Positions 1 through 64,000 of a DNA stretch of 64,000 nucleotides are shown one piece after another. This DNA is from Chitinophagaceae bacterium (GTDB lineage Bacteria > Bacteroidota > Bacteroidia > Chitinophagales > Chitinophagaceae): positions 293,961 through 357,960 of the forward strand of contig CBDFGC010000006.1 of NCBI GenBank assembly GCA_965246935.1, read 5' to 3'. Positions within the stretch are counted from its first letter, which is position 1, and every line of letters begins with the position of its first letter. Made by a program: the position numbers and the translations under genes. The notes under the pieces are model-generated. The model did not search any database and was not told the origin of the DNA. It was given only the letters and a program-made list of their open reading frames with translations.

Positions 1-7
1 GGTTTTT

Positions 8-1324
8 ATGTCAGGATTTACCCTTGCCATTGCAGGCAGGCCCAATGTGGGCAAAAGCACTTTTTTTAACCGGCTACTGGAGCAGCGACAGGCAATTGTG
101 GATGATGAGAGCGGCGTAACCCGTGACCGGCAGTACGGCATCAGCGAATGGAATGGCAAATCGTTTAACGTAATTGATACCGGTGGTTTTGTGCCCGACA
201 GCCAGGATGTATTTGAAAAAGAAATTGCCATACAGGTAAAAATAGCTGTGGAAGAAGCAAATGCCGTTTTGTTTATCGTAGATGTAACGACCGGCATTAC
301 TGACCTGGATGAAGCAATGGCCGATATACTGAGGCGCAGCACCAAACCAGTTTTTTTAGCGGTAAATAAAGTAGATAACAGCCAGCGGCAATTGGATGCT
401 ACCGAATTTTACAGTATGGGCTTTGAGAATACATTTTTCATTTCGGCCATTAGCGGCAGCGGCAGCGGAGAGTTGCTGGATGCGATAGCTGTACTCATAA
501 CACCGGAGTCATCGGAAGATGTACATAGCAATGATGAGCTACCCAAATTTGCCATTATCGGCCAGCCCAATGTTGGCAAAAGCAGTCTGCTAAATGCACT
601 GATTGGCCAGGAACGCACCATTGTAAGCAATATAGCCGGCACCACCCGTGATGCCATTCATACGCATTACAAACTGTTTCAGAAGGAATTCATCCTGATC
701 GATACGGCCGGTATCCGGCGGAAAAATAAGGTAGAGGAAGACCTGGAGTTTTACTCCGTTATCCGGGCCATCAAAGCGCTGGATGATGCCGATGTGTGCC
801 TGTTGCTGCTGGATGCCGAAAAAGGAATTACTGCCCAGGACCTGAGCATTTTTAGCCTGGCGGTAAAAAAAGGAAAGGGCATTGTACTGATTATTAATAA
901 ATGGGATCTGATAGAAAAGCAAACCAATACAGCCCGTGATTTTGAAAAGACACTAAGGCAAAAGCTGGCACCATTCAATGATATTCCGATCCTGTTTGTT
1001 TCGGTGCTGGAAAAAACCCGCATCTTTAAAGTAATAGAAACGGCACTGGATGTATACGAAAACAAAAGTCGCAAAGTAACCACCTCACAACTAAATGAAG
1101 TGATGCTAAAAGCAATCGGAGGCAATATGCCCCCAATGGTACGCGGTAACCTGATCAAGATAAAGTATGTAACGCAGTTGCCTACCAAAGTGCCATCGTT
1201 TGCCTTTTTCTGCAACCACCCCGACGACATCAAAACGCCTTACAAAAACTATTTGGAAAACCAGTTGCGGCAAAACTTCAATTTTAGCGGGGTACCCATC
1301 CGGATTTATTTACGGGATAAATAA
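8..1324 (+). CDS. der: Ribosome-associated GTPase Der (EngA), two tandem GTP-binding domains
   Basis: Two G-domains with Walker A GRPNVGKSTFFN and GQPNVGKSSLLN, DTGG/DTAG, NKVD/NKWD motifs; C-terminal KH-like domain; 438 aa typical length. Confidence 0.92.
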   Translation: MSGFTLAIAGRPNVGKSTFFNRLLEQRQAIVDDESGVTRDRQYGISEWNGKSFNVIDTGGFVPDSQDVFEKEIAIQVKIAVEEANAVLFIVDVTTGITDLDEAMADILRRSTKPVFLAVNKVDNSQRQLDATEFYSMGFENTFFISAISGSGSGELLDAIAVLITPESSEDVHSNDELPKFAIIGQPNVGKSSLLNALIGQERTIVSNIAGTTRDAIHTHYKLFQKEFILIDTAGIRRKNKVEEDLEFYSVIRAIKALDDADVCLLLLDAEKGITAQDLSIFSLAVKKGKGIVLIINKWDLIEKQTNTARDFEKTLRQKLAPFNDIPILFVSVLEKTRIFKVIETALDVYENKSRKVTTSQLNEVMLKAIGGNMPPMVRGNLIKIKYVTQLPTKVPSFAFFCNHPDDIKTPYKNYLENQLRQNFNFSGVPIRIYLRDK

Positions 1325-1759
1325 CAATGGCAATTTGCAGCTTGATGTTACAATTTATAATCGCTAAGAAAATTTTGGCTGTATAAATAAAATCTGCAAC
1401 TTTACGCATTAACAAACCACTAACTGTTTAAATGAATAAAACGTATACACTTCTCTTTAAAGATTGTTGCTTTTAGCAATAGCACTTCCAAAATAACGTC
1501 CTGATCCTATCGATGCTTCTGAATACATTTCATTCTCCTAATAAGTGATCCTTGCTTACTGCATGCAACTGAATATACCATAGAGCATCAAATGCCGGCC
1601 ACTACCAGCACAAATATAAAATGCAGCCGGGTGCGGTCCTCAGGAAAAACAAGGTGCAGGTATCCTTTATACCTTACTGAACATCTCTCTCCTCACAAGC
1701 TAATTAATCATTTATCTTAATTACTACTGATTTTCCTTTTTTAACCAACCTCTTTTTTT

Positions 1760-4700
1760 ATGCAAAAAAGCTACATTTTAAAAAATCGTATCCGGACAAT
1801 GGTATTAGCAACAGCTATGCTCTTTTCCGGTATATGTGCAAAAGCCCAGTTTTTCACAGTTAATCAATGCTCCGGAACACCCTCAGCAGGTATTGGTTCC
1901 AGTTCGTATGGCCCACTATATAGTACGGCTTCAGCGAATTCTACCAACCGCACGGCTGTTATTTATCCTGCTACCCAGCTAACCGGTGTTTCCGGCAACC
2001 TGTTATCTGCTATTTATTATTACCGGTTTTCTGCAAACGGAGCCTTGACAGGATCTCCCAATTTTAAAATTTATCTGAAAGAAGTTACTAATACAGACTG
2101 GGGTGCAAACTTCGCATCGTGGGCTGATACCATTGCCTCTGCCACACTTGTATTCAATGGTAATCCGGCTCCGTACGTAGGTACTTCACTCGGCTGGAAG
2201 GGGTTTCCGCTTACAACCGGGTTTACGTACTCAGGCACAAAAAATCTGGCGGTATTAACGGAGTACACAAATGCAACTGCAAGTATTCCCATTACCTGGA
2301 CATATGAGTACACCAGCCCTTGTGTAAACACGAGCAACAGTAATACAACTAAATACTCAAATAATACAACAGGTATATTACCGGTTTCATTAAGTTCGTC
2401 TGATTATCGCCGGCCTTATACCGGATTTGATAACGCACTTAGCTGTTACCCGCCATATGGTGTTAGTGCAACCGTCACTAGTAATTCATCCCAATTATCA
2501 TGGGTTGCTCCATCTGCTGCGCCGGCAGCAGGCTATGAATATTATTACAATACTTCCGGCACAGAACCAACGGCAGCAACTGTGCCTACCGGTACAACTG
2601 CTGCTGGTGTTACTACCGCTTCAATAAATAGCCTAACTCCTGGTACTACCTATTACTATTGGGTTCGTTCTGCCTGTAGCGGATCTTCTAAAAGCGCCTG
2701 GATCGGTTCCTCATTTGTAACTTCGTTTGTTACGCCTGCAAATGATCTGATCTGCAATGCCACCCCGGTAACAGTAAGTACCGGAGCTGCGTGTGCAAAT
2801 GCACTTACCGGTCAAACAACCGGAGGCGCTACAGCCGGACCTGCAGCCTGTACTGGTTCGGGAGCTGATGATGACGTATGGTATTCGTTTGTAGCAAATA
2901 ATACCACGCAAATTATTAGTTTGATCAACCCTTCAGTAACACCTGCAGGAAGCAGTAACGACCGGGTACATCAAATTTATTCAAGTTCAGACAATACCTG
3001 TACCGGTACGCTTACCAGTATAACATGTTCTGATCCTGAAGCGAGTACAACTACAGGTCTTGTAGTAGGTAAAACTTATTTTGTACGGGTACATTCTTAC
3101 AGTACAGGTAACTATACCACTTTTGATATATGTATAAGTGCCCCGCTCCCGCCACCGGCAAATGATAATATTTGTGGTGCTATCGCTTTAAGTGTTAGTC
3201 CGGGAAATACCTGTACCACTATTCTTACCAACCAGTCTACACAAAGTGCAACACAATCTTTAGCCGGATGTGCAGGTACTGCTGATGAGGATGTATGGTA
3301 TTCATTTGTAGCTGCCAATGCAACTCAAAATATCACGCTCTCCAATTCAGGTATCGGAGTTACTGATAGAGTACACCAGGTTTTTTCAAGTTCAGATAAC
3401 ACCTGTACAGGTACATTAACCAGCCTGCTCTGCTCAGATCCCGAATCAAGTACATTAACCGGATTAACTGTTGGGAAGACCTATTTTTTAAGGGTTTATT
3501 CATATACAAGCACTGTTACAAGTTATACCACATTCGATATTTGCATCACCGGCCCTACCGCCCCTCCTGCAAATGATAATGCTTCCGGGGCTATTGCCTT
3601 AACAGTTGGTGCCGGTTGTACGGGCGCCCCTTACAACAATACAGGGGCAACGCTTAATACGGGTGAACCTTATCCCTCCTGCTCCGGAACGGCAAACTCA
3701 CCCGTATGGTTTAAATTTGTAGCCCCTGCAAGCGGTGCAGTACGTATTTCAACCGACCTTGGAACAGCGCCAACCTTTGTAGATTCAAAAGTCGGTTTAT
3801 TTTCAGCTACCGACCCTGCAAACTATTCTACCTTTTCTATTATTTCATGCGATGACGATGGTGGCAGTGCAATTGGCTCAGGGTTTTTATCAGTATTGTA
3901 TGCATCCGGACTTACTGCCGGAACCACGTACTATGTGGCGGTAGATAAATACGCCAGCTCTACTACAACCGGGACTTATTGTATAGCTGTAGATGAATTG
4001 GCTTCTGCAATGCTTGCTACAACCAATACCTGTAGCAGTACCTATCAAACACCTTCCAGCAATTCAAGCACAACCTATACAGGCTGGGTGCCTTTGCTGG
4101 ATGCTACAAGCCGCCTGGTTGCTCTCGTGAGAAATCCAGCTGGGGGTGATGCAGGTTTATATAGCAATAGTCAGAATGTAAACACCGGCGCCGTGCGCCA
4201 ATCTAACGGAACTTATTATTTGAACAGGAATTACCGTATTTCAAATACAACGGCTACCAATGTGAATGTTCAGTTGTTCTTCCTGAACTCAGAATTAACT
4301 GCACTTGCAACTGCCGACCCACTTGTTACGCTTGCTAATATTGGTGTAACACGCCAGAACAATGGCACTTCCACAACTTGCTATAATAACGTAGATTTAA
4401 GTGGCGGAGCATTAAGTTTCATACCGCAAACGGGTAACGGAACAGCCAATGGTGTCAACTGGATCAACTTCACTACGCCTGCCTTCTCTAACTTTTACCT
4501 CAACAGGGCCGGAACAGCACTTCCGATTTCGCTGCAATATCTGAAAGGAATCAGAGCAGGAACCGGCAATGCCCTGAACTGGAAGGTAAACTGTACTTCG
4601 GTAAGCATCACCATGGAACTGGAACGTTCTTCTGACAGCCGCAGCTTTAAAGCTATTACCAGTATCACGGCTACACAGGCACGTTGTGGCCAGCCATTCG

Positions 4701-5071
4701 ACTACACGGATGCCAGCCCACTGAAAGGAACCAATTACTACCGGCTGAAAATGATAGATGTAGATGGCAGAGTAACCTACTCTCCTATTGTTGCCATTAT
4801 TAATGGTACAAGCGGTGCCGAACTGGTAGGCATTTACCCAACCGTAGTACGGGATGAAGCATTTGTAAGTGTAGCAGCCAGCCGCAGCACTAAAATGCAG
4901 CTCAACATCACCGATATGAGTGGCAGAATTATTAAAACGATCAGTGAAACGGTAGCTAATGGCAGTTCACTGATAAGCATCAACACAGCTAATCTTTCTA
5001 CCGGTGTGTACAACATTACCGGTATGCTGGATGGTGTTCAAACAAAAACACTACGCTTTGTAAAACAGTAA
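1760..5071 (+). CDS. Large secreted repeat protein with Fn3 domain, three ~130-aa ANDN(I/A)xGAIAL repeat domains and C-terminal T9SS type A sorting domain
   Basis: N-terminal signal peptide; Fn3-like segment; threefold internal repeat (ANDLICNA.., ANDNICGAIAL.., ANDNASGAIAL..); C-terminus GIYPTVVRDEAFVSV...LRFVKQ resembles Por_Secre_tail. Confidence 0.7.
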   Translation: MQKSYILKNRIRTMVLATAMLFSGICAKAQFFTVNQCSGTPSAGIGSSSYGPLYSTASANSTNRTAVIYPATQLTGVSGNLLSAIYYYRFSANGALTGSPNFKIYLKEVTNTDWGANFASWADTIASATLVFNGNPAPYVGTSLGWKGFPLTTGFTYSGTKNLAVLTEYTNATASIPITWTYEYTSPCVNTSNSNTTKYSNNTTGILPVSLSSSDYRRPYTGFDNALSCYPPYGVSATVTSNSSQLSWVAPSAAPAAGYEYYYNTSGTEPTAATVPTGTTAAGVTTASINSLTPGTTYYYWVRSACSGSSKSAWIGSSFVTSFVTPANDLICNATPVTVSTGAACANALTGQTTGGATAGPAACTGSGADDDVWYSFVANNTTQIISLINPSVTPAGSSNDRVHQIYSSSDNTCTGTLTSITCSDPEASTTTGLVVGKTYFVRVHSYSTGNYTTFDICISAPLPPPANDNICGAIALSVSPGNTCTTILTNQSTQSATQSLAGCAGTADEDVWYSFVAANATQNITLSNSGIGVTDRVHQVFSSSDNTCTGTLTSLLCSDPESSTLTGLTVGKTYFLRVYSYTSTVTSYTTFDICITGPTAPPANDNASGAIALTVGAGCTGAPYNNTGATLNTGEPYPSCSGTANSPVWFKFVAPASGAVRISTDLGTAPTFVDSKVGLFSATDPANYSTFSIISCDDDGGSAIGSGFLSVLYASGLTAGTTYYVAVDKYASSTTTGTYCIAVDELASAMLATTNTCSSTYQTPSSNSSTTYTGWVPLLDATSRLVALVRNPAGGDAGLYSNSQNVNTGAVRQSNGTYYLNRNYRISNTTATNVNVQLFFLNSELTALATADPLVTLANIGVTRQNNGTSTTCYNNVDLSGGALSFIPQTGNGTANGVNWINFTTPAFSNFYLNRAGTALPISLQYLKGIRAGTGNALNWKVNCTSVSITMELERSSDSRSFKAITSITATQARCGQPFDYTDASPLKGTNYYRLKMIDVDGRVTYSPIVAIINGTSGAELVGIYPTVVRDEAFVSVAASRSTKMQLNITDMSGRIIKTISETVANGSSLISINTANLSTGVYNITGMLDGVQTKTLRFVKQ

Positions 5072-5098
5072 GCATGCTGTTTTAAGCACATACAAAAA

Positions 5099-5130
5099 GC
5101 CGTTTCTACCTCGTAGAGACGGCTTTTTTG
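5099..5130 (+). terminator. Rho-independent terminator after T9SS cargo gene
   Basis: gccgtttcta(cctcg)tagagacggc hairpin followed by TTTTTTG. Confidence 0.6.
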
Positions 5131-5342
5131 TAATTCAGAACACAGTATTCGGTTCTTTAGGACAAATACCCCTTTATATTAAATCAAAACAAAATAGGCA
5201 AATCGAATGCAGACTGCCAAAGTGGAGTCTACCACCCAATTTTATCCGGGTATAAAGGTTCGGCTTTGTAGCCTTTGGGTTCCCGGTTAAAGAACACAAC
5301 CTCCCAGACTAAACTTTTGGAACGCTTATACCTTTTCTAAAA

Positions 5343-5425
5343 GACGCCAGCATGGCGTCTCTACAAAATTGTATTATCCCATTCTTATCCCAATCATCCC
5401 ATCTTATCCCATTTTAAGACGATCT
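5343..5425. repeat. Dispersed ~80-bp repeat element: hairpin AGACGCCAgcaTGGCGTCT plus tatcccat tandem motifs (copy 1)
   Basis: Second copy in inverted orientation at 30200-30298 (gggataaat repeats + tagagacgccatgctggcgtct). Confidence 0.6.
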
Positions 5426-5507
5426 CACTTCAAACACACCTATCCATCCCTGCATTTATCCCTGTATTTTTGCGCCGCCTTTTTACTCCTCTTTAGTATT
5501 CACTAGT

Positions 5508-7181
5508 ATGCCCAAAGACAATTCCATTACATCCGTTCTTATTATCGGCAGTGGCCCCATTATTATTGGCCAGGCCTGCGAGTTTGATTACAGCGGTACC
5601 CAGGCGGCCCGCAGCCTGAAGGAAGAAGGCGTTCGGGTTACGCTTATCAACAGCAACCCCGCTACCATTATGACCGACCCCATGATGAGCGACAAAGTAT
5701 ATCTGCTGCCTTTAACCGTAGAAAGTATCGAGCAAATTTTAGAAGAAAATATGCAGCATTCTGAAAACCGGATTAATGCGGTATTGCCTACCATGGGTGG
5801 CCAGACCGCTCTGAACCTGTGTAAGGAAGCCGAGGAGCTTGGCATTTGGGAAAAGTATAACGTACGGCTGATTGGCGTGGATATAAAAGCCATTGATAAA
5901 GCCGAGGATCGGGAAAAATTCCGGCAGTGGATGATACAAATGAACATACCGGTATCCCAGGCACGTACCGCTAATAGTTGGCTGGAGGGTAAAGAGTTTG
6001 CACAGGAAATCGGGTTTCCGCTGGTAATCCGGCCCTCGTTTACACTGGGCGGTACCGGCGGCGGTTTTGTACACGATAAAAGCGAACTGGACGAAGCCTT
6101 GCACCGGGGCCTGGCCGCCAGCCCCATGCACGAGGTGCTGGTAGAAAAAGCAGTCATCGGCTGGAAGGAGTTTGAACTGGAACTATTGCGGGATTCCGCA
6201 GATAATGTGGCTATTATTTGCACCGTGGAAAATTTCGATCCTATGGGTATTCATACCGGCGACAGCATTACCGTAGCCCCGGCCATGACACTAAGCGATA
6301 CTGCATTCCAGCTAATGCGGGATACCGCCATCCGTATGATGCGGGAGTTGGGCCAGTTTGCCGGCGGTTGTAATGTGCAGTTTGCGCTAAACCCGGTTAC
6401 GGAAGAAATTATTGCGGTTGAAATTAACCCACGGGTAAGCCGCTCCTCTGCCTTGGCAAGCAAAGCCACAGGCTACCCCATTGCGAAGATTGCGGCTAAG
6501 CTGGCCATTGGTTATCATCTGGATGAACTGAAAAACCAGATTACCAAAACCACCAGCGCCTATTTTGAACCGGCGCTGGATTATGTTATTGTAAAAATGC
6601 CCCGCTGGAATTTTGATAAGTTTAAGGGTGCCAACGATACGTTGGGCCTGCAAATGAAAAGCGTGGGCGAAGTAATGGCTATTGGCCGCAGCTTTACCGA
6701 AGCTATTCAGAAAGCTTGTCAGAGTTTGGAAAATGAAGCTGTGGGCCTGGGTTATTATGGTAAAAGCATGATGTATAGCGGAGAATTAATTGAATACTTA
6801 AAAGTGCCGAAGTGGGACCGGGTATTCCGTATAAAAGATGCACTAATGCTGGGCGTAAGTATTAAAACCATTTGCGAAGCCACCCGCATCGACCGCTGGT
6901 TTATTTACCAGATAAGAGAGATTGTGCGTACGGAACAGGAGATTGCGAAATACAACGGCGATACATTGCCGGATGATTTGCTGATACAGGCTAAAAAACA
7001 GGGCTTTAGCGATGAGCAGATTTGCCGCATCATCAAAGACGGTACTACGGAAGATGAGCTATACGAACGCCGCAAAAAAATGGGCCTTACCCGTGTGTTC
7101 AAAATGGTGGATACCTGTGCGGCTGAGTTCGAAGCCAAGACACCTTATTTTTACAGTACGTTTGAAACGGAGGGAAGTTAG
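5508..7181 (+). CDS. carB: Carbamoyl-phosphate synthase large subunit, N-terminal half (ATP-grasp 1 + oligomerisation domain)
   Basis: IIGSGPIIIGQACEFDYSGTQA, NSNPATIMTD, VIRPSFTLGGTGGG, NPRVSRSSALASKATGYPIAK; ends ...VDTCAAEFEAKTPYFYSTFE at the position of the E. coli CarB interdomain linker. Confidence 0.9.
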   Translation: MPKDNSITSVLIIGSGPIIIGQACEFDYSGTQAARSLKEEGVRVTLINSNPATIMTDPMMSDKVYLLPLTVESIEQILEENMQHSENRINAVLPTMGGQTALNLCKEAEELGIWEKYNVRLIGVDIKAIDKAEDREKFRQWMIQMNIPVSQARTANSWLEGKEFAQEIGFPLVIRPSFTLGGTGGGFVHDKSELDEALHRGLAASPMHEVLVEKAVIGWKEFELELLRDSADNVAIICTVENFDPMGIHTGDSITVAPAMTLSDTAFQLMRDTAIRMMRELGQFAGGCNVQFALNPVTEEIIAVEINPRVSRSSALASKATGYPIAKIAAKLAIGYHLDELKNQITKTTSAYFEPALDYVIVKMPRWNFDKFKGANDTLGLQMKSVGEVMAIGRSFTEAIQKACQSLENEAVGLGYYGKSMMYSGELIEYLKVPKWDRVFRIKDALMLGVSIKTICEATRIDRWFIYQIREIVRTEQEIAKYNGDTLPDDLLIQAKKQGFSDEQICRIIKDGTTEDELYERRKKMGLTRVFKMVDTCAAEFEAKTPYFYSTFETEGS

Positions 7182-7304
7182 TTTTTTCACCACAAAGGAA
7201 TATAAGGAGCACATAGGTTCACATAGAAATACAACACATTAGAAAGAATTGTTAGAAAAGAGTAAAGCTCCGTTATAAAATAAACAGTTGTCAGCGGAAG
7301 TATT

Positions 7305-7778
7305 ATGAACCCTTCACCAAATAAAAAGTATCCATATCAGGTTTGGGGATCAACTCTAATTTCTACTCCAATTGTAATTTCCTTAATGAAGCTTATTAAA
7401 AACTATTCTTTATTTAGTCCAGAAAGTTTAGGATCTGAATTTATATTTATACTATTCATACTTTTTATTAGTGTAATAACTTCCTTACCAGCACTTTTTC
7501 TGTATAGATTTTCTTTTGCAAGATTTTCTCACCTCTCTATTTCATTTGTCCGGGTTAAATCCATTCTGTCCTTTACAGCTATCTGCTCTACTATATTGAC
7601 ATTCATTTTAGTTGATAAGATACTCATTGAATTGTGGAGAAAAGGATTAAGTTCCATAGAAATTACAATTGCCTACCCGGTTATCTATTCAATAACAATA
7701 GCAGTAACAGGTTACTATTTTAAACTCACTGATAGTGAGGAATGTTCCACCCGCACAACTTTAAACTTTAAACTTTGA
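7305..7778 (+). CDS. Hypothetical small multi-pass membrane protein, AT-rich, inserted between the two carB halves
   Basis: 157-aa ORF, 4-5 hydrophobic helices, markedly lower GC than flanking carB; no recognisable family. Confidence 0.4.
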   Translation: MNPSPNKKYPYQVWGSTLISTPIVISLMKLIKNYSLFSPESLGSEFIFILFILFISVITSLPALFLYRFSFARFSHLSISFVRVKSILSFTAICSTILTFILVDKILIELWRKGLSSIEITIAYPVIYSITIAVTGYYFKLTDSEECSTRTTLNFKL

Positions 7779-7800
7779 ACCTGAAACGGTTTTCTGAACA

Positions 7801-8982
7801 ATGAACCATAACGAATCCATCCCCTCCAACCGTAAAAAAATAATTGTACTTGGCAGCGGCCCGAACCGCATTGGCCAGGGCATTGAGTTCGACTATTGCT
7901 GTGTGCACGGCCTGCTGGCCATTAAGGAATGTGGCTACGAAGCCATCATGGTCAATTGCAACCCGGAGACGGTAAGTACCGATTTCGACATTGCCGATAA
8001 ACTGTATTTCGAACCCGTTTTTTGGGAACACCTCTGGGAAATTATTGAGCATGAAAAACCCGAAGGCGTCATCGTTCAACTGGGCGGGCAAACGGCACTG
8101 AAATTAGCCAGGCGGCTTCATGCAAAAGGTATTCGCATTATGGGCACCAGCTACGATAATATGGACATTGCCGAAGACCGTGGCCGCTTTAGCGATAAGC
8201 TGAAAGCTTTGGGCATTCCTTTTCCCCGTTATGCGACTGCCTATAATACCGACGATGCCATAGAAGCCGCACGGGAAGTAGGCTACCCGGTGCTGGTGCG
8301 GCCCAGCTATGTATTGGGCGGCCAGCGTATGCGCATTGTGCTGAATGATGAGGAACTGGAGAGCGGCGTATTGAGTTTACTAAAGCATTTACCCGGCAAT
8401 AAAATCCTGATCGATCATTTCCTCGACCGCTGCCAGGAAGCAGAAATTGACGCCATTTTTGATGGCGATGATTTTCATGTAATGGGCGTAATGGAGCATA
8501 TTGAACCGGCCGGTATTCATAGTGGCGACAGTAATGCCGTATTGCCAGCTTTTAATCTTACCCCGTTACTGGTTACGACTATGGAACACTATGCCGAAAA
8601 AATTGCCCGTGCATTAGAAATCCGTGGCCTTATCAATATTCAGTTTGCTATAAAAGACAATACCGTATTTGTAATTGAAGCTAACCCACGTGCCAGCCGC
8701 ACTACCCCGTTTATTGCCAAAGCTTACCAGATCCCTTACCTGAACGTTGCTACCAAAGTAATGCTGGGCGAAGCAAAACTGAAAGACTTTACATTCGAGA
8801 AAAAGATGCAGGGCTTCGCCATTAAGGAGCCGGTTTTCAGTTTCGATAAATTTCCGGGTGTAAATAAGGAATTAGGCCCTGAAATGAAAAGCACAGGTGA
8901 AGCTATCCGCTTTATCAAAGATCTGCGGGACCCCTACTTCAGACAATTATATAAGGAGCGCAGTATGCACCTCAGTAAATAA
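7801..8982 (+). CDS. carB: Carbamoyl-phosphate synthase large subunit, C-terminal half (ATP-grasp 2), lacking MGS-like allosteric domain
   Basis: KIIVLGSGPNRIGQGIEFDYCCVHG, MVNCNPETVSTDFD, VLVRPSYVLGGQRM, NPRASRTTPFIAKA; own ATG start; ends just before where allosteric domain begins in E. coli CarB. Confidence 0.9.
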   Translation: MNHNESIPSNRKKIIVLGSGPNRIGQGIEFDYCCVHGLLAIKECGYEAIMVNCNPETVSTDFDIADKLYFEPVFWEHLWEIIEHEKPEGVIVQLGGQTALKLARRLHAKGIRIMGTSYDNMDIAEDRGRFSDKLKALGIPFPRYATAYNTDDAIEAAREVGYPVLVRPSYVLGGQRMRIVLNDEELESGVLSLLKHLPGNKILIDHFLDRCQEAEIDAIFDGDDFHVMGVMEHIEPAGIHSGDSNAVLPAFNLTPLLVTTMEHYAEKIARALEIRGLINIQFAIKDNTVFVIEANPRASRTTPFIAKAYQIPYLNVATKVMLGEAKLKDFTFEKKMQGFAIKEPVFSFDKFPGVNKELGPEMKSTGEAIRFIKDLRDPYFRQLYKERSMHLSK

Positions 8983-9002
8983 GATTTATTTATTTCTATT
9001 AT

Positions 9003-9031
9003 CCTATGGCATATAGCCATGGGATTTTTTT
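9003..9031 (+). terminator. Rho-independent terminator after carB C-half
   Basis: tatggcatatagccat hairpin followed by T7. Confidence 0.55.
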
Positions 9032-9377
9032 GTTTATGATGCGAATATGGAATTGGAAACAGTAAAAAGACCATCTTTTGATTTCACTCTTGCATTTGGC
9101 CTTTTGATGCTGCAAAACTTTGGATAATGGTAATGATGCCCATAATGAGAAATTGTTGTGTAAAAGCACATTTAAAATACCTGATATAAAGGCAGAATTG
9201 ACCTGCCACCATTACAGTTGTAGAGAAATTCTCCTGCCATTTCCCGGCCCCTTTTTTGTTCCTTTTAACGTATGAGCCGGTTGAGGTTAATACATTCCAA
9301 AAAAGCGTTTTAACCTTTCTAAAAGGCACTTTTTTGGATACTTACAGCGTATATAAAGTAAATAAAAAAGGATAAAT

Positions 9378-10013
9378 ATGAAACAGATTAGAGCAATAAT
9401 AGTAGCCCTACCCATACTCCTCACCGCTTGTACCTCATCAAAACTCACCTCAAGTTGGAAAGATCCCGGAACGTCGAAAGAACTAAGCCGGTTTAAAAAT
9501 ATTCTGGTAGTAGGTATGCAGCCTAATAACCGTCAGTTGAAAGAACAAATGGAAAATTATCTGACAGAATATCTGAAAAAAGAAGGTATTAGTGCTAAAG
9601 CCTCTTTTGATGAATATGGTCCTAAAGCTTTTGCTGGTTTGAGTGAAGACGCTATCGCTGACCGCCTGAAATCGAAAGGTTATGATGGTGTTATCACTAT
9701 TGCATTACTTGATAAATCAAAAGAACAGGATTATGTACCTGGCCGTGTAAACTATACCCCAATTGGAACCTATTATAATAGGTTTGGCCGGTATTTTTCT
9801 ACCGTATACGATAGGGTATACACACCGGGCTATTATACTACCAATACTAATTATTTCTGGGAAACTAACTTGTACGATGCTAAGCAGGATAAGATAATCT
9901 ATTCTGCACAAAGTCAGAGTTTTAGCCCCAATAGTGTTTCTTCTATGGGTAAAGAACATGGAAAGCTGATTGTAAAAGATTTAGAAAAGAATGGTCTTCT
10001 CAGCAGCCGTTAA
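9378..10013 (+). CDS. Hypothetical lipoprotein
   Basis: Signal peptide with lipobox LLTAC; no catalytic motifs recognised. Confidence 0.6.
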   Translation: MKQIRAIIVALPILLTACTSSKLTSSWKDPGTSKELSRFKNILVVGMQPNNRQLKEQMENYLTEYLKKEGISAKASFDEYGPKAFAGLSEDAIADRLKSKGYDGVITIALLDKSKEQDYVPGRVNYTPIGTYYNRFGRYFSTVYDRVYTPGYYTTNTNYFWETNLYDAKQDKIIYSAQSQSFSPNSVSSMGKEHGKLIVKDLEKNGLLSSR

Positions 10014-10056
10014 AAATATTGTGAAGATGGTTTGAAGGTGTGAGGTTTAGGGTTAA

Positions 10057-10088
10057 GCCGTACCGGGTTTTCGGTGCGGCTTTTTTTA
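10057..10088 (+). terminator. Rho-independent terminator
   Basis: gccgtaccg(ggttttc)ggtgcggc + T7. Confidence 0.55.
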
Positions 10089-10388
10089 GCCATCATTTTA
10101 CCGGCACGACAGCCCTATTTCCAATGAACTAGTGTATGGAAACCTAACGAGATTAATCTATATAATAACACATGTAAACAGGTTATTGAAAATACCTGGC
10201 CGGCTGACACTGATCTGCTTATTGTCTTTGCGAAGCAGGGATCTTGTGCCTGTTTGAATCTGATATAATGCACCTCTGCCATCTTATATATTCCTGCCTG
10301 GCAGACCTTGGATAATATCCTTTTGCAAAATCACAGAATCCTGCATACGGGAACCTGTATTTAAAATCACAAATTACTTGTTAATACT

Positions 10389-13300
10389 GTGGCAATCATA
10401 AACTTAGATATTTTTGATGCCTCATATTCTATCATGCGTGCTTCTAATCTTCAGGTTTTTCAAACCAGTAACCCTGGCCGCTGGCAGCGCTTCCGGTGGG
10501 GTAGCCGGGCTTTTATAGCCATTTCATTTTTGTTTTTAGTAGTCCTCTGTATTGCGCTTTGGCGTAGCCACTACCCGGCAGTGCCATTAAAAGAGGAATT
10601 TAAAAAAGCTATTGTAGCAGCTAAACCTTTTTTACAGGAAACCAGGCTGTCAAAAGAATATAAAGGCTTTCGCCAATATATCAGCGAAAAAAAACCTTAT
10701 ACCCGGGAAAGCTTTACCCGTGTCAGCCACAGATTTAAGTCGCAGCCGTTGCCTGGAAGTATGATTGCTGATACCGGATGGACCCATTTTCCCTGCGGGA
10801 TCCGTTCTGCATTTTACGTAGCCTGGGATCCGCAATCCTATTTTTCTCTTAAACGGTGCATCAGCAAGGTAAACCTGGTGCTGCCCGAATGGTTTTTTAT
10901 AGATCCGGTAGCGGATACCGTTACCACCAAGATGGACCCCCGCGGTTTTGACCTGATGAAGCAAAGCGGTGTACGGATTATGCCGATGCTTAGCAACAAC
11001 TACGGCGGTACATTCAGACCCGAAGCTATTAGCCGCATTTTTAAAAATAGTGAAAAACGCCACCGGTTAATACAGGATGTGCTTAATGAATGTGTAAAAA
11101 ATAAGTTTGTAGGTGTAAATGTAGATTTGGAAGAAGTGCAGGAAGACGGCGACGAACCGATGATCCTTTTTATGAAAGAACTGAGCGAAGCTTTTCACGC
11201 AAAAGGGTTGCTGGTAACACAGGATGTTTCCCCGTTTAATACCGATTACAATTATAAAGCGCTCAGCGACTATACCGATTACCTGTTCCTGATGGCATAT
11301 GATGAGTATGCTAACGACAGCGACCCCGGCCCTATCAGCTCTCAAAAATGGATTGAAGCCGCTGTTGACCTGGTAGCCAAAGAGATTCCTTCCAATAAAA
11401 TTATTTTAGGCATTGCCGGCTATGGCTACGACTGGAGTGGTAAAGGCGATGCACAGGATGTTACTTATCAGCAGGCCCTGACCATTGCACGGGAAAGCGA
11501 AGCAGATTTTACATTTGACAACGACACCTATAACCTGCATTACGATTATGCCGACGACAGCAACCGGGTACACCAGGTTTATTTTACCGATGCTGCTACT
11601 AACTTCAATACCATGCGTTTTGCTACAGAATATGGGTTGGCTGGTACGGCCCTCTGGCGGCTGGGTAGTGAGGATAGCCGCCTCTGGGATTTTTATAACT
11701 TGGATATGCGGAAAGAGGCGCTGCAAAATTTTGATTTTAAAGAGTTTAACTCAGTAGAAAGCAGCAATGATGTTGACTATATTGGCGATGGTGAAGTGCT
11801 GGATGTAGTAAGTACGCCTAAGCAGGGGCATATTACCCCAACTATTGACACTTCGGAGATGCTGATAGCAGAAGAAAAATACGATTCCCTTCCCAGTATG
11901 TTCGTGGTAAAACGCTACGGCAAGGTAAAACCTAAGCAACTGCTGCTTACATTTGATGACGGGCCCGATGAAAGTTATACGCCGCAGGTATTGGATATTT
12001 TATCCCGTTATCATGTACCAGCCGCATTTTTTTTAGTGGGAATCAATGCAGAGAATAATCTGCCGCTGGTAAAACGAATTTACCGGGAGGGCTTTGAAAT
12101 TGGCAATCACACTTTTACCCATCCTAATATGGCAGAAGTAAGCAGTGTGCGGGCCAGGCTTGAAATGAAGTTAACCCGGCTGATTATTGAGTGCATTACC
12201 GGCCACAGCACCATTCTTTTCCGTGCACCTTTTAATGCCGATAGTGAACCGGAACTTGCAGAAGAAATTATACCAGTGGCCAATGCCCGGCTGGAAAACT
12301 ATTTAGATGTAGGGGAAAGCATTGATCCGGAAGACTGGCAGCCAGGTGTTAGTGCAGATACCATTTTTCAACGGGTAGTAACAGCTGTAGAAAACAGTAC
12401 GAAGGATACTGTGACTGGCCGCACAGGACGCACCATATTGCTGCATGATGCCGGTGGCGACGACCGTACCCAAACCATCAAAGCATTACCCCGTATTATT
12501 GAGTATTTTCAGAAACGGGGATATACCTTTATTACCATCTCCGAACTGCTTCATAAAAAGAAAGAAGAGCTGATGCCGGAAGTGCCAAAAGGCAGTGGCT
12601 ATAATATCATGCAGGTGAACCTGGTATTAGTAGAGATAGGTTATTGGGGCGGTCACTTTCTATTTGCCCTCTTTATTGTATTTATCATTTTGTCGTGTAT
12701 CCGGCTGGCAGGTATGGTGGTGCTTGCCGTAAAGCAAAGATTAAAATCGGCTGCTGCTTTGGTTGCTCTGCCGGCGAACAATAAGCATACTAAAGTTTCC
12801 ATTATTGTTCCGGCTTACAATGAGGAAGTGAATGCAGTTCATTCACTGGAAAATCTGCTACGGCAGGATTACCCGGCTTTCAATATTGTATTTGTAGACG
12901 ATGGCAGCAAAGACAGTACGTATGAAAAAGTAAAGAAAGCATTCAAAGGCCATCCTAAAGTGCAGGTATTTACTAAGCCGAATGGCGGTAAGGCATCGGC
13001 ACTTAATTTCGGTATTGCACAAACAGATGCTCCATATGTGGTGTGCATAGATGCAGATACGCAACTAAAACCGGATGCAGTAAGCCTGCTAATGCGGCAT
13101 TTTACCTCACCCCCTGCCTCCCGACCGGGGTCCGGGACAGGCTCTCTAAACGGGGTGGAGAGGGGTACCTCTTACGAACATGTATTACAAAATATAGCAG
13201 TGGGTTCAAAAGAATCAAATTTTCAAAACTATTTGGCAAGTTCAGGTAGCAATAACCCGAACTCCAAAATCAATCAGCGCAGGTTGAACAGCAGGAACCC

Positions 13301-14135
13301 ATTGGTGAATAACAATTTACTAAGCAACATAGAGGCACCCCTCTCTACAGGGAGAGGGGCAGGGGGTGAGGCTATTGTTGGTGCAGTAGCCGGTAACGTG
13401 AAAGTTGGCAATGCCCGTAACCTGCTTACCCGCTGGCAGGATCTTGAATACATCAGCAGCCAGAACTTCGACCGGCAGGCATTTGCTTATATCAATGCCA
13501 TTACAGTAGTACCGGGCGCTATTGGTGCATTTAGCAAACAGGCATTGGAAGATGCAGGTGGCTTTACAACTGACACGCTGGCGGAGGATTGTGACCTTAC
13601 GATTCGTATTTTAAAAGCAGGCTATGCAATTGAAAATGAAAATAGAGCCGTAGCCATGACGGAGGCGCCGGAAACCCTTAGTCAGTTTTTAAAACAACGT
13701 ACCCGCTGGAGTTTTGGTGTAATGCAAACCTTTTGGAAACACCGGGACACCCTCTTTAATAATAAATATGGCACACTTGGCTGGGTGGCCATGCCTAATA
13801 TTTTGTTGTTTCAATTTATCATTCCCTTCTTTTCACCGCTGGCCGATGTGTTCATGCTTATTGGAATTGCGAGTGGTAATGCAGCCCGTATTGGCAGGTA
13901 TTACCTCATTTTTATGCTGATAGATGCAGCCATTGCGTTTACCGCTTTTTGGTTTGAAAAGGAAGATTTTAAAAAACTCATCTGGCTGATACCGCAACGG
14001 CTGTGCTACCGCTGGATTATGTATGTGGTGCTGTTCCGCAGCTTAAAAAAAGCAATAAAAGGCGAACTACAGCATTGGGGTGTATTAAAACGCACTGGTA
14101 ATGTACAGATGAGAGACAAAGCAGTTCCGGTGTAA
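10389..14135 (+). CDS. Membrane-anchored tri-domain polysaccharide synthase: GH18-like domain + CE4 (NodB) polysaccharide deacetylase + processive family-2 glycosyltransferase (PgaC/NodC/chitin-synthase-like), with in-frame MITE insertion in GT2 domain
   Basis: N-terminal TM; GH18-like VGVNVDLEE; NodB motifs LLTFDDGPDESYT and HTFTHPNM; GT2 motifs VSIIVPAYNEE, FVDDGSKDST, DADTQL, LAEDCDLT (TED), QRTRW (QxxRW); C-terminal TM helices; 88-aa low-complexity insert between DAD and TED motifs. Confidence 0.8.
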   Translation: MAIINLDIFDASYSIMRASNLQVFQTSNPGRWQRFRWGSRAFIAISFLFLVVLCIALWRSHYPAVPLKEEFKKAIVAAKPFLQETRLSKEYKGFRQYISEKKPYTRESFTRVSHRFKSQPLPGSMIADTGWTHFPCGIRSAFYVAWDPQSYFSLKRCISKVNLVLPEWFFIDPVADTVTTKMDPRGFDLMKQSGVRIMPMLSNNYGGTFRPEAISRIFKNSEKRHRLIQDVLNECVKNKFVGVNVDLEEVQEDGDEPMILFMKELSEAFHAKGLLVTQDVSPFNTDYNYKALSDYTDYLFLMAYDEYANDSDPGPISSQKWIEAAVDLVAKEIPSNKIILGIAGYGYDWSGKGDAQDVTYQQALTIARESEADFTFDNDTYNLHYDYADDSNRVHQVYFTDAATNFNTMRFATEYGLAGTALWRLGSEDSRLWDFYNLDMRKEALQNFDFKEFNSVESSNDVDYIGDGEVLDVVSTPKQGHITPTIDTSEMLIAEEKYDSLPSMFVVKRYGKVKPKQLLLTFDDGPDESYTPQVLDILSRYHVPAAFFLVGINAENNLPLVKRIYREGFEIGNHTFTHPNMAEVSSVRARLEMKLTRLIIECITGHSTILFRAPFNADSEPELAEEIIPVANARLENYLDVGESIDPEDWQPGVSADTIFQRVVTAVENSTKDTVTGRTGRTILLHDAGGDDRTQTIKALPRIIEYFQKRGYTFITISELLHKKKEELMPEVPKGSGYNIMQVNLVLVEIGYWGGHFLFALFIVFIILSCIRLAGMVVLAVKQRLKSAAALVALPANNKHTKVSIIVPAYNEEVNAVHSLENLLRQDYPAFNIVFVDDGSKDSTYEKVKKAFKGHPKVQVFTKPNGGKASALNFGIAQTDAPYVVCIDADTQLKPDAVSLLMRHFTSPPASRPGSGTGSLNGVERGTSYEHVLQNIAVGSKESNFQNYLASSGSNNPNSKINQRRLNSRNPLVNNNLLSNIEAPLSTGRGAGGEAIVGAVAGNVKVGNARNLLTRWQDLEYISSQNFDRQAFAYINAITVVPGAIGAFSKQALEDAGGFTTDTLAEDCDLTIRILKAGYAIENENRAVAMTEAPETLSQFLKQRTRWSFGVMQTFWKHRDTLFNNKYGTLGWVAMPNILLFQFIIPFFSPLADVFMLIGIASGNAARIGRYYLIFMLIDAAIAFTAFWFEKEDFKKLIWLIPQRLCYRWIMYVVLFRSLKKAIKGELQHWGVLKRTGNVQMRDKAVPV
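13106..13371. mobile_element. MITE-like element (~264-266 bp) with perfect 14-bp terminal inverted repeats inserted in-frame in the GT2 domain
   Basis: TIR cctcaccccctgcc (13106-13119) / ggcagggggtgagg (13358-13371); internal modules shared with 30385-30432 and 43081-43137; no stop codons in host frame. Confidence 0.65.
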
Positions 14136-14249
14136 GGGCAATACCTGCATGATTGAAAATGGATAATGCTGTTTTGAAAAAGGTGGTTCGTTTTTGACCC
14201 GGTTTTAACCTTCATATTCACGGTTATAAAACAGGTAGGCGAAATTCAA

Positions 14250-14765
14250 ATGATAACCAAATTTACTAATATCATTGCCCTCATTTTGATGATTAGCTTA
14301 ACCAGTTGCTTGACCGGTGGAACACATGGCTCAATTAAATCGTACGAATATTTAACCGATAAGTACAATTTACAAAAAGCAATCGAGAAAGTAATTTCAA
14401 ACAGTTACAATATCAAGCGTGACACAACTAACAATTACATCATTGACAAAACCGACAATCGAAACGACACTATCAACAATAATTATTACAATGATGGAGA
14501 AAGGTATCTGACAATATATATAAACGATGAAAACGGCCTTAGTAACTATACCATTCAATATTCTGGGGACAAAACCTTTTGGGATACATCTAAAACTTCT
14601 TACTTATCAATAGCTTATGCTTTTGACAAAGACAGTAATGGTGGTAGTGAAGGCAATAGTGATATAAGTGGTGAATTAAAAAGGAGGTTACTAAAAACGT
14701 TTGAAAAAGAGTTGATTTTTAAAGTTGACATTGAACTTGGCCAACAACACCGAGACGTAAATTGA
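14250..14765 (+). CDS. Hypothetical Asn-rich lipoprotein, AT-rich
   Basis: Signal peptide + lipobox LTSC; low GC, N-rich composition. Confidence 0.5.
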   Translation: MITKFTNIIALILMISLTSCLTGGTHGSIKSYEYLTDKYNLQKAIEKVISNSYNIKRDTTNNYIIDKTDNRNDTINNNYYNDGERYLTIYINDENGLSNYTIQYSGDKTFWDTSKTSYLSIAYAFDKDSNGGSEGNSDISGELKRRLLKTFEKELIFKVDIELGQQHRDVN

Positions 14766-15152
14766 GATTCACCTAACTGGAGTTTGGCACTATGGGTCGG
14801 ACGAACATGGGCTGTAGTTCAGTATTTCTATCTTTAGTTCATGGGCGGGGCAGATGAGCCTTGATTTCCCCACATTGCCAAGCCCTGCATGGTAGCCAGG
14901 CTTTTAGTGCAGTTATTCCCAATCATTGCAAGGTTGATCTTCGTTGTTAAACAACTAAGTGCATACCACTTTCAGAAATACCCAACGGTTATTAGCATCA
15001 GGACTGGAAACTATTAACCTGCTCGTTATAACAAACGTTGGCAGCCCTTCCTCTTTTTTATTATTTTCGCAGGCTAACTACCTCTCTTTCATTTATGTAC
15101 ATAAGCATAGAGCGGACATATTTATTTATAGACCAATTAAACCAACAGATCA

Positions 15153-16760
15153 ATGGATTCAACCATCCTATACATTGTCATAGGTATTATTGCCCTGGCC
15201 GCCGGCTTTTTGCTGGGTAAACTGGTAACAAAACCCCAGGTTCAAAAAACGATTGATGATGCCCAAAGAAACCTTGAAGACGCACAAAGAACAAAACAGG
15301 ATGCCGATCAGCAGGCACAAAAAACAATAGCTGATGCCAAAACCACCGCCGAAAACCTGAAACAACAGCGTTTACTGGAAGCCAAAGAAAAATTTCTTCA
15401 ATTAAAATCTGAAAACGACAAAGAAGTATTTGAACGCAACAAAAAAGTAGCCGAAGCAGAAGGCCGCATTCGTAGCCAGGAACAAAACATCAACACCAAA
15501 GCGGCTAACCTGGATAAGCAACTAAAGGAAAACGAAGCCATTAAAGAAAACCTGAACCGGCAGACAGAAATTGTAAACCAGAAACGCACGGAACTCGAAA
15601 AACACCAGGAAGAACACATCCGCCGCCTGGAAAAAATTGCCGGTCTTACCAGTGAAGAAGCCCGCACCCAACTGGTAGAAAGTATGAAACAGGCTGCCCA
15701 TGCACAGGGCCTGGCATTGCAGCAGGAAATAATTGACGAAGCCAAAGGCAAAGCTAACAAGGAAGCCCGCAAGCTTATTATCCAAACCGTACAACGTACG
15801 GCTTCCGAGCAGGCTATCGAAAATGCCATTACCGTTTTTCAACTGGAAAGCGATGAAATAAAAGGCCAGATTATTGGCCGCGAAGGCCGCAATATCCGGG
15901 CTATTGAAGCAGCAACCGGGGTGGACCTGATTGTAGATGATACCCCGGAAGCGATTGTACTTTCCTCTTTCGATCCGTTGCGCCGTGAAATTGCCCGGCT
16001 GAGTTTACAGCGCCTGGTAAGCGATGGCCGCATCCACCCGGCCCGGATTGAAGAAGTAGTGGAAAAGACCCGTAAGCAGATAGAAGACCAGATTGCCGAA
16101 ATTGGCGAACGTACCGTTATTGAGTTAGGCATTCATGGCCTGCATAAAGACCTTATCCGCATTGTAGGCAAAATGCGGTTCCGCAGCAGCTACGGGCAAA
16201 ACCTGCTGATGCACAGCCGGGAAGTAGCCAATATGTGCGGTATTATGGCTAGTGAACTGGGTCTGAACCCCAAGCTGGCAAAAAGGGCCGGCCTGCTGCA
16301 CGACATTGGCAAAGTACCCGATGAAGAAACAGAACTCAGCCATGCACTGCTCGGCGCTAAACTGGCCGAAAAATATGGTGAGCATCCCAGTGTAATAAAC
16401 GCCATTGGCGCCCACCACGACGAAATGGAAATGCTTTTTGTAATCAGCCCCGTTATCCAGGCATGCGATAGTATCAGCGGTGCCAGGCCTGGTGCCAGGC
16501 GGGAAATTATGCAGCAGTACCTGCAACGCATAAAAGACCTTGAAAACCTGGCCATGACTTACCCCGGTGTGGAAAAAGCATATGCCATCCAGGCCGGGCG
16601 GGAATTGCGGGTAATCGTAGAGGCCGATAAAGTCGGCGATGGCGACAGTGATAAATTGAGCTTTGAAATAGCCCAGAAAATTCAAACTGATATGACCTAT
16701 CCGGGCCAGATTAAGGTAACCGTGATACGGGAAAAACGGGCTGTAAATATTGCCAGGTAA
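15153..16760 (+). CDS. rny: Ribonuclease Y
   Basis: N-terminal TM helix, long coiled-coil, KH domain ([11 protein letters not shown]), HD domain ([10 protein letters not shown]...LLHDIGK). Confidence 0.9.
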
Positions 16761-16832
16761 GGCCCCCACCACGAGCTTCGCTCCCATCGTACCGCTGCCC
16801 CCAACGGGGAGGCTTAAAAACCGAAGATTTAG

Positions 16833-16866
16833 GGTTGCCAACTTTTGGAAAGTTGGCAACCTTTTT
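16833..16866 (+). terminator. Rho-independent terminator after rny (first of tandem pair)
   Basis: ggttgccaactt(ttgg)aaagttggcaacc + TTTTT. Confidence 0.7.
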
Positions 16867-16898
16867 CACTGTAGCAACCTTTTAGTACTTGTTTAAAA

Positions 16899-16928
16899 GC
16901 GATTGAACAACTTCAATCGCTTTTTTAT
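16899..16928 (+). terminator. Second tandem rho-independent terminator
   Basis: gcgattgaa(caac)ttcaatcgc + T6. Confidence 0.65.
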
Positions 16929-16952
16929 TAAAGAGGTACTTTACTTTTAATC

Positions 16953-18032
16953 ATGATGAGACGGTACCTAACTTCTTTTATCAGCTTGCTACTTGTGTGT
17001 AGCACCGGCTTTGGCCAAACCAAATTACATCCGGGGTTTGATGCTAAAGAATATTTAATGCTCACAGATGTTTTCCATCTCCAGAATGATACGCTGCCCA
17101 ACCAGGCAGTGTTTAGCAATCTCAACGGTTTTGAGCATATTTATCAATCGCCGGAAGTGGGCCTCAAAAACAGGGTAGATGTGTGGGTAAGACCAGATAA
17201 GGTAGGGATTATTTGTATCCGCGGCACGGTCGGCCATGCGCAGTCCTGGCTCGAAAATTTTTATTCTGCCATGATCCCGGCTACCGGTTCCCTGCAAATA
17301 AATGACTCCACTACCTTTCCTTACCAGTTAAGCACTGCCGGTAGTAATGCCAATGTGCATGTTGGCTGGACGTTGGGGCTTAGCTATTTGGCACCGCTGG
17401 TGGTGGCACAGGTAAATGAGTTACATCATAAAGGTGTAAATGAATTTCTCATTTTTGGCCATAGCCAGGGTGGGGCGCTGGCTTTTTTGCTGCGCAGTTA
17501 TCTGCAATACACTTCTTTAGTACCGAAAGATATTTTTTATAAAACTTATGGTAGCGCTGCACCCAAGCCCGGCAATTTGTATTATGCCTACGATATTGAT
17601 TACCTTACCCGTGGCGGCTGGTGCCTGCGGGTGGTAAACTCCATGGACTGGGTACCGGAAACACCTTTTACCGTGCAGACAACGCAGGATATGAATGCAG
17701 CCAATCCATTTGGCAATATATCCGGAATGCTCAGCAGCCAAAAATGGTATGTACGCTGGTACCTGAATGGCATGTACCGTAAAATGAAACGGGCAGGGAA
17801 TAAAACCATGGAGCGCTACCAAAAATACCTGGGTAAAAAAATATACGGGCAGGTACATAAAGCATTGCCACAGTTTAAGCAGCCGGTGTATGCCAACAGC
17901 AATAATTATATGCCGGCAGGTACACCCGTTATACTCATGGCCGACAGCGCTTACAGGCAACAATTTATATTTACCGGCAAAAATATTTTCGTACACCATG
18001 TACTTACGCCCTACCGTTTTCTGGTGAATTAG
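16953..18032 (+). CDS. Secreted alpha/beta-hydrolase, class-3 lipase-like
   Basis: Signal peptide; nucleophile elbow GHSQGGALA. Confidence 0.6.
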   Translation: MMRRYLTSFISLLLVCSTGFGQTKLHPGFDAKEYLMLTDVFHLQNDTLPNQAVFSNLNGFEHIYQSPEVGLKNRVDVWVRPDKVGIICIRGTVGHAQSWLENFYSAMIPATGSLQINDSTTFPYQLSTAGSNANVHVGWTLGLSYLAPLVVAQVNELHHKGVNEFLIFGHSQGGALAFLLRSYLQYTSLVPKDIFYKTYGSAAPKPGNLYYAYDIDYLTRGGWCLRVVNSMDWVPETPFTVQTTQDMNAANPFGNISGMLSSQKWYVRWYLNGMYRKMKRAGNKTMERYQKYLGKKIYGQVHKALPQFKQPVYANSNNYMPAGTPVILMADSAYRQQFIFTGKNIFVHHVLTPYRFLVN

Positions 18033-18076
18033 GATTTATTTAAAACAGTAGTTTTTCTTCATTTATTCTATACCTA

Positions 18077-18712
18077 TTGCAAACTATCTTTCAGCAGTTT
18101 ATTGATGGATTGAAAGGAACTACCCTCCTTGAATTTATAGCAGTTGTTACAGGAATAGCAAGTGTTTTTTACAGCCGTAAAGAAAACATTCTGGTATATC
18201 CTGTTGGTATGGTCAGCACGATCATTTACGTCTATATTTCCATAAAAGGGCAGCTATTAGGTGAGGCTAGTGTAAACATGTATTATACTATCATGAGTAT
18301 ATATGGCTGGTGGTTATGGTCAAAACGTAACCGGCAACAGGAAAAGATATTGCATATTAGTAGTAGCAATGCAAAGCAGTGGACACAACAACTACTTTTT
18401 TTTGCAGCTTTTTACGTTATTATTTTTGCCGCACTTACTTACTTAAAAAGAGATTTTGCTCCGGGAGCTATTCCATGGGCCGATGCATTTGCAAGTGCTA
18501 CTGCCTATACCGGAATGTGGCTGATGGCTAAGAAAAAGCTTGAAAGCTGGTGGTGGTGGATTCTTACTAACATCGCTTCTGTTCCTTTATACTTTAGCAA
18601 GGGATATGTTTTCACCAGTTTTCAGTATCTGGTTTTATTAATATTAGCTGTATCAGGGCTAATAGAATGGAAAAGAAAAATTGGACTACAAAAAATGGTT
18701 TTAGCTGTTTAG
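18077..18712 (+). CDS. pnuC: Nicotinamide riboside transporter PnuC
   Basis: 211 aa, 7-8 TM, conserved PnuC N-terminal region and WW pairs; followed by NRK-type gene. Confidence 0.75.
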   Translation: MQTIFQQFIDGLKGTTLLEFIAVVTGIASVFYSRKENILVYPVGMVSTIIYVYISIKGQLLGEASVNMYYTIMSIYGWWLWSKRNRQQEKILHISSSNAKQWTQQLLFFAAFYVIIFAALTYLKRDFAPGAIPWADAFASATAYTGMWLMAKKKLESWWWWILTNIASVPLYFSKGYVFTSFQYLVLLILAVSGLIEWKRKIGLQKMVLAV

Positions 18713-18719
18713 CAGATAT

Positions 18720-19313
18720 ATGGATAAGGTAAAAAAAATAGTAGTGGTCGGGCCGGAATCGACCGGCAAAAGCACTTTGTGTACGCAATTAGCTGCACAT
18801 TACCAAACCATCTGGTGCCCGGAATATGCCCGGGAATATTTACTGAAAAATGGAACAGATTACACGTTCGACGATTTGCTAACCATCGCAAAAGGGCAGC
18901 TTCAATTAGAGGACAGTCAGCAGTCAGCAGTCAGCAGTTGGCAGAAAACAGAAAGCAGAGAGCGGTCAGCAGTTAGCAGTGGTCTGTCGTCCGTTGTCCG
19001 TCGTCTTCTTTTCATCGACACGGATATGTATGTAATGAAGGTGTGGTGCGAATTTGTTTTCGGCCAGTGCCACCTATGGATCTTAAATAAAATTGTGGAG
19101 CGAAAATATGATCTATACCTGCTTTGCAAACCGGATTTGCCGTGGGTAAAAGACGAATTGCGGGAGTACCCCGACCTACAAAGCCGGGAAAAACTATATC
19201 ATATTTATAAAGACATTTTAATAAACCAACCCGTGCCCTGGGCGGAAATTAGTGGCGGGTATGAAGATCGGCTACAAAAAGCAGTTTCCGCAACTGATCG
19301 TTTATTTTCCTGA
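18720..19313 (+). CDS. NadR-type nicotinamide riboside kinase domain protein (AAA-28 ATPase) carrying an in-frame ~66-bp simple-repeat insertion
   Basis: Walker A VVGPESTGKSTL; PEYAREY; LFIDTDMYVMKVWCEFVFG matches NadR NRK AFIDTDFITTQAFC; ~22 extra aa of repeat-derived SQQSAVSS...SAVSSGLSSVV. Confidence 0.65.
   Translation: MDKVKKIVVVGPESTGKSTLCTQLAAHYQTIWCPEYAREYLLKNGTDYTFDDLLTIAKGQLQLEDSQQSAVSSWQKTESRERSAVSSGLSSVVRRLLFIDTDMYVMKVWCEFVFGQCHLWILNKIVERKYDLYLLCKPDLPWVKDELREYPDLQSREKLYHIYKDILINQPVPWAEISGGYEDRLQKAVSATDRLFS
18911..19015. repeat. Intragenic simple/direct repeat block (cagtcagcag x3, gtcagcagttRgcag x2, cgtccgttgtccgtcgtc)
   Basis: Seen directly in sequence; lies inside the NRK ORF and preserves frame. 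Confidence 0.7.
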
Positions 19314-19463
19314 CCATTTTTCTAAAGCCTTTTTATCCAAGCTAACCCATCCTAATAGCTATACCCTGGTCTTTGTAATTTTTTTGTTTCTGTTTTATTT
19401 GTATTCATTGAGTCGTTGAGCCAATTTGCATATTTGCTAATTGTCACATTTGCATATTGGTTC

Positions 19464-20201
19464 TTATTTCATCAATGCCTGTATTTCCGGCAGCGGCTCT
19501 AAAAAACTCATTTGCTTTAATATTTTAGGGTAGCGGCCGGCCACCATTTTACTCATCGGTTTCACCGTCCATTCCTTTGGGTTGGGCAGGCAGGCGGCAA
19601 TCATTGCCGCTTCAGGACGGGTTAGGTTTTTGGCCGGTTTATTAAAATAATGTTGGGCAGCAGCTTCAACCCCAAAGATGCCATCTCCCATTTCAATCAC
19701 ATTCAGGTACAACTCCAGAATGCGGCGTTTGCTATATAATGTTTCTATCACAAACGTAAAATACAATTCCAGCCCTTTGCGGAAATAGCTGCCATGTTGC
19801 CACAGAAAAACGTTCTTTGCTGTTTGCTGGCTAATAGTGCTGGCGCCTCTTTGTTGCTTATGCGTTTTATTATATTCCCTGGCTTTTTCCATGCTTTTCC
19901 AATCTACCCCATCATGCTGCGGATAGCGCTGGTCCTCGCTGGCAATTACGGCCAGCCGTATGTTTGGGCTCATGTTATCCAGGCTTACATAATCTCTATG
20001 TAAGCCGTGGCCGGTGGTGGCGCTTACTAATTGGGTAATAGTAATGGGAGGGTTGAAAACCCAGCAAAATAAAATGTAAATCAGGTGTGCAATAAAAAGA
20101 TATAGAAAAGTGCGTTTTACAAAACGCCAGGCCTTGCCTCGTTTGGTTACTGCTTTACTGCGGTTCTTTTTAAAGGCCATGCTGCAAAATAAGGAATGCA
20201 C
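19464..20201 (-). CDS. mtgA: Monofunctional biosynthetic peptidoglycan transglycosylase (GT51)
   Basis: N-terminal TM; GT51 motifs RLAVIASEDQRYPQHDGVDW, GASTISQQTAKN, RILELYLNVIEMGDGIFGVEAAAQHYF. Confidence 0.85.
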   Translation of the reverse strand: MHSLFCSMAFKKNRSKAVTKRGKAWRFVKRTFLYLFIAHLIYILFCWVFNPPITITQLVSATTGHGLHRDYVSLDNMSPNIRLAVIASEDQRYPQHDGVDWKSMEKAREYNKTHKQQRGASTISQQTAKNVFLWQHGSYFRKGLELYFTFVIETLYSKRRILELYLNVIEMGDGIFGVEAAAQHYFNKPAKNLTRPEAAMIAACLPNPKEWTVKPMSKMVAGRYPKILKQMSFLEPLPEIQALMK

Positions 20202-20438
20202 AATTAAAAATACAGCTAATTTCCCAAACTTGCTTTATGGTCTTTGCTATTATCTCAATAATTCATACTTTGCCGTATTAATTGTAATTTTTTTGCAGGC
20301 AGGTACACGCTACCCATCCACCTTTACATACACCAGTTGATACTTCTTCCCAATTTTCAATTCGCCATTACTTTTTTTTGCGAGTAAAATTACCAAGCCC
20401 AAGGCTGGAAGGATTGGAATTTGTGTTTGTTGAATTAT

Positions 20439-20912
20439 CTAAAATAACCGGCAGAACCCAGGGCAAAATAACCGGAGCCACCGTTTATCTGCCACCGTTA
20501 GCAGGATACCCAGCACACCGGCTGCTTTCAGGGTAAAGGCACTGCCGCCCAGGTTAAAATTTTTATTACGAACCCAGGGCAAAATAACCGGAGCCTCCAT
20601 TTTTTCATACAGGGCAGTAACATGCCGGTAATGGGTAGTAAAATAAAAACGGCTAACCGTATCGATATACGAAGCCCCGTAGCCGGTGCCGGAAAGTTGC
20701 AGGGAATAACCCATCAGCCGCAATGAATCGTTGAATACATCTTTTATGAGGCACGTATAAGGCCCGGCACTATCTATTGCAGCGACTATGTATTGACCGG
20801 CAAACAGGCGCTGTACCGTTTTATTGTTTTTTTTCAATAATACAAAATCATGGCTTTGCGCCTGTGTGTAAATGGTGCTAATGAACAAACAGAAGAATAA
20901 GAAAGCTTTCAT
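20439..20912 (-). CDS. Hypothetical secreted protein
   Basis: Signal peptide; contains 25-bp direct repeat (20446-20475 / 20565-20592) near 3' end so true stop uncertain. Confidence 0.4.
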   Translation of the reverse strand: MKAFLFFCLFISTIYTQAQSHDFVLLKKNNKTVQRLFAGQYIVAAIDSAGPYTCLIKDVFNDSLRLMGYSLQLSGTGYGASYIDTVSRFYFTTHYRHVTALYEKMEAPVILPWVRNKNFNLGGSAFTLKAAGVLGILLTVADKRWLRLFCPGFCRLF

Positions 20913-21191
20913 ACTGCACCAAACCTAACAAGAATAGAAGGCTGGTTTTTATAAAAATTCGTTAAGGACGCAGGACGGCATCGCTTCTTCAGGATTTTAA
21001 AACGGTTGAGGTACCGGGCAGTCTGTCCCGAGACTTCGGGAATGCCATCTTTGATTTCGAAACTTGCTATTGATTTGTGACATTCCTGTTGTTTGGAAAT
21101 TAAATTCATGACCATTTGCAGGAACGTTATAAAGGTCGGCATTGCCCAAACTTCGTTTTAGTACAACAGTTCGCTTAGCGATGCCGACCTT

Positions 21192-21875
21192 TCAACCATG
21201 GTAATAATGCTCAATCAGTAACCCGCCAATGATGGCAATACCAAAACCGATGAAAATAAATGCGGATATGCGATTGATGATATGCAATGTTTTAGGTGTA
21301 AATTTTTCCCGCAGTTTACCGGCCAGCGCTACTTTTAATATATCGGTAAACAACACAACGGCCAGTGTAGTGCCAAATAAAATAATGCGGTCGTAAAAAG
21401 GAAGGTAAGCAAAGGAAGTACTCCAGGTAAGCCATAAAAAAATAGGACCCGGGTTCAGGATATTCATAAAATACCCCTGCACAAAGATTTTGTACAGGTC
21501 ATGCGGCACAAGGTGTATATGCTCCGGGTCGGCAGCAATATGTGCCAGCTCTTTTTGTGTAAATTTTATCTCCGTACGTCCCTTTTCAGGTGAGGGATCG
21601 CTTTTAAAAAATAAAGTGTAAAAACCGATGATCAACAACAAAATAGCACCGCCTATAGCAATGGCTACTTTGTACACCAGCAGCCTGCTTACAAATTCTG
21701 CAGCCAGATTGGCTACTACAATCATTGTAAGATCGCTAAAAGAAACACCTGCTATAAAGGTGTAACCGGCTCTGCGGCCATAATGCAGGCTGGTTTTAAT
21801 AATAGCAAATACAATAGGCCCTACGCTAATGGCAAGAAAAAGCCCCAGCCCCAAACCTTTTAATATTAAGTGCAT
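21192..21875 (-). CDS. LysE/RhtB-family amino-acid exporter
   Basis: 227 aa, 6 TM, LysE-type N-terminus. Confidence 0.6.
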   Translation of the reverse strand: MHLILKGLGLGLFLAISVGPIVFAIIKTSLHYGRRAGYTFIAGVSFSDLTMIVVANLAAEFVSRLLVYKVAIAIGGAILLLIIGFYTLFFKSDPSPEKGRTEIKFTQKELAHIAADPEHIHLVPHDLYKIFVQGYFMNILNPGPIFLWLTWSTSFAYLPFYDRIILFGTTLAVVLFTDILKVALAGKLREKFTPKTLHIINRISAFIFIGFGIAIIGGLLIEHYYHG

Positions 21876-22005
21876 GAAAAAAAATTAGTCGGCAGCCAGC
21901 ATAAAAAATGTAGGTGCCAATATTTTTAATAATCCTACAAGTATTAAATGATCTATCGTTTTACCCTGTTTTTTGCGCTATCGCTATCAGCAGTCGATAG
22001 ATGGC

Positions 22006-23577
22006 TCAAGGCATTTTGTATTTCTGATGACTATTGACCGCTACCTGCTGACTTGTTCCCAAAAATGCCAGCCAGTCATCCAGCATTTTACCCTTTAGTA
22101 CCCGTGGAAATTTGTGCTGGCCACCCATCTTTCCTTTGCTGGCCATAAAGTTCATAAATAGCTGTGGTGTCAGCACTTCAACTGTCATTTCTTTTAGTGC
22201 GTGTTGCCTTTCCACTGCGTAATCATCATTTAGTTCCTTTAGTTTTTCATCTATAAAAGCCTCTAATATTACCGCATTCACCATATCATTGGTGGCTACA
22301 TACCAGCGATGGCTAAATAACGTGCCGCAGGTAGTACCGGCTACCGTAAATTCCGGTATAGAAATATTAAAATGAGTTTGCGCCAGTTGAACAGCCTGGT
22401 TAATATTATCAATACTCAGGTGCTCGCCTACCAGGCTCAGAAAAGACTTGGTACGGCCCGTAATAATGATTTCGCATTTTTCTTTATCTACAAAACGGAT
22501 CGTATCTCCAATCAGGTAACGCCATGCCCCGGCAACGGTACTAATCAACAAAGCGTAATCTTTGCCTTCCTCCACCTCGTGCACCATCAGTGCTTTAGCA
22601 TCCGGCTTTATATTGCCATCAGCATCAAAGTTTTTTTCCGAGAATTCAATAAACTCATGGAAAATGTGGTTGTTAGTCACCAGTCGCATACTATCCACGC
22701 CCTGGTGGTGTTGATAAGCAATAAAACCTTCGCTGGCCAGATAGGTGTTGATATAAGTAAGGGGTTTTTCCAGGTATCGTTCAAATCCTTTTTTATAGGG
22801 TTCAAAAGCAACGCCCCCATGTACAAAAAAACTAAGATTGGGCCAGATGTCGTGGATGGTTTTGAGTTTGTACCGTTCAATAATCATTTCCATACAAAGC
22901 TGTGCCCAGGCCGGCACTCCCACCAGAAAGCTGATATCCCAGGAAGGAGCCTTCTCTACAATTTTTTCCAGTTTTTTTTGCCAGTTTTGCTGGCGGGCAA
23001 TTTTTTTGCCGGGCTTGTAAAACGGTTGAAACCAAAAGGGCTGCTTTTTAGCGGTGATACCACTTAAATCGCCGGCATAATAGCCTTTACCTTTTTGAAG
23101 GGTTGTGCTACCGCCAAGTGTAAGCCATCCCTTCGCTACATTACCAAACGGAATATGACTATAACCACGCAGGCTTAGTAATTGCCGCACCATAATTACT
23201 TTATTCCCCCGTATCAGATCATTCGTGATCGGAATATACTTACTGGCAGCCTCGCTGGTGCCGCTGCTAAGGGCAAAGTATTTTATTTTACCCGGCCAGC
23301 ATACATCCGGTATACCATCCAATGTTTTATGCCACCAGTTTTGGTAAATGCTACTGTAATCATGTATCGGAACCAGTTGCTGAAAACTTTTAGCCGGCTG
23401 CTTACTCAACAATATTTCATCGAAGCGGTATTGCTGTCCAAACTGGGTAAAGCGGGCCTTTCGCAGCAATTTTCGCAGCACTTTTAGCTGGCCGCGGGCA
23501 GGGCTTTGTACCGGCAGGTTAAGTGCTCTGGCAATTTGTCCGGGCAGTTTAATGTGGATCAACGCCATTGGCAGCAA
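22006..23577 (-). CDS. GH3-family (auxin-responsive promoter family) acyl-adenylate-forming enzyme
   Basis: ALSSGTSEAASKYIP (adenylation motif), length 523 aa and overall architecture of bacterial GH3 proteins. Confidence 0.7.
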   Translation of the reverse strand: MLPMALIHIKLPGQIARALNLPVQSPARGQLKVLRKLLRKARFTQFGQQYRFDEILLSKQPAKSFQQLVPIHDYSSIYQNWWHKTLDGIPDVCWPGKIKYFALSSGTSEAASKYIPITNDLIRGNKVIMVRQLLSLRGYSHIPFGNVAKGWLTLGGSTTLQKGKGYYAGDLSGITAKKQPFWFQPFYKPGKKIARQQNWQKKLEKIVEKAPSWDISFLVGVPAWAQLCMEMIIERYKLKTIHDIWPNLSFFVHGGVAFEPYKKGFERYLEKPLTYINTYLASEGFIAYQHHQGVDSMRLVTNNHIFHEFIEFSEKNFDADGNIKPDAKALMVHEVEEGKDYALLISTVAGAWRYLIGDTIRFVDKEKCEIIITGRTKSFLSLVGEHLSIDNINQAVQLAQTHFNISIPEFTVAGTTCGTLFSHRWYVATNDMVNAVILEAFIDEKLKELNDDYAVERQHALKEMTVEVLTPQLFMNFMASKGKMGGQHKFPRVLKGKMLDDWLAFLGTSQQVAVNSHQKYKMP

Positions 23578-23614
23578 TACATTTTTAAAAGGTTAGGGGA
23601 TGCAAAGTAAGTAT

Positions 23615-23820
23615 AGAAGAAGTTATGAGAGATAAGTTATGAGAGATGAATTGTAAACGAATAGTGATTGTTGCAAATTATGTGTAGAAGAAGAGATGAG
23701 AGATGAGTTATGAGAGATAAGTTATAAAGGGACAGCGATTATTGCAAATTATCCGCAAAGAATACAATTCAGCAACCCATGTCTTATCTCTCATATCTTA
23801 TCTCTCATAACTCATCTCTT
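23615..23820. repeat. Intergenic nested repeat cluster between divergent GH3 and tig genes (gttatgagagatRa tandem copies and their inverted copies; 30-bp ttgcaaattat direct repeat)
   Basis: Forward copies 23622-23649 and 23693-23725, inverted copies 23782-23817 (cttatctctcata...), direct repeat 23661-23694 / 23732-23762. Confidence 0.7.
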
Positions 23821-23947
23821 TTAATACGGATAAGAATCATATTTGCCCAAAGCCTCCCGGCTACTTACTTTTGCCGCCCGTTTTTATAAAAAGAAAATCA
23901 TACTGTGCAGGATCATTTATACTGCGTTATTAAAGTAAAAATCATTT

Positions 23948-25336
23948 ATGGCTACCATCACCAGAGAAAACATTGCGCCGCTCACCGATAAAATAACCGT
24001 CGCACTTGCGAAGGACGACTATTATCCGCAATTTGAAAAATCGCTGAAAACCTATGCCAAAAAGGCAAATCTGCAAGGATTCAGGCCAGGTCAGGTACCG
24101 CAGGGGCTTATCAAAAAAATGTATGGACAGGGTATATACCAGGAAGAAGTATTGAAGACGGTAGAAAAAGAAGTGAATGGCTACCTGACAGAGCAAAATC
24201 CTGAAATATTTGCACAACCGCTGCCCTCAGAAGATAATAGCCAGGCCATGCGTAAGCTGGACATGAACTACCCGGAAAACCTGAGCTTCAGTTTTGAAAT
24301 TGGATTAAAACCCAAAGTACAGGTACCCGATTTATCGCAGGCCACCATTAAGCGCCACCGGGTAATTGCAACAGAAGAAATGGTAAACCAGGAAATAGGG
24401 TATTATCAGGAAAAAGCTGGTGAACAAAAGGATATCGAAGTAATTGAAAATAATGAGAATTTTTTAACTGTTCATTTTAAAGAAACTGTTGCAGCGGTTG
24501 AAGAAGGTGCTGAACCGCAGGAAGGAATTGATAAAGAGGCAACGCTGTGGGTAAAAGATTTTAGCGAAGCCATGCGGCCGTCGCTGATGGGGCTTCAGAA
24601 AGAGGCCACTTTACAGGCCACCTTGCAGGAGGCTTTTTCCGAAGAAACCCTTAACTGGCTGCTTAAAAATTTAAAGCTGGACAATACCCAAACCGGCAAA
24701 CATTTTACGCTGACAGTTAAAGATATTAAACACACGGAAAAGCATCCGTTGAATGAGGCGTTATTTAATCAGGTGTTTCCGGGCCAGGACATAACTACCG
24801 AACAAAGTTTCCGGGCTGAAGTAACAAAATCAGTGGAAGCGTATTGGGACCAACAAGGCCGTGGACAGGTAGATGATAGCATTTACCATTATTTGTTAGA
24901 CCACACAACGATTGATTTACCGGAAGGCTTCCTGAAAAGGTGGATCCGGCAGGGTGGTGAAAAACCAAAAACCGAAGAGGAAGCCGAGCAATCCTGGCCT
25001 TCGTTCAAAAATTCACTCAAGTGGACGCTGATTTCGGATACACTACTCCGTGAAAATAATATTGACGTAGATGAGGAGGATGTAAGAGACCATGCCCGCC
25101 GGAAGGTAATGGGCTATATGGGTGGCATGGGTAATCCTGATACGATGCCATGGCTGGATAGCTATGTAGAAAAAATGGCCCAGGATAAAAAGTTTGTTGA
25201 TGAAGCCTATAATGAAATTGCTACTATCAAACTGTTTAACTATTTATCCGCACAGGTGCGGTTTGAGGACGAATGGCTGAGCAGGGAAGATTTTATTAAA
25301 CAACAGGAAGATCACCGGGAACATCACCATCATTAA
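23948..25336 (+). CDS. tig: Trigger factor
   Basis: Typical trigger-factor N-terminal ribosome-binding domain and PPIase region, 462 aa; tig precedes clpP as in most bacteria. Confidence 0.85.
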   Translation: MATITRENIAPLTDKITVALAKDDYYPQFEKSLKTYAKKANLQGFRPGQVPQGLIKKMYGQGIYQEEVLKTVEKEVNGYLTEQNPEIFAQPLPSEDNSQAMRKLDMNYPENLSFSFEIGLKPKVQVPDLSQATIKRHRVIATEEMVNQEIGYYQEKAGEQKDIEVIENNENFLTVHFKETVAAVEEGAEPQEGIDKEATLWVKDFSEAMRPSLMGLQKEATLQATLQEAFSEETLNWLLKNLKLDNTQTGKHFTLTVKDIKHTEKHPLNEALFNQVFPGQDITTEQSFRAEVTKSVEAYWDQQGRGQVDDSIYHYLLDHTTIDLPEGFLKRWIRQGGEKPKTEEEAEQSWPSFKNSLKWTLISDTLLRENNIDVDEEDVRDHARRKVMGYMGGMGNPDTMPWLDSYVEKMAQDKKFVDEAYNEIATIKLFNYLSAQVRFEDEWLSREDFIKQQEDHREHHHH

Positions 25337-25606
25337 AGGAAAAAAGGAAAAAGTAAAAAATAAAAACAGGTATTGGCGTAAATGTCAATGCCTTTTTTTA
25401 GTGAAAAATTAAAAATACCAACTGGTCGTTTACAATATTGATAAGTAACCAAAAAGTAAACACTTCCCGAACAGCTCTTTTTACTTTTTAATTTTACCTT
25501 TTTACTTACCCCGTCAAATTGGCTGTAAAAAAATTACTGCACGCAATTTGCCCAAACTACAGTTCGCTATATTGCGCAACACCTTCTTAACAAGAGGATT
25601 TTACCT

Positions 25607-26347
25607 ATGAATTTTGGAAAAGAATTTGAAAAATATGCGGTAAAGCACCGCGGCCTTAGCAGCAATACACTGCATGGCTATATGAACCATAGCTTACCGC
25701 AGGCCGCTGCTTTTATTCAGCCTGCAGGTATTGTTACTGATGTTACCAATCTAACCCCTAATATTATTGAAGAGCGGCCTATGAATGTAGCCGTTATGGA
25801 TGTGTATAGCCGGTTAATGATGGACCGCATCATATTTTTGGGTTATCCTATTTCCGACGAAGTAGCCAACATTGTAACCGCACAACTACTGTTTTTGGAC
25901 AGCACCGACCGGGTACGGGATATTCAGATGTACATCAACTGTCCTGGGGGCAGCGTGTATGCAGGCCTGGGAATGTACGATACCATGCAGTTTGTAACGC
26001 CGGATATTGCAACCATTTGTACAGGTATGGCTGCCAGTATGGGTTCGGTGCTAATGGCAGCGGGTGCTAAAAACAAGCGTTCGGCCTTAAAACACAGCCG
26101 CATTATGATACACCAGCCAAGTGGCGGTGCTATGGGGCAGGCCAGCGATATCGAGATCACTGTAAATGAAGTGCGTAAGCTAAAAAAAGAACTGTATGAT
26201 ATTCTGGCACAGCATACCGGCCAAACACCTGAGCAGATACATGAGGATAGTGACCGTGACAAATGGCTGACAGCTGAAGAAGCGAAAAGCTACGGCCTGG
26301 TAGACGAAGTACTGATCACCAATCCTCGGAAGAAAAAAGATTTTTAA
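25607..26347 (+). CDS. clpP: ATP-dependent Clp protease proteolytic subunit (ClpP1) with Bacteroidota-type N-terminal extension
   Basis: Catalytic triad context GMAASMGSVL (Ser), IMIHQPSGG (His), DRD (Asp); 246 aa. Confidence 0.9.
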   Translation: MNFGKEFEKYAVKHRGLSSNTLHGYMNHSLPQAAAFIQPAGIVTDVTNLTPNIIEERPMNVAVMDVYSRLMMDRIIFLGYPISDEVANIVTAQLLFLDSTDRVRDIQMYINCPGGSVYAGLGMYDTMQFVTPDIATICTGMAASMGSVLMAAGAKNKRSALKHSRIMIHQPSGGAMGQASDIEITVNEVRKLKKELYDILAQHTGQTPEQIHEDSDRDKWLTAEEAKSYGLVDEVLITNPRKKKDF

Positions 26348-26382
26348 AGAATGATACTCACCATTTACCTTAACGAAGTTGT

Positions 26383-26682
26383 ATGCAGACTAATTCAGTA
26401 TTAGCAACGGTTGTGGAAGAAGTGAAGGAAATTTCATTTGATGAAATGAAAAAACGGTATCCGGATGAATGGGTGGTAGTGGGAAACCCGGTGGTAGGAG
26501 AAAGAAATCTGAAGGTACTCTCAGGCATTCCTTTGGTGCATGGTAGAGATAAGAAGATTGTATGTTGGGAAGGCAGGAAAGCTCTTGACAAAGAACAGAT
26601 AGGGAGTTATAAAGTTATCTACACTGGCGATAGTGTTTTTCCTAAGCGGTTTATGACAGGCATATTCCACAGAATACAATGA
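26383..26682 (+). CDS. Hypothetical 99-aa protein translationally coupled (ATGA overlap) to downstream retropepsin-like protease
   Basis: Stop TGA overlaps start ATG of next ORF at 26679; no recognisable motif. Confidence 0.45.
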   Translation: MQTNSVLATVVEEVKEISFDEMKKRYPDEWVVVGNPVVGERNLKVLSGIPLVHGRDKKIVCWEGRKALDKEQIGSYKVIYTGDSVFPKRFMTGIFHRIQ

Positions 26683-27071
26683 AAATTACACCTTATACGG
26701 TTCCTAAAGGCATTAATGCTATCATTATTGAAGGATGGGCAAATGAAGAAGGCTTTCTAAATCTATTATTGGACACCGGCGCTTCACATACTTCTCTTGA
26801 TTCTAATGCTCTTGCTATAAGCAGCATTCAGCTTTCACAACCTGTAGATAAGGTGCTTGTAGAAACAGCCAATGGTGTTATATCTACTAACGTTTATTTG
26901 ATGGATTCGTTAGAATCATTAGGTATTTACAAATCTGCCTTCCCGGTACAAATTATAGATTTTATTGAACGGGGCATCACTTCAGAATACGATGGAATAA
27001 TAGGCCTTGATTTTTTAGCCGGTACGCATTTTTGCATTGACACCGTGCAGCAGCAAATCACTATTCAATAA
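26679..27071 (+). CDS. Retropepsin-like (clan AA) aspartic protease, single-domain
   Basis: Catalytic LLLDTGASHTSLD (DTGA) and C-terminal flap/dimer motif GIIGLDFL typical of retropepsins/DDI1-like proteases; 130 aa. Confidence 0.7.
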   Translation: MKITPYTVPKGINAIIIEGWANEEGFLNLLLDTGASHTSLDSNALAISSIQLSQPVDKVLVETANGVISTNVYLMDSLESLGIYKSAFPVQIIDFIERGITSEYDGIIGLDFLAGTHFCIDTVQQQITIQ

Positions 27072-27086
27072 TTACAAACAATATAT

Positions 27087-27707
27087 ATGTTTTATAACAA
27101 CATAAAAAGCGAAGAAGAGGAACCGGCAGAGGTTCCTGACCTGCCGGAGAACCCGATGGAGAAAATGGTATCGGGATGGCAGTTTGACAAAAAGTTTATT
27201 GAGCAACGCAAAGTATTTCTTTGGGGCGCTGTGGATGATAAAACGGCAAAGGACATTTCCAGCCGCCTGCTGTATTTAGATGCCATTGACCCTGGTAAAG
27301 AAATTACTTTTTACATTAACAGCCCAGGTGGCATTATTACCAGCGGCATGGTTATTTACGATACCATGAAGTTGATAACCAGCCCTGTTGCTACGGTGTG
27401 CATGGGCCTGGCCGCCAGCATGGGTAGTATATTGCTCAGTGGTGGCGAAAAAGGCAAACGCTATATCTACCCGCATGGCGAAGTAATGATACACCAGCCA
27501 AGCGGTGGCGCACGGGGTACCAGTGCCGATCTGGAGATTATGGCGGTACAAATAAAAAAAGCTAAAGAAATAGGCGCCAAAATCTTAGCAGACAACACCG
27601 GCCAGACCATTGAAAAAATCTACAAAGATTTTAACCGGGACTACTGGATGGATGCAAATGAAAGTATTGCCTACGGTATTGTAGATAAGGTGGTTGATAA
27701 GCTATAA
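27087..27707 (+). CDS. clpP: Second ClpP paralog (ClpP2), catalytic triad intact
   Basis: GLAASMGSILL, VMIHQPSGG, RDYWMD; 206 aa, lacks N-terminal extension of ClpP1. Confidence 0.88.
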   Translation: MFYNNIKSEEEEPAEVPDLPENPMEKMVSGWQFDKKFIEQRKVFLWGAVDDKTAKDISSRLLYLDAIDPGKEITFYINSPGGIITSGMVIYDTMKLITSPVATVCMGLAASMGSILLSGGEKGKRYIYPHGEVMIHQPSGGARGTSADLEIMAVQIKKAKEIGAKILADNTGQTIEKIYKDFNRDYWMDANESIAYGIVDKVVDKL

Positions 27708-27724
27708 CTCACTATTGTTGTGGA

Positions 27725-27757
27725 AAGCTCCGGCGCCGAAAAAGCCCGGAGCTTTTT
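27725..27757 (+). terminator. Rho-independent terminator after clpP2
   Basis: aagctccgg(cgccgaaaaagc)ccggagctt + T-run. Confidence 0.65.
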
Positions 27758-28252
27758 TTGACTTTTTTAGTGCTGAAAAAGTATAGTTCCGTTGTAAGAA
27801 GAAACTTTGTTAAATACAGGTTACGTAGAGGCAGTAAAAAAGAGGAATAATTAAGTACAATCAGGTTCTCTGGAAATTTCCTACCTTAGCTTTTTACAAA
27901 CCTTATTTAATCCAGTATTTTTAGATAAATAAAAGACGAATGCAGCCGAATATTTTCGTTATTATATCTTCTGTTCTCCTCAACCCTGTGAAAACCCTAT
28001 ATTGCCATATTAATACATTATTTTATAAAAGGGTGTTTTGCGAAGGCGAAAACAGAGAAATGTCATCCGCTACCATTCCTTCTTTTCTTTGTGCATACCC
28101 TCATACTACCAAACATCACTCAACTTTCTTTTTAGCTAAAGAACGTTAAAGAAACCATCATCGCCAACTTATTATTCTAATTTTGGCGTTTAAACTTAAC
28201 AAAAAGGTATTGTTGCACAGATGCAATAGCACCTGGCCTAGCAAATCTTACA

Positions 28253-29503
28253 ATGGCAAAGCAACCCCTCTTACAGTGTTCATTCTGCAACCGCACCCGC
28301 GACGAAGTGAAAATTTTGATTGCCGGACAAGATGATGTGCATATTTGTGAAAGCTGCGTAGACAGCGCACGGGAAATAATTGAGCAGGAGCTGCAGATTT
28401 TAAATGAGAAGTATAGTATTGGCAGCACTTTCAATAAAATGCACGTTAAAAAGCCAATGGAAATCAAGGCTTTTTTGGATCAGTACATTATCGGGCAGGA
28501 CGATGCCAAAAAGATATTATGTGTAGCCGTTTATAACCACTACAAGCGCCTGGGCCAGCGCCAGTTGCAGGATGAGGAGGTAGAAATTGAAAAGAGCAAT
28601 ATTATTCTGGTGGGTGAAACCGGCACAGGCAAAACCCTGTTGGCTAAAACCATCGCAAAAATGCTGAACGTACCTTTTGCAATTGTAGATGCCACCGTAT
28701 TTACCGAGGCTGGCTATGTGGGCGAGGATGTGGAAAGCATGCTAACCCGCCTGCTGCAAAACTGTGATTACAACGTGCAGGCTGCCGAGCGGGGCATTGT
28801 TTACATTGACGAAATTGACAAAATTGCCCGCAAGGGTGATAACCCCAGCATTACCCGTGATGTAAGCGGTGAAGGCGTACAGCAGGGGCTGCTGAAAATG
28901 CTGGAAGGTACCGAAGTGCTGGTGCCGCCGCAAGGTGGCCGCAAGCACCCGGAGCAAAAAATGATTAAGCTGAATACACAGAATATTTTATTTATAGCTG
29001 GTGGTGCTTTTGATGGGGTAGATAAAATTATTGCCCGCCGGGTAAACACAAACTCAATTGGTTTTAACGTAAATAAAGAGCTGCAGGAAACGCAAAAAAA
29101 GAACCTGTTGCAGTTCATCAATGCGCAGGATTTAAAATCGTTCGGACTAATACCGGAGTTGCTGGGACGCCTGCCGGTAATAACGCATCTGGATCCGCTG
29201 GATGCCGAAACCATGCGTAATATTCTTACTGTCCCTAAAAATAGCCTGGTAAAGCAATACACGAAGTTATTTGAACTGGAAGGCATTAAGCTTTCTTTTG
29301 AGGAAGAAGTATACAACTATATTGTAGGCAAGGCGATGGAATACAAGTTGGGCGCCCGTGGCCTGCGTAGTATATGCGAGCACATCCTTACCGATGCTAT
29401 GTATGAGCTACCTACCAACCGCCAGAAGCAATTTGTTGTAACCATGGATTATGCCCGCAAGCAACTGGATAATAGCAAGATTAGCATGCTGAAAGTGGCG
29501 TAG
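28253..29503 (+). CDS. clpX: ATP-dependent Clp protease ATP-binding subunit ClpX
   Basis: N-terminal zinc ribbon CSFCNR...CESC, Walker [14 protein letters not shown], Walker [11 protein letters not shown], 416 aa. Confidence 0.93.
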
Positions 29504-29718
29504 AGGAGTTTAAAGTTTAAGGTTCAAAGTTTAAAGTTCTGAACTTCAGGCATTGCTTAATTAATAACAGGCTTCAAACTGCACATATTGTCTTATAAAA
29601 TGATTTTTAAGTCAGTGATTTTAATAAATTATTTGAACGATATTGCTGAAAATCATCAGCAGTTAGTCTGATAATTAAATCACAAATCATAAATCATAAA
29701 TCATAAATCTTTAGCGCT

Positions 29719-30141
29719 ATGAACGAACTCATTCAAAAATTACAGCAACAAGCCGGCCTTACACCCGAGCAGGCCCAAAAGAGCCTGCAAACTATTAAGC
29801 AGTTTGTGGTTGAAAAGTTTCCGATGCTGGCAGGTGCGGTAGATAATATTTTTCCGGATGCACCCGCTGCCCCGGTACCCGCAGATAGTACGGCAGAAGT
29901 AACACCAGTGGACCCTACTTTGGTAAACACCGCAACTGCTACCTCTTATACGCCTCATGATACAGCCGCCGGATTACATGCTACCGCAGAACAAATGCAT
30001 ACCGATGCCGGCACACCTCCTCCCGAAAAAAGTTTTATGGATAAAATAAGCGATTTCATTCCCGGACAGGCCGGTGAAAAAATTGAAGAATTCGTCAAGA
30101 AAGCAGCCCATGAAGCAGACAATCTTTTTAAGAAACATTAG
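29719..30141 (+). CDS. Hypothetical protein
   Basis: 140-aa ORF preceded by aaatcat x4 heptamer repeats; no motif recognised. Confidence 0.4.
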   Translation: MNELIQKLQQQAGLTPEQAQKSLQTIKQFVVEKFPMLAGAVDNIFPDAPAAPVPADSTAEVTPVDPTLVNTATATSYTPHDTAAGLHATAEQMHTDAGTPPPEKSFMDKISDFIPGQAGEKIEEFVKKAAHEADNLFKKH

Positions 30142-30165
30142 CACCAGTCTTAAATAAAAAATTCA

Positions 30166-30197
30166 CCCCGTCACGGCTCAGCTGTGACGGGGTTTTC
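30166..30197 (+). terminator. Rho-independent terminator
   Basis: ccccgtcac(ggctcagct)gtgacgggg + TTTT. Confidence 0.7.
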
Positions 30198-30199
30198 AT

Positions 30200-30298
30200 T
30201 TACCGGGTACTGTCCTGAACTGGGATTTATGGGATGAATGGGATAAATACATGGGATAAATACAGATGTTGTAGAGACGCCATGCTGGCGTCTTACCT
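30200..30298. repeat. Second copy (inverted) of the gggataa/hairpin repeat element
   Basis: gggatttatgggatgaatgggataaatacatgggataaatac...tagagacgccatgctggcgtct matches reverse complement of 5343-5425. Confidence 0.6.
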
Positions 30299-30384
30299 GG
30301 CGGATCAAAATAAGAATTAATAAGAGATAAAATTATATGTTGTCTGGTGTAATACCGCAACTGCCAATAAACAATCAGCAAAAC

Positions 30385-30432
30385 TTCACAGAGGCACCCC
30401 TTCTCCACCTGTGGAGAAGGGGAAGGGGGTTG
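30385..30432. repeat. Solo palindromic module related to the right end of the 13106-13371 MITE
   Basis: gaggcaccccttctccacctgtggagaaggggaagggggttgagg vs gaggcacccctctctacagggagaggggcagggggtgagg. Confidence 0.6.
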
Positions 30433-30435
30433 AGG

Positions 30436-31857
30436 TTAATTCCTTTCCCAAACCCCCGTTACAAATTTCTCTACAGCCCGCCGTACACCTCGGCCCGTGC
30501 TATTATGGTTATTTACCATAATGGAAAAAAGCAGCAGCTTCTTACTTTTACAAATTAAATAACCGCTTAATGCAACCTGCCCGCTGAGGGTACCGGTTTT
30601 AGCAAAAATATTTGAACCTAATTTCTGGTAATAACTGGTTAGCGTACCGGTATTTCCTTTGGGTAAAATATTGTGGATGCGATCTAACCCAAATTCGTTT
30701 TTTATTTTCAGCAGTAGTGTAACAATATCCTGTGGGGTAAACTGGTTGTACCGGCTGAGGCCGCTACCATCCACCCAAACGGGTTTTTGCGGCAGGTCTT
30801 TTAAATCATTTTTTAATAAGGTATCAATGATATCTTCATCATTCATGTAACCTAATTTTTCATTGCTTACCATTAATAAACTTTGCTCCGCAAAAAAATT
30901 ATCGCTGCGGTGCATCATGGGTTTTAGAAGAGAGTCGGTTGGTTGAGAGTGTATGGTGTGAGTAATTAGATGATTGGGAATTCTACTGTATAAGCTGTTA
31001 CCACTAAGCCATCCTGATTTAATATTATGAATTTCATAATCTTTATTTAAAATATTAACGGCTGTATTAGCGCCATCTGTAACGAATGGGATTTCTTCTG
31101 TAGAAAAAGTAATATTGCTCTCATCGTAACTCAGCGATAACTCATTGCTTATCCTTCCTCTTTTAATTGAGAAATGTAACAAGGCTTTTTTTCTTTCAAC
31201 ACTATCCCGCATTTTGTAAGCAGCAACAACGGATGAGGGAAGAATAAAATAATTGCTTATGCCTGAACCAAAATAAGAAGGTGTAACTATCCATTTCAAA
31301 TTTGCCGAATGGCTTTCACTTCCGATTGTATAGCTATTTAGTTTAAACTTTACCGTATTTCCCTGAATAGGAAAAGGGCTACGCTCAGCCATATAATCGC
31401 TATTGTAATCATCCCATGACCAGCCCATTCCTAAAGCACTGTCTTTCCAGTTGCCCCAGGATAAATTGATTGCTGCCTTTTGGTTTTTTAAAAATTCTAA
31501 AACGGGCTGTTTAGGGAAATCCGGGTGTAAAAAAGTAGGGTCACCGGTTGCAAAAATGTTAATGGCTGTATCACTAAATTGTTGGTACTGCAATCCTACC
31601 AAACTATCTCCCAAATACTTCATCGCCGCATAGCAGGTAAATAATTTCGTATTACTCGCAGGCACAAAATATTTATTACCCTGATAATTGTAAACATATT
31701 TGTTAGCAACAGGATCATAAATACTAATGCCAACATGTGCCCCAGCTAAAGCCGTATCAGTTAACATTGCCTGCTGCGATTTTGCAAAATAGCGGCCAGG
31801 CGAGCAGGAAGTCATACCGGCTGCTGCAACAGCAATAAGAAAGAGAATTTTTTGCAT
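30436..31857 (-). CDS. dacB: D-alanyl-D-alanine carboxypeptidase/endopeptidase, PBP4 (peptidase S13)
   Basis: Lipoprotein signal; active-site SNTK (PASNTKLFT); PBP4 family length 473 aa. Confidence 0.8.
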   Translation of the reverse strand: MQKILFLIAVAAAGMTSCSPGRYFAKSQQAMLTDTALAGAHVGISIYDPVANKYVYNYQGNKYFVPASNTKLFTCYAAMKYLGDSLVGLQYQQFSDTAINIFATGDPTFLHPDFPKQPVLEFLKNQKAAINLSWGNWKDSALGMGWSWDDYNSDYMAERSPFPIQGNTVKFKLNSYTIGSESHSANLKWIVTPSYFGSGISNYFILPSSVVAAYKMRDSVERKKALLHFSIKRGRISNELSLSYDESNITFSTEEIPFVTDGANTAVNILNKDYEIHNIKSGWLSGNSLYSRIPNHLITHTIHSQPTDSLLKPMMHRSDNFFAEQSLLMVSNEKLGYMNDEDIIDTLLKNDLKDLPQKPVWVDGSGLSRYNQFTPQDIVTLLLKIKNEFGLDRIHNILPKGNTGTLTSYYQKLGSNIFAKTGTLSGQVALSGYLICKSKKLLLFSIMVNNHNSTGRGVRRAVEKFVTGVWERN

Positions 31858-31934
31858 AAAAAGAAAACCTGCAAATCTTACGAAAATAGCTCGTAAAACA
31901 TTGCAGGCCTTTAAAAGTCGTTAATGGAAGCAAT

Positions 31935-32336
31935 CTATTCCAACCCTTCAACACCGGCTTTTGCCACTTTATTATCATCATCCACAGTACTGCCGCTTAC
32001 GCCAATAGCGCCAATAACTGTACCCGCAGAATCTTTCAAGGGGATACCACCCGGAAAACTGATTAACCCGTTGTTAGAAACTTCAATACCGTAAAGTGGT
32101 TCGCCAGGTTGCGATAGCTTGCCCAGATCGCCGGTAGGCATATCAAAATAGCGGGCCGTTTTTGCTTTTTTAATAGCAATATCTACCGATCCCAGCCAGG
32201 CGCCTTCCTTTCGGGCAAAAGCCATCAGGTGGCCACCGCCACATACTACTGCCACGTTCATCTTTAGCTTCATGTCTTCTGCTTTGGCCAGTGCTGCTTT
32301 TACCACAGCCTGTGCCTGTTCTAATGTAATGCTCAT
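31935..32336 (-). CDS. GlcG/HbpS-like (DUF336) haem-binding family protein
   Basis: 133 aa; GGGHLMAFARKEG...IAIKKAKTA, GAIGVSGSTVDDD motifs. Confidence 0.65.
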   Translation of the reverse strand: MSITLEQAQAVVKAALAKAEDMKLKMNVAVVCGGGHLMAFARKEGAWLGSVDIAIKKAKTARYFDMPTGDLGKLSQPGEPLYGIEVSNNGLISFPGGIPLKDSAGTVIGAIGVSGSTVDDDNKVAKAGVEGLE

Positions 32337-32553
32337 TTGTTTTTATTTTTCTAATGATGGAAAGCAACAGCCGTTGCAATTATTATTCCTTAACTCTTAT
32401 TTTCTTATTCTTAATTCTATGCTGTTAACAGGAAGTGCCGCCAAAACGATAAAAGTATTTTTGAAGATAAAAAACAGCCCCGCTTTTTAGCAGGGCTGTT
32501 TTTTTATATAGCATGTAGAAAGCAATGTTGGTTCATTCTACATTTGGCAGTAT

Positions 32554-34719
32554 ATGCAGGGGAAACAATTACGAAAATTAGAAGCCGAGCTGTGGCGGGC
32601 TGCCGACCAGCTTCGGGCCAACAGTAAACTAACTGCTTCAGAATATTCAATGCCTGTGCTGGGGCTTATCTTTTTACGGCATGCTTTCAACCGGTTTAAG
32701 AAAGTAAAGGTTGATATTGAAAAGGATTTGCCTACGCACCCGCAACGTGGTAAACGGGCGTTGACCAAGAAAGACTTTGAAGAAAAAAACAGTTTGTTTT
32801 TGCCCGAAACGGCACAGTTCGATTACCTGGTGGCCCTACCGGAAAATACCGATATTGGTGAGGCAATTGATGCCGCCATGAAGGCTATTGAAGAAGCGTA
32901 CGATAACCTGAAAGGCGTACTGCCAAAGAACTTTTCCATTTTTAGCAAAGACCTGCTGCGGGAACTGCTTCGCATTTTTAATAAGGAAGTATTGCAAAAG
33001 GCCGAAGGTGATTTGTTTGGAAAGATTTACGAATACTTCCTCAACAAATTTGCCATGACCGGCGCACAGGAAGGCGGTGAATTTTTTACGCCCATGAGCC
33101 TGGTGCAAACCATTGTAAATGTAATAGAGCCCGACCATGGCATTGTGCTGGACCCCGCCTGCGGCAGTGCCGGTATGTTTGTGCAAACCGGCTATTTCAT
33201 TGAGAGCGAAGGCTTGCGGCCCGCTGAAAAAGTAACCTTTTACGGACAGGAAAAAGCCGAACAAAATACCCGGCTGGCCAAAATGAATATGGCCGTGCAT
33301 GGGCTGGAAGGCAATATACAGGAAGGCAATACTTTTTACGAAGACAAGCACAACCTGGCCGGCAGTGCCGACTTTGTAATGGCTAATCCGCCATTTAATG
33401 TGGATGGCGTGGACAAAGGCAAAGATGCTGTAAAGAAAGATCCCCGCCTGATGCTGGATGGCAAAGTAGCCCTGCCTAAAAATGACAATGCTAACTATCT
33501 GTGGATTCAGTATTTCTACAATTACCTGAAGCCAACCGGAAGGGCCGGGTTTGTAATGGCCAGCAGCGCCTCCGATGCGGGGCATAGTGAACGGGACATT
33601 CGGGAAAAACTGGTATGCACCGGTGCGGTAGATGTAATGATGGCGGTGGGCAATAACTTTTTCTATACCCGTAGCCTTCCCTGCACGTTGTGGTTTTATG
33701 ATAGGGGAAAGGAAAGTCTGAACCAGGATTTACAGGATGATAGAATGAGCAGGATAACGATAGCAAATAAGCAAAATCCTGGCTATCAGGCCATTCATGA
33801 AAATCCTGGTTCAGACAATTTTCGCAGCAAAGACACCGTGCTGATGCTGGATGCCCGCAAAATATACCGGAAGGTAACCAGCAAGGTAAACGATTTTAGC
33901 CCGGAGCAATTGCAAAACCTGATTTGCATTGTAGGCCTGTACCGGGGCGAAAATGAAAAATTTGCTACTACTGTAAAAAACTATTTACAGAAAGCATCCG
34001 ATGCTGCTTTTGCTGCGGTAGATGTTGTGGAACAATGGCAGCAAACAGTACAGCGCATTATTGGCAATGAGAAGATAAAAACCATTAGCGAAACACTATA
34101 CGAAAGCTTAAACAACCTGGAAGGCTACGAACCTGTGCAGCAGTTGCAAAAAGATTTTATAGATGCTGTAAAGAATAAGGCAACCACCGCAGGTTACGGT
34201 TCTACCTCCTCCGCTTTTGGGGGAGGTTGGGTGGGAGCCACCCTCCGTAAGCCATTGGATAAATTAGTAAAAATCCTGCTGGATACCGTTGCTGCTGCCC
34301 AGCGGAATGATGGCCTGAATAAGCTGCCGGCCTGGAAGGCGCTGAACCTGAAAGAAGAACTGGATACCCTGCGCAACCTGCAACAGCAACTAAGCGGAAA
34401 TGTAGAGGAAGAAGAGCCTGGCCTGCTGCATGAGATAGAGTATTATTACAAGCAAGCACACTGGCTTACCAGCCGTTTCCCGGATGGCGTGTATGCCGAT
34501 GTGGAAGGCTTGTGCAAAGTGGTAACGCAAGCCGAAATAGCAACCAAAGACTGGAGCCTGAGCCCCGGCCGTTATGTGGGCGTAGATGCCGCAACGGATG
34601 ACGGCATTGATTACGAAGAACGCCTGGCCGAAATACACATTGAGTTGGAAAGCCTGAACGAAGAAGCCATTACTTTAGCAAATTTGATAAGCGAAAATTA
34701 TAAGGAGTTGGTGGTATGA
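32554..34719 (+). CDS. hsdM: Type I restriction-modification system methyltransferase subunit HsdM (long form, 721 aa)
   Basis: HsdM N-domain, AdoMet motif LDPACGSAGMF, catalytic NPPF (MANPPFNV), C-terminal DWSLSPGRYVG; overlaps hsdS start by 4 nt. Confidence 0.88.
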   Translation: MQGKQLRKLEAELWRAADQLRANSKLTASEYSMPVLGLIFLRHAFNRFKKVKVDIEKDLPTHPQRGKRALTKKDFEEKNSLFLPETAQFDYLVALPENTDIGEAIDAAMKAIEEAYDNLKGVLPKNFSIFSKDLLRELLRIFNKEVLQKAEGDLFGKIYEYFLNKFAMTGAQEGGEFFTPMSLVQTIVNVIEPDHGIVLDPACGSAGMFVQTGYFIESEGLRPAEKVTFYGQEKAEQNTRLAKMNMAVHGLEGNIQEGNTFYEDKHNLAGSADFVMANPPFNVDGVDKGKDAVKKDPRLMLDGKVALPKNDNANYLWIQYFYNYLKPTGRAGFVMASSASDAGHSERDIREKLVCTGAVDVMMAVGNNFFYTRSLPCTLWFYDRGKESLNQDLQDDRMSRITIANKQNPGYQAIHENPGSDNFRSKDTVLMLDARKIYRKVTSKVNDFSPEQLQNLICIVGLYRGENEKFATTVKNYLQKASDAAFAAVDVVEQWQQTVQRIIGNEKIKTISETLYESLNNLEGYEPVQQLQKDFIDAVKNKATTAGYGSTSSAFGGGWVGATLRKPLDKLVKILLDTVAAAQRNDGLNKLPAWKALNLKEELDTLRNLQQQLSGNVEEEEPGLLHEIEYYYKQAHWLTSRFPDGVYADVEGLCKVVTQAEIATKDWSLSPGRYVGVDAATDDGIDYEERLAEIHIELESLNEEAITLANLISENYKELVV

Positions 34720-35912
34720 AATCCAAGGTTTATAAAATAGATGACATTAAAGCTCAAGGAAAGTACAATTTAGTGGGAGGGCCATTTGGGTCAGACTTAG
34801 TATCAAAAGATTATGTCGAGGCTGGAGTTCCAGTTCTCCGTGGTACAAACCTTCCTTTTGACAAAAAGTTTTCTCATGATGATTTGGTATTTGTTTCAAA
34901 TGAAAAGGCTAAAAAATTGAAAGCAAATATTGCGTTTCCTAGGGATATAGTTTTTACACAAAGAGGAACGCTTGGTCAGATCGGCATAATACCAACGGGA
35001 TTCTATGACGAATATGTTGTTTCCCAAAGTCAAATGAAGTTGACAGTTAATGAACAGTTGGCTGTACCTGAATTTGTTTATTATTATTTTAGTTCACAGA
35101 AAGGTAGAAATAGTATAAAGGCACATTCAATTACTTCAGGTGTACCTCATATCAATTTGACCATTTTAAAGAATTTGAAAATATTACTTCCTTTAATTCC
35201 AGTACAACAAAAAATCGTTTCAATTTTATCGGCTTATGATGATTTGATAGAAAATAACTTGAAGCGGATAAAACTGCTGGAGGAGTCCATTAATCTTAAT
35301 TACAATTTATTAAACTCTAAAGAAGATAAATATTGGAGTATTATTAAATTAAATTCTTTGATAGACATTATATCTGGTTATCCTTTTAAGAGCAATTATT
35401 ATAATGAAAATGGCAGGTATAAGATTGTTACGATCAAGAATGTTCAGGATGGATTTTTTATTTCTGAAGCAACAGATAAGATTGATGACATTCCTATAAA
35501 TATGAGTAAAAAAATATTTCTGAATACAGGGGATATAATAATGTCATTAACTGGAAATGTTGGAAGAGTATGTCTTGTCTTTGGTGATCATTATGTTTTA
35601 AATCAACGGGTGATAAAGCTTTCGGTAAAATTGGATACTGATAAAGGATTCACTTATGCGTTGTTACGGGATAAAAAAATGCAAACTACTTTAGAAAATT
35701 TATCAAGTGGTACAGCACAACAAAATTTAAGTCCCGTTAAAATGGGAGAGTTGTTTATTAAGTATCCAACTGCTATCCTGAGAAAAGAATTTAATCAAAT
35801 AACCCTCCCAATGATTGATTTAATTTGTAAGATCAATCAACAAAACACCAAACTCCGTGAAGCCCGTGATATTTTATTGCCAAGGCTAATGAGTGGGGAA
35901 ATAGAAGTATGA
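34716..35912 (+). CDS. hsdS: Type I R-M specificity subunit HsdS (two TRDs)
   Basis: Two target-recognition domains separated by conserved helical spacer; AT-rich as typical for TRDs; coupled to hsdM. Confidence 0.8.
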   Translation: MKSKVYKIDDIKAQGKYNLVGGPFGSDLVSKDYVEAGVPVLRGTNLPFDKKFSHDDLVFVSNEKAKKLKANIAFPRDIVFTQRGTLGQIGIIPTGFYDEYVVSQSQMKLTVNEQLAVPEFVYYYFSSQKGRNSIKAHSITSGVPHINLTILKNLKILLPLIPVQQKIVSILSAYDDLIENNLKRIKLLEESINLNYNLLNSKEDKYWSIIKLNSLIDIISGYPFKSNYYNENGRYKIVTIKNVQDGFFISEATDKIDDIPINMSKKIFLNTGDIIMSLTGNVGRVCLVFGDHYVLNQRVIKLSVKLDTDKGFTYALLRDKKMQTTLENLSSGTAQQNLSPVKMGELFIKYPTAILRKEFNQITLPMIDLICKINQQNTKLREARDILLPRLMSGEIEV

Positions 35913-35920
35913 TGTATTAT

Positions 35921-36023
35921 GTGCCGTAGGTACAACCTGTTTGTAGAAAATCAATTGCCATCCAACGTATTGTGCCACGTAGTGGCTACCTGTTAAATCC
36001 TGTGTACACGCTACAACTAACCC
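35921..36023. repeat. REP-like palindromic elements (variant gccgtaggtacaacctgtttgtag + canonical gccacgtagtggctacctgtt)
   Basis: Core palindrome GCCACGTAGTGGC; same family as arrays flanking the RAYT gene. Confidence 0.7.
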
Positions 36024-36062
36024 GTTGAAAAAATACAAACCGCTTTTATAAAAAACGAAAAC

Positions 36063-36476
36063 ATGTTTGACGAAACCAACAAATACAAAACAAACGACCA
36101 TTTCTTTTACATGCCGGGCAGCAGCTTGCCGGAAGTAAGCAAAGCGGTTCCTGCACTACCCGGTGTGTATTATATTATCCGGCTTGCCCGTGGCCATGTA
36201 GATCTTGTTTTTATTGGTAAATCCGGCGCAGGTGCCCAGCTAGGCAATTTAAAAGAAACAATTAGCCGGGGCCTTATCAGCGGCATATCAACCAAAGCCT
36301 CCCAAAGCTTCATACATCGGAAAATGATTGCCGAAAAAATAGATGGGCTTGACATTTACTGGTTTGTAACCATAGATGGCAAAAACAACGATTTACCCGA
36401 ATATGCCGAAGCATTATTAAAACAACGGGTGTACAATACGTATGGCAGGCTACCGCCGTGGAATGCAGAAGTGTAG
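36063..36476 (+). CDS. Hypothetical protein with possible GIY-YIG-like motif
   Basis: PGVYYIIR...LVFIGKSGAG loosely fits GIY-(x10)-YIG spacing; weak. Confidence 0.35.
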   Translation: MFDETNKYKTNDHFFYMPGSSLPEVSKAVPALPGVYYIIRLARGHVDLVFIGKSGAGAQLGNLKETISRGLISGISTKASQSFIHRKMIAEKIDGLDIYWFVTIDGKNNDLPEYAEALLKQRVYNTYGRLPPWNAEV

Positions 36477-36656
36477 ACATGCTATCCTATCTGTCGTTCG
36501 TTCCTAACCGTTTGTAAACAAATGATTACCATCCCCATTCTACAAGCAGGTTGTACCTACGGCACAAAAAACCCATGCACCCATAAAATCTATACAATCT
36601 GCCTCAGTGTAACACTCTGTTTTCAATAAAATAACATCTATCACTCAACACCATTT

Positions 36657-36850
36657 GCCCCGGCGGCTATCTATTTGTAGCATCAGCCGCAGTAATCTCC
36701 TTACGTAATCTGCCACGCAGTGGCTACCTGTTTGTAGCAGAAAACAATGTGATGAATCCACATCATCTGCCACGTAGTGGCTACCTGTTTGTAGCATCAG
36801 CCGTATTAATCTTCTTACGTAATCTGCCACGTAGTGGCTACCTGTTTGTA
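36657..36850 (+). repeat. REP array (4 units, + orientation) immediately upstream of RAYT gene
   Basis: ctgccacgtagtggctacctgtttgtagca x4 with two alternating ~27-bp linkers. Confidence 0.85.
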
Positions 36851-37006
36851 AATAGGCAAATTCCCTTCAATATTTTTTTGCACCTTCGGGATTATCCGTT
36901 TGTATTAAAATGAAAAATGGAATGAGATTTATTTCCTGTCCGGAAAAGATGATATTTTCATACATCGTATGACGTTGCTACCCATTTAACCCATTAAAAA
37001 ATATCA

Positions 37007-37474
37007 ATGGCTAACACTTATACGCAACTTCACGTCCATTTTGTATTCGCTGTAAAATATAGGGCAGCAATAATCGAAGATGGCTGGCGTGAAGAATTGC
37101 ATAAATACATTACCGGTACCGTTCAAAACAATGACCACAAAATGCTGTGTATCAATTCTGTTTCCGATCACCTGCACCTGTTTATTGGTTTCGATACCAA
37201 ACAATCTATTATGGAATTAATGCGGCAGGTGAAAGGCGATAGCGCTGAGTGGGTCAATGACAAACGGTTTACCAAAAGAAAATTTCAATGGCAGGATGGA
37301 TATGGAGCTTTCAGCAATAGCCATTCGCAGATTGATGCAGTTGTAAAATACATTATCCGCCAAAAAGAACATCACCAAAAGAAAACTTTTAGAGAGGAAT
37401 ACCTGAAGATGCTGAAAGATTATGGCGTTGAATATGATGAAAAATATGTTTTTCATGATTTGTTAGATGGATGA
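37007..37474 (+). CDS. IS200/IS605-family HUH Y1 transposase, REP-associated tyrosine transposase (RAYT)-like
   Basis: HVHFVFAVKYR (first His/His region), HuH motif DHLHLFI, catalytic Tyr in VKYIIRQKEHH (cf. IS200 YIRNQ..HH); 155 aa; flanked by inverted REP arrays. Confidence 0.8.
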   Translation: MANTYTQLHVHFVFAVKYRAAIIEDGWREELHKYITGTVQNNDHKMLCINSVSDHLHLFIGFDTKQSIMELMRQVKGDSAEWVNDKRFTKRKFQWQDGYGAFSNSHSQIDAVVKYIIRQKEHHQKKTFREEYLKMLKDYGVEYDEKYVFHDLLDG

Positions 37475-37500
37475 TGATCAACGAAAAACCATGCGCAAAT

Positions 37501-38150
37501 GCTACAAACAGGTAGCCACTACGTGGCAGATTACCTAAGAAGATCAATACGGCTGATGCTACAAACAGGTAGCCCCGCCGGGGCATAATGGTATGGATTC
37601 ATCACATTGTTTTCTGCTACAAACAGATAGCCACTACATGGCAGATTACGTAAGAAGATTAATACGGCTGATGCTACAAACAGGTAGCCACTACGTGGCA
37701 TAATGGTGTGGATTCATCACATTGTTTTCTGCTACAAACAGATAGCCACTACATGGCATAATGGTGTGGATTCATCACATTGTTTTCTGCTACAAACAGG
37801 TAGCCACTACGTGGCAGATTACCTAAGAAGATCAATACGGCTGATGCTACAAACAGATAGCCACTACGTGGCATAATGGTATGGATTCATCACATTGTTT
37901 TCTGCTACAAACAGGTAGCCCCGCCGGGGCAGATTACGGAAGAAGATTAATACGGCTGATGCTACAAACAGGTAGCCACTACGTGGCAGATGATGTAGAT
38001 TCATCACATTTTTTTTGCTACAAACAGGTAGCCCCGCCGGGGCAGATTACGTAAGAAGATCAATGCAGATGATGCTACCACAAACAGGTAGCCACTACAT
38101 GGCAGATGATGGAAGACGATCAATGCAGGTGATGCCTACCTGTTTGTAAC
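37501..38150 (-). repeat. REP tandem array (~11-12 units, 57-58-bp period, minus orientation) downstream of RAYT; CRISPR-like in appearance
   Basis: gctacaaacaggtagccactacgtggcag repeated with two alternating linker types (attacctaagaagatcaatacggctgat / ataatggtatggattcatcacattgttttct); variants with ccccgccgggg core. Confidence 0.85.
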
Positions 38151-38270
38151 AACTAAATAAGGTAATTAATATCCCAGGCATTTGTATATTTACCTATAAG
38201 CTGTTTCGTTTTTTAACCTGTTCAATGTCAAATAGCGATAAAGTAAGATCGTATTAGCCAAATGTGCTGT

Positions 38271-38340
38271 AAGCACTACCTGTTTGTAGAAAATGACAGC
38301 AATTAAATTGTTTTATGCCACGTAGTGGCTACCTGTTTAC
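38271..38340. repeat. REP half-site plus full REP copy
   Basis: cactacctgtttgtag ... gccacgtagtggctacctgttta. Confidence 0.6.
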
Positions 38341-38392
38341 CCCTTAGTTACGTTTACCAGCAAAAGATTATTAAAATACTAAACAGCCTCCT

Positions 38393-38683
38393 ATGCTAAA
38401 AACATGTGAAGTGAAATTGTATCAGGAATTATTGGATGAAACACCGGAAGAAGTTGAAACCTTCATTCGGCTATATGCTGATTTGCAATTAAAGATTAGC
38501 CGCATTGTGGAACAGAAAGGTATTACCAAAGAAACATTACTACAAGTCGAAGCCATGCAAACGCAGGAAACGAGGAAATGGCTAAAGGGTGAACATGATT
38601 TCTCTTTATGCTGTTTATCCAAACTGTCAGTTGAGTTAGAAGAGCCGTTGTTGGAAGTGCCATCTTTAAAAACTGAGCGGTAG
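38393..38683 (+). CDS. Hypothetical 96-aa protein upstream of hsdR
   Basis: ORF only. Confidence 0.3.
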   Translation: MLKTCEVKLYQELLDETPEEVETFIRLYADLQLKISRIVEQKGITKETLLQVEAMQTQETRKWLKGEHDFSLCCLSKLSVELEEPLLEVPSLKTER

Positions 38684-38724
38684 TTGATACGAATTTATAG
38701 GCACCCCTATATAAATTTCACACC

Positions 38725-41700
38725 ATGCCCTACGAATACTCCGAAGACAAACTGGTTGAGCAAACTGCTATGGATTTGTTCTTCCACCGGCTGGGCTGGG
38801 ATAGAAATTATGCTTTCAATAAAGAAACCTTTGGCGAAGGCAGTTCACTGGGCCGGCATAGCAAATCGGAGGTGGTACTGAAGCCCGTTTTTATGGAACG
38901 GCTACAGGCTTTCAATCCCGGCCTGCCGCAAAAAGCTTACGACGAAGCCTGGGCAAAACTGACAGAAGAAAGCGCCGTAAAATCAGGGGATGAAATCAAT
39001 TTTGAAAAATACCAGTTACTCAGAGACGGCATTCCAGTTGACTTCATTAACCAAAAAGGGGAACCTGTAAAAAATAAAATACTGCGGGTGTTCGATTTTG
39101 AGCAGCCCGACAACAACAAGTTTGTAGCCGTTCAGCAACTATGGATACAAGGGCGGAGCAACCGGGAGCGGCGGCCTGATATTATTGGTTTTGTGAATGG
39201 GATTCCCCTGCTGTTTATTGAACTGAAAGCCGCCCATCGCAAACTGGAAAATGCCTACAACGAAAATTTTTCCGATTATAAAGATGTAATTCCATCGCTT
39301 TTTTATTACAACGCATTTGTGATCCTGAGCAATGGCATCGAAAGCCGCATTGGCAGCGTTACCGGCAGGTACCAGCACTTCCACGAATGGAAACGTATTA
39401 CCGAGGAAGACAACGGCATTGTAGCGTTGGACCGCATCATTGTAGGCGTTTGCGAAAAGCACCGCTTTTTAGACCTGTTCGAAAATTTTATCCTGTTCGA
39501 TACTTCGCTGGGGAAAGTAATGAAACTCATTGCCCGCAACCACCAGTTTATCGGTGTCAATAAAGCCATCGAAAATATCCGGCAAAAAAAGGATATGTAT
39601 GCACATGGCAGCATCAGCCGGGAGGAAAAGCAGCGCCTGGGTGTATTCTGGCACACGCAGGGCAGCGGCAAGAGTTACTCCATGGTTTTCTTTTGCCAGA
39701 AAATTCACCGCACATTTAAGGGCAGCCATACCTTTTTTAATTGTTACCGACCGCAACGAACTGGATACGCAGATATATGGTACATTCAGCGGTGTTGGTG
39801 CCGTGCCGCAGATAAAAGCCGGTGCCAAGGAATCACTAAAAGCGGGCAGCGGCAAGCATTTAAAAGAGTTACTCAGTTCGGAGCATCGCTACCTGTTTAC
39901 CCTCATTCATAAGTTCAACTTTGCAGAAGAGATTACGAGGCGGGATAATATCATTGTTATTTCCGACGAAGCCCACCGCACCCAGGGCGGCAGCCTGGCC
40001 ATGAATCTGCGAAACGCTTTGCCCAATGCTTCCTTCATCGGCTTTACAGGTACGCCATTGTTTAAAGACGACGAATTAACGAGACGCATTTTCGGGGATT
40101 ACGTAAGCCGGTACGATTTCAAACGCAGTGTGGATGATGGTGCTACCGTACCGCTGTATTACGAAAACAGGGGCGAATATTTAGGATTAAAGAATCCGGC
40201 TATCAATCAACAGATACGGGCCATCATTGATGCTGAAACAGAAGACCTGGATAGTGACCAGCGCAGCAGCATCGAAAAATTGTTTGCCAGAGAATACCCT
40301 ATTCTTACCTCCCGAAAGCGACTTGATACTATTGCCAAAGATGTGGTATGGCATTTTTGCAACCGGGGGTATAAAGGCAAAGCCATGTTTGTGGCGCTGG
40401 ATAAACTAACAGCCGTTAAAATGTACGACGGGATTATCCAACACTGGAATAATTACATAGCCCAAACAGAAAAAGAAATAGCCAAAGGCAAATATGGCGA
40501 CCAGGAACTACTGGCAAAAAGCCGGGAACTGGTATGGATAAAAGCAACGGAAATATGTGTGGTAGTAAGCAGCGAGCAAAATGAAATACAGAAGTTCCGC
40601 AAATGGGATCTGGACATTGAGCCACACCGGGAAAAGATGAACACCCAAGATTTGGAAACCCGGTTTAAAGATGAAGCTGATCCCTTCCGGCTGGTAATTG
40701 TTTGTGCCATGTGGATCACCGGTTTTGATGTGCCTACGCTTTCTACCTTATACCTTGATAAGCCGCTGAAATCCCACACGCTGATGCAGGCCATTGCAAG
40801 GGCCAACCGCATCAGCGAAGGCAAAAATAACGGGCTGATTGTGGACTATATTGAAACCTATACTGCCCTGCTGGATGCACTGGCCATTTACGGTTCCAAC
40901 GGGGAGGACGGTGATGGTACAACGCCTGAACTACCGGTAAAGCCGAAGGAAGAACTGATCCGGCAACTGGAAGAAGCGATTACGGCAACAGAACATTTTT
41001 TACAGGATGAAGTAAGTTTCAATCTAACGGAACTGGTAAATGCCACTGCACTGCAAAAGCTGGCTGCACTGGAAAAAGGCATCAATGCCATATATACCAA
41101 CGACGAAACCAAACGTAAGTTTCAAATATTGGGAAGAGCAGTTTTTAAGAAATACAAAGCCCTGCAGCCGGATAAAGTGCTAAACCAATACGCTCCCTAA
41201 GAAGAATGCAATCGATGTAATCTACACCGCAATTGAAGGCAATATCGAGAGTGCTGATGTATCGGAGATCATGAAAAAGATTCAGACAGTTGTGGATGAA
41301 TCTATTGAAACGATGGCATCCGAGCAACCATCACAGGATGAGGGCAAAATCATTGACCTGAGCGGATTGAATTTTGAGTTGCTTGAAAAGTACTTCTCAA
41401 AGCTGCAACACAAAAACATAGCCGTTCAGTCGCTGAAGGATATGGTGGAAAAAAGATTGAAAAAGATGCTTGAACGCAACCCACTGACTATTGATTATTA
41501 CAAGCGTTACCAGGAAATTATTGATGCCTATAATCTTGGTAAAGATGAAGCGGTGATTAAGGAAACTTTCCGCAAACTGATAGAACTGATAAATGATTAT
41601 TCAGCCGAAGAAGCAGATACAAAAAGAGAAGGTCTGACGGATGAGCAAAAAGCGATATTCGATATTTTACGGCATGGCAAAGAACTGGCAGAAAAAGAAA

Positions 41701-41951
41701 AGAATGCCATCAAAGAAATTGCTATCGATTTGTTGGCAGCGTTGAAAAAAGAGAAACTAAAAGTGGAGCAATGGTCTGATAAATCGGCTACAGCGGCGGC
41801 CGTTTTTAAAACAGTAAACGACACCTTGTTTGAAGCATTGCCCTATCCTACTTACCATACTAATGATATTGACCTGAAAACAAACCTGGTGTACAACCAT
41901 CTGAAAAAGCAATACTATGGTGGCGGGCAAAGTATTTATGGCTCGTATTGA
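38725..41951 (+). pseudogene. hsdR: Type I restriction enzyme R subunit HsdR, disrupted by two single-base homopolymer frameshifts (near 39733-39738 and 41195-41197)
   Basis: HsdR_N nuclease domain (IIGFVNGIPLLFIELK), helicase motif I GSGKSYSMVFF, motif Ia-II FLIVTDRNELD / VISDEAHRTQ in +1 frame, C-terminal DUF3387-like KKNAIDVIY...VVDESIE in third frame; three ORFs 38725-39912, 39530-41200, 41271-41951 jointly ~1075 aa. Confidence 0.8.
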
Positions 41952-42017
41952 GCTACATCGTTATATATCTTTATCCTGCCGTTACCGGTTGTCTGACATT
42001 CACTTAAAAATATAAGT

Positions 42018-42296
42018 ATGGACTATCCGAATTCAAAATCATCACAGCCCTTGATTGCTCATGATGAATTGCAATTTGCGTTCATGTTGATTGAGCGGGG
42101 GATTGATGCGTCGGAAGCGCATAGCCGCAACCGTTCAATACTTTGGGACAAAGGATTGCCATTTTACACAATCCTGATTGATAAAAAAAACATCAGCCAT
42201 AAGGAATATTCTAATGGTACCCGGCAACTTGTTAGCCGCCATATAAATGAAGATGGCAGTATTACTGATGAATTAATTGAAGAGCTTACCAGCTAA
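42018..42296 (+). CDS. Hypothetical protein
   Basis: 92-aa ORF, AT-rich. Confidence 0.3.
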   Translation: MDYPNSKSSQPLIAHDELQFAFMLIERGIDASEAHSRNRSILWDKGLPFYTILIDKKNISHKEYSNGTRQLVSRHINEDGSITDELIEELTS

Positions 42297-42397
42297 AAAA
42301 ATCTGTTTGCAACCACGCTTTATTCTCATCACCGCACTACAAGTAAGCGCCGGACTCTGTCCGGTGCTGGCAGGTTACTTATTTTCCATCCTGACGA

Positions 42398-42667
42398 ATG
42401 CTCAAATTAAGTAACGTGTGGACACAGGACAGAGTCCTGCGCCTATTAAGTGAAGAGACAGTACCCGAAAACTTTACCATCATCATTCCGGATGATGACC
42501 GGAAAGGCTGGCGGAAATTAGTACAAGACGCAGCGGTTAGAAAGGAACATATCATTTTAGAAAGCCCCTGGAACAGTGAAACTAGTACAGAGATAATTTA
42601 TTCCCGTAAACGGGAAGGTTATAACTTAATCATGTACCAGCTATATTTAAACAGCCCGGATGAGTAA
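42398..42667 (+). CDS. Hypothetical protein
   Basis: 89-aa ORF. Confidence 0.3.
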   Translation: MLKLSNVWTQDRVLRLLSEETVPENFTIIIPDDDRKGWRKLVQDAAVRKEHIILESPWNSETSTEIIYSRKREGYNLIMYQLYLNSPDE

Positions 42668-42816
42668 TGAAAAAGAGTTTTACAACGGAATGACATTATT
42701 GAAAGGCAATTAGATAAAGACATGGTAAAAAATAATTTCAATATCAATTTATTCGACGACAGTTGCTCCAAACCTCCCTTTAGGGCAATGTCCTTAATTT
42801 AAGAATTGTAGTAGCT

Positions 42817-43408
42817 ATGCGCCGTAGGTGCAACCTGTTTGTAGCAAACAGACATCATTGACGTTGGTGGCTGCCACGTAGTGGCTACCTGATCAGAGAA
42901 GGGGGTAGCCACTACGTGGCAATGATTCCCTTTTTCGTTTTGTTTTCTACAAACAGAAAGCCCCGATGGGGCTTATCTTAATGACATTGGCTTAAAGGGG
43001 GCTAACGGTTCACCTTCACATTTGATGCCTACTCCAGGATTTACGCATTTGTCTATTGTTTTGGTGGCACAAATCAAGTTCCCCCTTTAGAGTCTGTCCC
43101 GGACCCCAGCCGGTTGGTTAGGGGCAACCAACCCCGGATAAAAACATCCTGTAACTGAAGAAGTTAGACAACTTTACTTAGTAAAGTGGTCAAAATAACT
43201 TGTACAATAGAAGCGTGATATTACCCCAGCCTTAGCAAACAAAGAGGCAAAGGGAATCATTGCCACGTAGTGGCTACCCCTTCTCTGATCAGGTAGCCAC
43301 TACGTGGCATGCACCAACATCAATGATTTCTGTCTTCTACAAACAGGTTGCACCTACGGCGCATAACTGATACATTAATCCTTATCTTAATGACATTGCC
43401 CTAAAGGG
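42817..43408. repeat. Composite REP-containing inverted-repeat structure: ~120-bp arms (42817-42960 vs 43243-43364) each containing a REP inverted pair, flanking a ~280-bp centre with further hairpins; flanked by ~40-bp direct repeats at 42711-42750 and 43570-43609
   Basis: Reverse complement of 42817-42960 matches 43245-43364 almost base-for-base; cttatcttaatgacattgSc.taaagggg direct copies at 42971-43000 and 43381-43408; module ccccctttagagtctgtcccggacccc shared with MITE at 13106. Confidence 0.7.
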
Positions 43409-43531
43409 GAACTCGTTTTTACCTGAAAAATTAGTGGCAACTATGAGTATTTTGAAGTTCCTATGACAGTTTGAAAGTGTCCAAAAGCCCCCTTTAGGAG
43501 GGTTTGGGGGCAACCAGGTCAGATTGATGAA

Positions 43532-43843
43532 ATGTTCAGGTTATTTCGACAGCTTTACTTAGATAAAGACATGGTAAAAAATAATATTAATTTCAATTTC
43601 AGAAACATGTTTCAACATTTCTATTATTTTGATTTTGCTTACTTCATCAACAATTCAACAGACGAAAAAGGATTGAAAGTTGCATTTGCCAAAGGCACAC
43701 TCATTTATCTGAAAAGGAATGATGATCAGTTCTTACATGCATTTAAAGACATCGCTTTTAGTCGTGGATACATGAATATAGTAGCCGAACAAATCATAAG
43801 TGCAAATCAAGATTCGAGCACCCATTATTCAACTGGCCGATAA
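43532..43843 (+). CDS. Hypothetical protein; N-terminal coding region duplicated at 42722-42800
   Basis: 103-aa ORF; MVKNNINFNF.. start duplicated upstream as truncated copy. Confidence 0.3.
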   Translation: MFRLFRQLYLDKDMVKNNINFNFRNMFQHFYYFDFAYFINNSTDEKGLKVAFAKGTLIYLKRNDDQFLHAFKDIAFSRGYMNIVAEQIISANQDSSTHYSTGR

Positions 43844-43892
43844 TTTAGTTAATCCTTCCTATAATTTGATAATAACTAATTATACCTGAGCA

Positions 43893-45770
43893 CTACCCCA
43901 CAGCCTTACCTCCATCTGAACCTTTTTTACTAACACTTTCCTTACTAATAACGCCCTCATTTTCCTTTTTCAAATTCTTAAACAGTTCATTGCCCATCAG
44001 CGCTGATAGCATGCCGCCTTCATTTTCGCCGGCGCCATTTACCAGTATCTCCGGTACAATCTTTACTTTGTTCTCCGCCAGGTAACGAACAATCTGCACC
44101 TGTGCGTATTCCTTCATACCCATCGCTTCCGTTTTCTTCCGGGTTACTTCTGCTTCGGCATTACCTACCGCTAATATTTTTCCGGCATCTGCCTGGCCGG
44201 TTACGCTGGTCACTTCCGCATCGGCTTTTGCATTAATGGTTTTCGATTCGCTATCGCCTTTTGCTTCTTCAATTTTTGCAGCAGCGAGGTTCTTTTTTAT
44301 TTCTACCTGCTGATGGCTTGTTACCACTTCCGGCTGCATATTGGCCAGCGCTTTGGCACTCTCAAACTGTTTACGGGTATCCTGTGCCAGCTTCTGCGTA
44401 TCGTAGGTAATGGTTTCCTGCTCGGCCAGTTTACGGTCGGTCAGTGTTTTCATCAATTCGGCAGGCGGGGTAATGTCGCCTATTAAAGTATCCACCGCTT
44501 TTACGTTGTATTCATCCAGTGTTTTTTTGATATGTTCTTTGGCTTCGTTTTGCCGGGTAGTACGGTTCTTTAAAAAATCGATCACATCACTTTTTTGGGC
44601 GGAGTTACGGAAGTAATTTCCAATGGTGGGTTCCAGCACCTGCGATACCAGGTTGGTCATGGTGCCAAACCGGGCAATCACTTTCGGCGCATCAACGCTG
44701 GGCACATGGATGATCTGTGACACGTCTAAATTAAACGTAAACCCGTCGGATGACCGTACAGTAATGGTGCTCAGGTTTTTATCCAGTTGGTGGGCTTCAC
44801 TACGCTGGTTGGCCCAGTTAAGCACCAGGTTGGTGGTAGGAACAATTTCAATGGTATGTGTATAGGTGTTAATGGCATACTTACCCGGATCCAGTGCTAC
44901 GTTCCAAACACCCCGTTGCCCCTTTTTTACAATATTGCCATGCTCAAATTCAATGCCGCTGGTATCCTGCCCAATGGCGCCCACAAAGGAGTTCACCACG
45001 CCTACGTAGCCGATAGGTATATGCAGCATATCCACCTGGTCTACCGAAGCAAACCACGGGTTCAGGTAGTAGGAACCTGCCAGGATTACATCTTCCTGCC
45101 GTCCTTTCTGACCGCCGCCAGAAAGAAACTTTACCGGGTCCTGGTAGTTTTTATGGTCGGCAACCGATTTTCCGGCAATTTCATCATGGTCCAGTGGCTC
45201 ACCGTCATGCGTGGTAATGATGCCCACTTTGTTTTCGGAAACATGCGTTACCGGTTTTAATTCCACTTCAAATAAAAAGGTATTGATACGGTAACTACCC
45301 GGCGTTAGGTAAGCAGCCTGCGGGCCTTTTTGTCCCCGGTTGATCAAAAACTTTTCAGCATCCTGAAATTTATCGCACTCTACCGGCAAAGCAAGGATAC
45401 GGCCGGGGTTCAGCGGTTCGCCATCGTTGGCTTTCATCAAACCCAGGTTGCCTTCCGGTACCACGGTGAAAGGCTGCATTTTAATGGAATACTGCCACGG
45501 CCAATATCCCCAATACAGCCCCGGCGCCAGTGTTTGTGCCTGCATACCTGCCTCGCCGTTGGTAGCCAAAATCCGGTTGTTCTTCATTTCCCGGTTGCTG
45601 CCAACCAGCACAAAGTTTTTGATGACCAGGCCAATCCGGTCATCCGGCACAATTACCATCCCAAAGAAAAAGCGGAGTATTAATTTATAGAGTAAAATAG
45701 CAAGAAGTACCGGTATAATCCACCAGTATTGCAAAAGGGTTGGGTTCATAATGTATAAAATGCGTTGCAA
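43893..45770 (-). CDS. Flotillin-like SPFH/band-7 family protein (YqiK/FloA-like)
   Basis: N-terminal TM, SPFH domain, long C-terminal Ala/Glu/Lys-rich coiled-coil (EAKGDSESKTINAKADAEV...), 625 aa. Confidence 0.7.
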   Translation of the reverse strand: MQRILYIMNPTLLQYWWIIPVLLAILLYKLILRFFFGMVIVPDDRIGLVIKNFVLVGSNREMKNNRILATNGEAGMQAQTLAPGLYWGYWPWQYSIKMQPFTVVPEGNLGLMKANDGEPLNPGRILALPVECDKFQDAEKFLINRGQKGPQAAYLTPGSYRINTFLFEVELKPVTHVSENKVGIITTHDGEPLDHDEIAGKSVADHKNYQDPVKFLSGGGQKGRQEDVILAGSYYLNPWFASVDQVDMLHIPIGYVGVVNSFVGAIGQDTSGIEFEHGNIVKKGQRGVWNVALDPGKYAINTYTHTIEIVPTTNLVLNWANQRSEAHQLDKNLSTITVRSSDGFTFNLDVSQIIHVPSVDAPKVIARFGTMTNLVSQVLEPTIGNYFRNSAQKSDVIDFLKNRTTRQNEAKEHIKKTLDEYNVKAVDTLIGDITPPAELMKTLTDRKLAEQETITYDTQKLAQDTRKQFESAKALANMQPEVVTSHQQVEIKKNLAAAKIEEAKGDSESKTINAKADAEVTSVTGQADAGKILAVGNAEAEVTRKKTEAMGMKEYAQVQIVRYLAENKVKIVPEILVNGAGENEGGMLSALMGNELFKNLKKENEGVISKESVSKKGSDGGKAVG

Positions 45771-46152
45771 TTAAGTGCAGGCAATTGATTCGCAAGGTAT
45801 TATAGTTTTTATACTTGTTTATAAATGAAAGAGTATTTCAATTTCTATAGTGGATATTTCATGAACTACATTGAGAAATTATTTACATGCTCATAGTGGC
45901 TCGTGAAGACATGAACCACTGCATTAAAAAGAAGTAATCTTTTATCTTCAACCAATTATCAATCAGTTTTTTACTAAACTGTAATCAGGTATGAAGGCAA
46001 AGGAAATGTTTGTTTGACCAGAAATCCCGGACGTCCGGGATCTTAATGATAAGAAAATAAAACCAATCCTATCCCATTGCCTATCCCGGAATTACCGGAT
46101 TTGCCATCTTATATTTACCTGACGTTCCGGCGAAAAGGGAGCTATTTAAAAT

Positions 46153-47895
46153 GTGAAGGCCATGCTCACTTTAAAAAATTTTGACCAGCAGATTACCGGT
46201 GCTATCCTGCAGCGGGGAAGGCAATACTTCAATGATGGAAGCGTAACCTATATTGAAGAAACAGGCGATGATACCTGGACGGCGGAGGTAGAAGGCTCCG
46301 ACACGTACGAGGTAGAAGTAACGCTGAAAAAAGACAATGAAATAAAGGATTACGATTGCAGTTGCCCTTACGACGGTGGTATTTGCAAACACCTGATAGC
46401 CGTGTTTTTTACCCTGCGGGAAAAGCTGGCAGCCGAAGGCAACAGGCAAAAAGAAAAAGCCGCTAAAAAAGATGTTTTCGGGCGCCTGCTGGCTGCTGTT
46501 ACAGCAGAGGAATACCGGCAGTTTGTGCAACGATATGCTGCCAAAAACCGGCAGTTCAAAACGGATTTTGAGCTTTACTTTTCCGATAAGGACAACCAGA
46601 TAGACGTAGAGGCTAAATATAAAAGCCTGGTCGATAAACTGGTTCGCATGTATACGGATCATGGCTATGTAGGTTACGGGGCGGCCTCCGGATTGGCAAG
46701 GGAGGTGAATAAACTACTTGACACCGGCACTGACCATATTTCCAAAAACAAATTCAGGGATGCATTTGCACTGGCAAAAACTGTAATGCGGCAGCTTATT
46801 GATATCATCGGGGATGCCGACGATTCGAATGGGGAAATCGGCGATGCCATAGATAGTTCCATTGATTTGCTGGATGAGATTGCCGATGCGGGCAACGCTA
46901 CCTCCGACATGAAAGGGCAGGTTTTTGCTTTTATAGAAAGAGAACTCGCCGACAAGAGTTATAATGATTACGGGGATTTTGGAGACCGTTTACTCGATGT
47001 ATTTCAGGCATTGGCTATTACATTACAAAAGGAAGAGGTCTATCTCCGTTTTATGGACCGGGGCACAGGTGGTGATGATTACCTCAGGGAGCCGTACCAA
47101 AAAAGAAAAATTGCTTTTTTACGGAAGACCGGTAAAAAGGCGGAAGCCGAAAAACTGGTACAACAAAATATGGACATTGTAGAAATCCGGGAGGCAGAAG
47201 TAGAGAAAGCTATCAGAAAAAAGGATTTTACCGCTGCAAAAAAACTGATTGGTGAAGGCATCCGCATCGCAGAAAAAAAGAAGCACCCGGGTACGGTGGA
47301 TGGCTGGAAAAAGGAACTGCTTCGGATAGCTGAACTACAAAAAGATACACCGGCCATCCGTGAATATGCAAGGTACTTTGCTTTAGATAAGGGGTTTTCT
47401 CCAGAACACTTTCGCAAATGGAAAAAGACATTTCCTGCTTCGGAGTGGCCAACTGTTATAGAAGATTATGTATCCGGTACTACCCGGAAAATTAAAAAGG
47501 AAAGCAGTAGTAAGAACCCGAACTGGTGGTCAGCACAATCGCTGCCGGATACGCTTGCCCCTTTGTACATTGAAGAAAAATATTGGGATCGGCTGCTGGT
47601 ACTGGTACAGCAGGAAAACAAACTCAATATAACGCTGCGGTATCATCCCTACCTGGTTCAATATTATCCTGATGAATTGCTGGCGCTTTATCTTCCGTTA
47701 CTGGAAACTTATGGGTTAAAAACAAGCACCCGGAGCGAATATGCCGACCTGGTAAGTAAGATGAAAATGGTTGTAAAGGGTATTCCAAAAGGAAAGGAAG
47801 CCGTATTGTCCTTAGCCCGGCGGCTGAGGGATCGGTTTTCCTTACAGCCCCGCCGCCCCGCCATGATAGAAGAACTGAACAAGATTTTGAAATAG
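46153..47895 (+). CDS. SWIM zinc-finger domain protein
   Basis: CSCPYDGGICKHLIAVFF = CxCx(n)CxH SWIM motif; 580 aa. Confidence 0.6.
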   Translation: MKAMLTLKNFDQQITGAILQRGRQYFNDGSVTYIEETGDDTWTAEVEGSDTYEVEVTLKKDNEIKDYDCSCPYDGGICKHLIAVFFTLREKLAAEGNRQKEKAAKKDVFGRLLAAVTAEEYRQFVQRYAAKNRQFKTDFELYFSDKDNQIDVEAKYKSLVDKLVRMYTDHGYVGYGAASGLAREVNKLLDTGTDHISKNKFRDAFALAKTVMRQLIDIIGDADDSNGEIGDAIDSSIDLLDEIADAGNATSDMKGQVFAFIERELADKSYNDYGDFGDRLLDVFQALAITLQKEEVYLRFMDRGTGGDDYLREPYQKRKIAFLRKTGKKAEAEKLVQQNMDIVEIREAEVEKAIRKKDFTAAKKLIGEGIRIAEKKKHPGTVDGWKKELLRIAELQKDTPAIREYARYFALDKGFSPEHFRKWKKTFPASEWPTVIEDYVSGTTRKIKKESSSKNPNWWSAQSLPDTLAPLYIEEKYWDRLLVLVQQENKLNITLRYHPYLVQYYPDELLALYLPLLETYGLKTSTRSEYADLVSKMKMVVKGIPKGKEAVLSLARRLRDRFSLQPRRPAMIEELNKILK

Positions 47896-47906
47896 CATTA
47901 AGGTAA

Positions 47907-48142
47907 GTGAAGTTGTCAAAATAAGTTCAGCAAACAGCCTTTATGCTCCATCGGAGCATTTGGTGAGTAGAAGATGATTAGGCGGCTCGTATTAGCGTTC
48001 CATCGGAACGCATGGTGCGGATGGTAGCACCAAACGTTCCGATGGAACGTTGAAAGCTTTTAGGTTGAATTGCTGCTACCCACCAAATCTTCCTACGGGA
48101 GAAACATCACTTGAATTGCTGAACTTATTTTGACAACTTCAC
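47907..48142. mobile_element. MITE-like 236-bp element with perfect 27-bp terminal inverted repeats and internal palindromes
   Basis: gtgaagttgtcaaaataagttcagcaa (47907-47933) / ttgctgaacttattttgacaacttcac (48116-48142); inner palindromes gcgttccatcggaacgc and acgttccgatggaacgt; TIR tip resembles ISAzo13-like IS TIR (aaataagttSaRcaaa). Confidence 0.6.
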
Positions 48143-48144
48143 TA

Positions 48145-48190
48145 AAGGACGGCATCGCTTCAGGCGATGCCGTCCTTACAATTATTTTTT
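48145..48190. terminator. Bidirectional rho-independent terminator between convergent SWIM gene and gltD
   Basis: aaggacggcatcgc(ttcag)gcgatgccgtcctt followed by attatttttt. Confidence 0.75.
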
Positions 48191-48195
48191 AATAC

Positions 48196-49686
48196 TTACA
48201 TTCCCACCCAAACTCTTTCTGCCAGGTTATCATCCTTACTTTCCAGCAGTGATGGCCGGTTCATCAGAAACTCATCCACTTTACGGGCACATTCGCGGCC
48301 CTCGCTGATAGCCCATACCACCAGGCTCTGCCCACGGCGCATATCGCCTGCGGCAAACACTTTGGGTATAGAAGTCTGGTAGCTTTTTTCTGCTGCTTTT
48401 ACATTGCCACGGACATCTTTTTCAATACCCAGGCTGTTAATCATCCCCTCATGTTGCGGACGCAAAAAGCCCATGGCCAGCAGCACTAAATCACAGGGTA
48501 TTTCCCGTTCACTGCCGGCCACTTCTATAAAGTGTGCTGGTTTTCCATCCTGGCCGCTCACCCATTCTACATCGTTTAACCGTAATGCCTTTAATTCACC
48601 CTGCCCGTTGCCTATAAATTCTTTGGTATTCATGGCCCAATGGCGGTAAGCCCCTTCTTCGTGGCTGCTGGTGGTTTTCAGCAGCATCGGGTATAACGGC
48701 CAGGGCATTACATCTGTACGGCTATCCGGTGGTTTGCTTAATAGTTCCAGTTGCGTAACACTTAGGGCGCCCTGCCGGTTGCTGGTACCTACACAATCAC
48801 TGCCGGTATCGCCGCCGCCAATAACTACCACATGCTTGCCGGTAGCAGAAATCCGTTCCGCAATTGCATCCGCTACGCCTCCCACTTCCTTGTTTTGTTG
48901 TTTTAAAAAATCCATGGCGAAATGAATTCCCTTTAATGTCCTGCCGGGTTTTTCCAGATCACGGGGAATGGTACTTCCCCCTGCCAGTACAATGGAATGA
49001 TAGTCCCGCAACAGGTCGTTCATCTTAATGTCCACACCGATGTTGGTATTGCAAATAAAACGGATGCCGCTTTCCTCCATTAGTTTCAGGCGGCGGTCGA
49101 TCACCCATTTTTCCAGTTTAAAATCGGGGATGCCGTAGCGTAGCAAACCACCCGGTTTATCGTCCCGTTCGTACACCGTTACCTGGTGGCCGGCACTGTT
49201 TAGTTGTGCTGCTGCTGCCAGGCCCGCCGGGCCACTGCCAATTACAGCTACTTTTTTACCCGTACGTACGGCAGGTTGCTTCGCCTGTACATAGCCTTCT
49301 TTAAAAGCAATTTCGATAATATGCTTTTCAATTTCCTCAATGGTTACCGGAGGCTGGTTAATGCCCAGTACACAGGCACTTTCGCAGGGGGCCGGACAAA
49401 TGCGCCCCGTAAATTCCGGGAAATTGTTCGTAGCCGAAAGAATGCGGTAAGCCTCCAGCCAGTCCTGCTGATAGACAGCATCATTAAACTCCGGAATTAC
49501 ATTACCCAGCGGACAGCCGCTATGGCAAAAAGGCACCCCGCAATCCATACAGCGGGCACTTTGTTTATTCAGTTCATCATCCGAAAACAGGAACTGAAAT
49601 TCCTTATAATCGTGCAGCCGTTCCTGCACGGGCCGTTTGGCGGGCATATGCCGTTCAAATTCTAAAAAGCCGGTTGGTTTTGCCAT
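48196..49686 (-). CDS. gltD: Glutamate synthase small-subunit-like NADPH-dependent oxidoreductase (GltD family), no adjacent gltB
   Basis: Fe-S cysteine cluster CMDCGVPFCHSGCPLGN, FAD/NAD Rossmann motifs VAVIGSGPAGLAAA and VVVIGGGDTGSDC; 496 aa. Confidence 0.8.
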   Translation of the reverse strand: MAKPTGFLEFERHMPAKRPVQERLHDYKEFQFLFSDDELNKQSARCMDCGVPFCHSGCPLGNVIPEFNDAVYQQDWLEAYRILSATNNFPEFTGRICPAPCESACVLGINQPPVTIEEIEKHIIEIAFKEGYVQAKQPAVRTGKKVAVIGSGPAGLAAAAQLNSAGHQVTVYERDDKPGGLLRYGIPDFKLEKWVIDRRLKLMEESGIRFICNTNIGVDIKMNDLLRDYHSIVLAGGSTIPRDLEKPGRTLKGIHFAMDFLKQQNKEVGGVADAIAERISATGKHVVVIGGGDTGSDCVGTSNRQGALSVTQLELLSKPPDSRTDVMPWPLYPMLLKTTSSHEEGAYRHWAMNTKEFIGNGQGELKALRLNDVEWVSGQDGKPAHFIEVAGSEREIPCDLVLLAMGFLRPQHEGMINSLGIEKDVRGNVKAAEKSYQTSIPKVFAAGDMRRGQSLVVWAISEGRECARKVDEFLMNRPSLLESKDDNLAERVWVGM

Positions 49687-49793
49687 ATTGTGAGTTTCGT
49701 GAATCGTGAATCGTCAATGAAAACCGTGAATGATCAATAATGTGTTTTAAACCTTGAACTTTAAACCTATATCTCAGGAATGCAGCAAAGTAA

Positions 49794-50186
49794 TTAGATA
49801 GCATGTAATTTTTCCAATAAAATCTCGTTGCCCGATTTATCAAAATAAGTACAGGTCATTTTTTGGAAGTCAACCGTCCACTTGTAAACGCCTGTTTCGG
49901 CAGCATGTTGGCAAAATGTGGCGTAATCGGTTTCTCCCTGCTGGTGAATTTTTAAGTAATGCCTGAATGTTGGCTCATCCGTTTCTGGTGCTATTGTTAA
50001 CAGCGGTCCATTGCTTTCAGAAGCAGCATTAAAATCATTTTCACCGAAATATACCTGCTGCCCGTTACTCAAATACGTATCATATTTTTTTACGCCTAAT
50101 TGTATCAGGTCCTGCACATACGCCGGAAAGTCCGCCCCGCTTTTCACTTTTGTATGGGCTTCTTTTATCTGTTTGATCGTAAACAT
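49794..50186 (-). CDS. Hypothetical protein, possibly DUF1398 family
   Basis: 130 aa; IKEAHTKVKSGADFPAYVQDLIQLGVKKYDTYLSNGQQVYFG resembles DUF1398 N-terminus from memory. Confidence 0.35.
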   Translation of the reverse strand: MFTIKQIKEAHTKVKSGADFPAYVQDLIQLGVKKYDTYLSNGQQVYFGENDFNAASESNGPLLTIAPETDEPTFRHYLKIHQQGETDYATFCQHAAETGVYKWTVDFQKMTCTYFDKSGNEILLEKLHAI

Positions 50187-50265
50187 CGCTACTGTTTATA
50201 CGGGTGAACAATTTGTGTAAAGGATAGTACGAAGTATACAAATGTGGTTTGGCATGAAAGTCAGT

Positions 50266-50751
50266 TTACACAAATAAGCCCCATTCATCTTCATACTCAT
50301 CTTTCTGAAAAGTACTTACCCATTGCCGGAACAATAGCCGGAATTTATCCATTGCCTGCCGGATTACCTGCTGGTGGCGCTCATCCGCCATATCGGTCAT
50401 TACGGCAAAGCCTATTTGCTCCATGAGTTGCGTGCAATTTACCCGTATAATGGCTGCGTTTTCCATTTTAATAACATAGAGCGTATCACCGGCAGCGCTC
50501 ATGATTTTAGCGCCTACGATCATGAGGTTTTCGTACATCAGCCGCTTGGTAGAATCTTCATCATTCATCAGGGCATTATCCGTTAATGAATCGGCAATGG
50601 CAATGCCTAAGTCAAACACTTCCCGCCACTGCTGATACAGGGCTTTGGCAGCCTCAATAGCCGGGCGTGTTTTCCATTCCTCGCCATCATCGGCCAGGCG
50701 CAACAGCCTTTCATTCCACTCAGGCAAATAGCTCAGTTTATTCAAATCCAT
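50266..50751 (-). CDS. Hypothetical protein
   Basis: 161-aa ORF, acidic. Confidence 0.35.
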   Translation of the reverse strand: MDLNKLSYLPEWNERLLRLADDGEEWKTRPAIEAAKALYQQWREVFDLGIAIADSLTDNALMNDEDSTKRLMYENLMIVGAKIMSAAGDTLYVIKMENAAIIRVNCTQLMEQIGFAVMTDMADERHQQVIRQAMDKFRLLFRQWVSTFQKDEYEDEWGLFV

Positions 50752-51253
50752 ATAAGCAGACGCTGGTTGGTATTATAAAAGAATGAAGATAACCAATCTA
50801 TTTATAGAATGGATACGAACGGGATGATAACAGGAACGTCAGAATGATTGAACATTGCCGGTATAGTTGTTAGAGCAAGCAAGGCCCATCCATCGTATAC
50901 ATGCAAAAACGCTTTTGTCATGAACGTAACAACAGTGCTTGATACCAAATTCAAACAGGCAATCGCTGCCATACCTTCATGCGTTAATCAAAAGTATCCA
51001 AAGTAAGGGTGCAGGCAGCGCTGTTGGATAAGTTGCGGGTTGCCCTTTACGTTTCTCCCGTTCTGCAATGAGCTTTGGTTTTAGTTTTGCCGGGCGGTAA
51101 TAATTTGTTGGCCGCTTAGCCCTTCTTCATCCGGCTTAATGATCTGAAAGAAGCGGAAGCCTTAGGCTCCCCGGTCTTTGAAGCACATAGCTTATACTTT
51201 TATCCTGGCTAAGTAACTTACAATGACACGCTATAAATTATCTTAGTAAATGA

Positions 51254-52537
51254 AAATAAATAAGTTGAACAAAAAGCAGTATAAATTTGGGATAAAAACC
51301 AGAGATGATAAGCCCCTATAATCATCAAATAGAAGAGCTAATGCGTCTTCATTATAATCGGCTGTCAGAAAGGGAAAAGCGTTGGTATGCGGCTGTTGAA
51401 GCATCTAAATTAGGCTGGGGCGGTACGACTTACATCAGCCACCTGTTACAACTCAGCCGTACTACAGTCACGGTTGCCAAAAAGGAAATGCAGGCTGGCT
51501 TACTACAACCCCAAGTGCCAACAGCAGGCAGGCAGCGAAAAACAGGCGGCGGGCGAAAAAAAAAGTACAGAAAAGCTGGCTGATGCCACCTTACAGTTGA
51601 TCATTTTACTTCAAAGCCTCAAAGCCGGTAGCCCCACCGATGCAACTGTTTACTGGATAAGCCTCAGGCCCCGGCAAGTAGCACAACTCTTTGAAGCACA
51701 GCATCAGTTTAAAATAAGCCATAGTTTTGTAAAGCGGGTACTCAAAGAACAGGGGTATGGCTATCGAAAACAGTCCAAACAATTAGCCACTGGCAGCTAC
51801 AGCCGTCGCAATGAGCAGTTTGAAATCATTTGTGCGATGGTATTGGTAATGAGCCTGCAAAGCCCTGTGCTCAGCATGGATTGCAAGAAAAAAGAGCGGT
51901 TAGGTAATTTATACAGAGGGGGCAAATGCTACAGCACCAAAGCTATGAAAGTATATGACCACGATTATGAGCATTTATCAGAAGGCAAAGTCATTCCTCA
52001 TGGAATTTATGATATGCAGGCCAATAAAGGCTATATCTCTATCGGGGGCAGCAGCGAAACAGCAGATTTTGTAATAGACAACCTGCTATGGTGGTGGTGG
52101 GAACATGGTATTCATCGCTACCCGGATGCAAAGAACATCCTGTTGTTCTGCGATGCAGGAGGTGCCAATAGCTATCGCCATCATGCCTTTAAGTACCAGC
52201 TACAGCTCTTTGCCAAGGAAACAGGCTTATCTGTTATTGTATGTCACTATCCGCCTTACTGTTCTAAATGGAACCCGATAGAACATCGCCTGTTCTGTCA
52301 GGTGCATAAAGCGATGGAAGGTGTTGTTTTTACCGATTATCAAACTGTTCAACAATGTATCGGGCAGACCGCTACTCAAACAGGCTTAACAGTGGCGGTA
52401 AGGCTCAACCTTCAGCAATACACAACAGGCAGGAAGATAGATAAAGAACTTATTGATCAAAACCGAATAACCTTTCATCCCCTCATTCCGGAACTCAACT
52501 ATAGAATCTATCCATGATTTGTTCAACTTATTTATTT
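51254..52537 (+). mobile_element. ISAzo13-family insertion sequence (~1.28 kb) with 20-bp perfect terminal inverted repeats
   Basis: TIR aaataaataagttgaacaaa at 51254-51273 and its reverse complement at 52518-52537; encodes DDE transposase with DCKKKERLGN motif. Confidence 0.75.
51305..52517 (+). CDS. ISAzo13-family DDE transposase, two overlapping frames joined by frameshift in A9 tract (51556-51564)
   Basis: N-terminal HTH ORF ends ...TGGGRKKKYRKAG*; downstream frame continues ...EKKSTEKLADATLQLI; LSMDCKKKERLGNLYRGG, DAGGANS, CHYPPYCSKWNPIEHRLF typical of family. Confidence 0.7.
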
Positions 52538-54592
52538 CGCTTTACTTATCAGCATAACCATTCCTTTTTTGAAAATTTTCTTACCGGTATAATCTTTCCC
52601 CTGTACCATGTATAGGTATGCTCCTGTCAATAATTCGCCGGAACTGATAGCGCCATTCCAACCCTTATTTACTTCCGAAGTGGTAAATACAGCCTGCCCA
52701 TAGCGGTTGTAAACAGTAAAATAATCCAGCTTTGTTATCCCTATTAAAATGGGTTTCAGCACATCGTTTTTTCCATCGCCGTTTGGCGTAAAGCCTGTAG
52801 GTACTAAAATAGCAGGACCACTTTTGAATACAGTTATTTTTACATCATCCGTGGCAGCGCAACCTTCTTTTGTGGTAGCGGTTAGTGTAAAAGCGACGAT
52901 GTCCGGAGCAGCCACGTTAAAGGTAGCTACCGGGTTTTGAATGGTACCATTATTTAAAAAAGAAGTGGGTTGCCAGCTATATTGTAAGGTAGCGGTATTG
53001 CCCGGGCTGCTGCCATTTAATTGCAAAGGCTGCCCGATAATGGCAAACGTGTCGTTGCCGGCAAAGGTGATAAACTTTTGTATCACTTTTATTGTAACGG
53101 TATCGCTTACTGTTTTAGGACAATAAAATGTATCTCTTACAGATAAGATATAACTGGTGGTATTTACCGGCGTGGCAACCGGGTTTAAAATTGTGTTGTT
53201 TGATAAAGCGGTGACCGGGCTCCAGTTGAAATAAGAAGCGTTAATTACCCCATTCAGCCTAATGCTGTTACCAACACAAATAGCGGTATCGGCACTGGCT
53301 TTTACTGTAGGATAAGGGGAGGCATGCACAATTATTGTAGCACTGTCTGTGCACAGGCCCAATGTTCCGGTTACAGAATACACCGTGTTTTGCATTACAG
53401 GCAATGCTTTCGGATTTTTTACATAATAATTACTTAGTGTATTACCGCCGCCGCTTTCTTTCCATACATAGTTCACCGCATCACTAATGGGATTCAGGAT
53501 AGTGTTGTCGGTCATGCACACGGCTGTATCTGTTACCAGTTTTACAGAAATGCTATTGAAGATTTTAATGGTTGCCGTGGCAGAATCTATAAAGCCGTTA
53601 TCACCGGTGATGTTGAGCTTTAGCGTATAGGTGCCAACACCGGGATAGGTGTACGTTGGCATGGCAAGATGAGAGGTATCGGCATTCGTAGTGAGATCAC
53701 CAAAATCCCAGCGGTATGTCGTAATGGCCGGGCAGGTTGGTTGCTCCGCCTTAAAGTTGAACGTAAAGATTTTGCAATTGCTGTAGAGCGGTTTTAACAG
53801 CGGTTTTACGAAAGGGCAACTGGTTACTTTAATCTGGGATTCTTTTTTGGCCGTGTTTAGCAGAACACCGTTACGCCATTCGCTGGCATATACGGCAATG
53901 GTATATCCGCCGGGCTTATCAGGCGCTGTGCCGGTAAGCGTACCGGTAACAGGGTCAATGCTGAAAACCCCGGTACCCAGGGGGTCGGTACCGCTATACT
54001 GCGCCCAGTATTGCACAGGGATATTCGGAGGAGAAGTACCCGGATCTCTTACGCCGTCAACGGCATTACCAATGCTGTAAGAAATAGAATCACCATCCGG
54101 GTCGGTAGCAGTAAATGGAAAAGAAAAGGACGTATTCCGGCAAACGGTCATCGTATCATTAATACTGAATTGCAGGCTTTTATTTCTATGGTAATCAATG
54201 CCATTCATGAATCCGGGAATAGTCGTTGTAAATAATATCCCCGAATTTGCCGGATCGTAGATACTCACAATACTGGTATCTCTTGTAAAAAGGGATGCGG
54301 CAATTAAATAACCATGCGGATTATCAGGCAAGGTGATAGATCCGCCCACGGCAATCATTTTATACGCATTATTTAAAGCTGTAGCATTAGTACAAGGCGG
54401 AAACCGGTTGGAGGTGAAAAAATTATAAATTGTATCTACTGTGGTAGCACTACGTACAGGCGTCCCGTTTACAGCATCGTAGGCGTAAAAAGTAATTGAG
54501 CGGTAGTTGCCATTGGTAACGGCTTTCCATATCGTTACATAATAAATATTCGTGTGGTCATCGTTATTTGGATACAAAAACTCACATTCCAT
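52532..54592 (-). CDS. Secreted protein with T9SS type B (CHU_C / gliding-motility-associated) C-terminal sorting domain
   Basis: C-terminus FTPNGDGKNDVLKP...FTVYNRYGQAVFTTSE...GWNGAISSGELLTGAYLYMV is the classical CHU_C domain; 686 aa. Confidence 0.75.
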   Translation of the reverse strand: MECEFLYPNNDDHTNIYYVTIWKAVTNGNYRSITFYAYDAVNGTPVRSATTVDTIYNFFTSNRFPPCTNATALNNAYKMIAVGGSITLPDNPHGYLIAASLFTRDTSIVSIYDPANSGILFTTTIPGFMNGIDYHRNKSLQFSINDTMTVCRNTSFSFPFTATDPDGDSISYSIGNAVDGVRDPGTSPPNIPVQYWAQYSGTDPLGTGVFSIDPVTGTLTGTAPDKPGGYTIAVYASEWRNGVLLNTAKKESQIKVTSCPFVKPLLKPLYSNCKIFTFNFKAEQPTCPAITTYRWDFGDLTTNADTSHLAMPTYTYPGVGTYTLKLNITGDNGFIDSATATIKIFNSISVKLVTDTAVCMTDNTILNPISDAVNYVWKESGGGNTLSNYYVKNPKALPVMQNTVYSVTGTLGLCTDSATIIVHASPYPTVKASADTAICVGNSIRLNGVINASYFNWSPVTALSNNTILNPVATPVNTTSYILSVRDTFYCPKTVSDTVTIKVIQKFITFAGNDTFAIIGQPLQLNGSSPGNTATLQYSWQPTSFLNNGTIQNPVATFNVAAPDIVAFTLTATTKEGCAATDDVKITVFKSGPAILVPTGFTPNGDGKNDVLKPILIGITKLDYFTVYNRYGQAVFTTSEVNKGWNGAISSGELLTGAYLYMVQGKDYTGKKIFKKGMVMLISKAK

Positions 54593-54977
54593 CCAGCCCC
54601 CCTTTAGTTGTTGAGCAAAGCCTGTAGCAGTAACTAATAATGATAGTAATATAGAAAACGGCCCTTTCAGAAAGATGAATTATTTACACTGGTTTGTAAT
54701 ACGGATTTCCTGCTTCTGATTGCAGGCCTGCTTATATAATACAACCGGGCGGCTCAGCAGGGTTACAGACTGTAAAGATATATCCCGGCTGCTCCTGGAA
54801 AATGTTTACCGGTGTCCGTAAATTAATACGCACGGTTTGCCATGCAGATGATGCGGGGCGAAAATTAGTAGGGGAAAATCATCCATCCCTTTGCGCCCTT
54901 TATCCATTTTACAGCATTTACTGTTAGCTCAATTTCGCTTAGTCAAATATTGACACTAACAACTCAAATTTTACAAC

Positions 54978-55523
54978 ATGAAATCATTTACGGTTCCGGA
55001 CAGAGAATCTGTATCGCCGGCTAACCAGGTTAATTTTGATGCCCTGAAAAAAGCATTGGGCATGGTTCCTAACCTCTATGCCACTATCGCACTTTCCGAC
55101 AATGGACTAAGCCGTTACCTTGCTTATCAAAGTGCGCCCACTTCTTTAAGCAATAAAGAAAAAGAAGCGGTAAACCTGGTAGTGAGCCAGGTAAACGGAT
55201 GCGTGTATTGCCAGAGTGCACATACGGTGCTGGGCAAAATGAATGGCTTTTTGGATGATGAAATTTTATCCATCCGTTCCGGCCAAAGCAGCAACCCTAC
55301 ATTGAATGCATTGGTGGCGTTGGCAAAGGACATTACTAAAAACAAAGGAAGGGTTTCCGAAAGCATACTGGATGGTTTTTATAATGCGGGATATACTGAT
55401 GGCAACCTGGTAGATTTGATTTTACAGATAAGCGATAAGATTGCTATGAACTACCTGCATAACCTTACCCAAATTCCGGTTGACTTTCCGATGGCACAAC
55501 CACTTGAAGCGGTAGCAGCCTGA
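54978..55523 (+). CDS. Carboxymuconolactone decarboxylase / AhpD-like family protein
   Basis: CVYCQSAHT (CxxC..H AhpD core motif). Confidence 0.7.
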   Translation: MKSFTVPDRESVSPANQVNFDALKKALGMVPNLYATIALSDNGLSRYLAYQSAPTSLSNKEKEAVNLVVSQVNGCVYCQSAHTVLGKMNGFLDDEILSIRSGQSSNPTLNALVALAKDITKNKGRVSESILDGFYNAGYTDGNLVDLILQISDKIAMNYLHNLTQIPVDFPMAQPLEAVAA

Positions 55524-55704
55524 GTTAAATGATCCGGGTACATTCAGATTGTTTTATAAGGATATGGTAGAAAGGGAGATGCGAAAAGCGCCGGAGACAT
55601 AGGAGATAAAAGGTAAATAGTACAGCATCGTATTTAATAAAATGCTCCGGCGCTTTTGTTATTTAAACAAGAGATAGCTTGCAAATTGAAAAACTTTTTT
55701 ACGT

Positions 55705-56118
55705 ATGGAAATGAAATATCCGCTGCCTCCCTTTACGATGGAAACTGCGCTGCAAAAGGTACAGATGGCTGAAGATGCCTGGAATACAAAAGACCCCGAA
55801 AAGGTTTGCCTTGCTTATACGATAGATACGGAATGGCGTAACCGCACTGAATTCTTACATGGCCGTGAAGAAGTAAAAGCTTTTTTAGTGCGTAAGTGGC
55901 AAAAGGAATTAAACTATAAGCTGAAAAAAGAATTGTGGGGTTTTCGTGAAAACCGCATGGCGGTTAGGTTCGAATACGAATGGCATAATGAGAACGGTCA
56001 GTGGTTTCGTAGTTATGGCAATGAGTTGTGGGAGTTTGATGAGGCCGGGTTGATGCGAAAACGATTTGCCAGTATTAATGATTTGCCGATAATGGAAAGC
56101 GAAAGAACACTACAATAG
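55705..56118 (+). CDS. DUF1348 (SnoaL-like fold) family protein
   Basis: 137 aa, conserved W/E-rich pattern EWRNRTEF...[25 protein letters not shown]. Confidence 0.55.
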
Positions 56119-56133
56119 TAATACTATAAACAA

Positions 56134-57006
56134 ATGAATTCATCTGCGCTAACGCTGGTAAATCCGGAAAATGGTAACCTGGCTTTTAAGATTTTTTCTT
56201 TCGACGATAACAGCCATTTTGATCATTTGCAGCGGCTGAATTATTATTCCATTTTACTAATAAAAGAAGGTGAAGGAAAGCTGAGAGCCGATTTTGCAGA
56301 ATATGATTTTGCAAAAAATAATTTACTGGCCTTTGCACCCTACCAGCCATTTATGCTGATGGCAGATGCTTCATTAAAAGGGCAGGCTATTCATTTTCAT
56401 CCCGATTTTTTTTGCATCCATTATCACGAAAAAGAAGTGGCTTGTAATGGTGTTTTATTCAATGCCATTTACGATCCGCCGCTGCTCCCGTTACAGGCAT
56501 CCGAGGTATATAATCTTAGCCTGATCATCGGACAGATGCAGGTGGAAATGCAAAAACCTGAGCTGGCGCAATATGAACTACTGGTTTCCTTATTGAAGAT
56601 TTTTTTAATTCATGCATCCCGGTTTAAGGCGGCGGGCCAACCGGCAAAACAGGTGCTATTACCTGCGCAACCCTTCATATTGCAACAATTGAAAGATGCC
56701 ATTGAAGAACATTATAAAACAAAACATTCTGCGGGAGCGTATTCCTCGCTGCTCAATATATCGCCAAAGGCATTGGCAAAAATCACCAAATCACATTTTA
56801 ATAAAACACTTACACACCTCATCTCCGAACGCATTGTAATAGAAGCAAAACGGGAACTTTATTTAACATCAAAAACGGTGAAGGAAATTGCCTATCAGTT
56901 AGGCTTTGACGACGAATATTATTTCAGCCGCTTCTTTCGCAATAATGCTGATGTATCGCCGCAACTGTTTCGGGAAACAGTTGGTTTTGCAAGAGCCGAG
57001 GTATAA
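56134..57006 (+). CDS. AraC-family transcriptional regulator
   Basis: C-terminal tandem HTH: IAYQLGFDDEYYFSRFFRNNADVSPQLFR. Confidence 0.8.
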   Translation: MNSSALTLVNPENGNLAFKIFSFDDNSHFDHLQRLNYYSILLIKEGEGKLRADFAEYDFAKNNLLAFAPYQPFMLMADASLKGQAIHFHPDFFCIHYHEKEVACNGVLFNAIYDPPLLPLQASEVYNLSLIIGQMQVEMQKPELAQYELLVSLLKIFLIHASRFKAAGQPAKQVLLPAQPFILQQLKDAIEEHYKTKHSAGAYSSLLNISPKALAKITKSHFNKTLTHLISERIVIEAKRELYLTSKTVKEIAYQLGFDDEYYFSRFFRNNADVSPQLFRETVGFARAEV

Positions 57007-57141
57007 ATTAATTTAATTTTTATAAAGTCTCAAAGTGGCTATTCATAATTCTATCAGTTCCACTTATCTGATCTATTGTATTTGCGTATTGCTTATTGTC
57101 TGTTCCATCCCCTAATTTCAACTGTTATTGAACATTGCTAA

Positions 57142-57888
57142 CTATTTGTATTCGCTTCGCTGATCCTTTATAAACTTCCACATTACATCAAAGCTTGCCT
57201 GCTTCAGGCTGGCAGCGGTATGGCCCTGTACAGGTATAGCCGGTAGAATATAAATGCGTAAAAAAGTAGGCCTGAAATAAAATTTTTTGTGCGGTGGCAG
57301 TGCTGTGGCCGTACCAAAAAGGCAAACCGGAATTACGTCCTTTTTTGCATCAATTGCCAACCGGAAGGCGCCATCGTAAAAGGATTTGAGGGGTTGCCCG
57401 GTACGGTTGCGGGTACCTTCGGGATACAGCACCATGTGCAGGCCGGTCTTCAGCACCTGCCGCATGGCCTCGTAACTGCGGCGGCGGCTGGCATCGCTGT
57501 CCCTATCCACCAGTACCGATCCACGGGTATAAATCCAGCCGAACAGGGGTGTTTTAGCCATCGAACGTTTGGCGATGGTCTTATTGCCACCGGGTAAAAA
57601 AGGAGTCAACAGTGGCACATCCATCAGGGAGCTATGGTTGGCAACCACCACATAATTTTTCCCTTTCTTAAAATTCTCTTTTCCGTAAAACCGGAAGGGG
57701 CAGCCGGCAAGGTTCAAAAAAACGATCATCCATACCTGCGTAATAATGCCGAAAAGGCGTACGCCCGCAGGCTCGGGTATAAAGTAGGTTATTAATATCG
57801 GAATAATAATTACCAGCATGGTAATCACAAAAATCAGAATGGCCCATACGGCCCAGATAGCACCCAATATATTTTTCAGCACTTTCAT
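57142..57888 (-). CDS. plsC: 1-acyl-sn-glycerol-3-phosphate acyltransferase
   Basis: HxxxxD-type motif NHSSLMDVPLL and PEGTRNRTG; N-terminal TM. Confidence 0.8.
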   Translation of the reverse strand: MKVLKNILGAIWAVWAILIFVITMLVIIIPILITYFIPEPAGVRLFGIITQVWMIVFLNLAGCPFRFYGKENFKKGKNYVVVANHSSLMDVPLLTPFLPGGNKTIAKRSMAKTPLFGWIYTRGSVLVDRDSDASRRRSYEAMRQVLKTGLHMVLYPEGTRNRTGQPLKSFYDGAFRLAIDAKKDVIPVCLFGTATALPPHKKFYFRPTFLRIYILPAIPVQGHTAASLKQASFDVMWKFIKDQRSEYK

Positions 57889-58044
57889 GCCGCCAAATTA
57901 AAACAATAGCAATAAACACTGAGTAATATGCAACTGGCAATGTGCAATTGGCAGAATACAATTGGCCGTTGATATTTTGAAAACTGCCATTTATGTCGAT
58001 CCATTCCTGATTGCTTATTGCAGGTTGCCCATTGCCCATTTGCT

Positions 58045-58716
58045 TTACAGCTTCCAGTCTATCGGGTCTTCGCCATATTTGGCTAATGCTTCATTTGTTT
58101 TACTAAAATGTTTACAGCCAAAAAAACCATGGATGGCACTGTAGGGCGATGGATGTGCTGCTTTTAAAACGGTATGTTTGGTTTCATCAATCAATGCCTG
58201 CTTGGCATGGGCAAATTTGCCCCATAGCAAAAACACTACTCCTTTTTTCTGTTCCGAAATAGTGCTGATAACGGTATCGGTAAACTGGTGCCAGCCAATA
58301 TTGGCGTGGCTGTTGGCTTCGGCAGCCCGTACGGTTAGGGCAGCGTTTAACAATAATACACCCTGTTCGGCCCAGGGCGTCAGGTTACCGGTAGCAGGTA
58401 TTGGTACGCCCACATCATCACTCAATTCCTTAAAAATATTGACCAGCGATGGCGGTGGTGTTTTACCATCCGGTACGGAAAAACTCAACCCCATAGCCTG
58501 CCCTTTTCCGTGGTACGGATCCTGGCCCAGTAACACCACTTTTACTTTATCAAAAGGGGTGGTATTAAAAGCATTAAATATTTGTGAACCGGGCGGATAA
58601 ATGGTTTTACCGGCCGTCTTTTCCGTTTTCAGGTGCATGATGATCTGCAGGAAATACGGTTTGGTAAATTCATTTTTGAGATGCTGTTTCCAGCTTTCTT
58701 CTATTTGCACATCCAT
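58045..58716 (-). CDS. ung: Uracil-DNA glycosylase (family 1)
   Basis: GQDPYHGKGQAMGLSFSV, HPSPYSA motifs; likely start MDVQIEESWK (ORF-track N-terminal extension ignored). Confidence 0.88.
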   Translation of the reverse strand: MDVQIEESWKQHLKNEFTKPYFLQIIMHLKTEKTAGKTIYPPGSQIFNAFNTTPFDKVKVVLLGQDPYHGKGQAMGLSFSVPDGKTPPPSLVNIFKELSDDVGVPIPATGNLTPWAEQGVLLLNAALTVRAAEANSHANIGWHQFTDTVISTISEQKKGVVFLLWGKFAHAKQALIDETKHTVLKAAHPSPYSAIHGFFGCKHFSKTNEALAKYGEDPIDWKL

Positions 58717-58830
58717 ACGGCAGGCATTTATGATGAGTTGAAAATAAAATACATTTACGAAGAAAATTGGTTGAGGAAAAATGTAATTTATCTGCAACCT
58801 GATTTTTAAATAACAAAACTGGACTACTAC

Positions 58831-58863
58831 ATGCAAAAGTTTTCAAAATGAAAACTTTTGCAT
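58831..58863. promoter_or_regulatory. Perfect 15-bp-arm palindrome (probable HigA operator) overlapping a Bacteroidota-type -7 box TAggTTTG just upstream of higB
   Basis: atgcaaaagttttca-aaa-tgaaaacttttgcat; TAGGTTTG at 58863-58870, ATG at 58876. Confidence 0.6.
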
Positions 58864-58875
58864 AGGTTTGTAAAT

Positions 58876-59211
58876 ATGAAAGTCATTGTAAAAAGAGTCA
58901 TTCTATTTTATACTGACAAATATCCACAAGCCCAAACAGCTTTATTAGTTTGGTATAGTGAGTTTCTGAAAATGGAATTTCAAAATTTCAATGAGTTAAA
59001 AGCGGTATATGGAAATGCAAGTATTGTAGCTAACAACCGGGTTATTTTCAATATTAAAGGAAATGATTACAGGCTGATTGTTTCAATAAACTTTAAACAA
59101 TCGGCAGCTTATGTAATTTGGTTTGGTACGCATAAAGAGTACGGCAGAATCAATGCTGAAATTATAAAGTCTGACACTGACATTTTACATTACAAAACAA
59201 AAGAGCTATGA
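58876..59211 (+). CDS. higB: HigB-family type II toxin (RelE/ParE superfamily)
   Basis: ~110 aa; FNIKGNDYRLIV...WFGTHKEYGRI matches HigB_toxin family; 4-nt overlap with downstream HTH antitoxin. Confidence 0.7.
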   Translation: MKVIVKRVILFYTDKYPQAQTALLVWYSEFLKMEFQNFNELKAVYGNASIVANNRVIFNIKGNDYRLIVSINFKQSAAYVIWFGTHKEYGRINAEIIKSDTDILHYKTKEL

Positions 59212-59564
59212 ATTGGAAAGTGATAAAAACAGAAGCTGAATATCAGGAAGCCATAAAAAGGACAATAGCTATTTTTCATGCAGAAGAAGACACCCAAGAA
59301 GAAGATGAGTTAGCCCTGTTGATATTACTGGTAAATGACTATGAAAATAAACATATTCATCTACCTCAGATTGACCCATTGGAGGTTATTAAATTAAAGA
59401 TGGAAGAACGTGGCCTCAAAGCAAAGGATTTGGAACCTATTATAGGAAGCAAAGGGCATGTTTCCTCCATCCTTTCCGGTAGACGTGAGATAACATTAAA
59501 AATGGCTCAAAAATTGAGGATTTTTTTTCAGTTGCCTGCTGAAATATTCTTACCTGCAGCTTAG
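59208..59564 (+). CDS. higA: HigA-family antitoxin (XRE-type HTH)
   Basis: C-terminal HTH GSKGHVSSILSGRREITLKMAQKL; toxin-first higBA order. Confidence 0.7.
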   Translation: MNWKVIKTEAEYQEAIKRTIAIFHAEEDTQEEDELALLILLVNDYENKHIHLPQIDPLEVIKLKMEERGLKAKDLEPIIGSKGHVSSILSGRREITLKMAQKLRIFFQLPAEIFLPAA

Positions 59565-59671
59565 GGTTGTGCGTAATTTTATAGACACCTGATGCTGTTT
59601 AGTATTTTAACACTTGTTGGAAAATAGATAAAAAATATTAAAGTATCGATTTTGTGTGCTGCAGGCACATT

Positions 59672-59907
59672 CTGTTTGTAGGCATATGGGTGATTAGGTG
59701 TTTTATGCCACGTAGTGGCTATCTGTTTAGCCACCGTGTACCTGACTTGACAGCGTTTGTTTAAAAGCTAAACAACTTCCTGATGTATTATTTCAAACAA
59801 CACTTGTTCCTTTACTTTAAAGTGATCAAACAGGTAGCCACTACGTGGCATGATGGCGTTTTTAAAGCCTTCATTGTTACAAACAGCTTGTACCTACAAC
59901 ACAATAG
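59672..59907. repeat. REP cluster: inverted REP pair (59706-59729 +, 59827-59850 -) plus degenerate copies
   Basis: gccacgtagtggctatctgtttag ... caaacaggtagccactacgtggca ... acaaacagcttgtacctacaac. Confidence 0.7.
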
Positions 59908-59979
59908 GCCATTGCATCTTGTTAGTAAAGCCCGGCGTACCTGTATTGTTAAAATACTAAATAGCTTCACCTGACTAAT

Positions 59980-60648
59980 ATGACACTTGACGAAGTAAGG
60001 GAGAAATTAGTATCTAAGAAATCTACAGACAGATTAAGGGCGACAAAGAAGATATCTAAAGAAAAAATTGCTGGCCTTGCCGACGAACTTTTTCTTGCCT
60101 ATGAAAAAGAAAGACGAGACCCCAGGACATGGGAACCACAGTCCGAAATGATAAAGGCTTTAGGTTTACTCAACCACAAACCAGCATTTAAATATATAGA
60201 AGAAATCGTCAGAAAAAATGTTCCGCATGACATGATTACAGGAAATGCTTCAATTGCATTTGTTCAACTAAAACGTAATTCTATATTTGACGCACAACCA
60301 GTATTAGAACTCTTAAGTTTTGGTAGCATATCAGTTATTTGTGGAGCATTACAGGCTCTTGCTGTCGACAAAATGTTGCCACCGAAAAATGAGATGGAAG
60401 AAATCTTAAAAATCAGCAGGGACGTCAACAAGCATAAAGACAGAATTGGACTTGAATACGGGCTTATGGATCCGAGAATATATTTAGCAATAGCTTGTGC
60501 AGGGTGGGACAAGATATTATGTGAAGGTTTTTTAAATTATTGCATCGAAACTGCATACGACATTAATAGGTTTGGCAAGCCAGTAGAAGACAATTACCTC
60601 ATTGCCATTTGTAAAAAATCTTTAACTGGAAAATATACCAGCTTTTAA
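59980..60648 (+). CDS. Hypothetical AT-rich protein (possibly alpha-helical repeat)
   Basis: 222-aa ORF, low GC, adjacent to REP cluster. Confidence 0.35.
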   Translation: MTLDEVREKLVSKKSTDRLRATKKISKEKIAGLADELFLAYEKERRDPRTWEPQSEMIKALGLLNHKPAFKYIEEIVRKNVPHDMITGNASIAFVQLKRNSIFDAQPVLELLSFGSISVICGALQALAVDKMLPPKNEMEEILKISRDVNKHKDRIGLEYGLMDPRIYLAIACAGWDKILCEGFLNYCIETAYDINRFGKPVEDNYLIAICKKSLTGKYTSF

Positions 60649-60817
60649 GACAGATACCCAATTACGCACAGCACGGCATTGGCATTGGGCGGTGGACACT
60701 TTGCGGCAGGTTGCGTTTGTCACTAAGCCGCCAATGCCAATGCTGAACCGTTATACGTTGCTGAATCTACTATTTCTTTTACCCAGTAAATAACATGATG
60801 AATGGGAAATTAGCTTT

Positions 60818-63800
60818 TTAAGGCTTCACTTCCACCTCTAACCCATCATTCCAATGCTTATGTTCCGGTGTGTAATACAAATACACATTGCTTGCTTTTC
60901 CTTTGTAGGTGCCGGCAATTTCTGCTTTCAGATCCAGGTTTATTTTTTTGGTTTCACCGGCTGCAAATCCCATCCAGTACAGCACTAAGTAATTGTCGAA
61001 AATTTCATAATAAGCCACCGCATTTTTCTCCATTATTTCCTTTAGCTGCCAGGGCTGCACCGATAAGCCGGCCGGGATACCGATTTTGGCAATAGCCATT
61101 GGTTGCAGTATGTCTTTTGTGTTGGTAACTGCAATTTCCATCCGTACTGTTTCTCCCACTTTGGTTTGTGAACCCGAAAGCGAAGTTTGCAGCTTTAATT
61201 CAGCTTTTGCACTATTTGGCGGTGTAAACGTATGATAAGCAACTTCCATATTATAGGGGATCGTTTCTTTATCGTTACCGTAGTTTACAGTAAAAGTATT
61301 AGACCCATCCTGTATGTTATTGCCGGCATTATCCGGTATGATAGCCTGTTGGTTAAGGGCAAATTGCACCTGTGTATGTTGGGCCGCTTTGCTTGTTAAT
61401 CTGGAATAGGCAACTACCGCATTCAGTGCCAGCACCGTACCCTGCGTAGAGCCATAACCGTAATAGGATTTTTCCGATAAAATTTTCGAAATCACCTGTG
61501 CCATTACGCCAACCTCCGGCGCCTTTTCCCTGGCCAGTGCAAGCGCATACAACGATAGTGCCTCCACCCGTAAAGATGCATCTCTTGAATTTACCACACT
61601 GGTTTCTGAAGAGAAGCCCCGTTTCTGATAATTATCTTTTAACAGGCCCATCAGCAGTGCAAAATCTTTTTCGTTGTGCATATTACTGGCAGCTAACGCC
61701 ATCATTGCCATTTGATAACCATCTTTACTGGCAATAGCTCTGCGAACGGCTGTGTCATACTCCAATTGTATTTCGCTGCCTATGCCAGCCTGCGTTAGTG
61801 AATAAACAATATAGGTGTTGGCAATGCGGTTAGGCACGGAGGCAAATCGGTCGTAGCCACCTGATGCCTGCATAAAACCACCTTTGCCATCGCGGCGGCT
61901 CAACAAAAATGCTTTGGTACGGGCAAGCATCTTTTTATCTACCGGAATAAATTCCTGCATATCCGTGAATTCCAGTAATCCATAAGCAGTAAGTGCTTCA
62001 TGCGGCGGGGTATGTCCAAACCATTCAAAACCGTCTTTAGCTGTTTCAAAACCAATTAAGCGTTTGTACCCTGCCTCAATATAGCTCAGCGCTTTTTTCT
62101 CAATTTCCGGATTCGATTTGCCGCTTTCCCGCAGGTATTTCAACACATATATATTTGGATACGTACTGGACGATGTTTGCTCAAAACAGCCATACGGTTC
62201 CCGCAACATGCTTTCTATTCCATCCAGCAATTGCCCTTCTAAATTACTGAATAGTTTAAGGCTGGTATGCAAACTTCCGGGAATCATTTTGTTAATAGCA
62301 AAGGGATGTTGCGCTGATGTATTGCCGGAAAATGTTTCTATCACCGGGAAGCCCTTGCTAACCGCCACAAAGGGCAGCGAAAGCGTTTCCTTTCCAAACT
62401 GGCTGCTTACTATAAAACGGATATCTCCTTGTGCAGGAGCGGTAGCTTCTACCTGAATTAATACCTGCATGGATGTGTTGGGTTCTACACGGATCGTATT
62501 ATTAAATTCCCCGGTTTTTACATCTTGCGGAAGCTGCAGGTTCAATGAAATAAGTAGCGTTTCAGCCCTGTTGTTTTTAATAACCAATGGCAGCAATGCC
62601 TTATCTCCAACCGTTACATAAGGTGGAATTTTTGCATCTATATTTAACGGGCTTTGCACGGCATAGGTAAATTCTGTTCTGCCCACTTTACCATTGTAGC
62701 CAATGCCTTCGGCTATTGCCCGGAAAGTAGTACTGGCATCCGAATTATAGAATTCAACAGAGGCTATTCCATCTTTGCCGGTTTGCACAACCGGGTTCCA
62801 GTAAATGGTTTCCCTGAAATCATTTCGTTCTGTTGTTTCTGTGGTGGTATAAACCGGTGCATAAAATTTCCGGGCAATGGCATACATGGTTCCGCCTGCA
62901 TAATAAGGCTGGGAAGCGTAGCGGTATTTTTTATTCAGGTTAATATGTATTTTTTCATTTCTACCCGGTTTTGACTGAATAATAATAACGCCGTTTGCTG
63001 CAACGCTTCCGTAAATAGCCGTAGCACTTGCATCTTTTAAAACGGTAATATTATCAATATCATTAGGGTTCATATTGAAGCCGAATTTTTCCATTGGCAC
63101 CCCATCCATCACAATCAGTGGCCGGGCGGCGCCGGATAAGGAAGCTGCACCTCTGATCCTGAACTGTTCCCGGTTTCCGGGGTTTGCGTTTGGCATTACC
63201 TGCAGCCCGGCTATCCGGCCATTCAGCAGCACTTCCATATTGTTAGCCGCAACAAGGTCCTGAGCATTTATCCGGATTACAGATCCGGTAATGGATTTCT
63301 TTCGCTGGGCTCCAAACCCAATCACCACTACTTCTTCCAGATTTGCATTTGCAGGTTGTAGCAGTAGGGCCCCTTCCTTTTTCAATAAGTTATCGCCCTT
63401 ATCTGCTGCTTTAGGCAGATTTACATTTATAAATTGCCTGTTAATTACCGCCGGTATTATTTCGCCATTTGCGGCAAATTGCTTAGCCCCTGTTGAAGGC
63501 AGCGCATTATAGGCCATACCATTTTGCAAACTGTTAATTATTATTTTTCCTTTTCCTTGCTTTGCCCTTGCAATTACCTGATAGTTTCTTCCCGGCAGCA
63601 GGTCAGAAAAAAGGAATCTGCCATCAGCGCCTGTTGTGGTTTCGATGGCTTTGCTTCCACCGGATGCATCTACCAGATACACCGTAGCCTGCACCGGCCT
63701 TTTCTGGTCATTTACAACAATACCGCTTAGTATATCGGGCTGATCGGGCATAAACCGCAGTTTACCTGCCTGTTGCACATATTCAATATAATCAAAATAC

Positions 63801-64000
63801 CGGTAACCATGGGTCAGCATTAGAAGATCCAATGCAGGTATGGCTTTGGGTTCATCTTTTTTAAAATAAAATTGTGGCTCTTCTATTTTCCCTTTCAATT
63901 CGCTGCTCAGCAACAGCCACGATAGTATATGATCCTGCTTATTATCGGCAAACGACCATAGCTTATCGTCTATTACCGATACCGATAAATTGGAGGGTAA
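60818..64000 (-). CDS. Alpha-2-macroglobulin family protein with CarbopepD-regulatory-like and TonB-plug-like N-terminal domains (5' end beyond window)
   Basis: Thioester-region motif PYGCFEQTSSSTYPN (CxEQ), MG domains, plug-like VVVIGFGAQRKKSITGSV / ITVLKDASATAIYGS; reading frame stays open to window edge. Confidence 0.7.
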   Translation of the reverse strand, partial: LPSNLSVSVIDDKLWSFADNKQDHILSWLLLSSELKGKIEEPQFYFKKDEPKAIPALDLLMLTHGYRYFDYIEYVQQAGKLRFMPDQPDILSGIVVNDQKRPVQATVYLVDASGGSKAIETTTGADGRFLFSDLLPGRNYQVIARAKQGKGKIIINSLQNGMAYNALPSTGAKQFAANGEIIPAVINRQFINVNLPKAADKGDNLLKKEGALLLQPANANLEEVVVIGFGAQRKKSITGSVIRINAQDLVAANNMEVLLNGRIAGLQVMPNANPGNREQFRIRGAASLSGAARPLIVMDGVPMEKFGFNMNPNDIDNITVLKDASATAIYGSVAANGVIIIQSKPGRNEKIHINLNKKYRYASQPYYAGGTMYAIARKFYAPVYTTTETTERNDFRETIYWNPVVQTGKDGIASVEFYNSDASTTFRAIAEGIGYNGKVGRTEFTYAVQSPLNIDAKIPPYVTVGDKALLPLVIKNNRAETLLISLNLQLPQDVKTGEFNNTIRVEPNTSMQVLIQVEATAPAQGDIRFIVSSQFGKETLSLPFVAVSKGFPVIETFSGNTSAQHPFAINKMIPGSLHTSLKLFSNLEGQLLDGIESMLREPYGCFEQTSSSTYPNIYVLKYLRESGKSNPEIEKKALSYIEAGYKRLIGFETAKDGFEWFGHTPPHEALTAYGLLEFTDMQEFIPVDKKMLARTKAFLLSRRDGKGGFMQASGGYDRFASVPNRIANTYIVYSLTQAGIGSEIQLEYDTAVRRAIASKDGYQMAMMALAASNMHNEKDFALLMGLLKDNYQKRGFSSETSVVNSRDASLRVEALSLYALALAREKAPEVGVMAQVISKILSEKSYYGYGSTQGTVLALNAVVAYSRLTSKAAQHTQVQFALNQQAIIPDNAGNNIQDGSNTFTVNYGNDKETIPYNMEVAYHTFTPPNSAKAELKLQTSLSGSQTKVGETVRMEIAVTNTKDILQPMAIAKIGIPAGLSVQPWQLKEIMEKNAVAYYEIFDNYLVLYWMGFAAGETKKINLDLKAEIAGTYKGKASNVYLYYTPEHKHWNDGLEVEVKP

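Follow-up and report, generated by a model that had tools for sequence, protein, structure and literature searches.

Two inverted copies of a miniature transposon with a REP-hairpin interior in front of a small conserved gene of a Chitinophagaceae bacterium

Directly 5' of a small conserved gene in the stretch of Chitinophagaceae DNA analysed here (64 kb, referred to below as the window) stands a block of about 810 bases (42751–43558), bracketed on both sides by copies of the gene's initial ~40 bases. The question is what this palindrome-rich DNA is made of, how it came to stand there and whether it has a function. The block holds two copies, one inverted relative to the other, of a miniature transposon with a REP-hairpin interior; it is an intricate yet ordinary output of known mobile-element families, and no new type of system.

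An insertion between copies of a gene start

The gene (P0001; 43571–43843, + strand; 90 aa as called in public data) has a record 100% identical to its product and a relative, P0002, at 66% identity; Pfam and NCBIfam searches of the product returned no match and no family. The reading frame is intact and evolves under purifying selection (dN/dS 0.14), and the block therefore sits before the gene without disrupting it. Exact-protein look-ups for close strains with ORF 43532–43843, ORF 42398–42667, the Y1 protein (see below) and P0001 found none on record. Synteny was followed via the neighbouring SPFH/Band7 gene in 41 genome loci and three metagenome/Logan contexts. The closest SPFH/Band7 relatives (91%, 90%, 83% and 81% aa identity) have other neighbours, so that a single related contig, L042, is informative; it is the only syntenic relative, and no related genome with the same structure was found.

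In L042 the gene start is single and uninterrupted. Window positions 42689–42750 and those from 43562 onward map to one contiguous L042 stretch (1097–1158 and 1121–3178, respectively), and 42751–43558 are therefore inserted DNA. A sequence-only reading of the locus had proposed an insertion and a search for the empty site, and this site is indeed present in L042; it is the sole one found and comes from a distant relative (dS > 1).

The upstream copy of the gene's 5' region is an orphan (42689–42750, + strand; 82% identical to L042 1097–1158). It contains the direct repeat DR1 (42710–42750, + strand; ATG at 42722), whose counterpart DR3 (43559–43599, + strand) belongs to the live gene and is continuous with L042 from 43562. 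DR1 and DR3 agree at 38 of 41 positions (93%) at a spacing of 849; by our own arithmetic, a 41-mer with three mismatches is expected by chance ~1e-13 times in 1.9 kb. The repeat spans 12 nt 5' of the ATG, nine complete codons and the first two bases of codon 10. Direct repeats had been recognised before, the right-hand one having been placed at 43570–43609, ~10 nt too far to the right, and the suspected truncated gene-start copy is real: it reads MVKNNFNINL and then hits the insertion. The gene start is present a third time in decayed form (DR2'); together with a copy of the short junction sequence k in front of it, it occupies 43164–43198 (+ strand; TTAGACAACTTTACTTAGTAAAGTGGTCAAAATAA). Its local alignment to 43545–43584 scores 36 against 16.7 ± 2.3 in shuffles (z = 8.5), and k plus DR2' is ~76% identical to k plus DR3, with indels. 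The 41-nt repeat is unlikely to be a target-site duplication made by a transposase, because the IS4 group described below duplicates 8 nt and IS200-type Y1 enzymes make no target duplication.

Within the block, the repeat search returned inverted segments at 42807–42904/43277–43374 (98 nt, 91%) and 42902–42949/43233–43280 (48 nt, 90%). In a gapped alignment, the arm 42776–42949 matches the reverse complement of 43233–43408 at 155 of 173 positions (90%). The arms are thus inverted, as had been seen, and not "near-perfect": a perfect match is confined to the 18-nt REP cores (42872–42889/42904–42921 and 43261–43278/43292–43309), which constitute the inverted REP pair reported for each arm. The core of ~280 bp described between the arms measures 283 nt and contains both of the hairpins quoted for it. 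Folded as ssDNA, the block reaches −213.5 kcal/mol (z = −19). No ORFs belong to the block itself, and the REP units are the sole parts of it that recur elsewhere in the window.

REP units and IS4-family terminal inverted repeats

In the window there are 20 copies of the REP core GCCACGTAGTGGCTACC, versus an expectation of 0.04. The units are short GTAG-tagged hairpins with a conserved tail (CTGTTTGTAG) and a 5-bp stem, the GTAG being 8 nt away from the stem (…GGCTACCTGTTTGTAG). The hairpin is kept by compensatory changes: 95% of the stem cells are paired, four of the five pairs show compensatory changes, and the covariation of 0.63, versus 0.29 in shuffles, was equalled in 0 of 500 shuffles. 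In the block, the c(+)/c(−) pairs are complementary at 18 of 18 positions across spacers of 14 and 13 nt, as in REPIN-like inverted doublets. Within the window this tight c/c' doublet is confined to the block, REPs elsewhere being found in arrays or in a looser pair at 59651–59850.

A REPtron with a Y1 gene and with REPs on both sides at a 57/58-nt period extends from 36650 to 38151 (+ strand). The gene (37007–37474), located 5 kb upstream of the block, encodes an IS200-like, RAYT-like transposase (Pfam Y1_Tnp, 7.6e-27; NCBIfam IS200/IS605, 73.9 bits) and is the only Y1/HUH transposase gene in the window. Its flanking arrays are inverted, with four REPs (+) upstream (36650–36853) and ~12 REPs (−) downstream (37496–38151). 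From their sequence, the REPs of the block can be assigned to the family that flanks this gene. The same type and arrangement of REPs adjoin Y1 homologues (74–76% identical) in two other genomes (L070, L072), a hint that flanking hairpin arrays may be general for genes of this Y1 subclass (1.2, see below), and some Y1 homologues carry the JGI label 'RayT'. The REP core was absent from all fetched loci, of which only L056 has the REP tail in common with the window. The motifs DHLH, WQ and YIIRQKEHH match the Y1 subclass 1.2 (signature Y---Q--HH), whose members are described as generally without terminal structures or REPs (Quentin 2018, PMC6006769).

The boundaries of the REP clusters carry IS4-type terminal inverted repeats (TIRs), which the earlier reading had overlooked. 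The 28-nt consensus CCCTTTAGGGCAATGTCATTAAGTTAAG is found at 42776–42803, 42972–42999 and 43381–43408 with 2, 3 and 1 mismatches, respectively, giving three occurrences in the window against 0 expected. The left arm and its partner hence form a bona fide-looking MITE of 224 bp (MITE1; 42776–42999, + strand; IRL 42776–42803, IRR 42972–42999) with the REP units a(+) 42814–42848, c(+) 42872–42891, c(−) 42902–42921 and b(−) 42945–42977. It folds into a single long hairpin (−55.9 kcal/mol, z = −9.6) and has no ORF of at least 40 aa inside. MITE2 (43199–43408, − strand) ends in the best-preserved TIR (IRR 43381–43408, one mismatch) and consists of a decayed end with a relic of REP b to ~43232, c(+) 43261–43278, c(−) 43290–43309 and a(−) 43335–43367. 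Compared with MITE1, 43185–43408 is 85% identical in inverted versus 72% in direct orientation. MITE1 is a complete TIR-REPa-REPc-REPc'-REPb'-TIR element and MITE2 a copy in the opposite orientation, the inner end of which has decayed.

The TIR motif was found in 23 metagenome loci. In these matches 6 nt beside the searched pattern are also conserved, inverted partners are present and conservation stops sharply at the tip. The 28-nt TIR is common to L052, L055 and L061. The stretch enclosed by the L052 TIRs encodes a protein of 441 aa that scores 134 bits against the NCBIfam IS4-family model, above the cut-off of 115; Pfam and PDB sequence searches gave no match for this transposase, its family being identified by NCBIfam. 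More autonomous copies of the insertion sequence are present in L055, L061 and L063, and the annotated plasmid genes closest to the transposase of the group are IS4 family/ISPa1635-like. On these sequence comparisons, the 28-nt motif is identified as the TIR of a widespread IS4-family DDE insertion sequence, with autonomous copies of ~1.46 kb and many MITEs of 143–401 bp in other Bacteroidota-like contigs. A literature search with the TIR sequence returned one irrelevant match only. One further MITE of the group (L053) has internal REP-like hairpins.

The group inserts at CC(C)TTTAGG(G) with 8 nt duplicated (CCTTTAGG), and of 15 reference elements with both ends, 8 show this direct repeat without a mismatch. 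In at least one contig (L056), a MITE is located within a REP hairpin (TGCCCCCTTTAGG to the left of the element and …GGGGGCTACCTGTTTGTAGCA to the right), its target being the loop CCCTTTAGGG of a REP variant that belongs to the window's REP family. The family's direct 8-nt duplication is not seen at the TIR pairs of the window, where the flanks differ at 3 positions in direct and 1 in inverted comparison (M1/M2) and at 2 and 0, respectively (M1/M3). As its 8-nt flanks are not direct repeats, MITE1 is not demonstrable as the product of a single clean transposition; instead of having inserted independently, the right arm could have arisen from the left arm by inverted duplication. A sequence immediately 5' of the gene start that may be a TIR relic (p ~0.004 in L042, p ~0.03 in the window) is too weak to build on. 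The 64-kb window contains no IS4-family transposase. Since the block lacks an ORF of its own and combines Y1-linked REPs with IS4-type TIRs whose transposase family is missing from the window, its earlier description as composite and non-autonomous is apt.

Spacers, origin and rival explanations

What remains of the block are junctions and spacers. The left junction j1 (42751–42775, no strand assigned), between DR1 and the first TIR and unique in the window, may be what is left of the tail and the 5' half-hairpin of a REP (…CCTCCCTTTAGG). Spacer T1 (43000–43163, + strand) opens with GGGGGCTAACGGTT, which resembles the 3' half and tail of a REP, and contains a REP-like hairpin with an enlarged loop (43081–43137); it has no match in L042. 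Spacer T2 (43409–43544), followed by the junction k (43545–43558; both + strand), opens with the REP 3' half-like GGGGAACTCGTTTTTAC and contains the REP-like hairpin GCCCCCTTTAGG…GGGGGCAACC (43484–43516). T1 and T2 are weakly homologous (~60% identity; global alignment z = 3.6). Short, weak similarities suggest that j1, k and the hairpins of the spacers may be REP relics. The window holds no further copies of T1, T2, j1 or the TIR, and homology of the core and spacers to the 264 bp replaced in L042 or to the window's own upstream segment was not significant. No Rfam family matched the core, for which the sequence-only reading had considered a functional ncRNA: the whole 64 kb gave 0 matches at the gathering threshold, nothing credible appeared in 42000–44200 at E up to 5, and the best sub-threshold match, in T1, was freshwater-1 (23.7 bits versus a cut-off of 72). 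A tRNA/tmRNA scan found none. The core is a REP-derived spacer with the third, decayed gene-start copy, neither cargo nor ncRNA.

We consider it probable that a small REP cluster first grew before the gene and that a MITE seeking REP loops later settled in it on two occasions. REP clusters are known to grow via tandem reiteration of REP units together with flanking DNA. Here, the gene start would first have been reiterated along with a REP-bearing segment of ~190 bp. Every repeat unit would then have presented an identical CCCTTTAGGG loop, and one MITE family would have entered each loop in opposite orientations, giving rise to the 174-nt inverted arms. The spacers after both MITE copies are related and each terminates in a copy of the gene start. 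A division of the block into two tandem direct units was partly rejected: the spacers are related in direct order, but the two MITEs face opposite ways. The parts have diverged unevenly (identities: DR1/DR3 93%, arms 90%, k+DR2'/k+DR3 ~76%, T1/T2 ~60%), so that no single simple history accounts for the block unless gene conversion or several events are admitted.

A different origin of DR1 deserves mention although we regard it as unlikely, namely import of the upstream gene-start fragment (42689–42750) at the right edge of the neighbouring 10.3-kb island with a type I R-M system and the REPtron (32408–42688). Homologous recombination at the HbpS side and illegitimate joining at the DR1 side would have brought the island into a recipient that already had the REP/MITE cluster before its own gene, making DR1 and DR3 donor and recipient alleles rather than an in-place duplication. 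The edge of the island is indeed just 22 nt from DR1, window 32408–42688 replacing L042 833–1096, and these 22 nt upstream of DR1 are of the L042 type, whereas DR3 and DR2' both have k upstream. In addition, DR1 retains the ancestral codon 6 (TTC, as in L042), at which DR3 differs, and the k-DR junction seems older than the split of DR1 and DR3. However, DR1 is much nearer to DR3 (38/41) than to L042, which would require a very close relative as donor, and there is no independent mosaic signal of donor and recipient. In any case, import would leave the composition of the block unchanged. The outer TIRs are the best preserved (2 and 1 mismatches) and the arms are 90% complementary, as expected if a single composite, non-autonomous IS4-type element of 633 bp, from IRL 42776 to IRR 43408, had moved here as a unit, with the core as cargo and a 41-nt target duplication. 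We hold this to be quite improbable: the family duplicates 8 nt at CCTTTAGG and not 41 nt, the 8-nt flanks of the outer TIR pair are inverted and not direct, 25 nt (j1) and 150 nt (T2+k) separate the TIRs from the 41-nt repeats, and the supposed element would contain an internal IRR (42972–42999) and the third gene-start copy.

The order repeat, unit, decayed repeat, unit, repeat would also fit tandem integration or amplification between att sites. Site-specific or Campbell-type recombination would have inserted a circular DNA of ~400 bp with a copy of the gene start, perhaps on two occasions, and the repeats would represent attL, an internal att and attR. Given that neither the block nor its surroundings contain an integrase or recombinase gene, that the middle repeat is far more decayed than the outer pair, and that the units consist of REP and MITE parts and of no known integrative module, this is a highly improbable course of events. 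Long inverted repeats around a short segment right upstream of a gene, together with a very stable fold, might alternatively indicate a function, either as a phase-variable promoter switch in which the 174-nt arms invert the 283-bp core or as a structured ncRNA or leader. The arms are made of mobile repeats with no invertase gene nearby, promoter-like sites number 3 versus 3.9 expected with none in the core, and the block is missing from the only syntenic relative, all of which leaves a functional role with very little probability. Least of all do we expect an assembly artefact at the repeats: REP arrays do break assemblies, and many Y1 homologues lie on ~1-kb contigs, but the copies here have diverged (90%, 93%, 76%) and are neither collapsed nor identical, the junction sequences are unique, and P0001 is called on a 358-kb contig.

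Following the favoured reading of a REP cluster colonised by MITEs, the block is non-autonomous debris without a function of its own. Likely side effects are strong hairpins or terminator-like stems that now separate the gene from the ORFs upstream of it, and a shift of its former upstream region by 849 bp.

Relation to known systems and significance

The features shared with REP, BIME, REPIN and REPtron systems (Nunvar 2010, PMC2817692; Bertels & Rainey 2011, PMC3116915; Di Nocera 2013, PMC3733652; Quentin 2018, PMC6006769) are short G+C-rich hairpins with a GTAG-containing tail, a covarying stem and many intergenic copies, inverted arrays around a single Y1 gene, head-to-head REP pairs forming hairpins, and the reiteration of clusters together with flanking DNA. 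The window differs in its Bacteroidota (Chitinophagaceae-like) host, the subclass 1.2 Y1, the 5-bp stem and the GTAG 8 nt off. The Y1 transposase at 37007–37474 is the putative mobiliser of the window's REPs. Reiteration of adjacent unique DNA with repeated REPs as recombination points has a parallel in the REP-mediated tandem duplication that Shyamala, Schneider and Ames reportedly described in Salmonella in 1990; there it involves kilobases and here ~400 bp, with join points not demonstrably inside REPs.

Bacterial MITEs are exemplified by Correia/NEMIS, RUP, MITEAba12 and the P. gingivalis MITE. Like MITEs derived from DDE insertion sequences, MITE1 is non-coding (224 bp, inside the family's range of 143–401 bp), has the 28-nt TIRs of the autonomous elements and is strongly structured internally. 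Unlike these, it has an interior of REPs from a different (HUH) transposase system, no direct target duplication is kept, and no autonomous partner is present within 64 kb.

Insertion sequences that target REPs include IS1397/ISKpn1. Further examples are ISPpu9, ISPpu10, ISPa11, ISPsy8 and ISRm19/22 (Tobes & Pareja 2006, PMC1525189). Common to these and the present group are a fixed insertion position in the REP hairpin, as in L056, and REP clusters that act as nests of IS ends; in the present case a DDE element of the IS4 family duplicates 8 nt of the loop sequence, and targeting is seen directly in L056 only and inferred for the window. To our knowledge, none of the named REP-targeting examples is a member of the IS4 family.

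The block is a worked example of how the long 'mysterious' palindromes of this lineage split into two known repeat systems, the REPs that go with a Y1 transposase and the MITEs derived from an IS4-family insertion sequence. For annotation, neither the truncated gene-start copy nor any of the short ORFs within 42700–43560 should be taken as genes. Three leads emerge, namely an IS4-family group whose 19–28-nt end is almost invariant and for whose fixed target, CCCTTTAGGG, the loop of a REP can serve, MITEs with an interior of REP material, and REP arrays round a Y1 transposase of a subclass not linked to REPs before. A bolder and rather speculative generalisation, to which we would give a small chance, is that TIR-REP-REP'-TIR chimeras form a recurrent non-autonomous class movable by two unrelated enzymes, an IS4-family DDE transposase acting on the TIRs and a Y1/HUH RAYT-like one acting on the REPs, that the IS4 group homes to the loop of a REP variant, and that the subclass 1.2 Y1s serve as RAYTs for a large family of GTAG-type REPs in Bacteroidota. 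If true, transposases hitherto described as having no cognate repeats would have them, and REPs and MITEs would seed each other's spread, with clusters growing by a self-reinforcing cycle.

An insertion before a small gene

ORF 43532-43843, downstream of the block, appears in public data as a 90-aa protein (P0001) starting at 43571, with one homologue, P0002, at 66% identity. The contig encoding P0002 (L042) shows synteny with the window on both sides. Window 31802-32407 corresponds to L042 229-832 (an HbpS-like gene), window 43562-45611 to L042 1121-3178 (the small gene and the convergent SPFH/Band7 gene, 43893-45770) and window 42689-42750 to L042 1097-1158, and from these three matches the gene start in L042 is single and continuous. 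In the window the gene start is present twice relative to the L042 match, with 808 nt between, which shows that the block 42751-43558 is inserted DNA. The insertion proposed in the sequence-only reading, and the search for an empty site that it suggested, thus find their answer in the uninterrupted single gene start of L042. The small gene 43571-43843 is a real gene; dN/dS against P0002 is 0.14, and 0.03 for the SPFH gene. As dS exceeds 1, L042 is a distant relative and the insertion events are not closely datable. Other relatives of the SPFH gene (≤91% amino acid identity) have different neighbours and carry no information on the block. By this gene the nearest genomes are Segetibacter and Parafilimonas MAGs (Chitinophagaceae), and the window, which comes from a Bacteroidota genome, encodes a CHU_C/T9SS protein (52532-54592).

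In L042 the N-terminal extension of P0002 (989-1129, …HTLTTRQGHPVTNNQSSRTVG…) adjoins the HbpS-like haem-binding gene; it presumably resembles a catalase N-terminus and, given this neighbour, may be what is left of a catalase gene that was deleted. Just before the gene start in L042 lies a possible IS4-type TIR relic (GGGCAATGATATCATTGAAAG, p ~0.004).

A separate difference is a 10.3-kb island, window 32408-42688, which replaces L042 833-1096 and holds restriction-modification genes, the REPtron and small ORFs. The type I restriction-modification locus, upstream of the block, comprises hsdM (32554-34719), hsdS (34716-35912) and hsdR (38725-41951), the last in three overlapping or adjacent ORFs (38725-39912, 39530-41200 and 41271-41951) and apparently a pseudogene. 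It is interrupted by an IS200-like Y1 transposase gene (37007-37474), so that the REPtron lies between hsdS and hsdR. Two small ORFs of the island have no assignment (42018-42296 and 42398-42667); between them is a 42-nt inverted repeat (42344-42445, 79% complementary, 18-nt loop) that overlaps the start of the latter and is unrelated to the REP family. Outside the island, an ISAzo13-type DDE transposase ORF (51474-52517; Pfam DDE_Tnp_ISAZ013, 9e-89) represents a third, unrelated transposase family of the window.

REP units and the ends of an IS4-family group

The REP unit has the form TGCCACGTAGTGGC-TACCTGTTTGTAG-CA; its stem measures 5 bp, its loop 3 nt, and its tail contains GTAG. The core of the unit would be expected 0.04 times in the window and is found 20 times. 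Stem variants still pair (GCCAC/GTGGC, GCCCC/GGGGC, GCGCC/GGTGC, GTGCC/GGTAC, GTGCT/AGCAC): 95% of cells in the stem are paired, compensatory changes occur in four of the five pairs, and covariation scores 0.63, where shuffles score 0.29 and none of 500 reaches the observed value. The REPtron (36650-38151) consists of the 155-aa Y1 transposase gene with inverted REP arrays on either side, four (+) units before and about twelve (−) after, at a period of 57/58 nt, with two alternating spacer types and a 115-nt higher-order repeat. Homologues of the transposase in two other genomes (74-76% identical) have the same kind of repeat alongside, CTACAAACAGGTAGCGCCTATGGCGCA in L070 and GCCGCATAGCGGCTACCCGTTTGTAG in L072. 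The motifs DHLH, WQ and YIIRQKEHH of the window protein correspond to the Y---Q--HH signature of subclass 1.2, described as occurring at low copy number in Cyanobacteria and Bacteroidetes and as generally devoid of terminal structures or REPs (Quentin et al. 2018, PMC6006769), whereas the window gene is flanked by REP arrays.

Further units are scattered through the window. Inverted type-a REPs at 35914-35948 and 36538-36572 (91% complementary) bracket a 137-aa ORF (36063-36476), for which neither Pfam nor NCBIfam gave a match, and form a second inverted-REP enclosure of about 590 bp inside. An a+c doublet faces a c(−) unit at 59651-59850, a type-a-like unit lies at 59875-59907, and TGCTCCGATGGAGCA, at about 47944-47958 (region 47926-47958), may be a REP-like hairpin.

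The sequence-only reading overlooked IS4-family ends, a second component of the block. All three occurrences of the 23-nt motif CTTAATGACATTGCCCTAAAGGG in the window (0 expected) fall inside the block. Scanning metagenome contigs with a degenerate form returned 23 loci, in which the six adjoining bases (CTTAAC) are conserved as well, conservation ends abruptly at the GGG tip, and an inverted partner is mostly present. In L052, copies at 3509-3536 and 4938-4965 enclose an ORF of 441 aa, which scores 134 bits with NCBIfam's model for IS4-family transposases (cut-off 115). Autonomous copies lie at L052 3509-4965, L055 3590-5046, L061 378-1857 and L063 ~1896-3337. The transposases of the latter three share only 38-50% identity with the L052 protein, but the ends are nearly invariant (GGCAATGTCATTAAGTTAAG); among annotated plasmid genes, the closest encode transposases labelled ‘IS4 family’ or ‘ISPa1635 family’ (33-41% identity). 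The remaining loci (in L043-L065) are elements of 143-401 bp which, having the same ends but no ORF, are MITEs. The interior of the one in L053 holds REP-like hairpins with a …CTACGTGTTTATAG tail.

Of 15 elements with both ends, 8 are flanked, outside the conserved core GCAATGTCATTAAGTTAAG, by a perfect direct repeat of the 8 nt CCTTTAGG (or CCTAAAGG), the duplication of a fixed target, CC(C)TTTAGG(G). In L056 (3176-3520) a REP of the window's family provides this target in its loop, TGCCCCCTTTAGG | MITE | CCCTCTTGGGGGCTACCTGTTTGTAGCA (also …GGGGGCTACCTGTTTGTAGCA); 130 nt beyond follows a REP (CTACAAAGCGGTAGCACCTACGGCGCA) that almost matches type a of the window. Insertion of the IS4 group into a REP hairpin is seen in this genome at least, and several ISs of other families likewise insert into REPs (PMC1525189). 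In L049 (4089-4668) a 164-bp MITE and a 44-nt spacer make up a unit that is present three times in tandem (period 208), a further case of an IS4-group MITE reiterated with flanking DNA; its spacer motif ttattttctaccaatatt also adjoins the TIR in L047 and L057.

Anatomy of the block

Repeat search and gapped alignment bore out the earlier description of the sequence overall, with small corrections. The inverted arms comprise 42807-42904/43277-43374 (98 nt, 91%) and 42902-42949/43233-43280 (48 nt, 90%), with 283 nt between them, and reach outward, 155 of 173 aligned bases being identical between 42776-42949 and the reverse complement of 43233-43408. Each contains a perfect 18-nt inverted pair, TGCCACGTAGTGGCTACC/GGTAGCCACTACGTGGCA. 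The direct repeat exists (42710-42750/43559-43599, 41 nt, 38/41 identical), but the coordinates given earlier for its right-hand copy were too high by about 10 nt. Folding of the block as single-stranded DNA gives −213.5 kcal/mol (z = −19).

The arms are the a-halves of two MITE copies. MITE1 (42776-42999) is complete at 224 bp, reads IRL, a(+), c(+), c(−), b(−), IRR, and folds as a single long hairpin (−55.9 kcal/mol, z = −9.6); its REPs are a (42814-42848, +), c (42872-42891, +), c (42902-42921, −) and b (42945-42977, −). MITE2 (43199-43408) is a second copy in opposite orientation, with REPs c (43261-43278, +), c (43290-43309, −) and a (43335-43367, −); 43185-43408 is 85% identical to MITE1 inverted and 72% direct. 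It keeps the a-end and TIR (43381-43408), while the inner end is broken within REP b and the inner TIR is lost. The REP units are the only parts of the block with copies elsewhere in the window.

The spacers following the two MITEs, T1 (43000-43163) and T2 (43409-43544), show a weak relationship to each other when read in direct order (z = 3.6), and both end in the 14-nt junction k followed by a gene start. The alignment of segments 43164-43198 and 43545-43584 scores 36, whereas shuffles score 16.7 ± 2.3 (z = 8.5). From these alignments there are three gene-start copies, two forming the 41-nt repeat (DR1 on the left, DR3 on the right) and a decayed one between them, DR2'; the truncated upstream copy reported earlier is real, and this third had been missed. 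Sequences just outside the two right-hand TIRs (GGGGGCTAACGGTT, GGGGAACTCGTTTTTAC) seem to resemble REP 3' halves plus tail. T1 and T2 each hold a hairpin CCCCCTTTAG…GGGGCAACCA, which short similarities suggest may also be a REP. The core between the arms is T1 plus DR2' plus the decayed MITE2 end. Rfam searches, bearing on the ncRNA annotation that would have counted against the earlier reading, gave no credible match, and the core as a cargo module or RNA gene was rejected.

History and meaning

The block thus combines REPs of the local Y1 system with IS4-type MITE ends, inverted MITE copies and three gene-start copies, in keeping with the ‘composite non-autonomous element’ proposed from sequence. 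It probably arose when a REP-bearing segment of ~190 bp was reiterated together with ~40 nt from the head of the gene region, each unit then offering the same CCCTTTAGGG loop. REP clusters are known to expand by tandem reiteration of their units with adjoining DNA. One family of MITE would have entered each loop in opposite orientations, creating the long inverted repeat, and one MITE end as well as the gene-start copy in the middle would have been lost to later decay.

Some observations fit less smoothly. At the TIR pairs of the window the flanking 8 nt are inverted, not direct, so that clean two-ended transposition of MITE1 stays putative; the right arm might instead be an inverted duplication of the left, including 9 nt of flank. 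Divergence is uneven (DR1/DR3 93% identical, arms 90%, k plus DR2' ~76%, T1/T2 ~60%), which suggests that the k-DR junction predates the DR1/DR3 pair. Such an order would suit DR1 being the end of an imported island joined illegitimately before a pre-existing REP/MITE cluster, as would the L042-type upstream 22 nt, found on DR1 alone, and the island boundary 22 nt from DR1; such an import is the less probable of the two readings. Target duplication by a transposase is an unlikely source of the 41-nt repeat, since the IS4 group gives 8 nt and Y1/IS200-type enzymes (IS200/IS605) are known to give none. Nor is it likely that the block is a small integrative element with the repeats as att sites, that the two MITEs and what lies between moved as a single 633-bp composite transposon, that the inverted arms mark an invertible promoter or structured RNA, or that the arrangement is an assembly artefact.

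In the searchable literature we found no account of an IS4 group with a fixed end and a REP-loop target, of MITEs with REP interiors or of a subclass-1.2 Y1 transposase surrounded by REP arrays. All three are modest variants and no new kind of system, and all components are of known kinds: REPs and REPtrons, REPIN-like doublets, IS-derived MITEs, REP-targeting ISs and REP clusters that grow together with their flanks. There is a slim chance that TIR-REP chimeras would be doubly mobilisable, and that REPs and the IS4 group would promote each other's spread.

Follow-up and report, generated by a model that had tools for sequence, protein, structure and literature searches.

Within the 64-kb stretch of Chitinophagaceae DNA analysed here (the window), a gene for a SWIM zinc-finger protein (PF04434; 46162–47895) and a convergently oriented gene similar to that for the glutamate synthase small subunit (48196–49686) enclose a 236-bp palindromic element and, after it, a terminator-like hairpin (Table 1). 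The element begins 11 nt after the TAG stop codon of the SWIM gene (47893–47895), and the hairpin is pre-existing host sequence that adjoins the insertion site, not part of the element. An insertion sequence (IS) of the ISAzo13 family lies 3.1 kb from the element, and a second non-coding element with ends of the same family type, abutted by a solitary degenerate end, lies 4.3 kb upstream. The original prediction, made from the letters of the window, had described a MITE-like element with 27-bp perfect terminal inverted repeats (TIRs) and internal palindromes, placed shortly after a stop codon and just before a terminator, and this description stands.

An inverted-repeat search of the window returned two 28-nt arms, 47906–47933 and 48116–48143, that are 100% complementary. 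Since the outermost A/T pair of the arms (47906/48143) is part of the TAA direct repeat on either flank, the element proper runs from 47907 to 48142 (GTGAAG...CTTCAC), with TAA as the outer bases on both sides; its 28-bp TIRs are thus 27/28 identical. Exactly two copies of the TIR 27-mer, GTGAAGTTGTCAAAATAAGTTCAGCAA, are present in the window, one per strand, against none expected from 100 shuffles. Like MITEs, which are under about 500 bp and lack a transposase or plausible ORF, the 236-bp element has no PF07592 transposase and no coding capacity: overlapping ORFs of 20–27 amino acids are present, and none is longer than 27. It is flanked by a TAA/TAA target-site duplication (47904–47906 and 48143–48145) of the length made by its putative partner ISs. 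Taken as a whole, the element is an imperfect palindrome: its TIRs are identical, but no more than 63 of 103 aligned columns agree between the two interior halves; the predicted internal palindromes, gcgttccatcggaacgc (47995–48011) and acgttccgatggaacgt (48034–48050), lie in the two inner hairpin units.

Table 1 Features of the element and of the related elements in the window
Feature	Position	Strand	Remarks
Left target-site duplication, TAA	47904–47906		Same trinucleotide after the right end
Left TIR, GTGAAGTTGTCAAAATAAGTTCAGCAAA	47907–47934	+	Starts with G; AAATAA box at positions 13–18
Outer hairpin unit 1, TGCTCC-ATC-GGAGCA then TTTGGTGAGTAG	47944–47971	+	Mirrors unit 4; repeat search
Inner hairpin unit 2, GCGTTCC-ATC-GGAACGC then ATGGTGC	47995–48018	+	Pairs with unit 3 (23-nt arms, 91% complementary)
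Inner hairpin unit 3, GCACCAA then ACGTTCC-GAT-GGAACGT	48027–48050	+	Mirrors unit 2
Outer hairpin unit 4, CTGCTACCCACCAAAT then CTTCC-TAC-GGGAG	48073–48101	+	Mirror image of unit 1
Right TIR, reverse complement GTGAAGTTGTCAAAATAAGTTCAGCAAT	48115–48142	-	Repeat search
Right target-site duplication, TAA	48143–48145		Same trinucleotide as left flank
Terminator-like hairpin	48145–48177	+	15 pairs, 9 of them G-C; T-run follows on + strand
ISAzo13-family IS, 1,300 bp, related autonomous element	51246–52545	+	PF07592, E = 9e-89; 28-bp TIRs; TTA duplications
Second non-coding ISAzo13-ended element, 378 bp	43181–43558	+	TIRs GTAAAGTGGTCAAAATAACTTGTACAAT / GTAAAGCTGTCGAAATAACCTGAACATT, 22/28; TTA/TTA
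Solo degenerate ISAzo13-type end, GTAAAGTTGTC-TAACTT...	43150–43177	-	Abuts the 378-bp element via shared TTA at 43178–43180

The predicted fold of the element has a free energy of −119 kcal/mol (z = −13.7), and that of the opposite strand about −116 kcal/mol (z = −14.4). This high stability on both strands and the position between convergent genes, beside a terminator, would suit a structured non-coding RNA, which the original prediction had offered as an alternative, or a cis-acting 3′-untranslated-region or terminator element belonging to either neighbour, the SWIM-domain gene or the glutamate-synthase-like one. However, Rfam 15 gave no match at gathering thresholds anywhere in the window, and a permissive Rfam search of 47700–48350 returned generic hairpins, the best of them mir-455 at 20.5 bits against a gathering threshold of 70. 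A perfect stem of 27–28 bp free of wobble pairs and bulges, equally stable on both strands and flanked by a 3-bp repeat, points instead to an inverted repeat at the DNA level, and a separate canonical terminator is already present at the site. Nothing resembling the element was found after the SWIM gene in the nearest relatives (SWIM proteins 56–57% identical, from Terrimonas pollutisoli and one JGI contig); their 3′ neighbours differ from those in the window, so these loci offer no homologous intergenic region for an empty-site comparison, in which the 3′ side of the SWIM gene without the element would be expected to read ...AAGGTAAAGGACGG... We consider an RNA or cis-regulatory origin of the element very improbable. 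Other structured or mobile sequences were also set aside: an integron attC site, as the element has no GTTRRRY core; a retron non-coding RNA, as no reverse transcriptase gene lies nearby; and IS200/IS605-type ends, as these lack TIRs.

The IS that lies 3.1 kb away is longer than had been predicted (51254–52537, with TIRs of 20 bp). It spans 1,300 bp, its 28-bp TIRs, GTAAATGAAAATAAATAAGTTGAACAAA and GTAAAGCGAAATAAATAAGTTGAACAAA, are 25/28 identical, and it is flanked by TTA at 51243–51245 and 52546–52548. Its ORF 51474–52517 matches PF07592 (DDE_Tnp_ISAZ013; E = 9e-89). The IS leaves little room outside its gene, with only 59 bp between the left tip and the ATG and a right TIR that abuts the stop codon.

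We compared the ends of nine ISAzo13-family ISs, aligned by anchoring at the duplication boundary. The set comprised the window IS, four close relatives from metagenomes (P0179, P0192, P0123 and P0246; 64–76% transposase identity) and four distant plasmid members (from Calothrix, Methylomonas, Nostoc (ISNsp4) and Skermanella; 34–38% identity), the last group found by searching plasmids with the repaired transposase (tblastn). Hundreds of transposase relatives at 70–79% identity came from a protein search, and DNA was fetched for four types; the DNA of a fifth type, P0236, was added later as a further check and stands outside the nine. The P0246 transposase is 99% identical to that of P0134. 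All nine ISs begin with G (GG or GT), and the element with GT; ISfinder lists ‘Ga/g’ as the terminus of the ISAzo13 family. AATAA occupies positions 14–18 from the tip in every IS. The longer box AAATAA at positions 13–18, which is derived here as a family feature from these nine ISs, is present in eight, the Skermanella ends differing at position 13, and one P0123 end reads GAATAA instead. Matching TTA or TAA duplications flank eight of the nine; the lone P0123 copy is bordered by TTA at one end and by TAA at the opposite end. All three features, that is, the terminal G, the AAATAA box at 13–18 and the T-W-A duplication (W = A or T), occur in the element in the same register. Having no coding capacity, the element is not itself an IS of the ISAzo13 family but has the ends of one.

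In the window IS, a run of nine A residues (51556–51564) splits the transposase. The P0179- and P0192-type transposases are split by a run of equal length located at the same codons (GGGRKKK; L009 3008–3016; L019 314–322), and among the matches listed most of 120 homologues cover only 76–80% of the transposase query. The P0121 and P0123 transposases are full-length forms, in frame, and loss of one A from the message would give back the complete protein. The pattern is suggestive of slippage during transcription, or of programmed frameshifting, as a conserved trait of this ISAzo13 clade.

The element TIR is closest to IS ends from other samples. It matches the right end of the P0192 type (GTAAAGTTGTCAAAATAAGTTGATCAAA; L019/L020) at 25/28 positions in the same register and that of the P0236 type at 24/28, followed by the left ends of the P0192 and P0246 types (22/28 each; the P0246 right end scores 18/28), the P0179 ends (19/28) and the P0123 ends (18–20/28), whereas the only IS in the host window scores 18–19/28. 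As a control for chance, the element TIR was scored against all other 28-mers of the window (about 128,000). Every non-self 28-mer scoring at least 19/28 is, in register, a true end of the window IS or of the 378-bp element (43181, score 21; 43558, score 19; 52545, score 19); the other end of the IS, at 51246, scores 18, as do three chance sites. The similarity of the TIR to ISAzo13 ends is thus not due to chance. Short-word blastn revealed no internal similarity beyond the TIR with any IS examined, so that descent from an IS is indicated by the ends alone, and none of the ISs examined carries exactly the TIR of the element.

These comparisons bear on two further accounts of the palindrome. 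One is that it arose by chance or by local inverted duplication with no tie to transposition, to which its single known copy would be suited. Shuffled sequences yielded no arm matches, however, and the ends agree with ISAzo13 ends at up to 25/28 positions, in register and together with the T-W-A duplication of the family; a non-transpositional origin is extremely unlikely. The other, put forward in the original prediction, is that the element is an internal-deletion derivative of the IS at 51246–52545 and is mobilized by it. The two lie only 3.1 kb apart and share the 28-bp TIR length, the terminal GT and a 3-bp T-W-A duplication. The predicted resemblance of the TIR tips is real (AAATAAGTTcAgCAAA against AAATAAGTTgAaCAAA), and over the inner TIR segment AAATAAGTTsArCAAA the match is 14/16, which could permit cross-mobilization by the window IS. 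Yet over the whole TIR the match falls to 18–19/28, with only 4–5 of the outer 12 positions shared, while other clade ends are closer, at 25/28 (P0192-type right) and 22/28 (P0246/P0134-type left). Moreover, blastn with word sizes of 7–9 found only 9-nt matches inside the TIR box, and the IS, with the 59 bp of its left side and its stop-abutting right TIR, has no subterminal sequence like the interior of the element. On this comparison the element is not a deletion derivative of its neighbour, only its ends being IS-like, and we give the derivation very little weight.

The 378-bp element at 43181–43558 has ISAzo13-type ends but an interior that differs from that of the 236-bp element and contains REP (repetitive extragenic palindrome) units detected by a covariance model. 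Non-autonomous elements with ISAzo13-type ends are therefore not unique in this genome. The spacing between the 378-bp element and the solo end is exactly 3 bp (TTA), and the junction looks like an end-to-end junction or an insertion into the duplicated target of a neighbour. Both lie in a nest of repeats: the segment 42872–43177 resembles 43261–43558 in direct orientation, with repeat spacings of 388–409 bp, and a 41-nt direct repeat (42710–42750 and 43559–43599; 93% identical) brackets the nest and includes the start of a small ORF. A 42-nt inverted repeat at 42344–42445 (79% complementary, with an 18-nt loop) overlaps the start of the small ORF 42398–42667. At 23678–23833 the window also contains a 50-nt inverted repeat, 72% complementary and purine-rich, with motifs resembling GAGATGAG/TTATGAGAGAT and 56 nt between its arms.

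The window also encodes a genuine REPtron (35914–38292), 10 kb upstream of the element. Its ORF for the REP-associated tyrosine transposase (RAYT; 37007–37474) specifies an IS200-like Y1 enzyme (PF01797, E = 8e-27), and REP units stand in inverted arrays on either side of it, about three on the left and about eleven on the right. Each unit consists of (T/C)(T/G)CTAC-AAACAGGTA (9 nt) and then a 5-3-5 hairpin, the stems of which covary (GCCAC/GTGGC, GCCCC/GGGGC, GCACC/GGCGC and GTGCT/AGCAC). The REPtron sits between hsdS and hsdR of a type I restriction–modification system; HsdR is spread over three successive ORFs at 38725–41951 (HSDR_N and the start of SWI2/SNF2; SWI2/SNF2 and domain 3; and the C-terminal domain), and frameshifts seem to have disrupted the hsdR gene. 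R1, a covariance model made from 18 REP units, identifies further REP clusters at 59651–59907, 42814–42977 and 43257–43367 (E of 1e-7 to 1e-11); over the window as a whole it detects about 32 REP copies (E < 0.02), members of the family scoring 16–53 bits.

The outer hairpin units of the 236-bp element share the layout of these REP units, with TTCTAC or TGCTAC, 9 nt and a 5-3-5 hairpin whose loop is GAT or TAC. Given also the RAYT gene between its inverted REP arrays and the bona fide REP units inside the other ISAzo13-ended element, the 236-bp element might be taken as REP/REPIN-like, its four hairpin units being handled by a RAYT as at 37007–37474 and its outer inverted repeat being incidental. 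The covariance model does not bear this out: the best unit of the element scores only 7.8 bits against R1 (E = 2.4), which is at noise level. The 9-nt spacer is invariant in the REP family (AAACAG..) but reads CACCAAA in the element, the units of which (TCCATCGGA/TTTGGTG) have no other occurrence in the window. In addition, a REP origin leaves the 28-bp IS-type termini and the TAA duplication unexplained. After the covariance-model test the REP hypothesis for the interior was dropped as unsupported, and we judge it highly unlikely that the element as a whole is of REP type.

Searches for further copies of the element covered the window, genomes, metagenomes, viruses and plasmids. The 64-kb window contains no second copy. 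Exact scans with a TIR 22-mer in 185,579 species-representative genomes and with a TIR 20-mer in JGI metagenomes gave nothing relevant; such scans need exact 20–22-mers and so miss copies with one mismatch there. The sole return of both was one coding sequence of an Aenigmarchaeota metagenome-assembled genome, which has no partner arm. This gene contains 27 nt identical to the right TIR plus 2 nt (GAAGTTGTCAAAATAAGTTCAGCAATT; L001 4589–4615 and L002 1435–1461), an identity that is longer than chance would predict but that we treat as a coincidence in AT-rich coding DNA. The outer-half TIR 18-mer AAGTTGTCAAAATAAGTT had eight chance matches in IMG/VR, in AT-rich phage DNA, and blastn of the element against PLSDB plasmids gave chance matches only. 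The P0134 transposase cluster, 76% identical to the transposase of the window, is present on at least 6 large NCBI/ENA contigs. If these contigs come from the source genome, as they may, that genome would contain a partner IS in multiple copies; going by the P0246 copy (99% identical), the ends of P0134-type ISs match the element at 22/28 (left) and 18/28 (right).

Taken together, the 236-bp structure with its TAA duplication, the register-locked agreement of its ends with those of nine ISs and the presence nearby of a related IS and a second ISAzo13-ended element make it probable that the element is an ISAzo13-type MITE, that is, a non-coding, non-autonomous transposon with 28-bp ends of the kind associated with PF07592 transposases and with one known copy. 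We infer that a transposase supplied in trans by an ISAzo13-family IS of the same genome binds both TIRs; the likely core of the binding site is the conserved AAATAA box (positions 13–18). The transposase would then cut at the terminal G and integrate the element at T-W-A, which is duplicated in the process. This copy would have landed in TAA 9 nt after the SWIM stop codon, immediately 5′ of the terminator hairpin of that gene, and in SWIM transcripts the element now probably forms a very stable hairpin near the 3′ end, just before the terminator. The interior is an inverted duplication of an unrelated segment of about 90 bp, each arm holding two small hairpin units. Recent activity is suggested by the contrast between the near-perfect TIRs and the diverged interior. 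Both the partner IS and mobilization in trans are likewise inferred.

The co-occurrence of ISAzo13-type termini and REP-like hairpin doublets raises the further idea of a lineage of chimeric MITEs in this genome, on which two unrelated transposase classes could act, the DDE enzyme of ISAzo13 at the termini and a HUH-type RAYT at the internal hairpins. We think such a lineage unlikely. Alternatively, ISAzo13-type MITEs could be assembled from REP doublets that serve as their preferred filler or landing pad. In a weaker form of the proposal, the element could be the first documented, recently active ISAzo13-family MITE in Bacteroidota.

In annotation, the element should be labelled as mobile DNA and not as an RNA gene or regulatory site, and the boundaries of the neighbouring IS should be corrected to 51246–52545. 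The ISAzo13 family is poorly characterized, and our comparison describes its ends as a terminal G, AATAA at positions 14–18 and a 3-bp T-W-A duplication (the last in eight of the nine); a further outcome is that a Bacteroidota genome is shown to contain non-autonomous derivatives of the family. With a predicted hairpin of −119 kcal/mol inserted before the terminator of a gene, the stability of the mRNA or its termination could be altered. The element is nevertheless ordinary mobile DNA that would not surprise a mobile-element specialist, and not a new RNA gene or regulatory device.

Among known systems, the closest are the ISAzo13-family ISs of the Bacteroidota clade (the window IS and the P0192, P0179, P0246/P0134 and P0123 types), with which the element shares 28-bp repeats beginning with G, the AAATAA box and TAA or TTA duplications. 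It differs from them in lacking a transposase gene, in its length (236 bp against about 1,300 bp) and in its unrelated interior; furthermore, both of its ends resemble one type of IS end, the P0192-type right end, whereas the left and right ends of the ISs differ. REP/REPIN sequences with RAYTs (REPtrons; PMC3733652) resemble the element in that its 5-3-5 hairpins form inverted doublets and its outer hairpins lie 9 nt from a CTAC/GTAG tetranucleotide, but REPs lack the 28-bp IS-type termini that the element has. Several MITEs have been described in bacteria, including Nezha in Nostocales, Correia/NEMIS in Neisseria, RUP in pneumococcus and MITEAba12 (reviewed in PMC3184786 and PMC10969869); in the literature searched we found no MITE described as having ISAzo13-type ends. 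The IS to which Nezha has been linked, ISNpu3, could not be assigned to ISAzo13, and the ISAzo13-like IS that turned up in Nostoc punctiforme carries the annotation ISNpu10; a link between Nezha and the element was discarded. REPs, for their part, are not known to make 3-bp duplications. Known MITE families are defined by many copies and by filled as against empty sites, whereas the element is represented by one known copy. With these families it shares its small size, its lack of coding capacity, its IS-like TIRs and the short direct repeat at its insertion site, as well as a very stable predicted hairpin and an intergenic position near the 3′ end of a gene.
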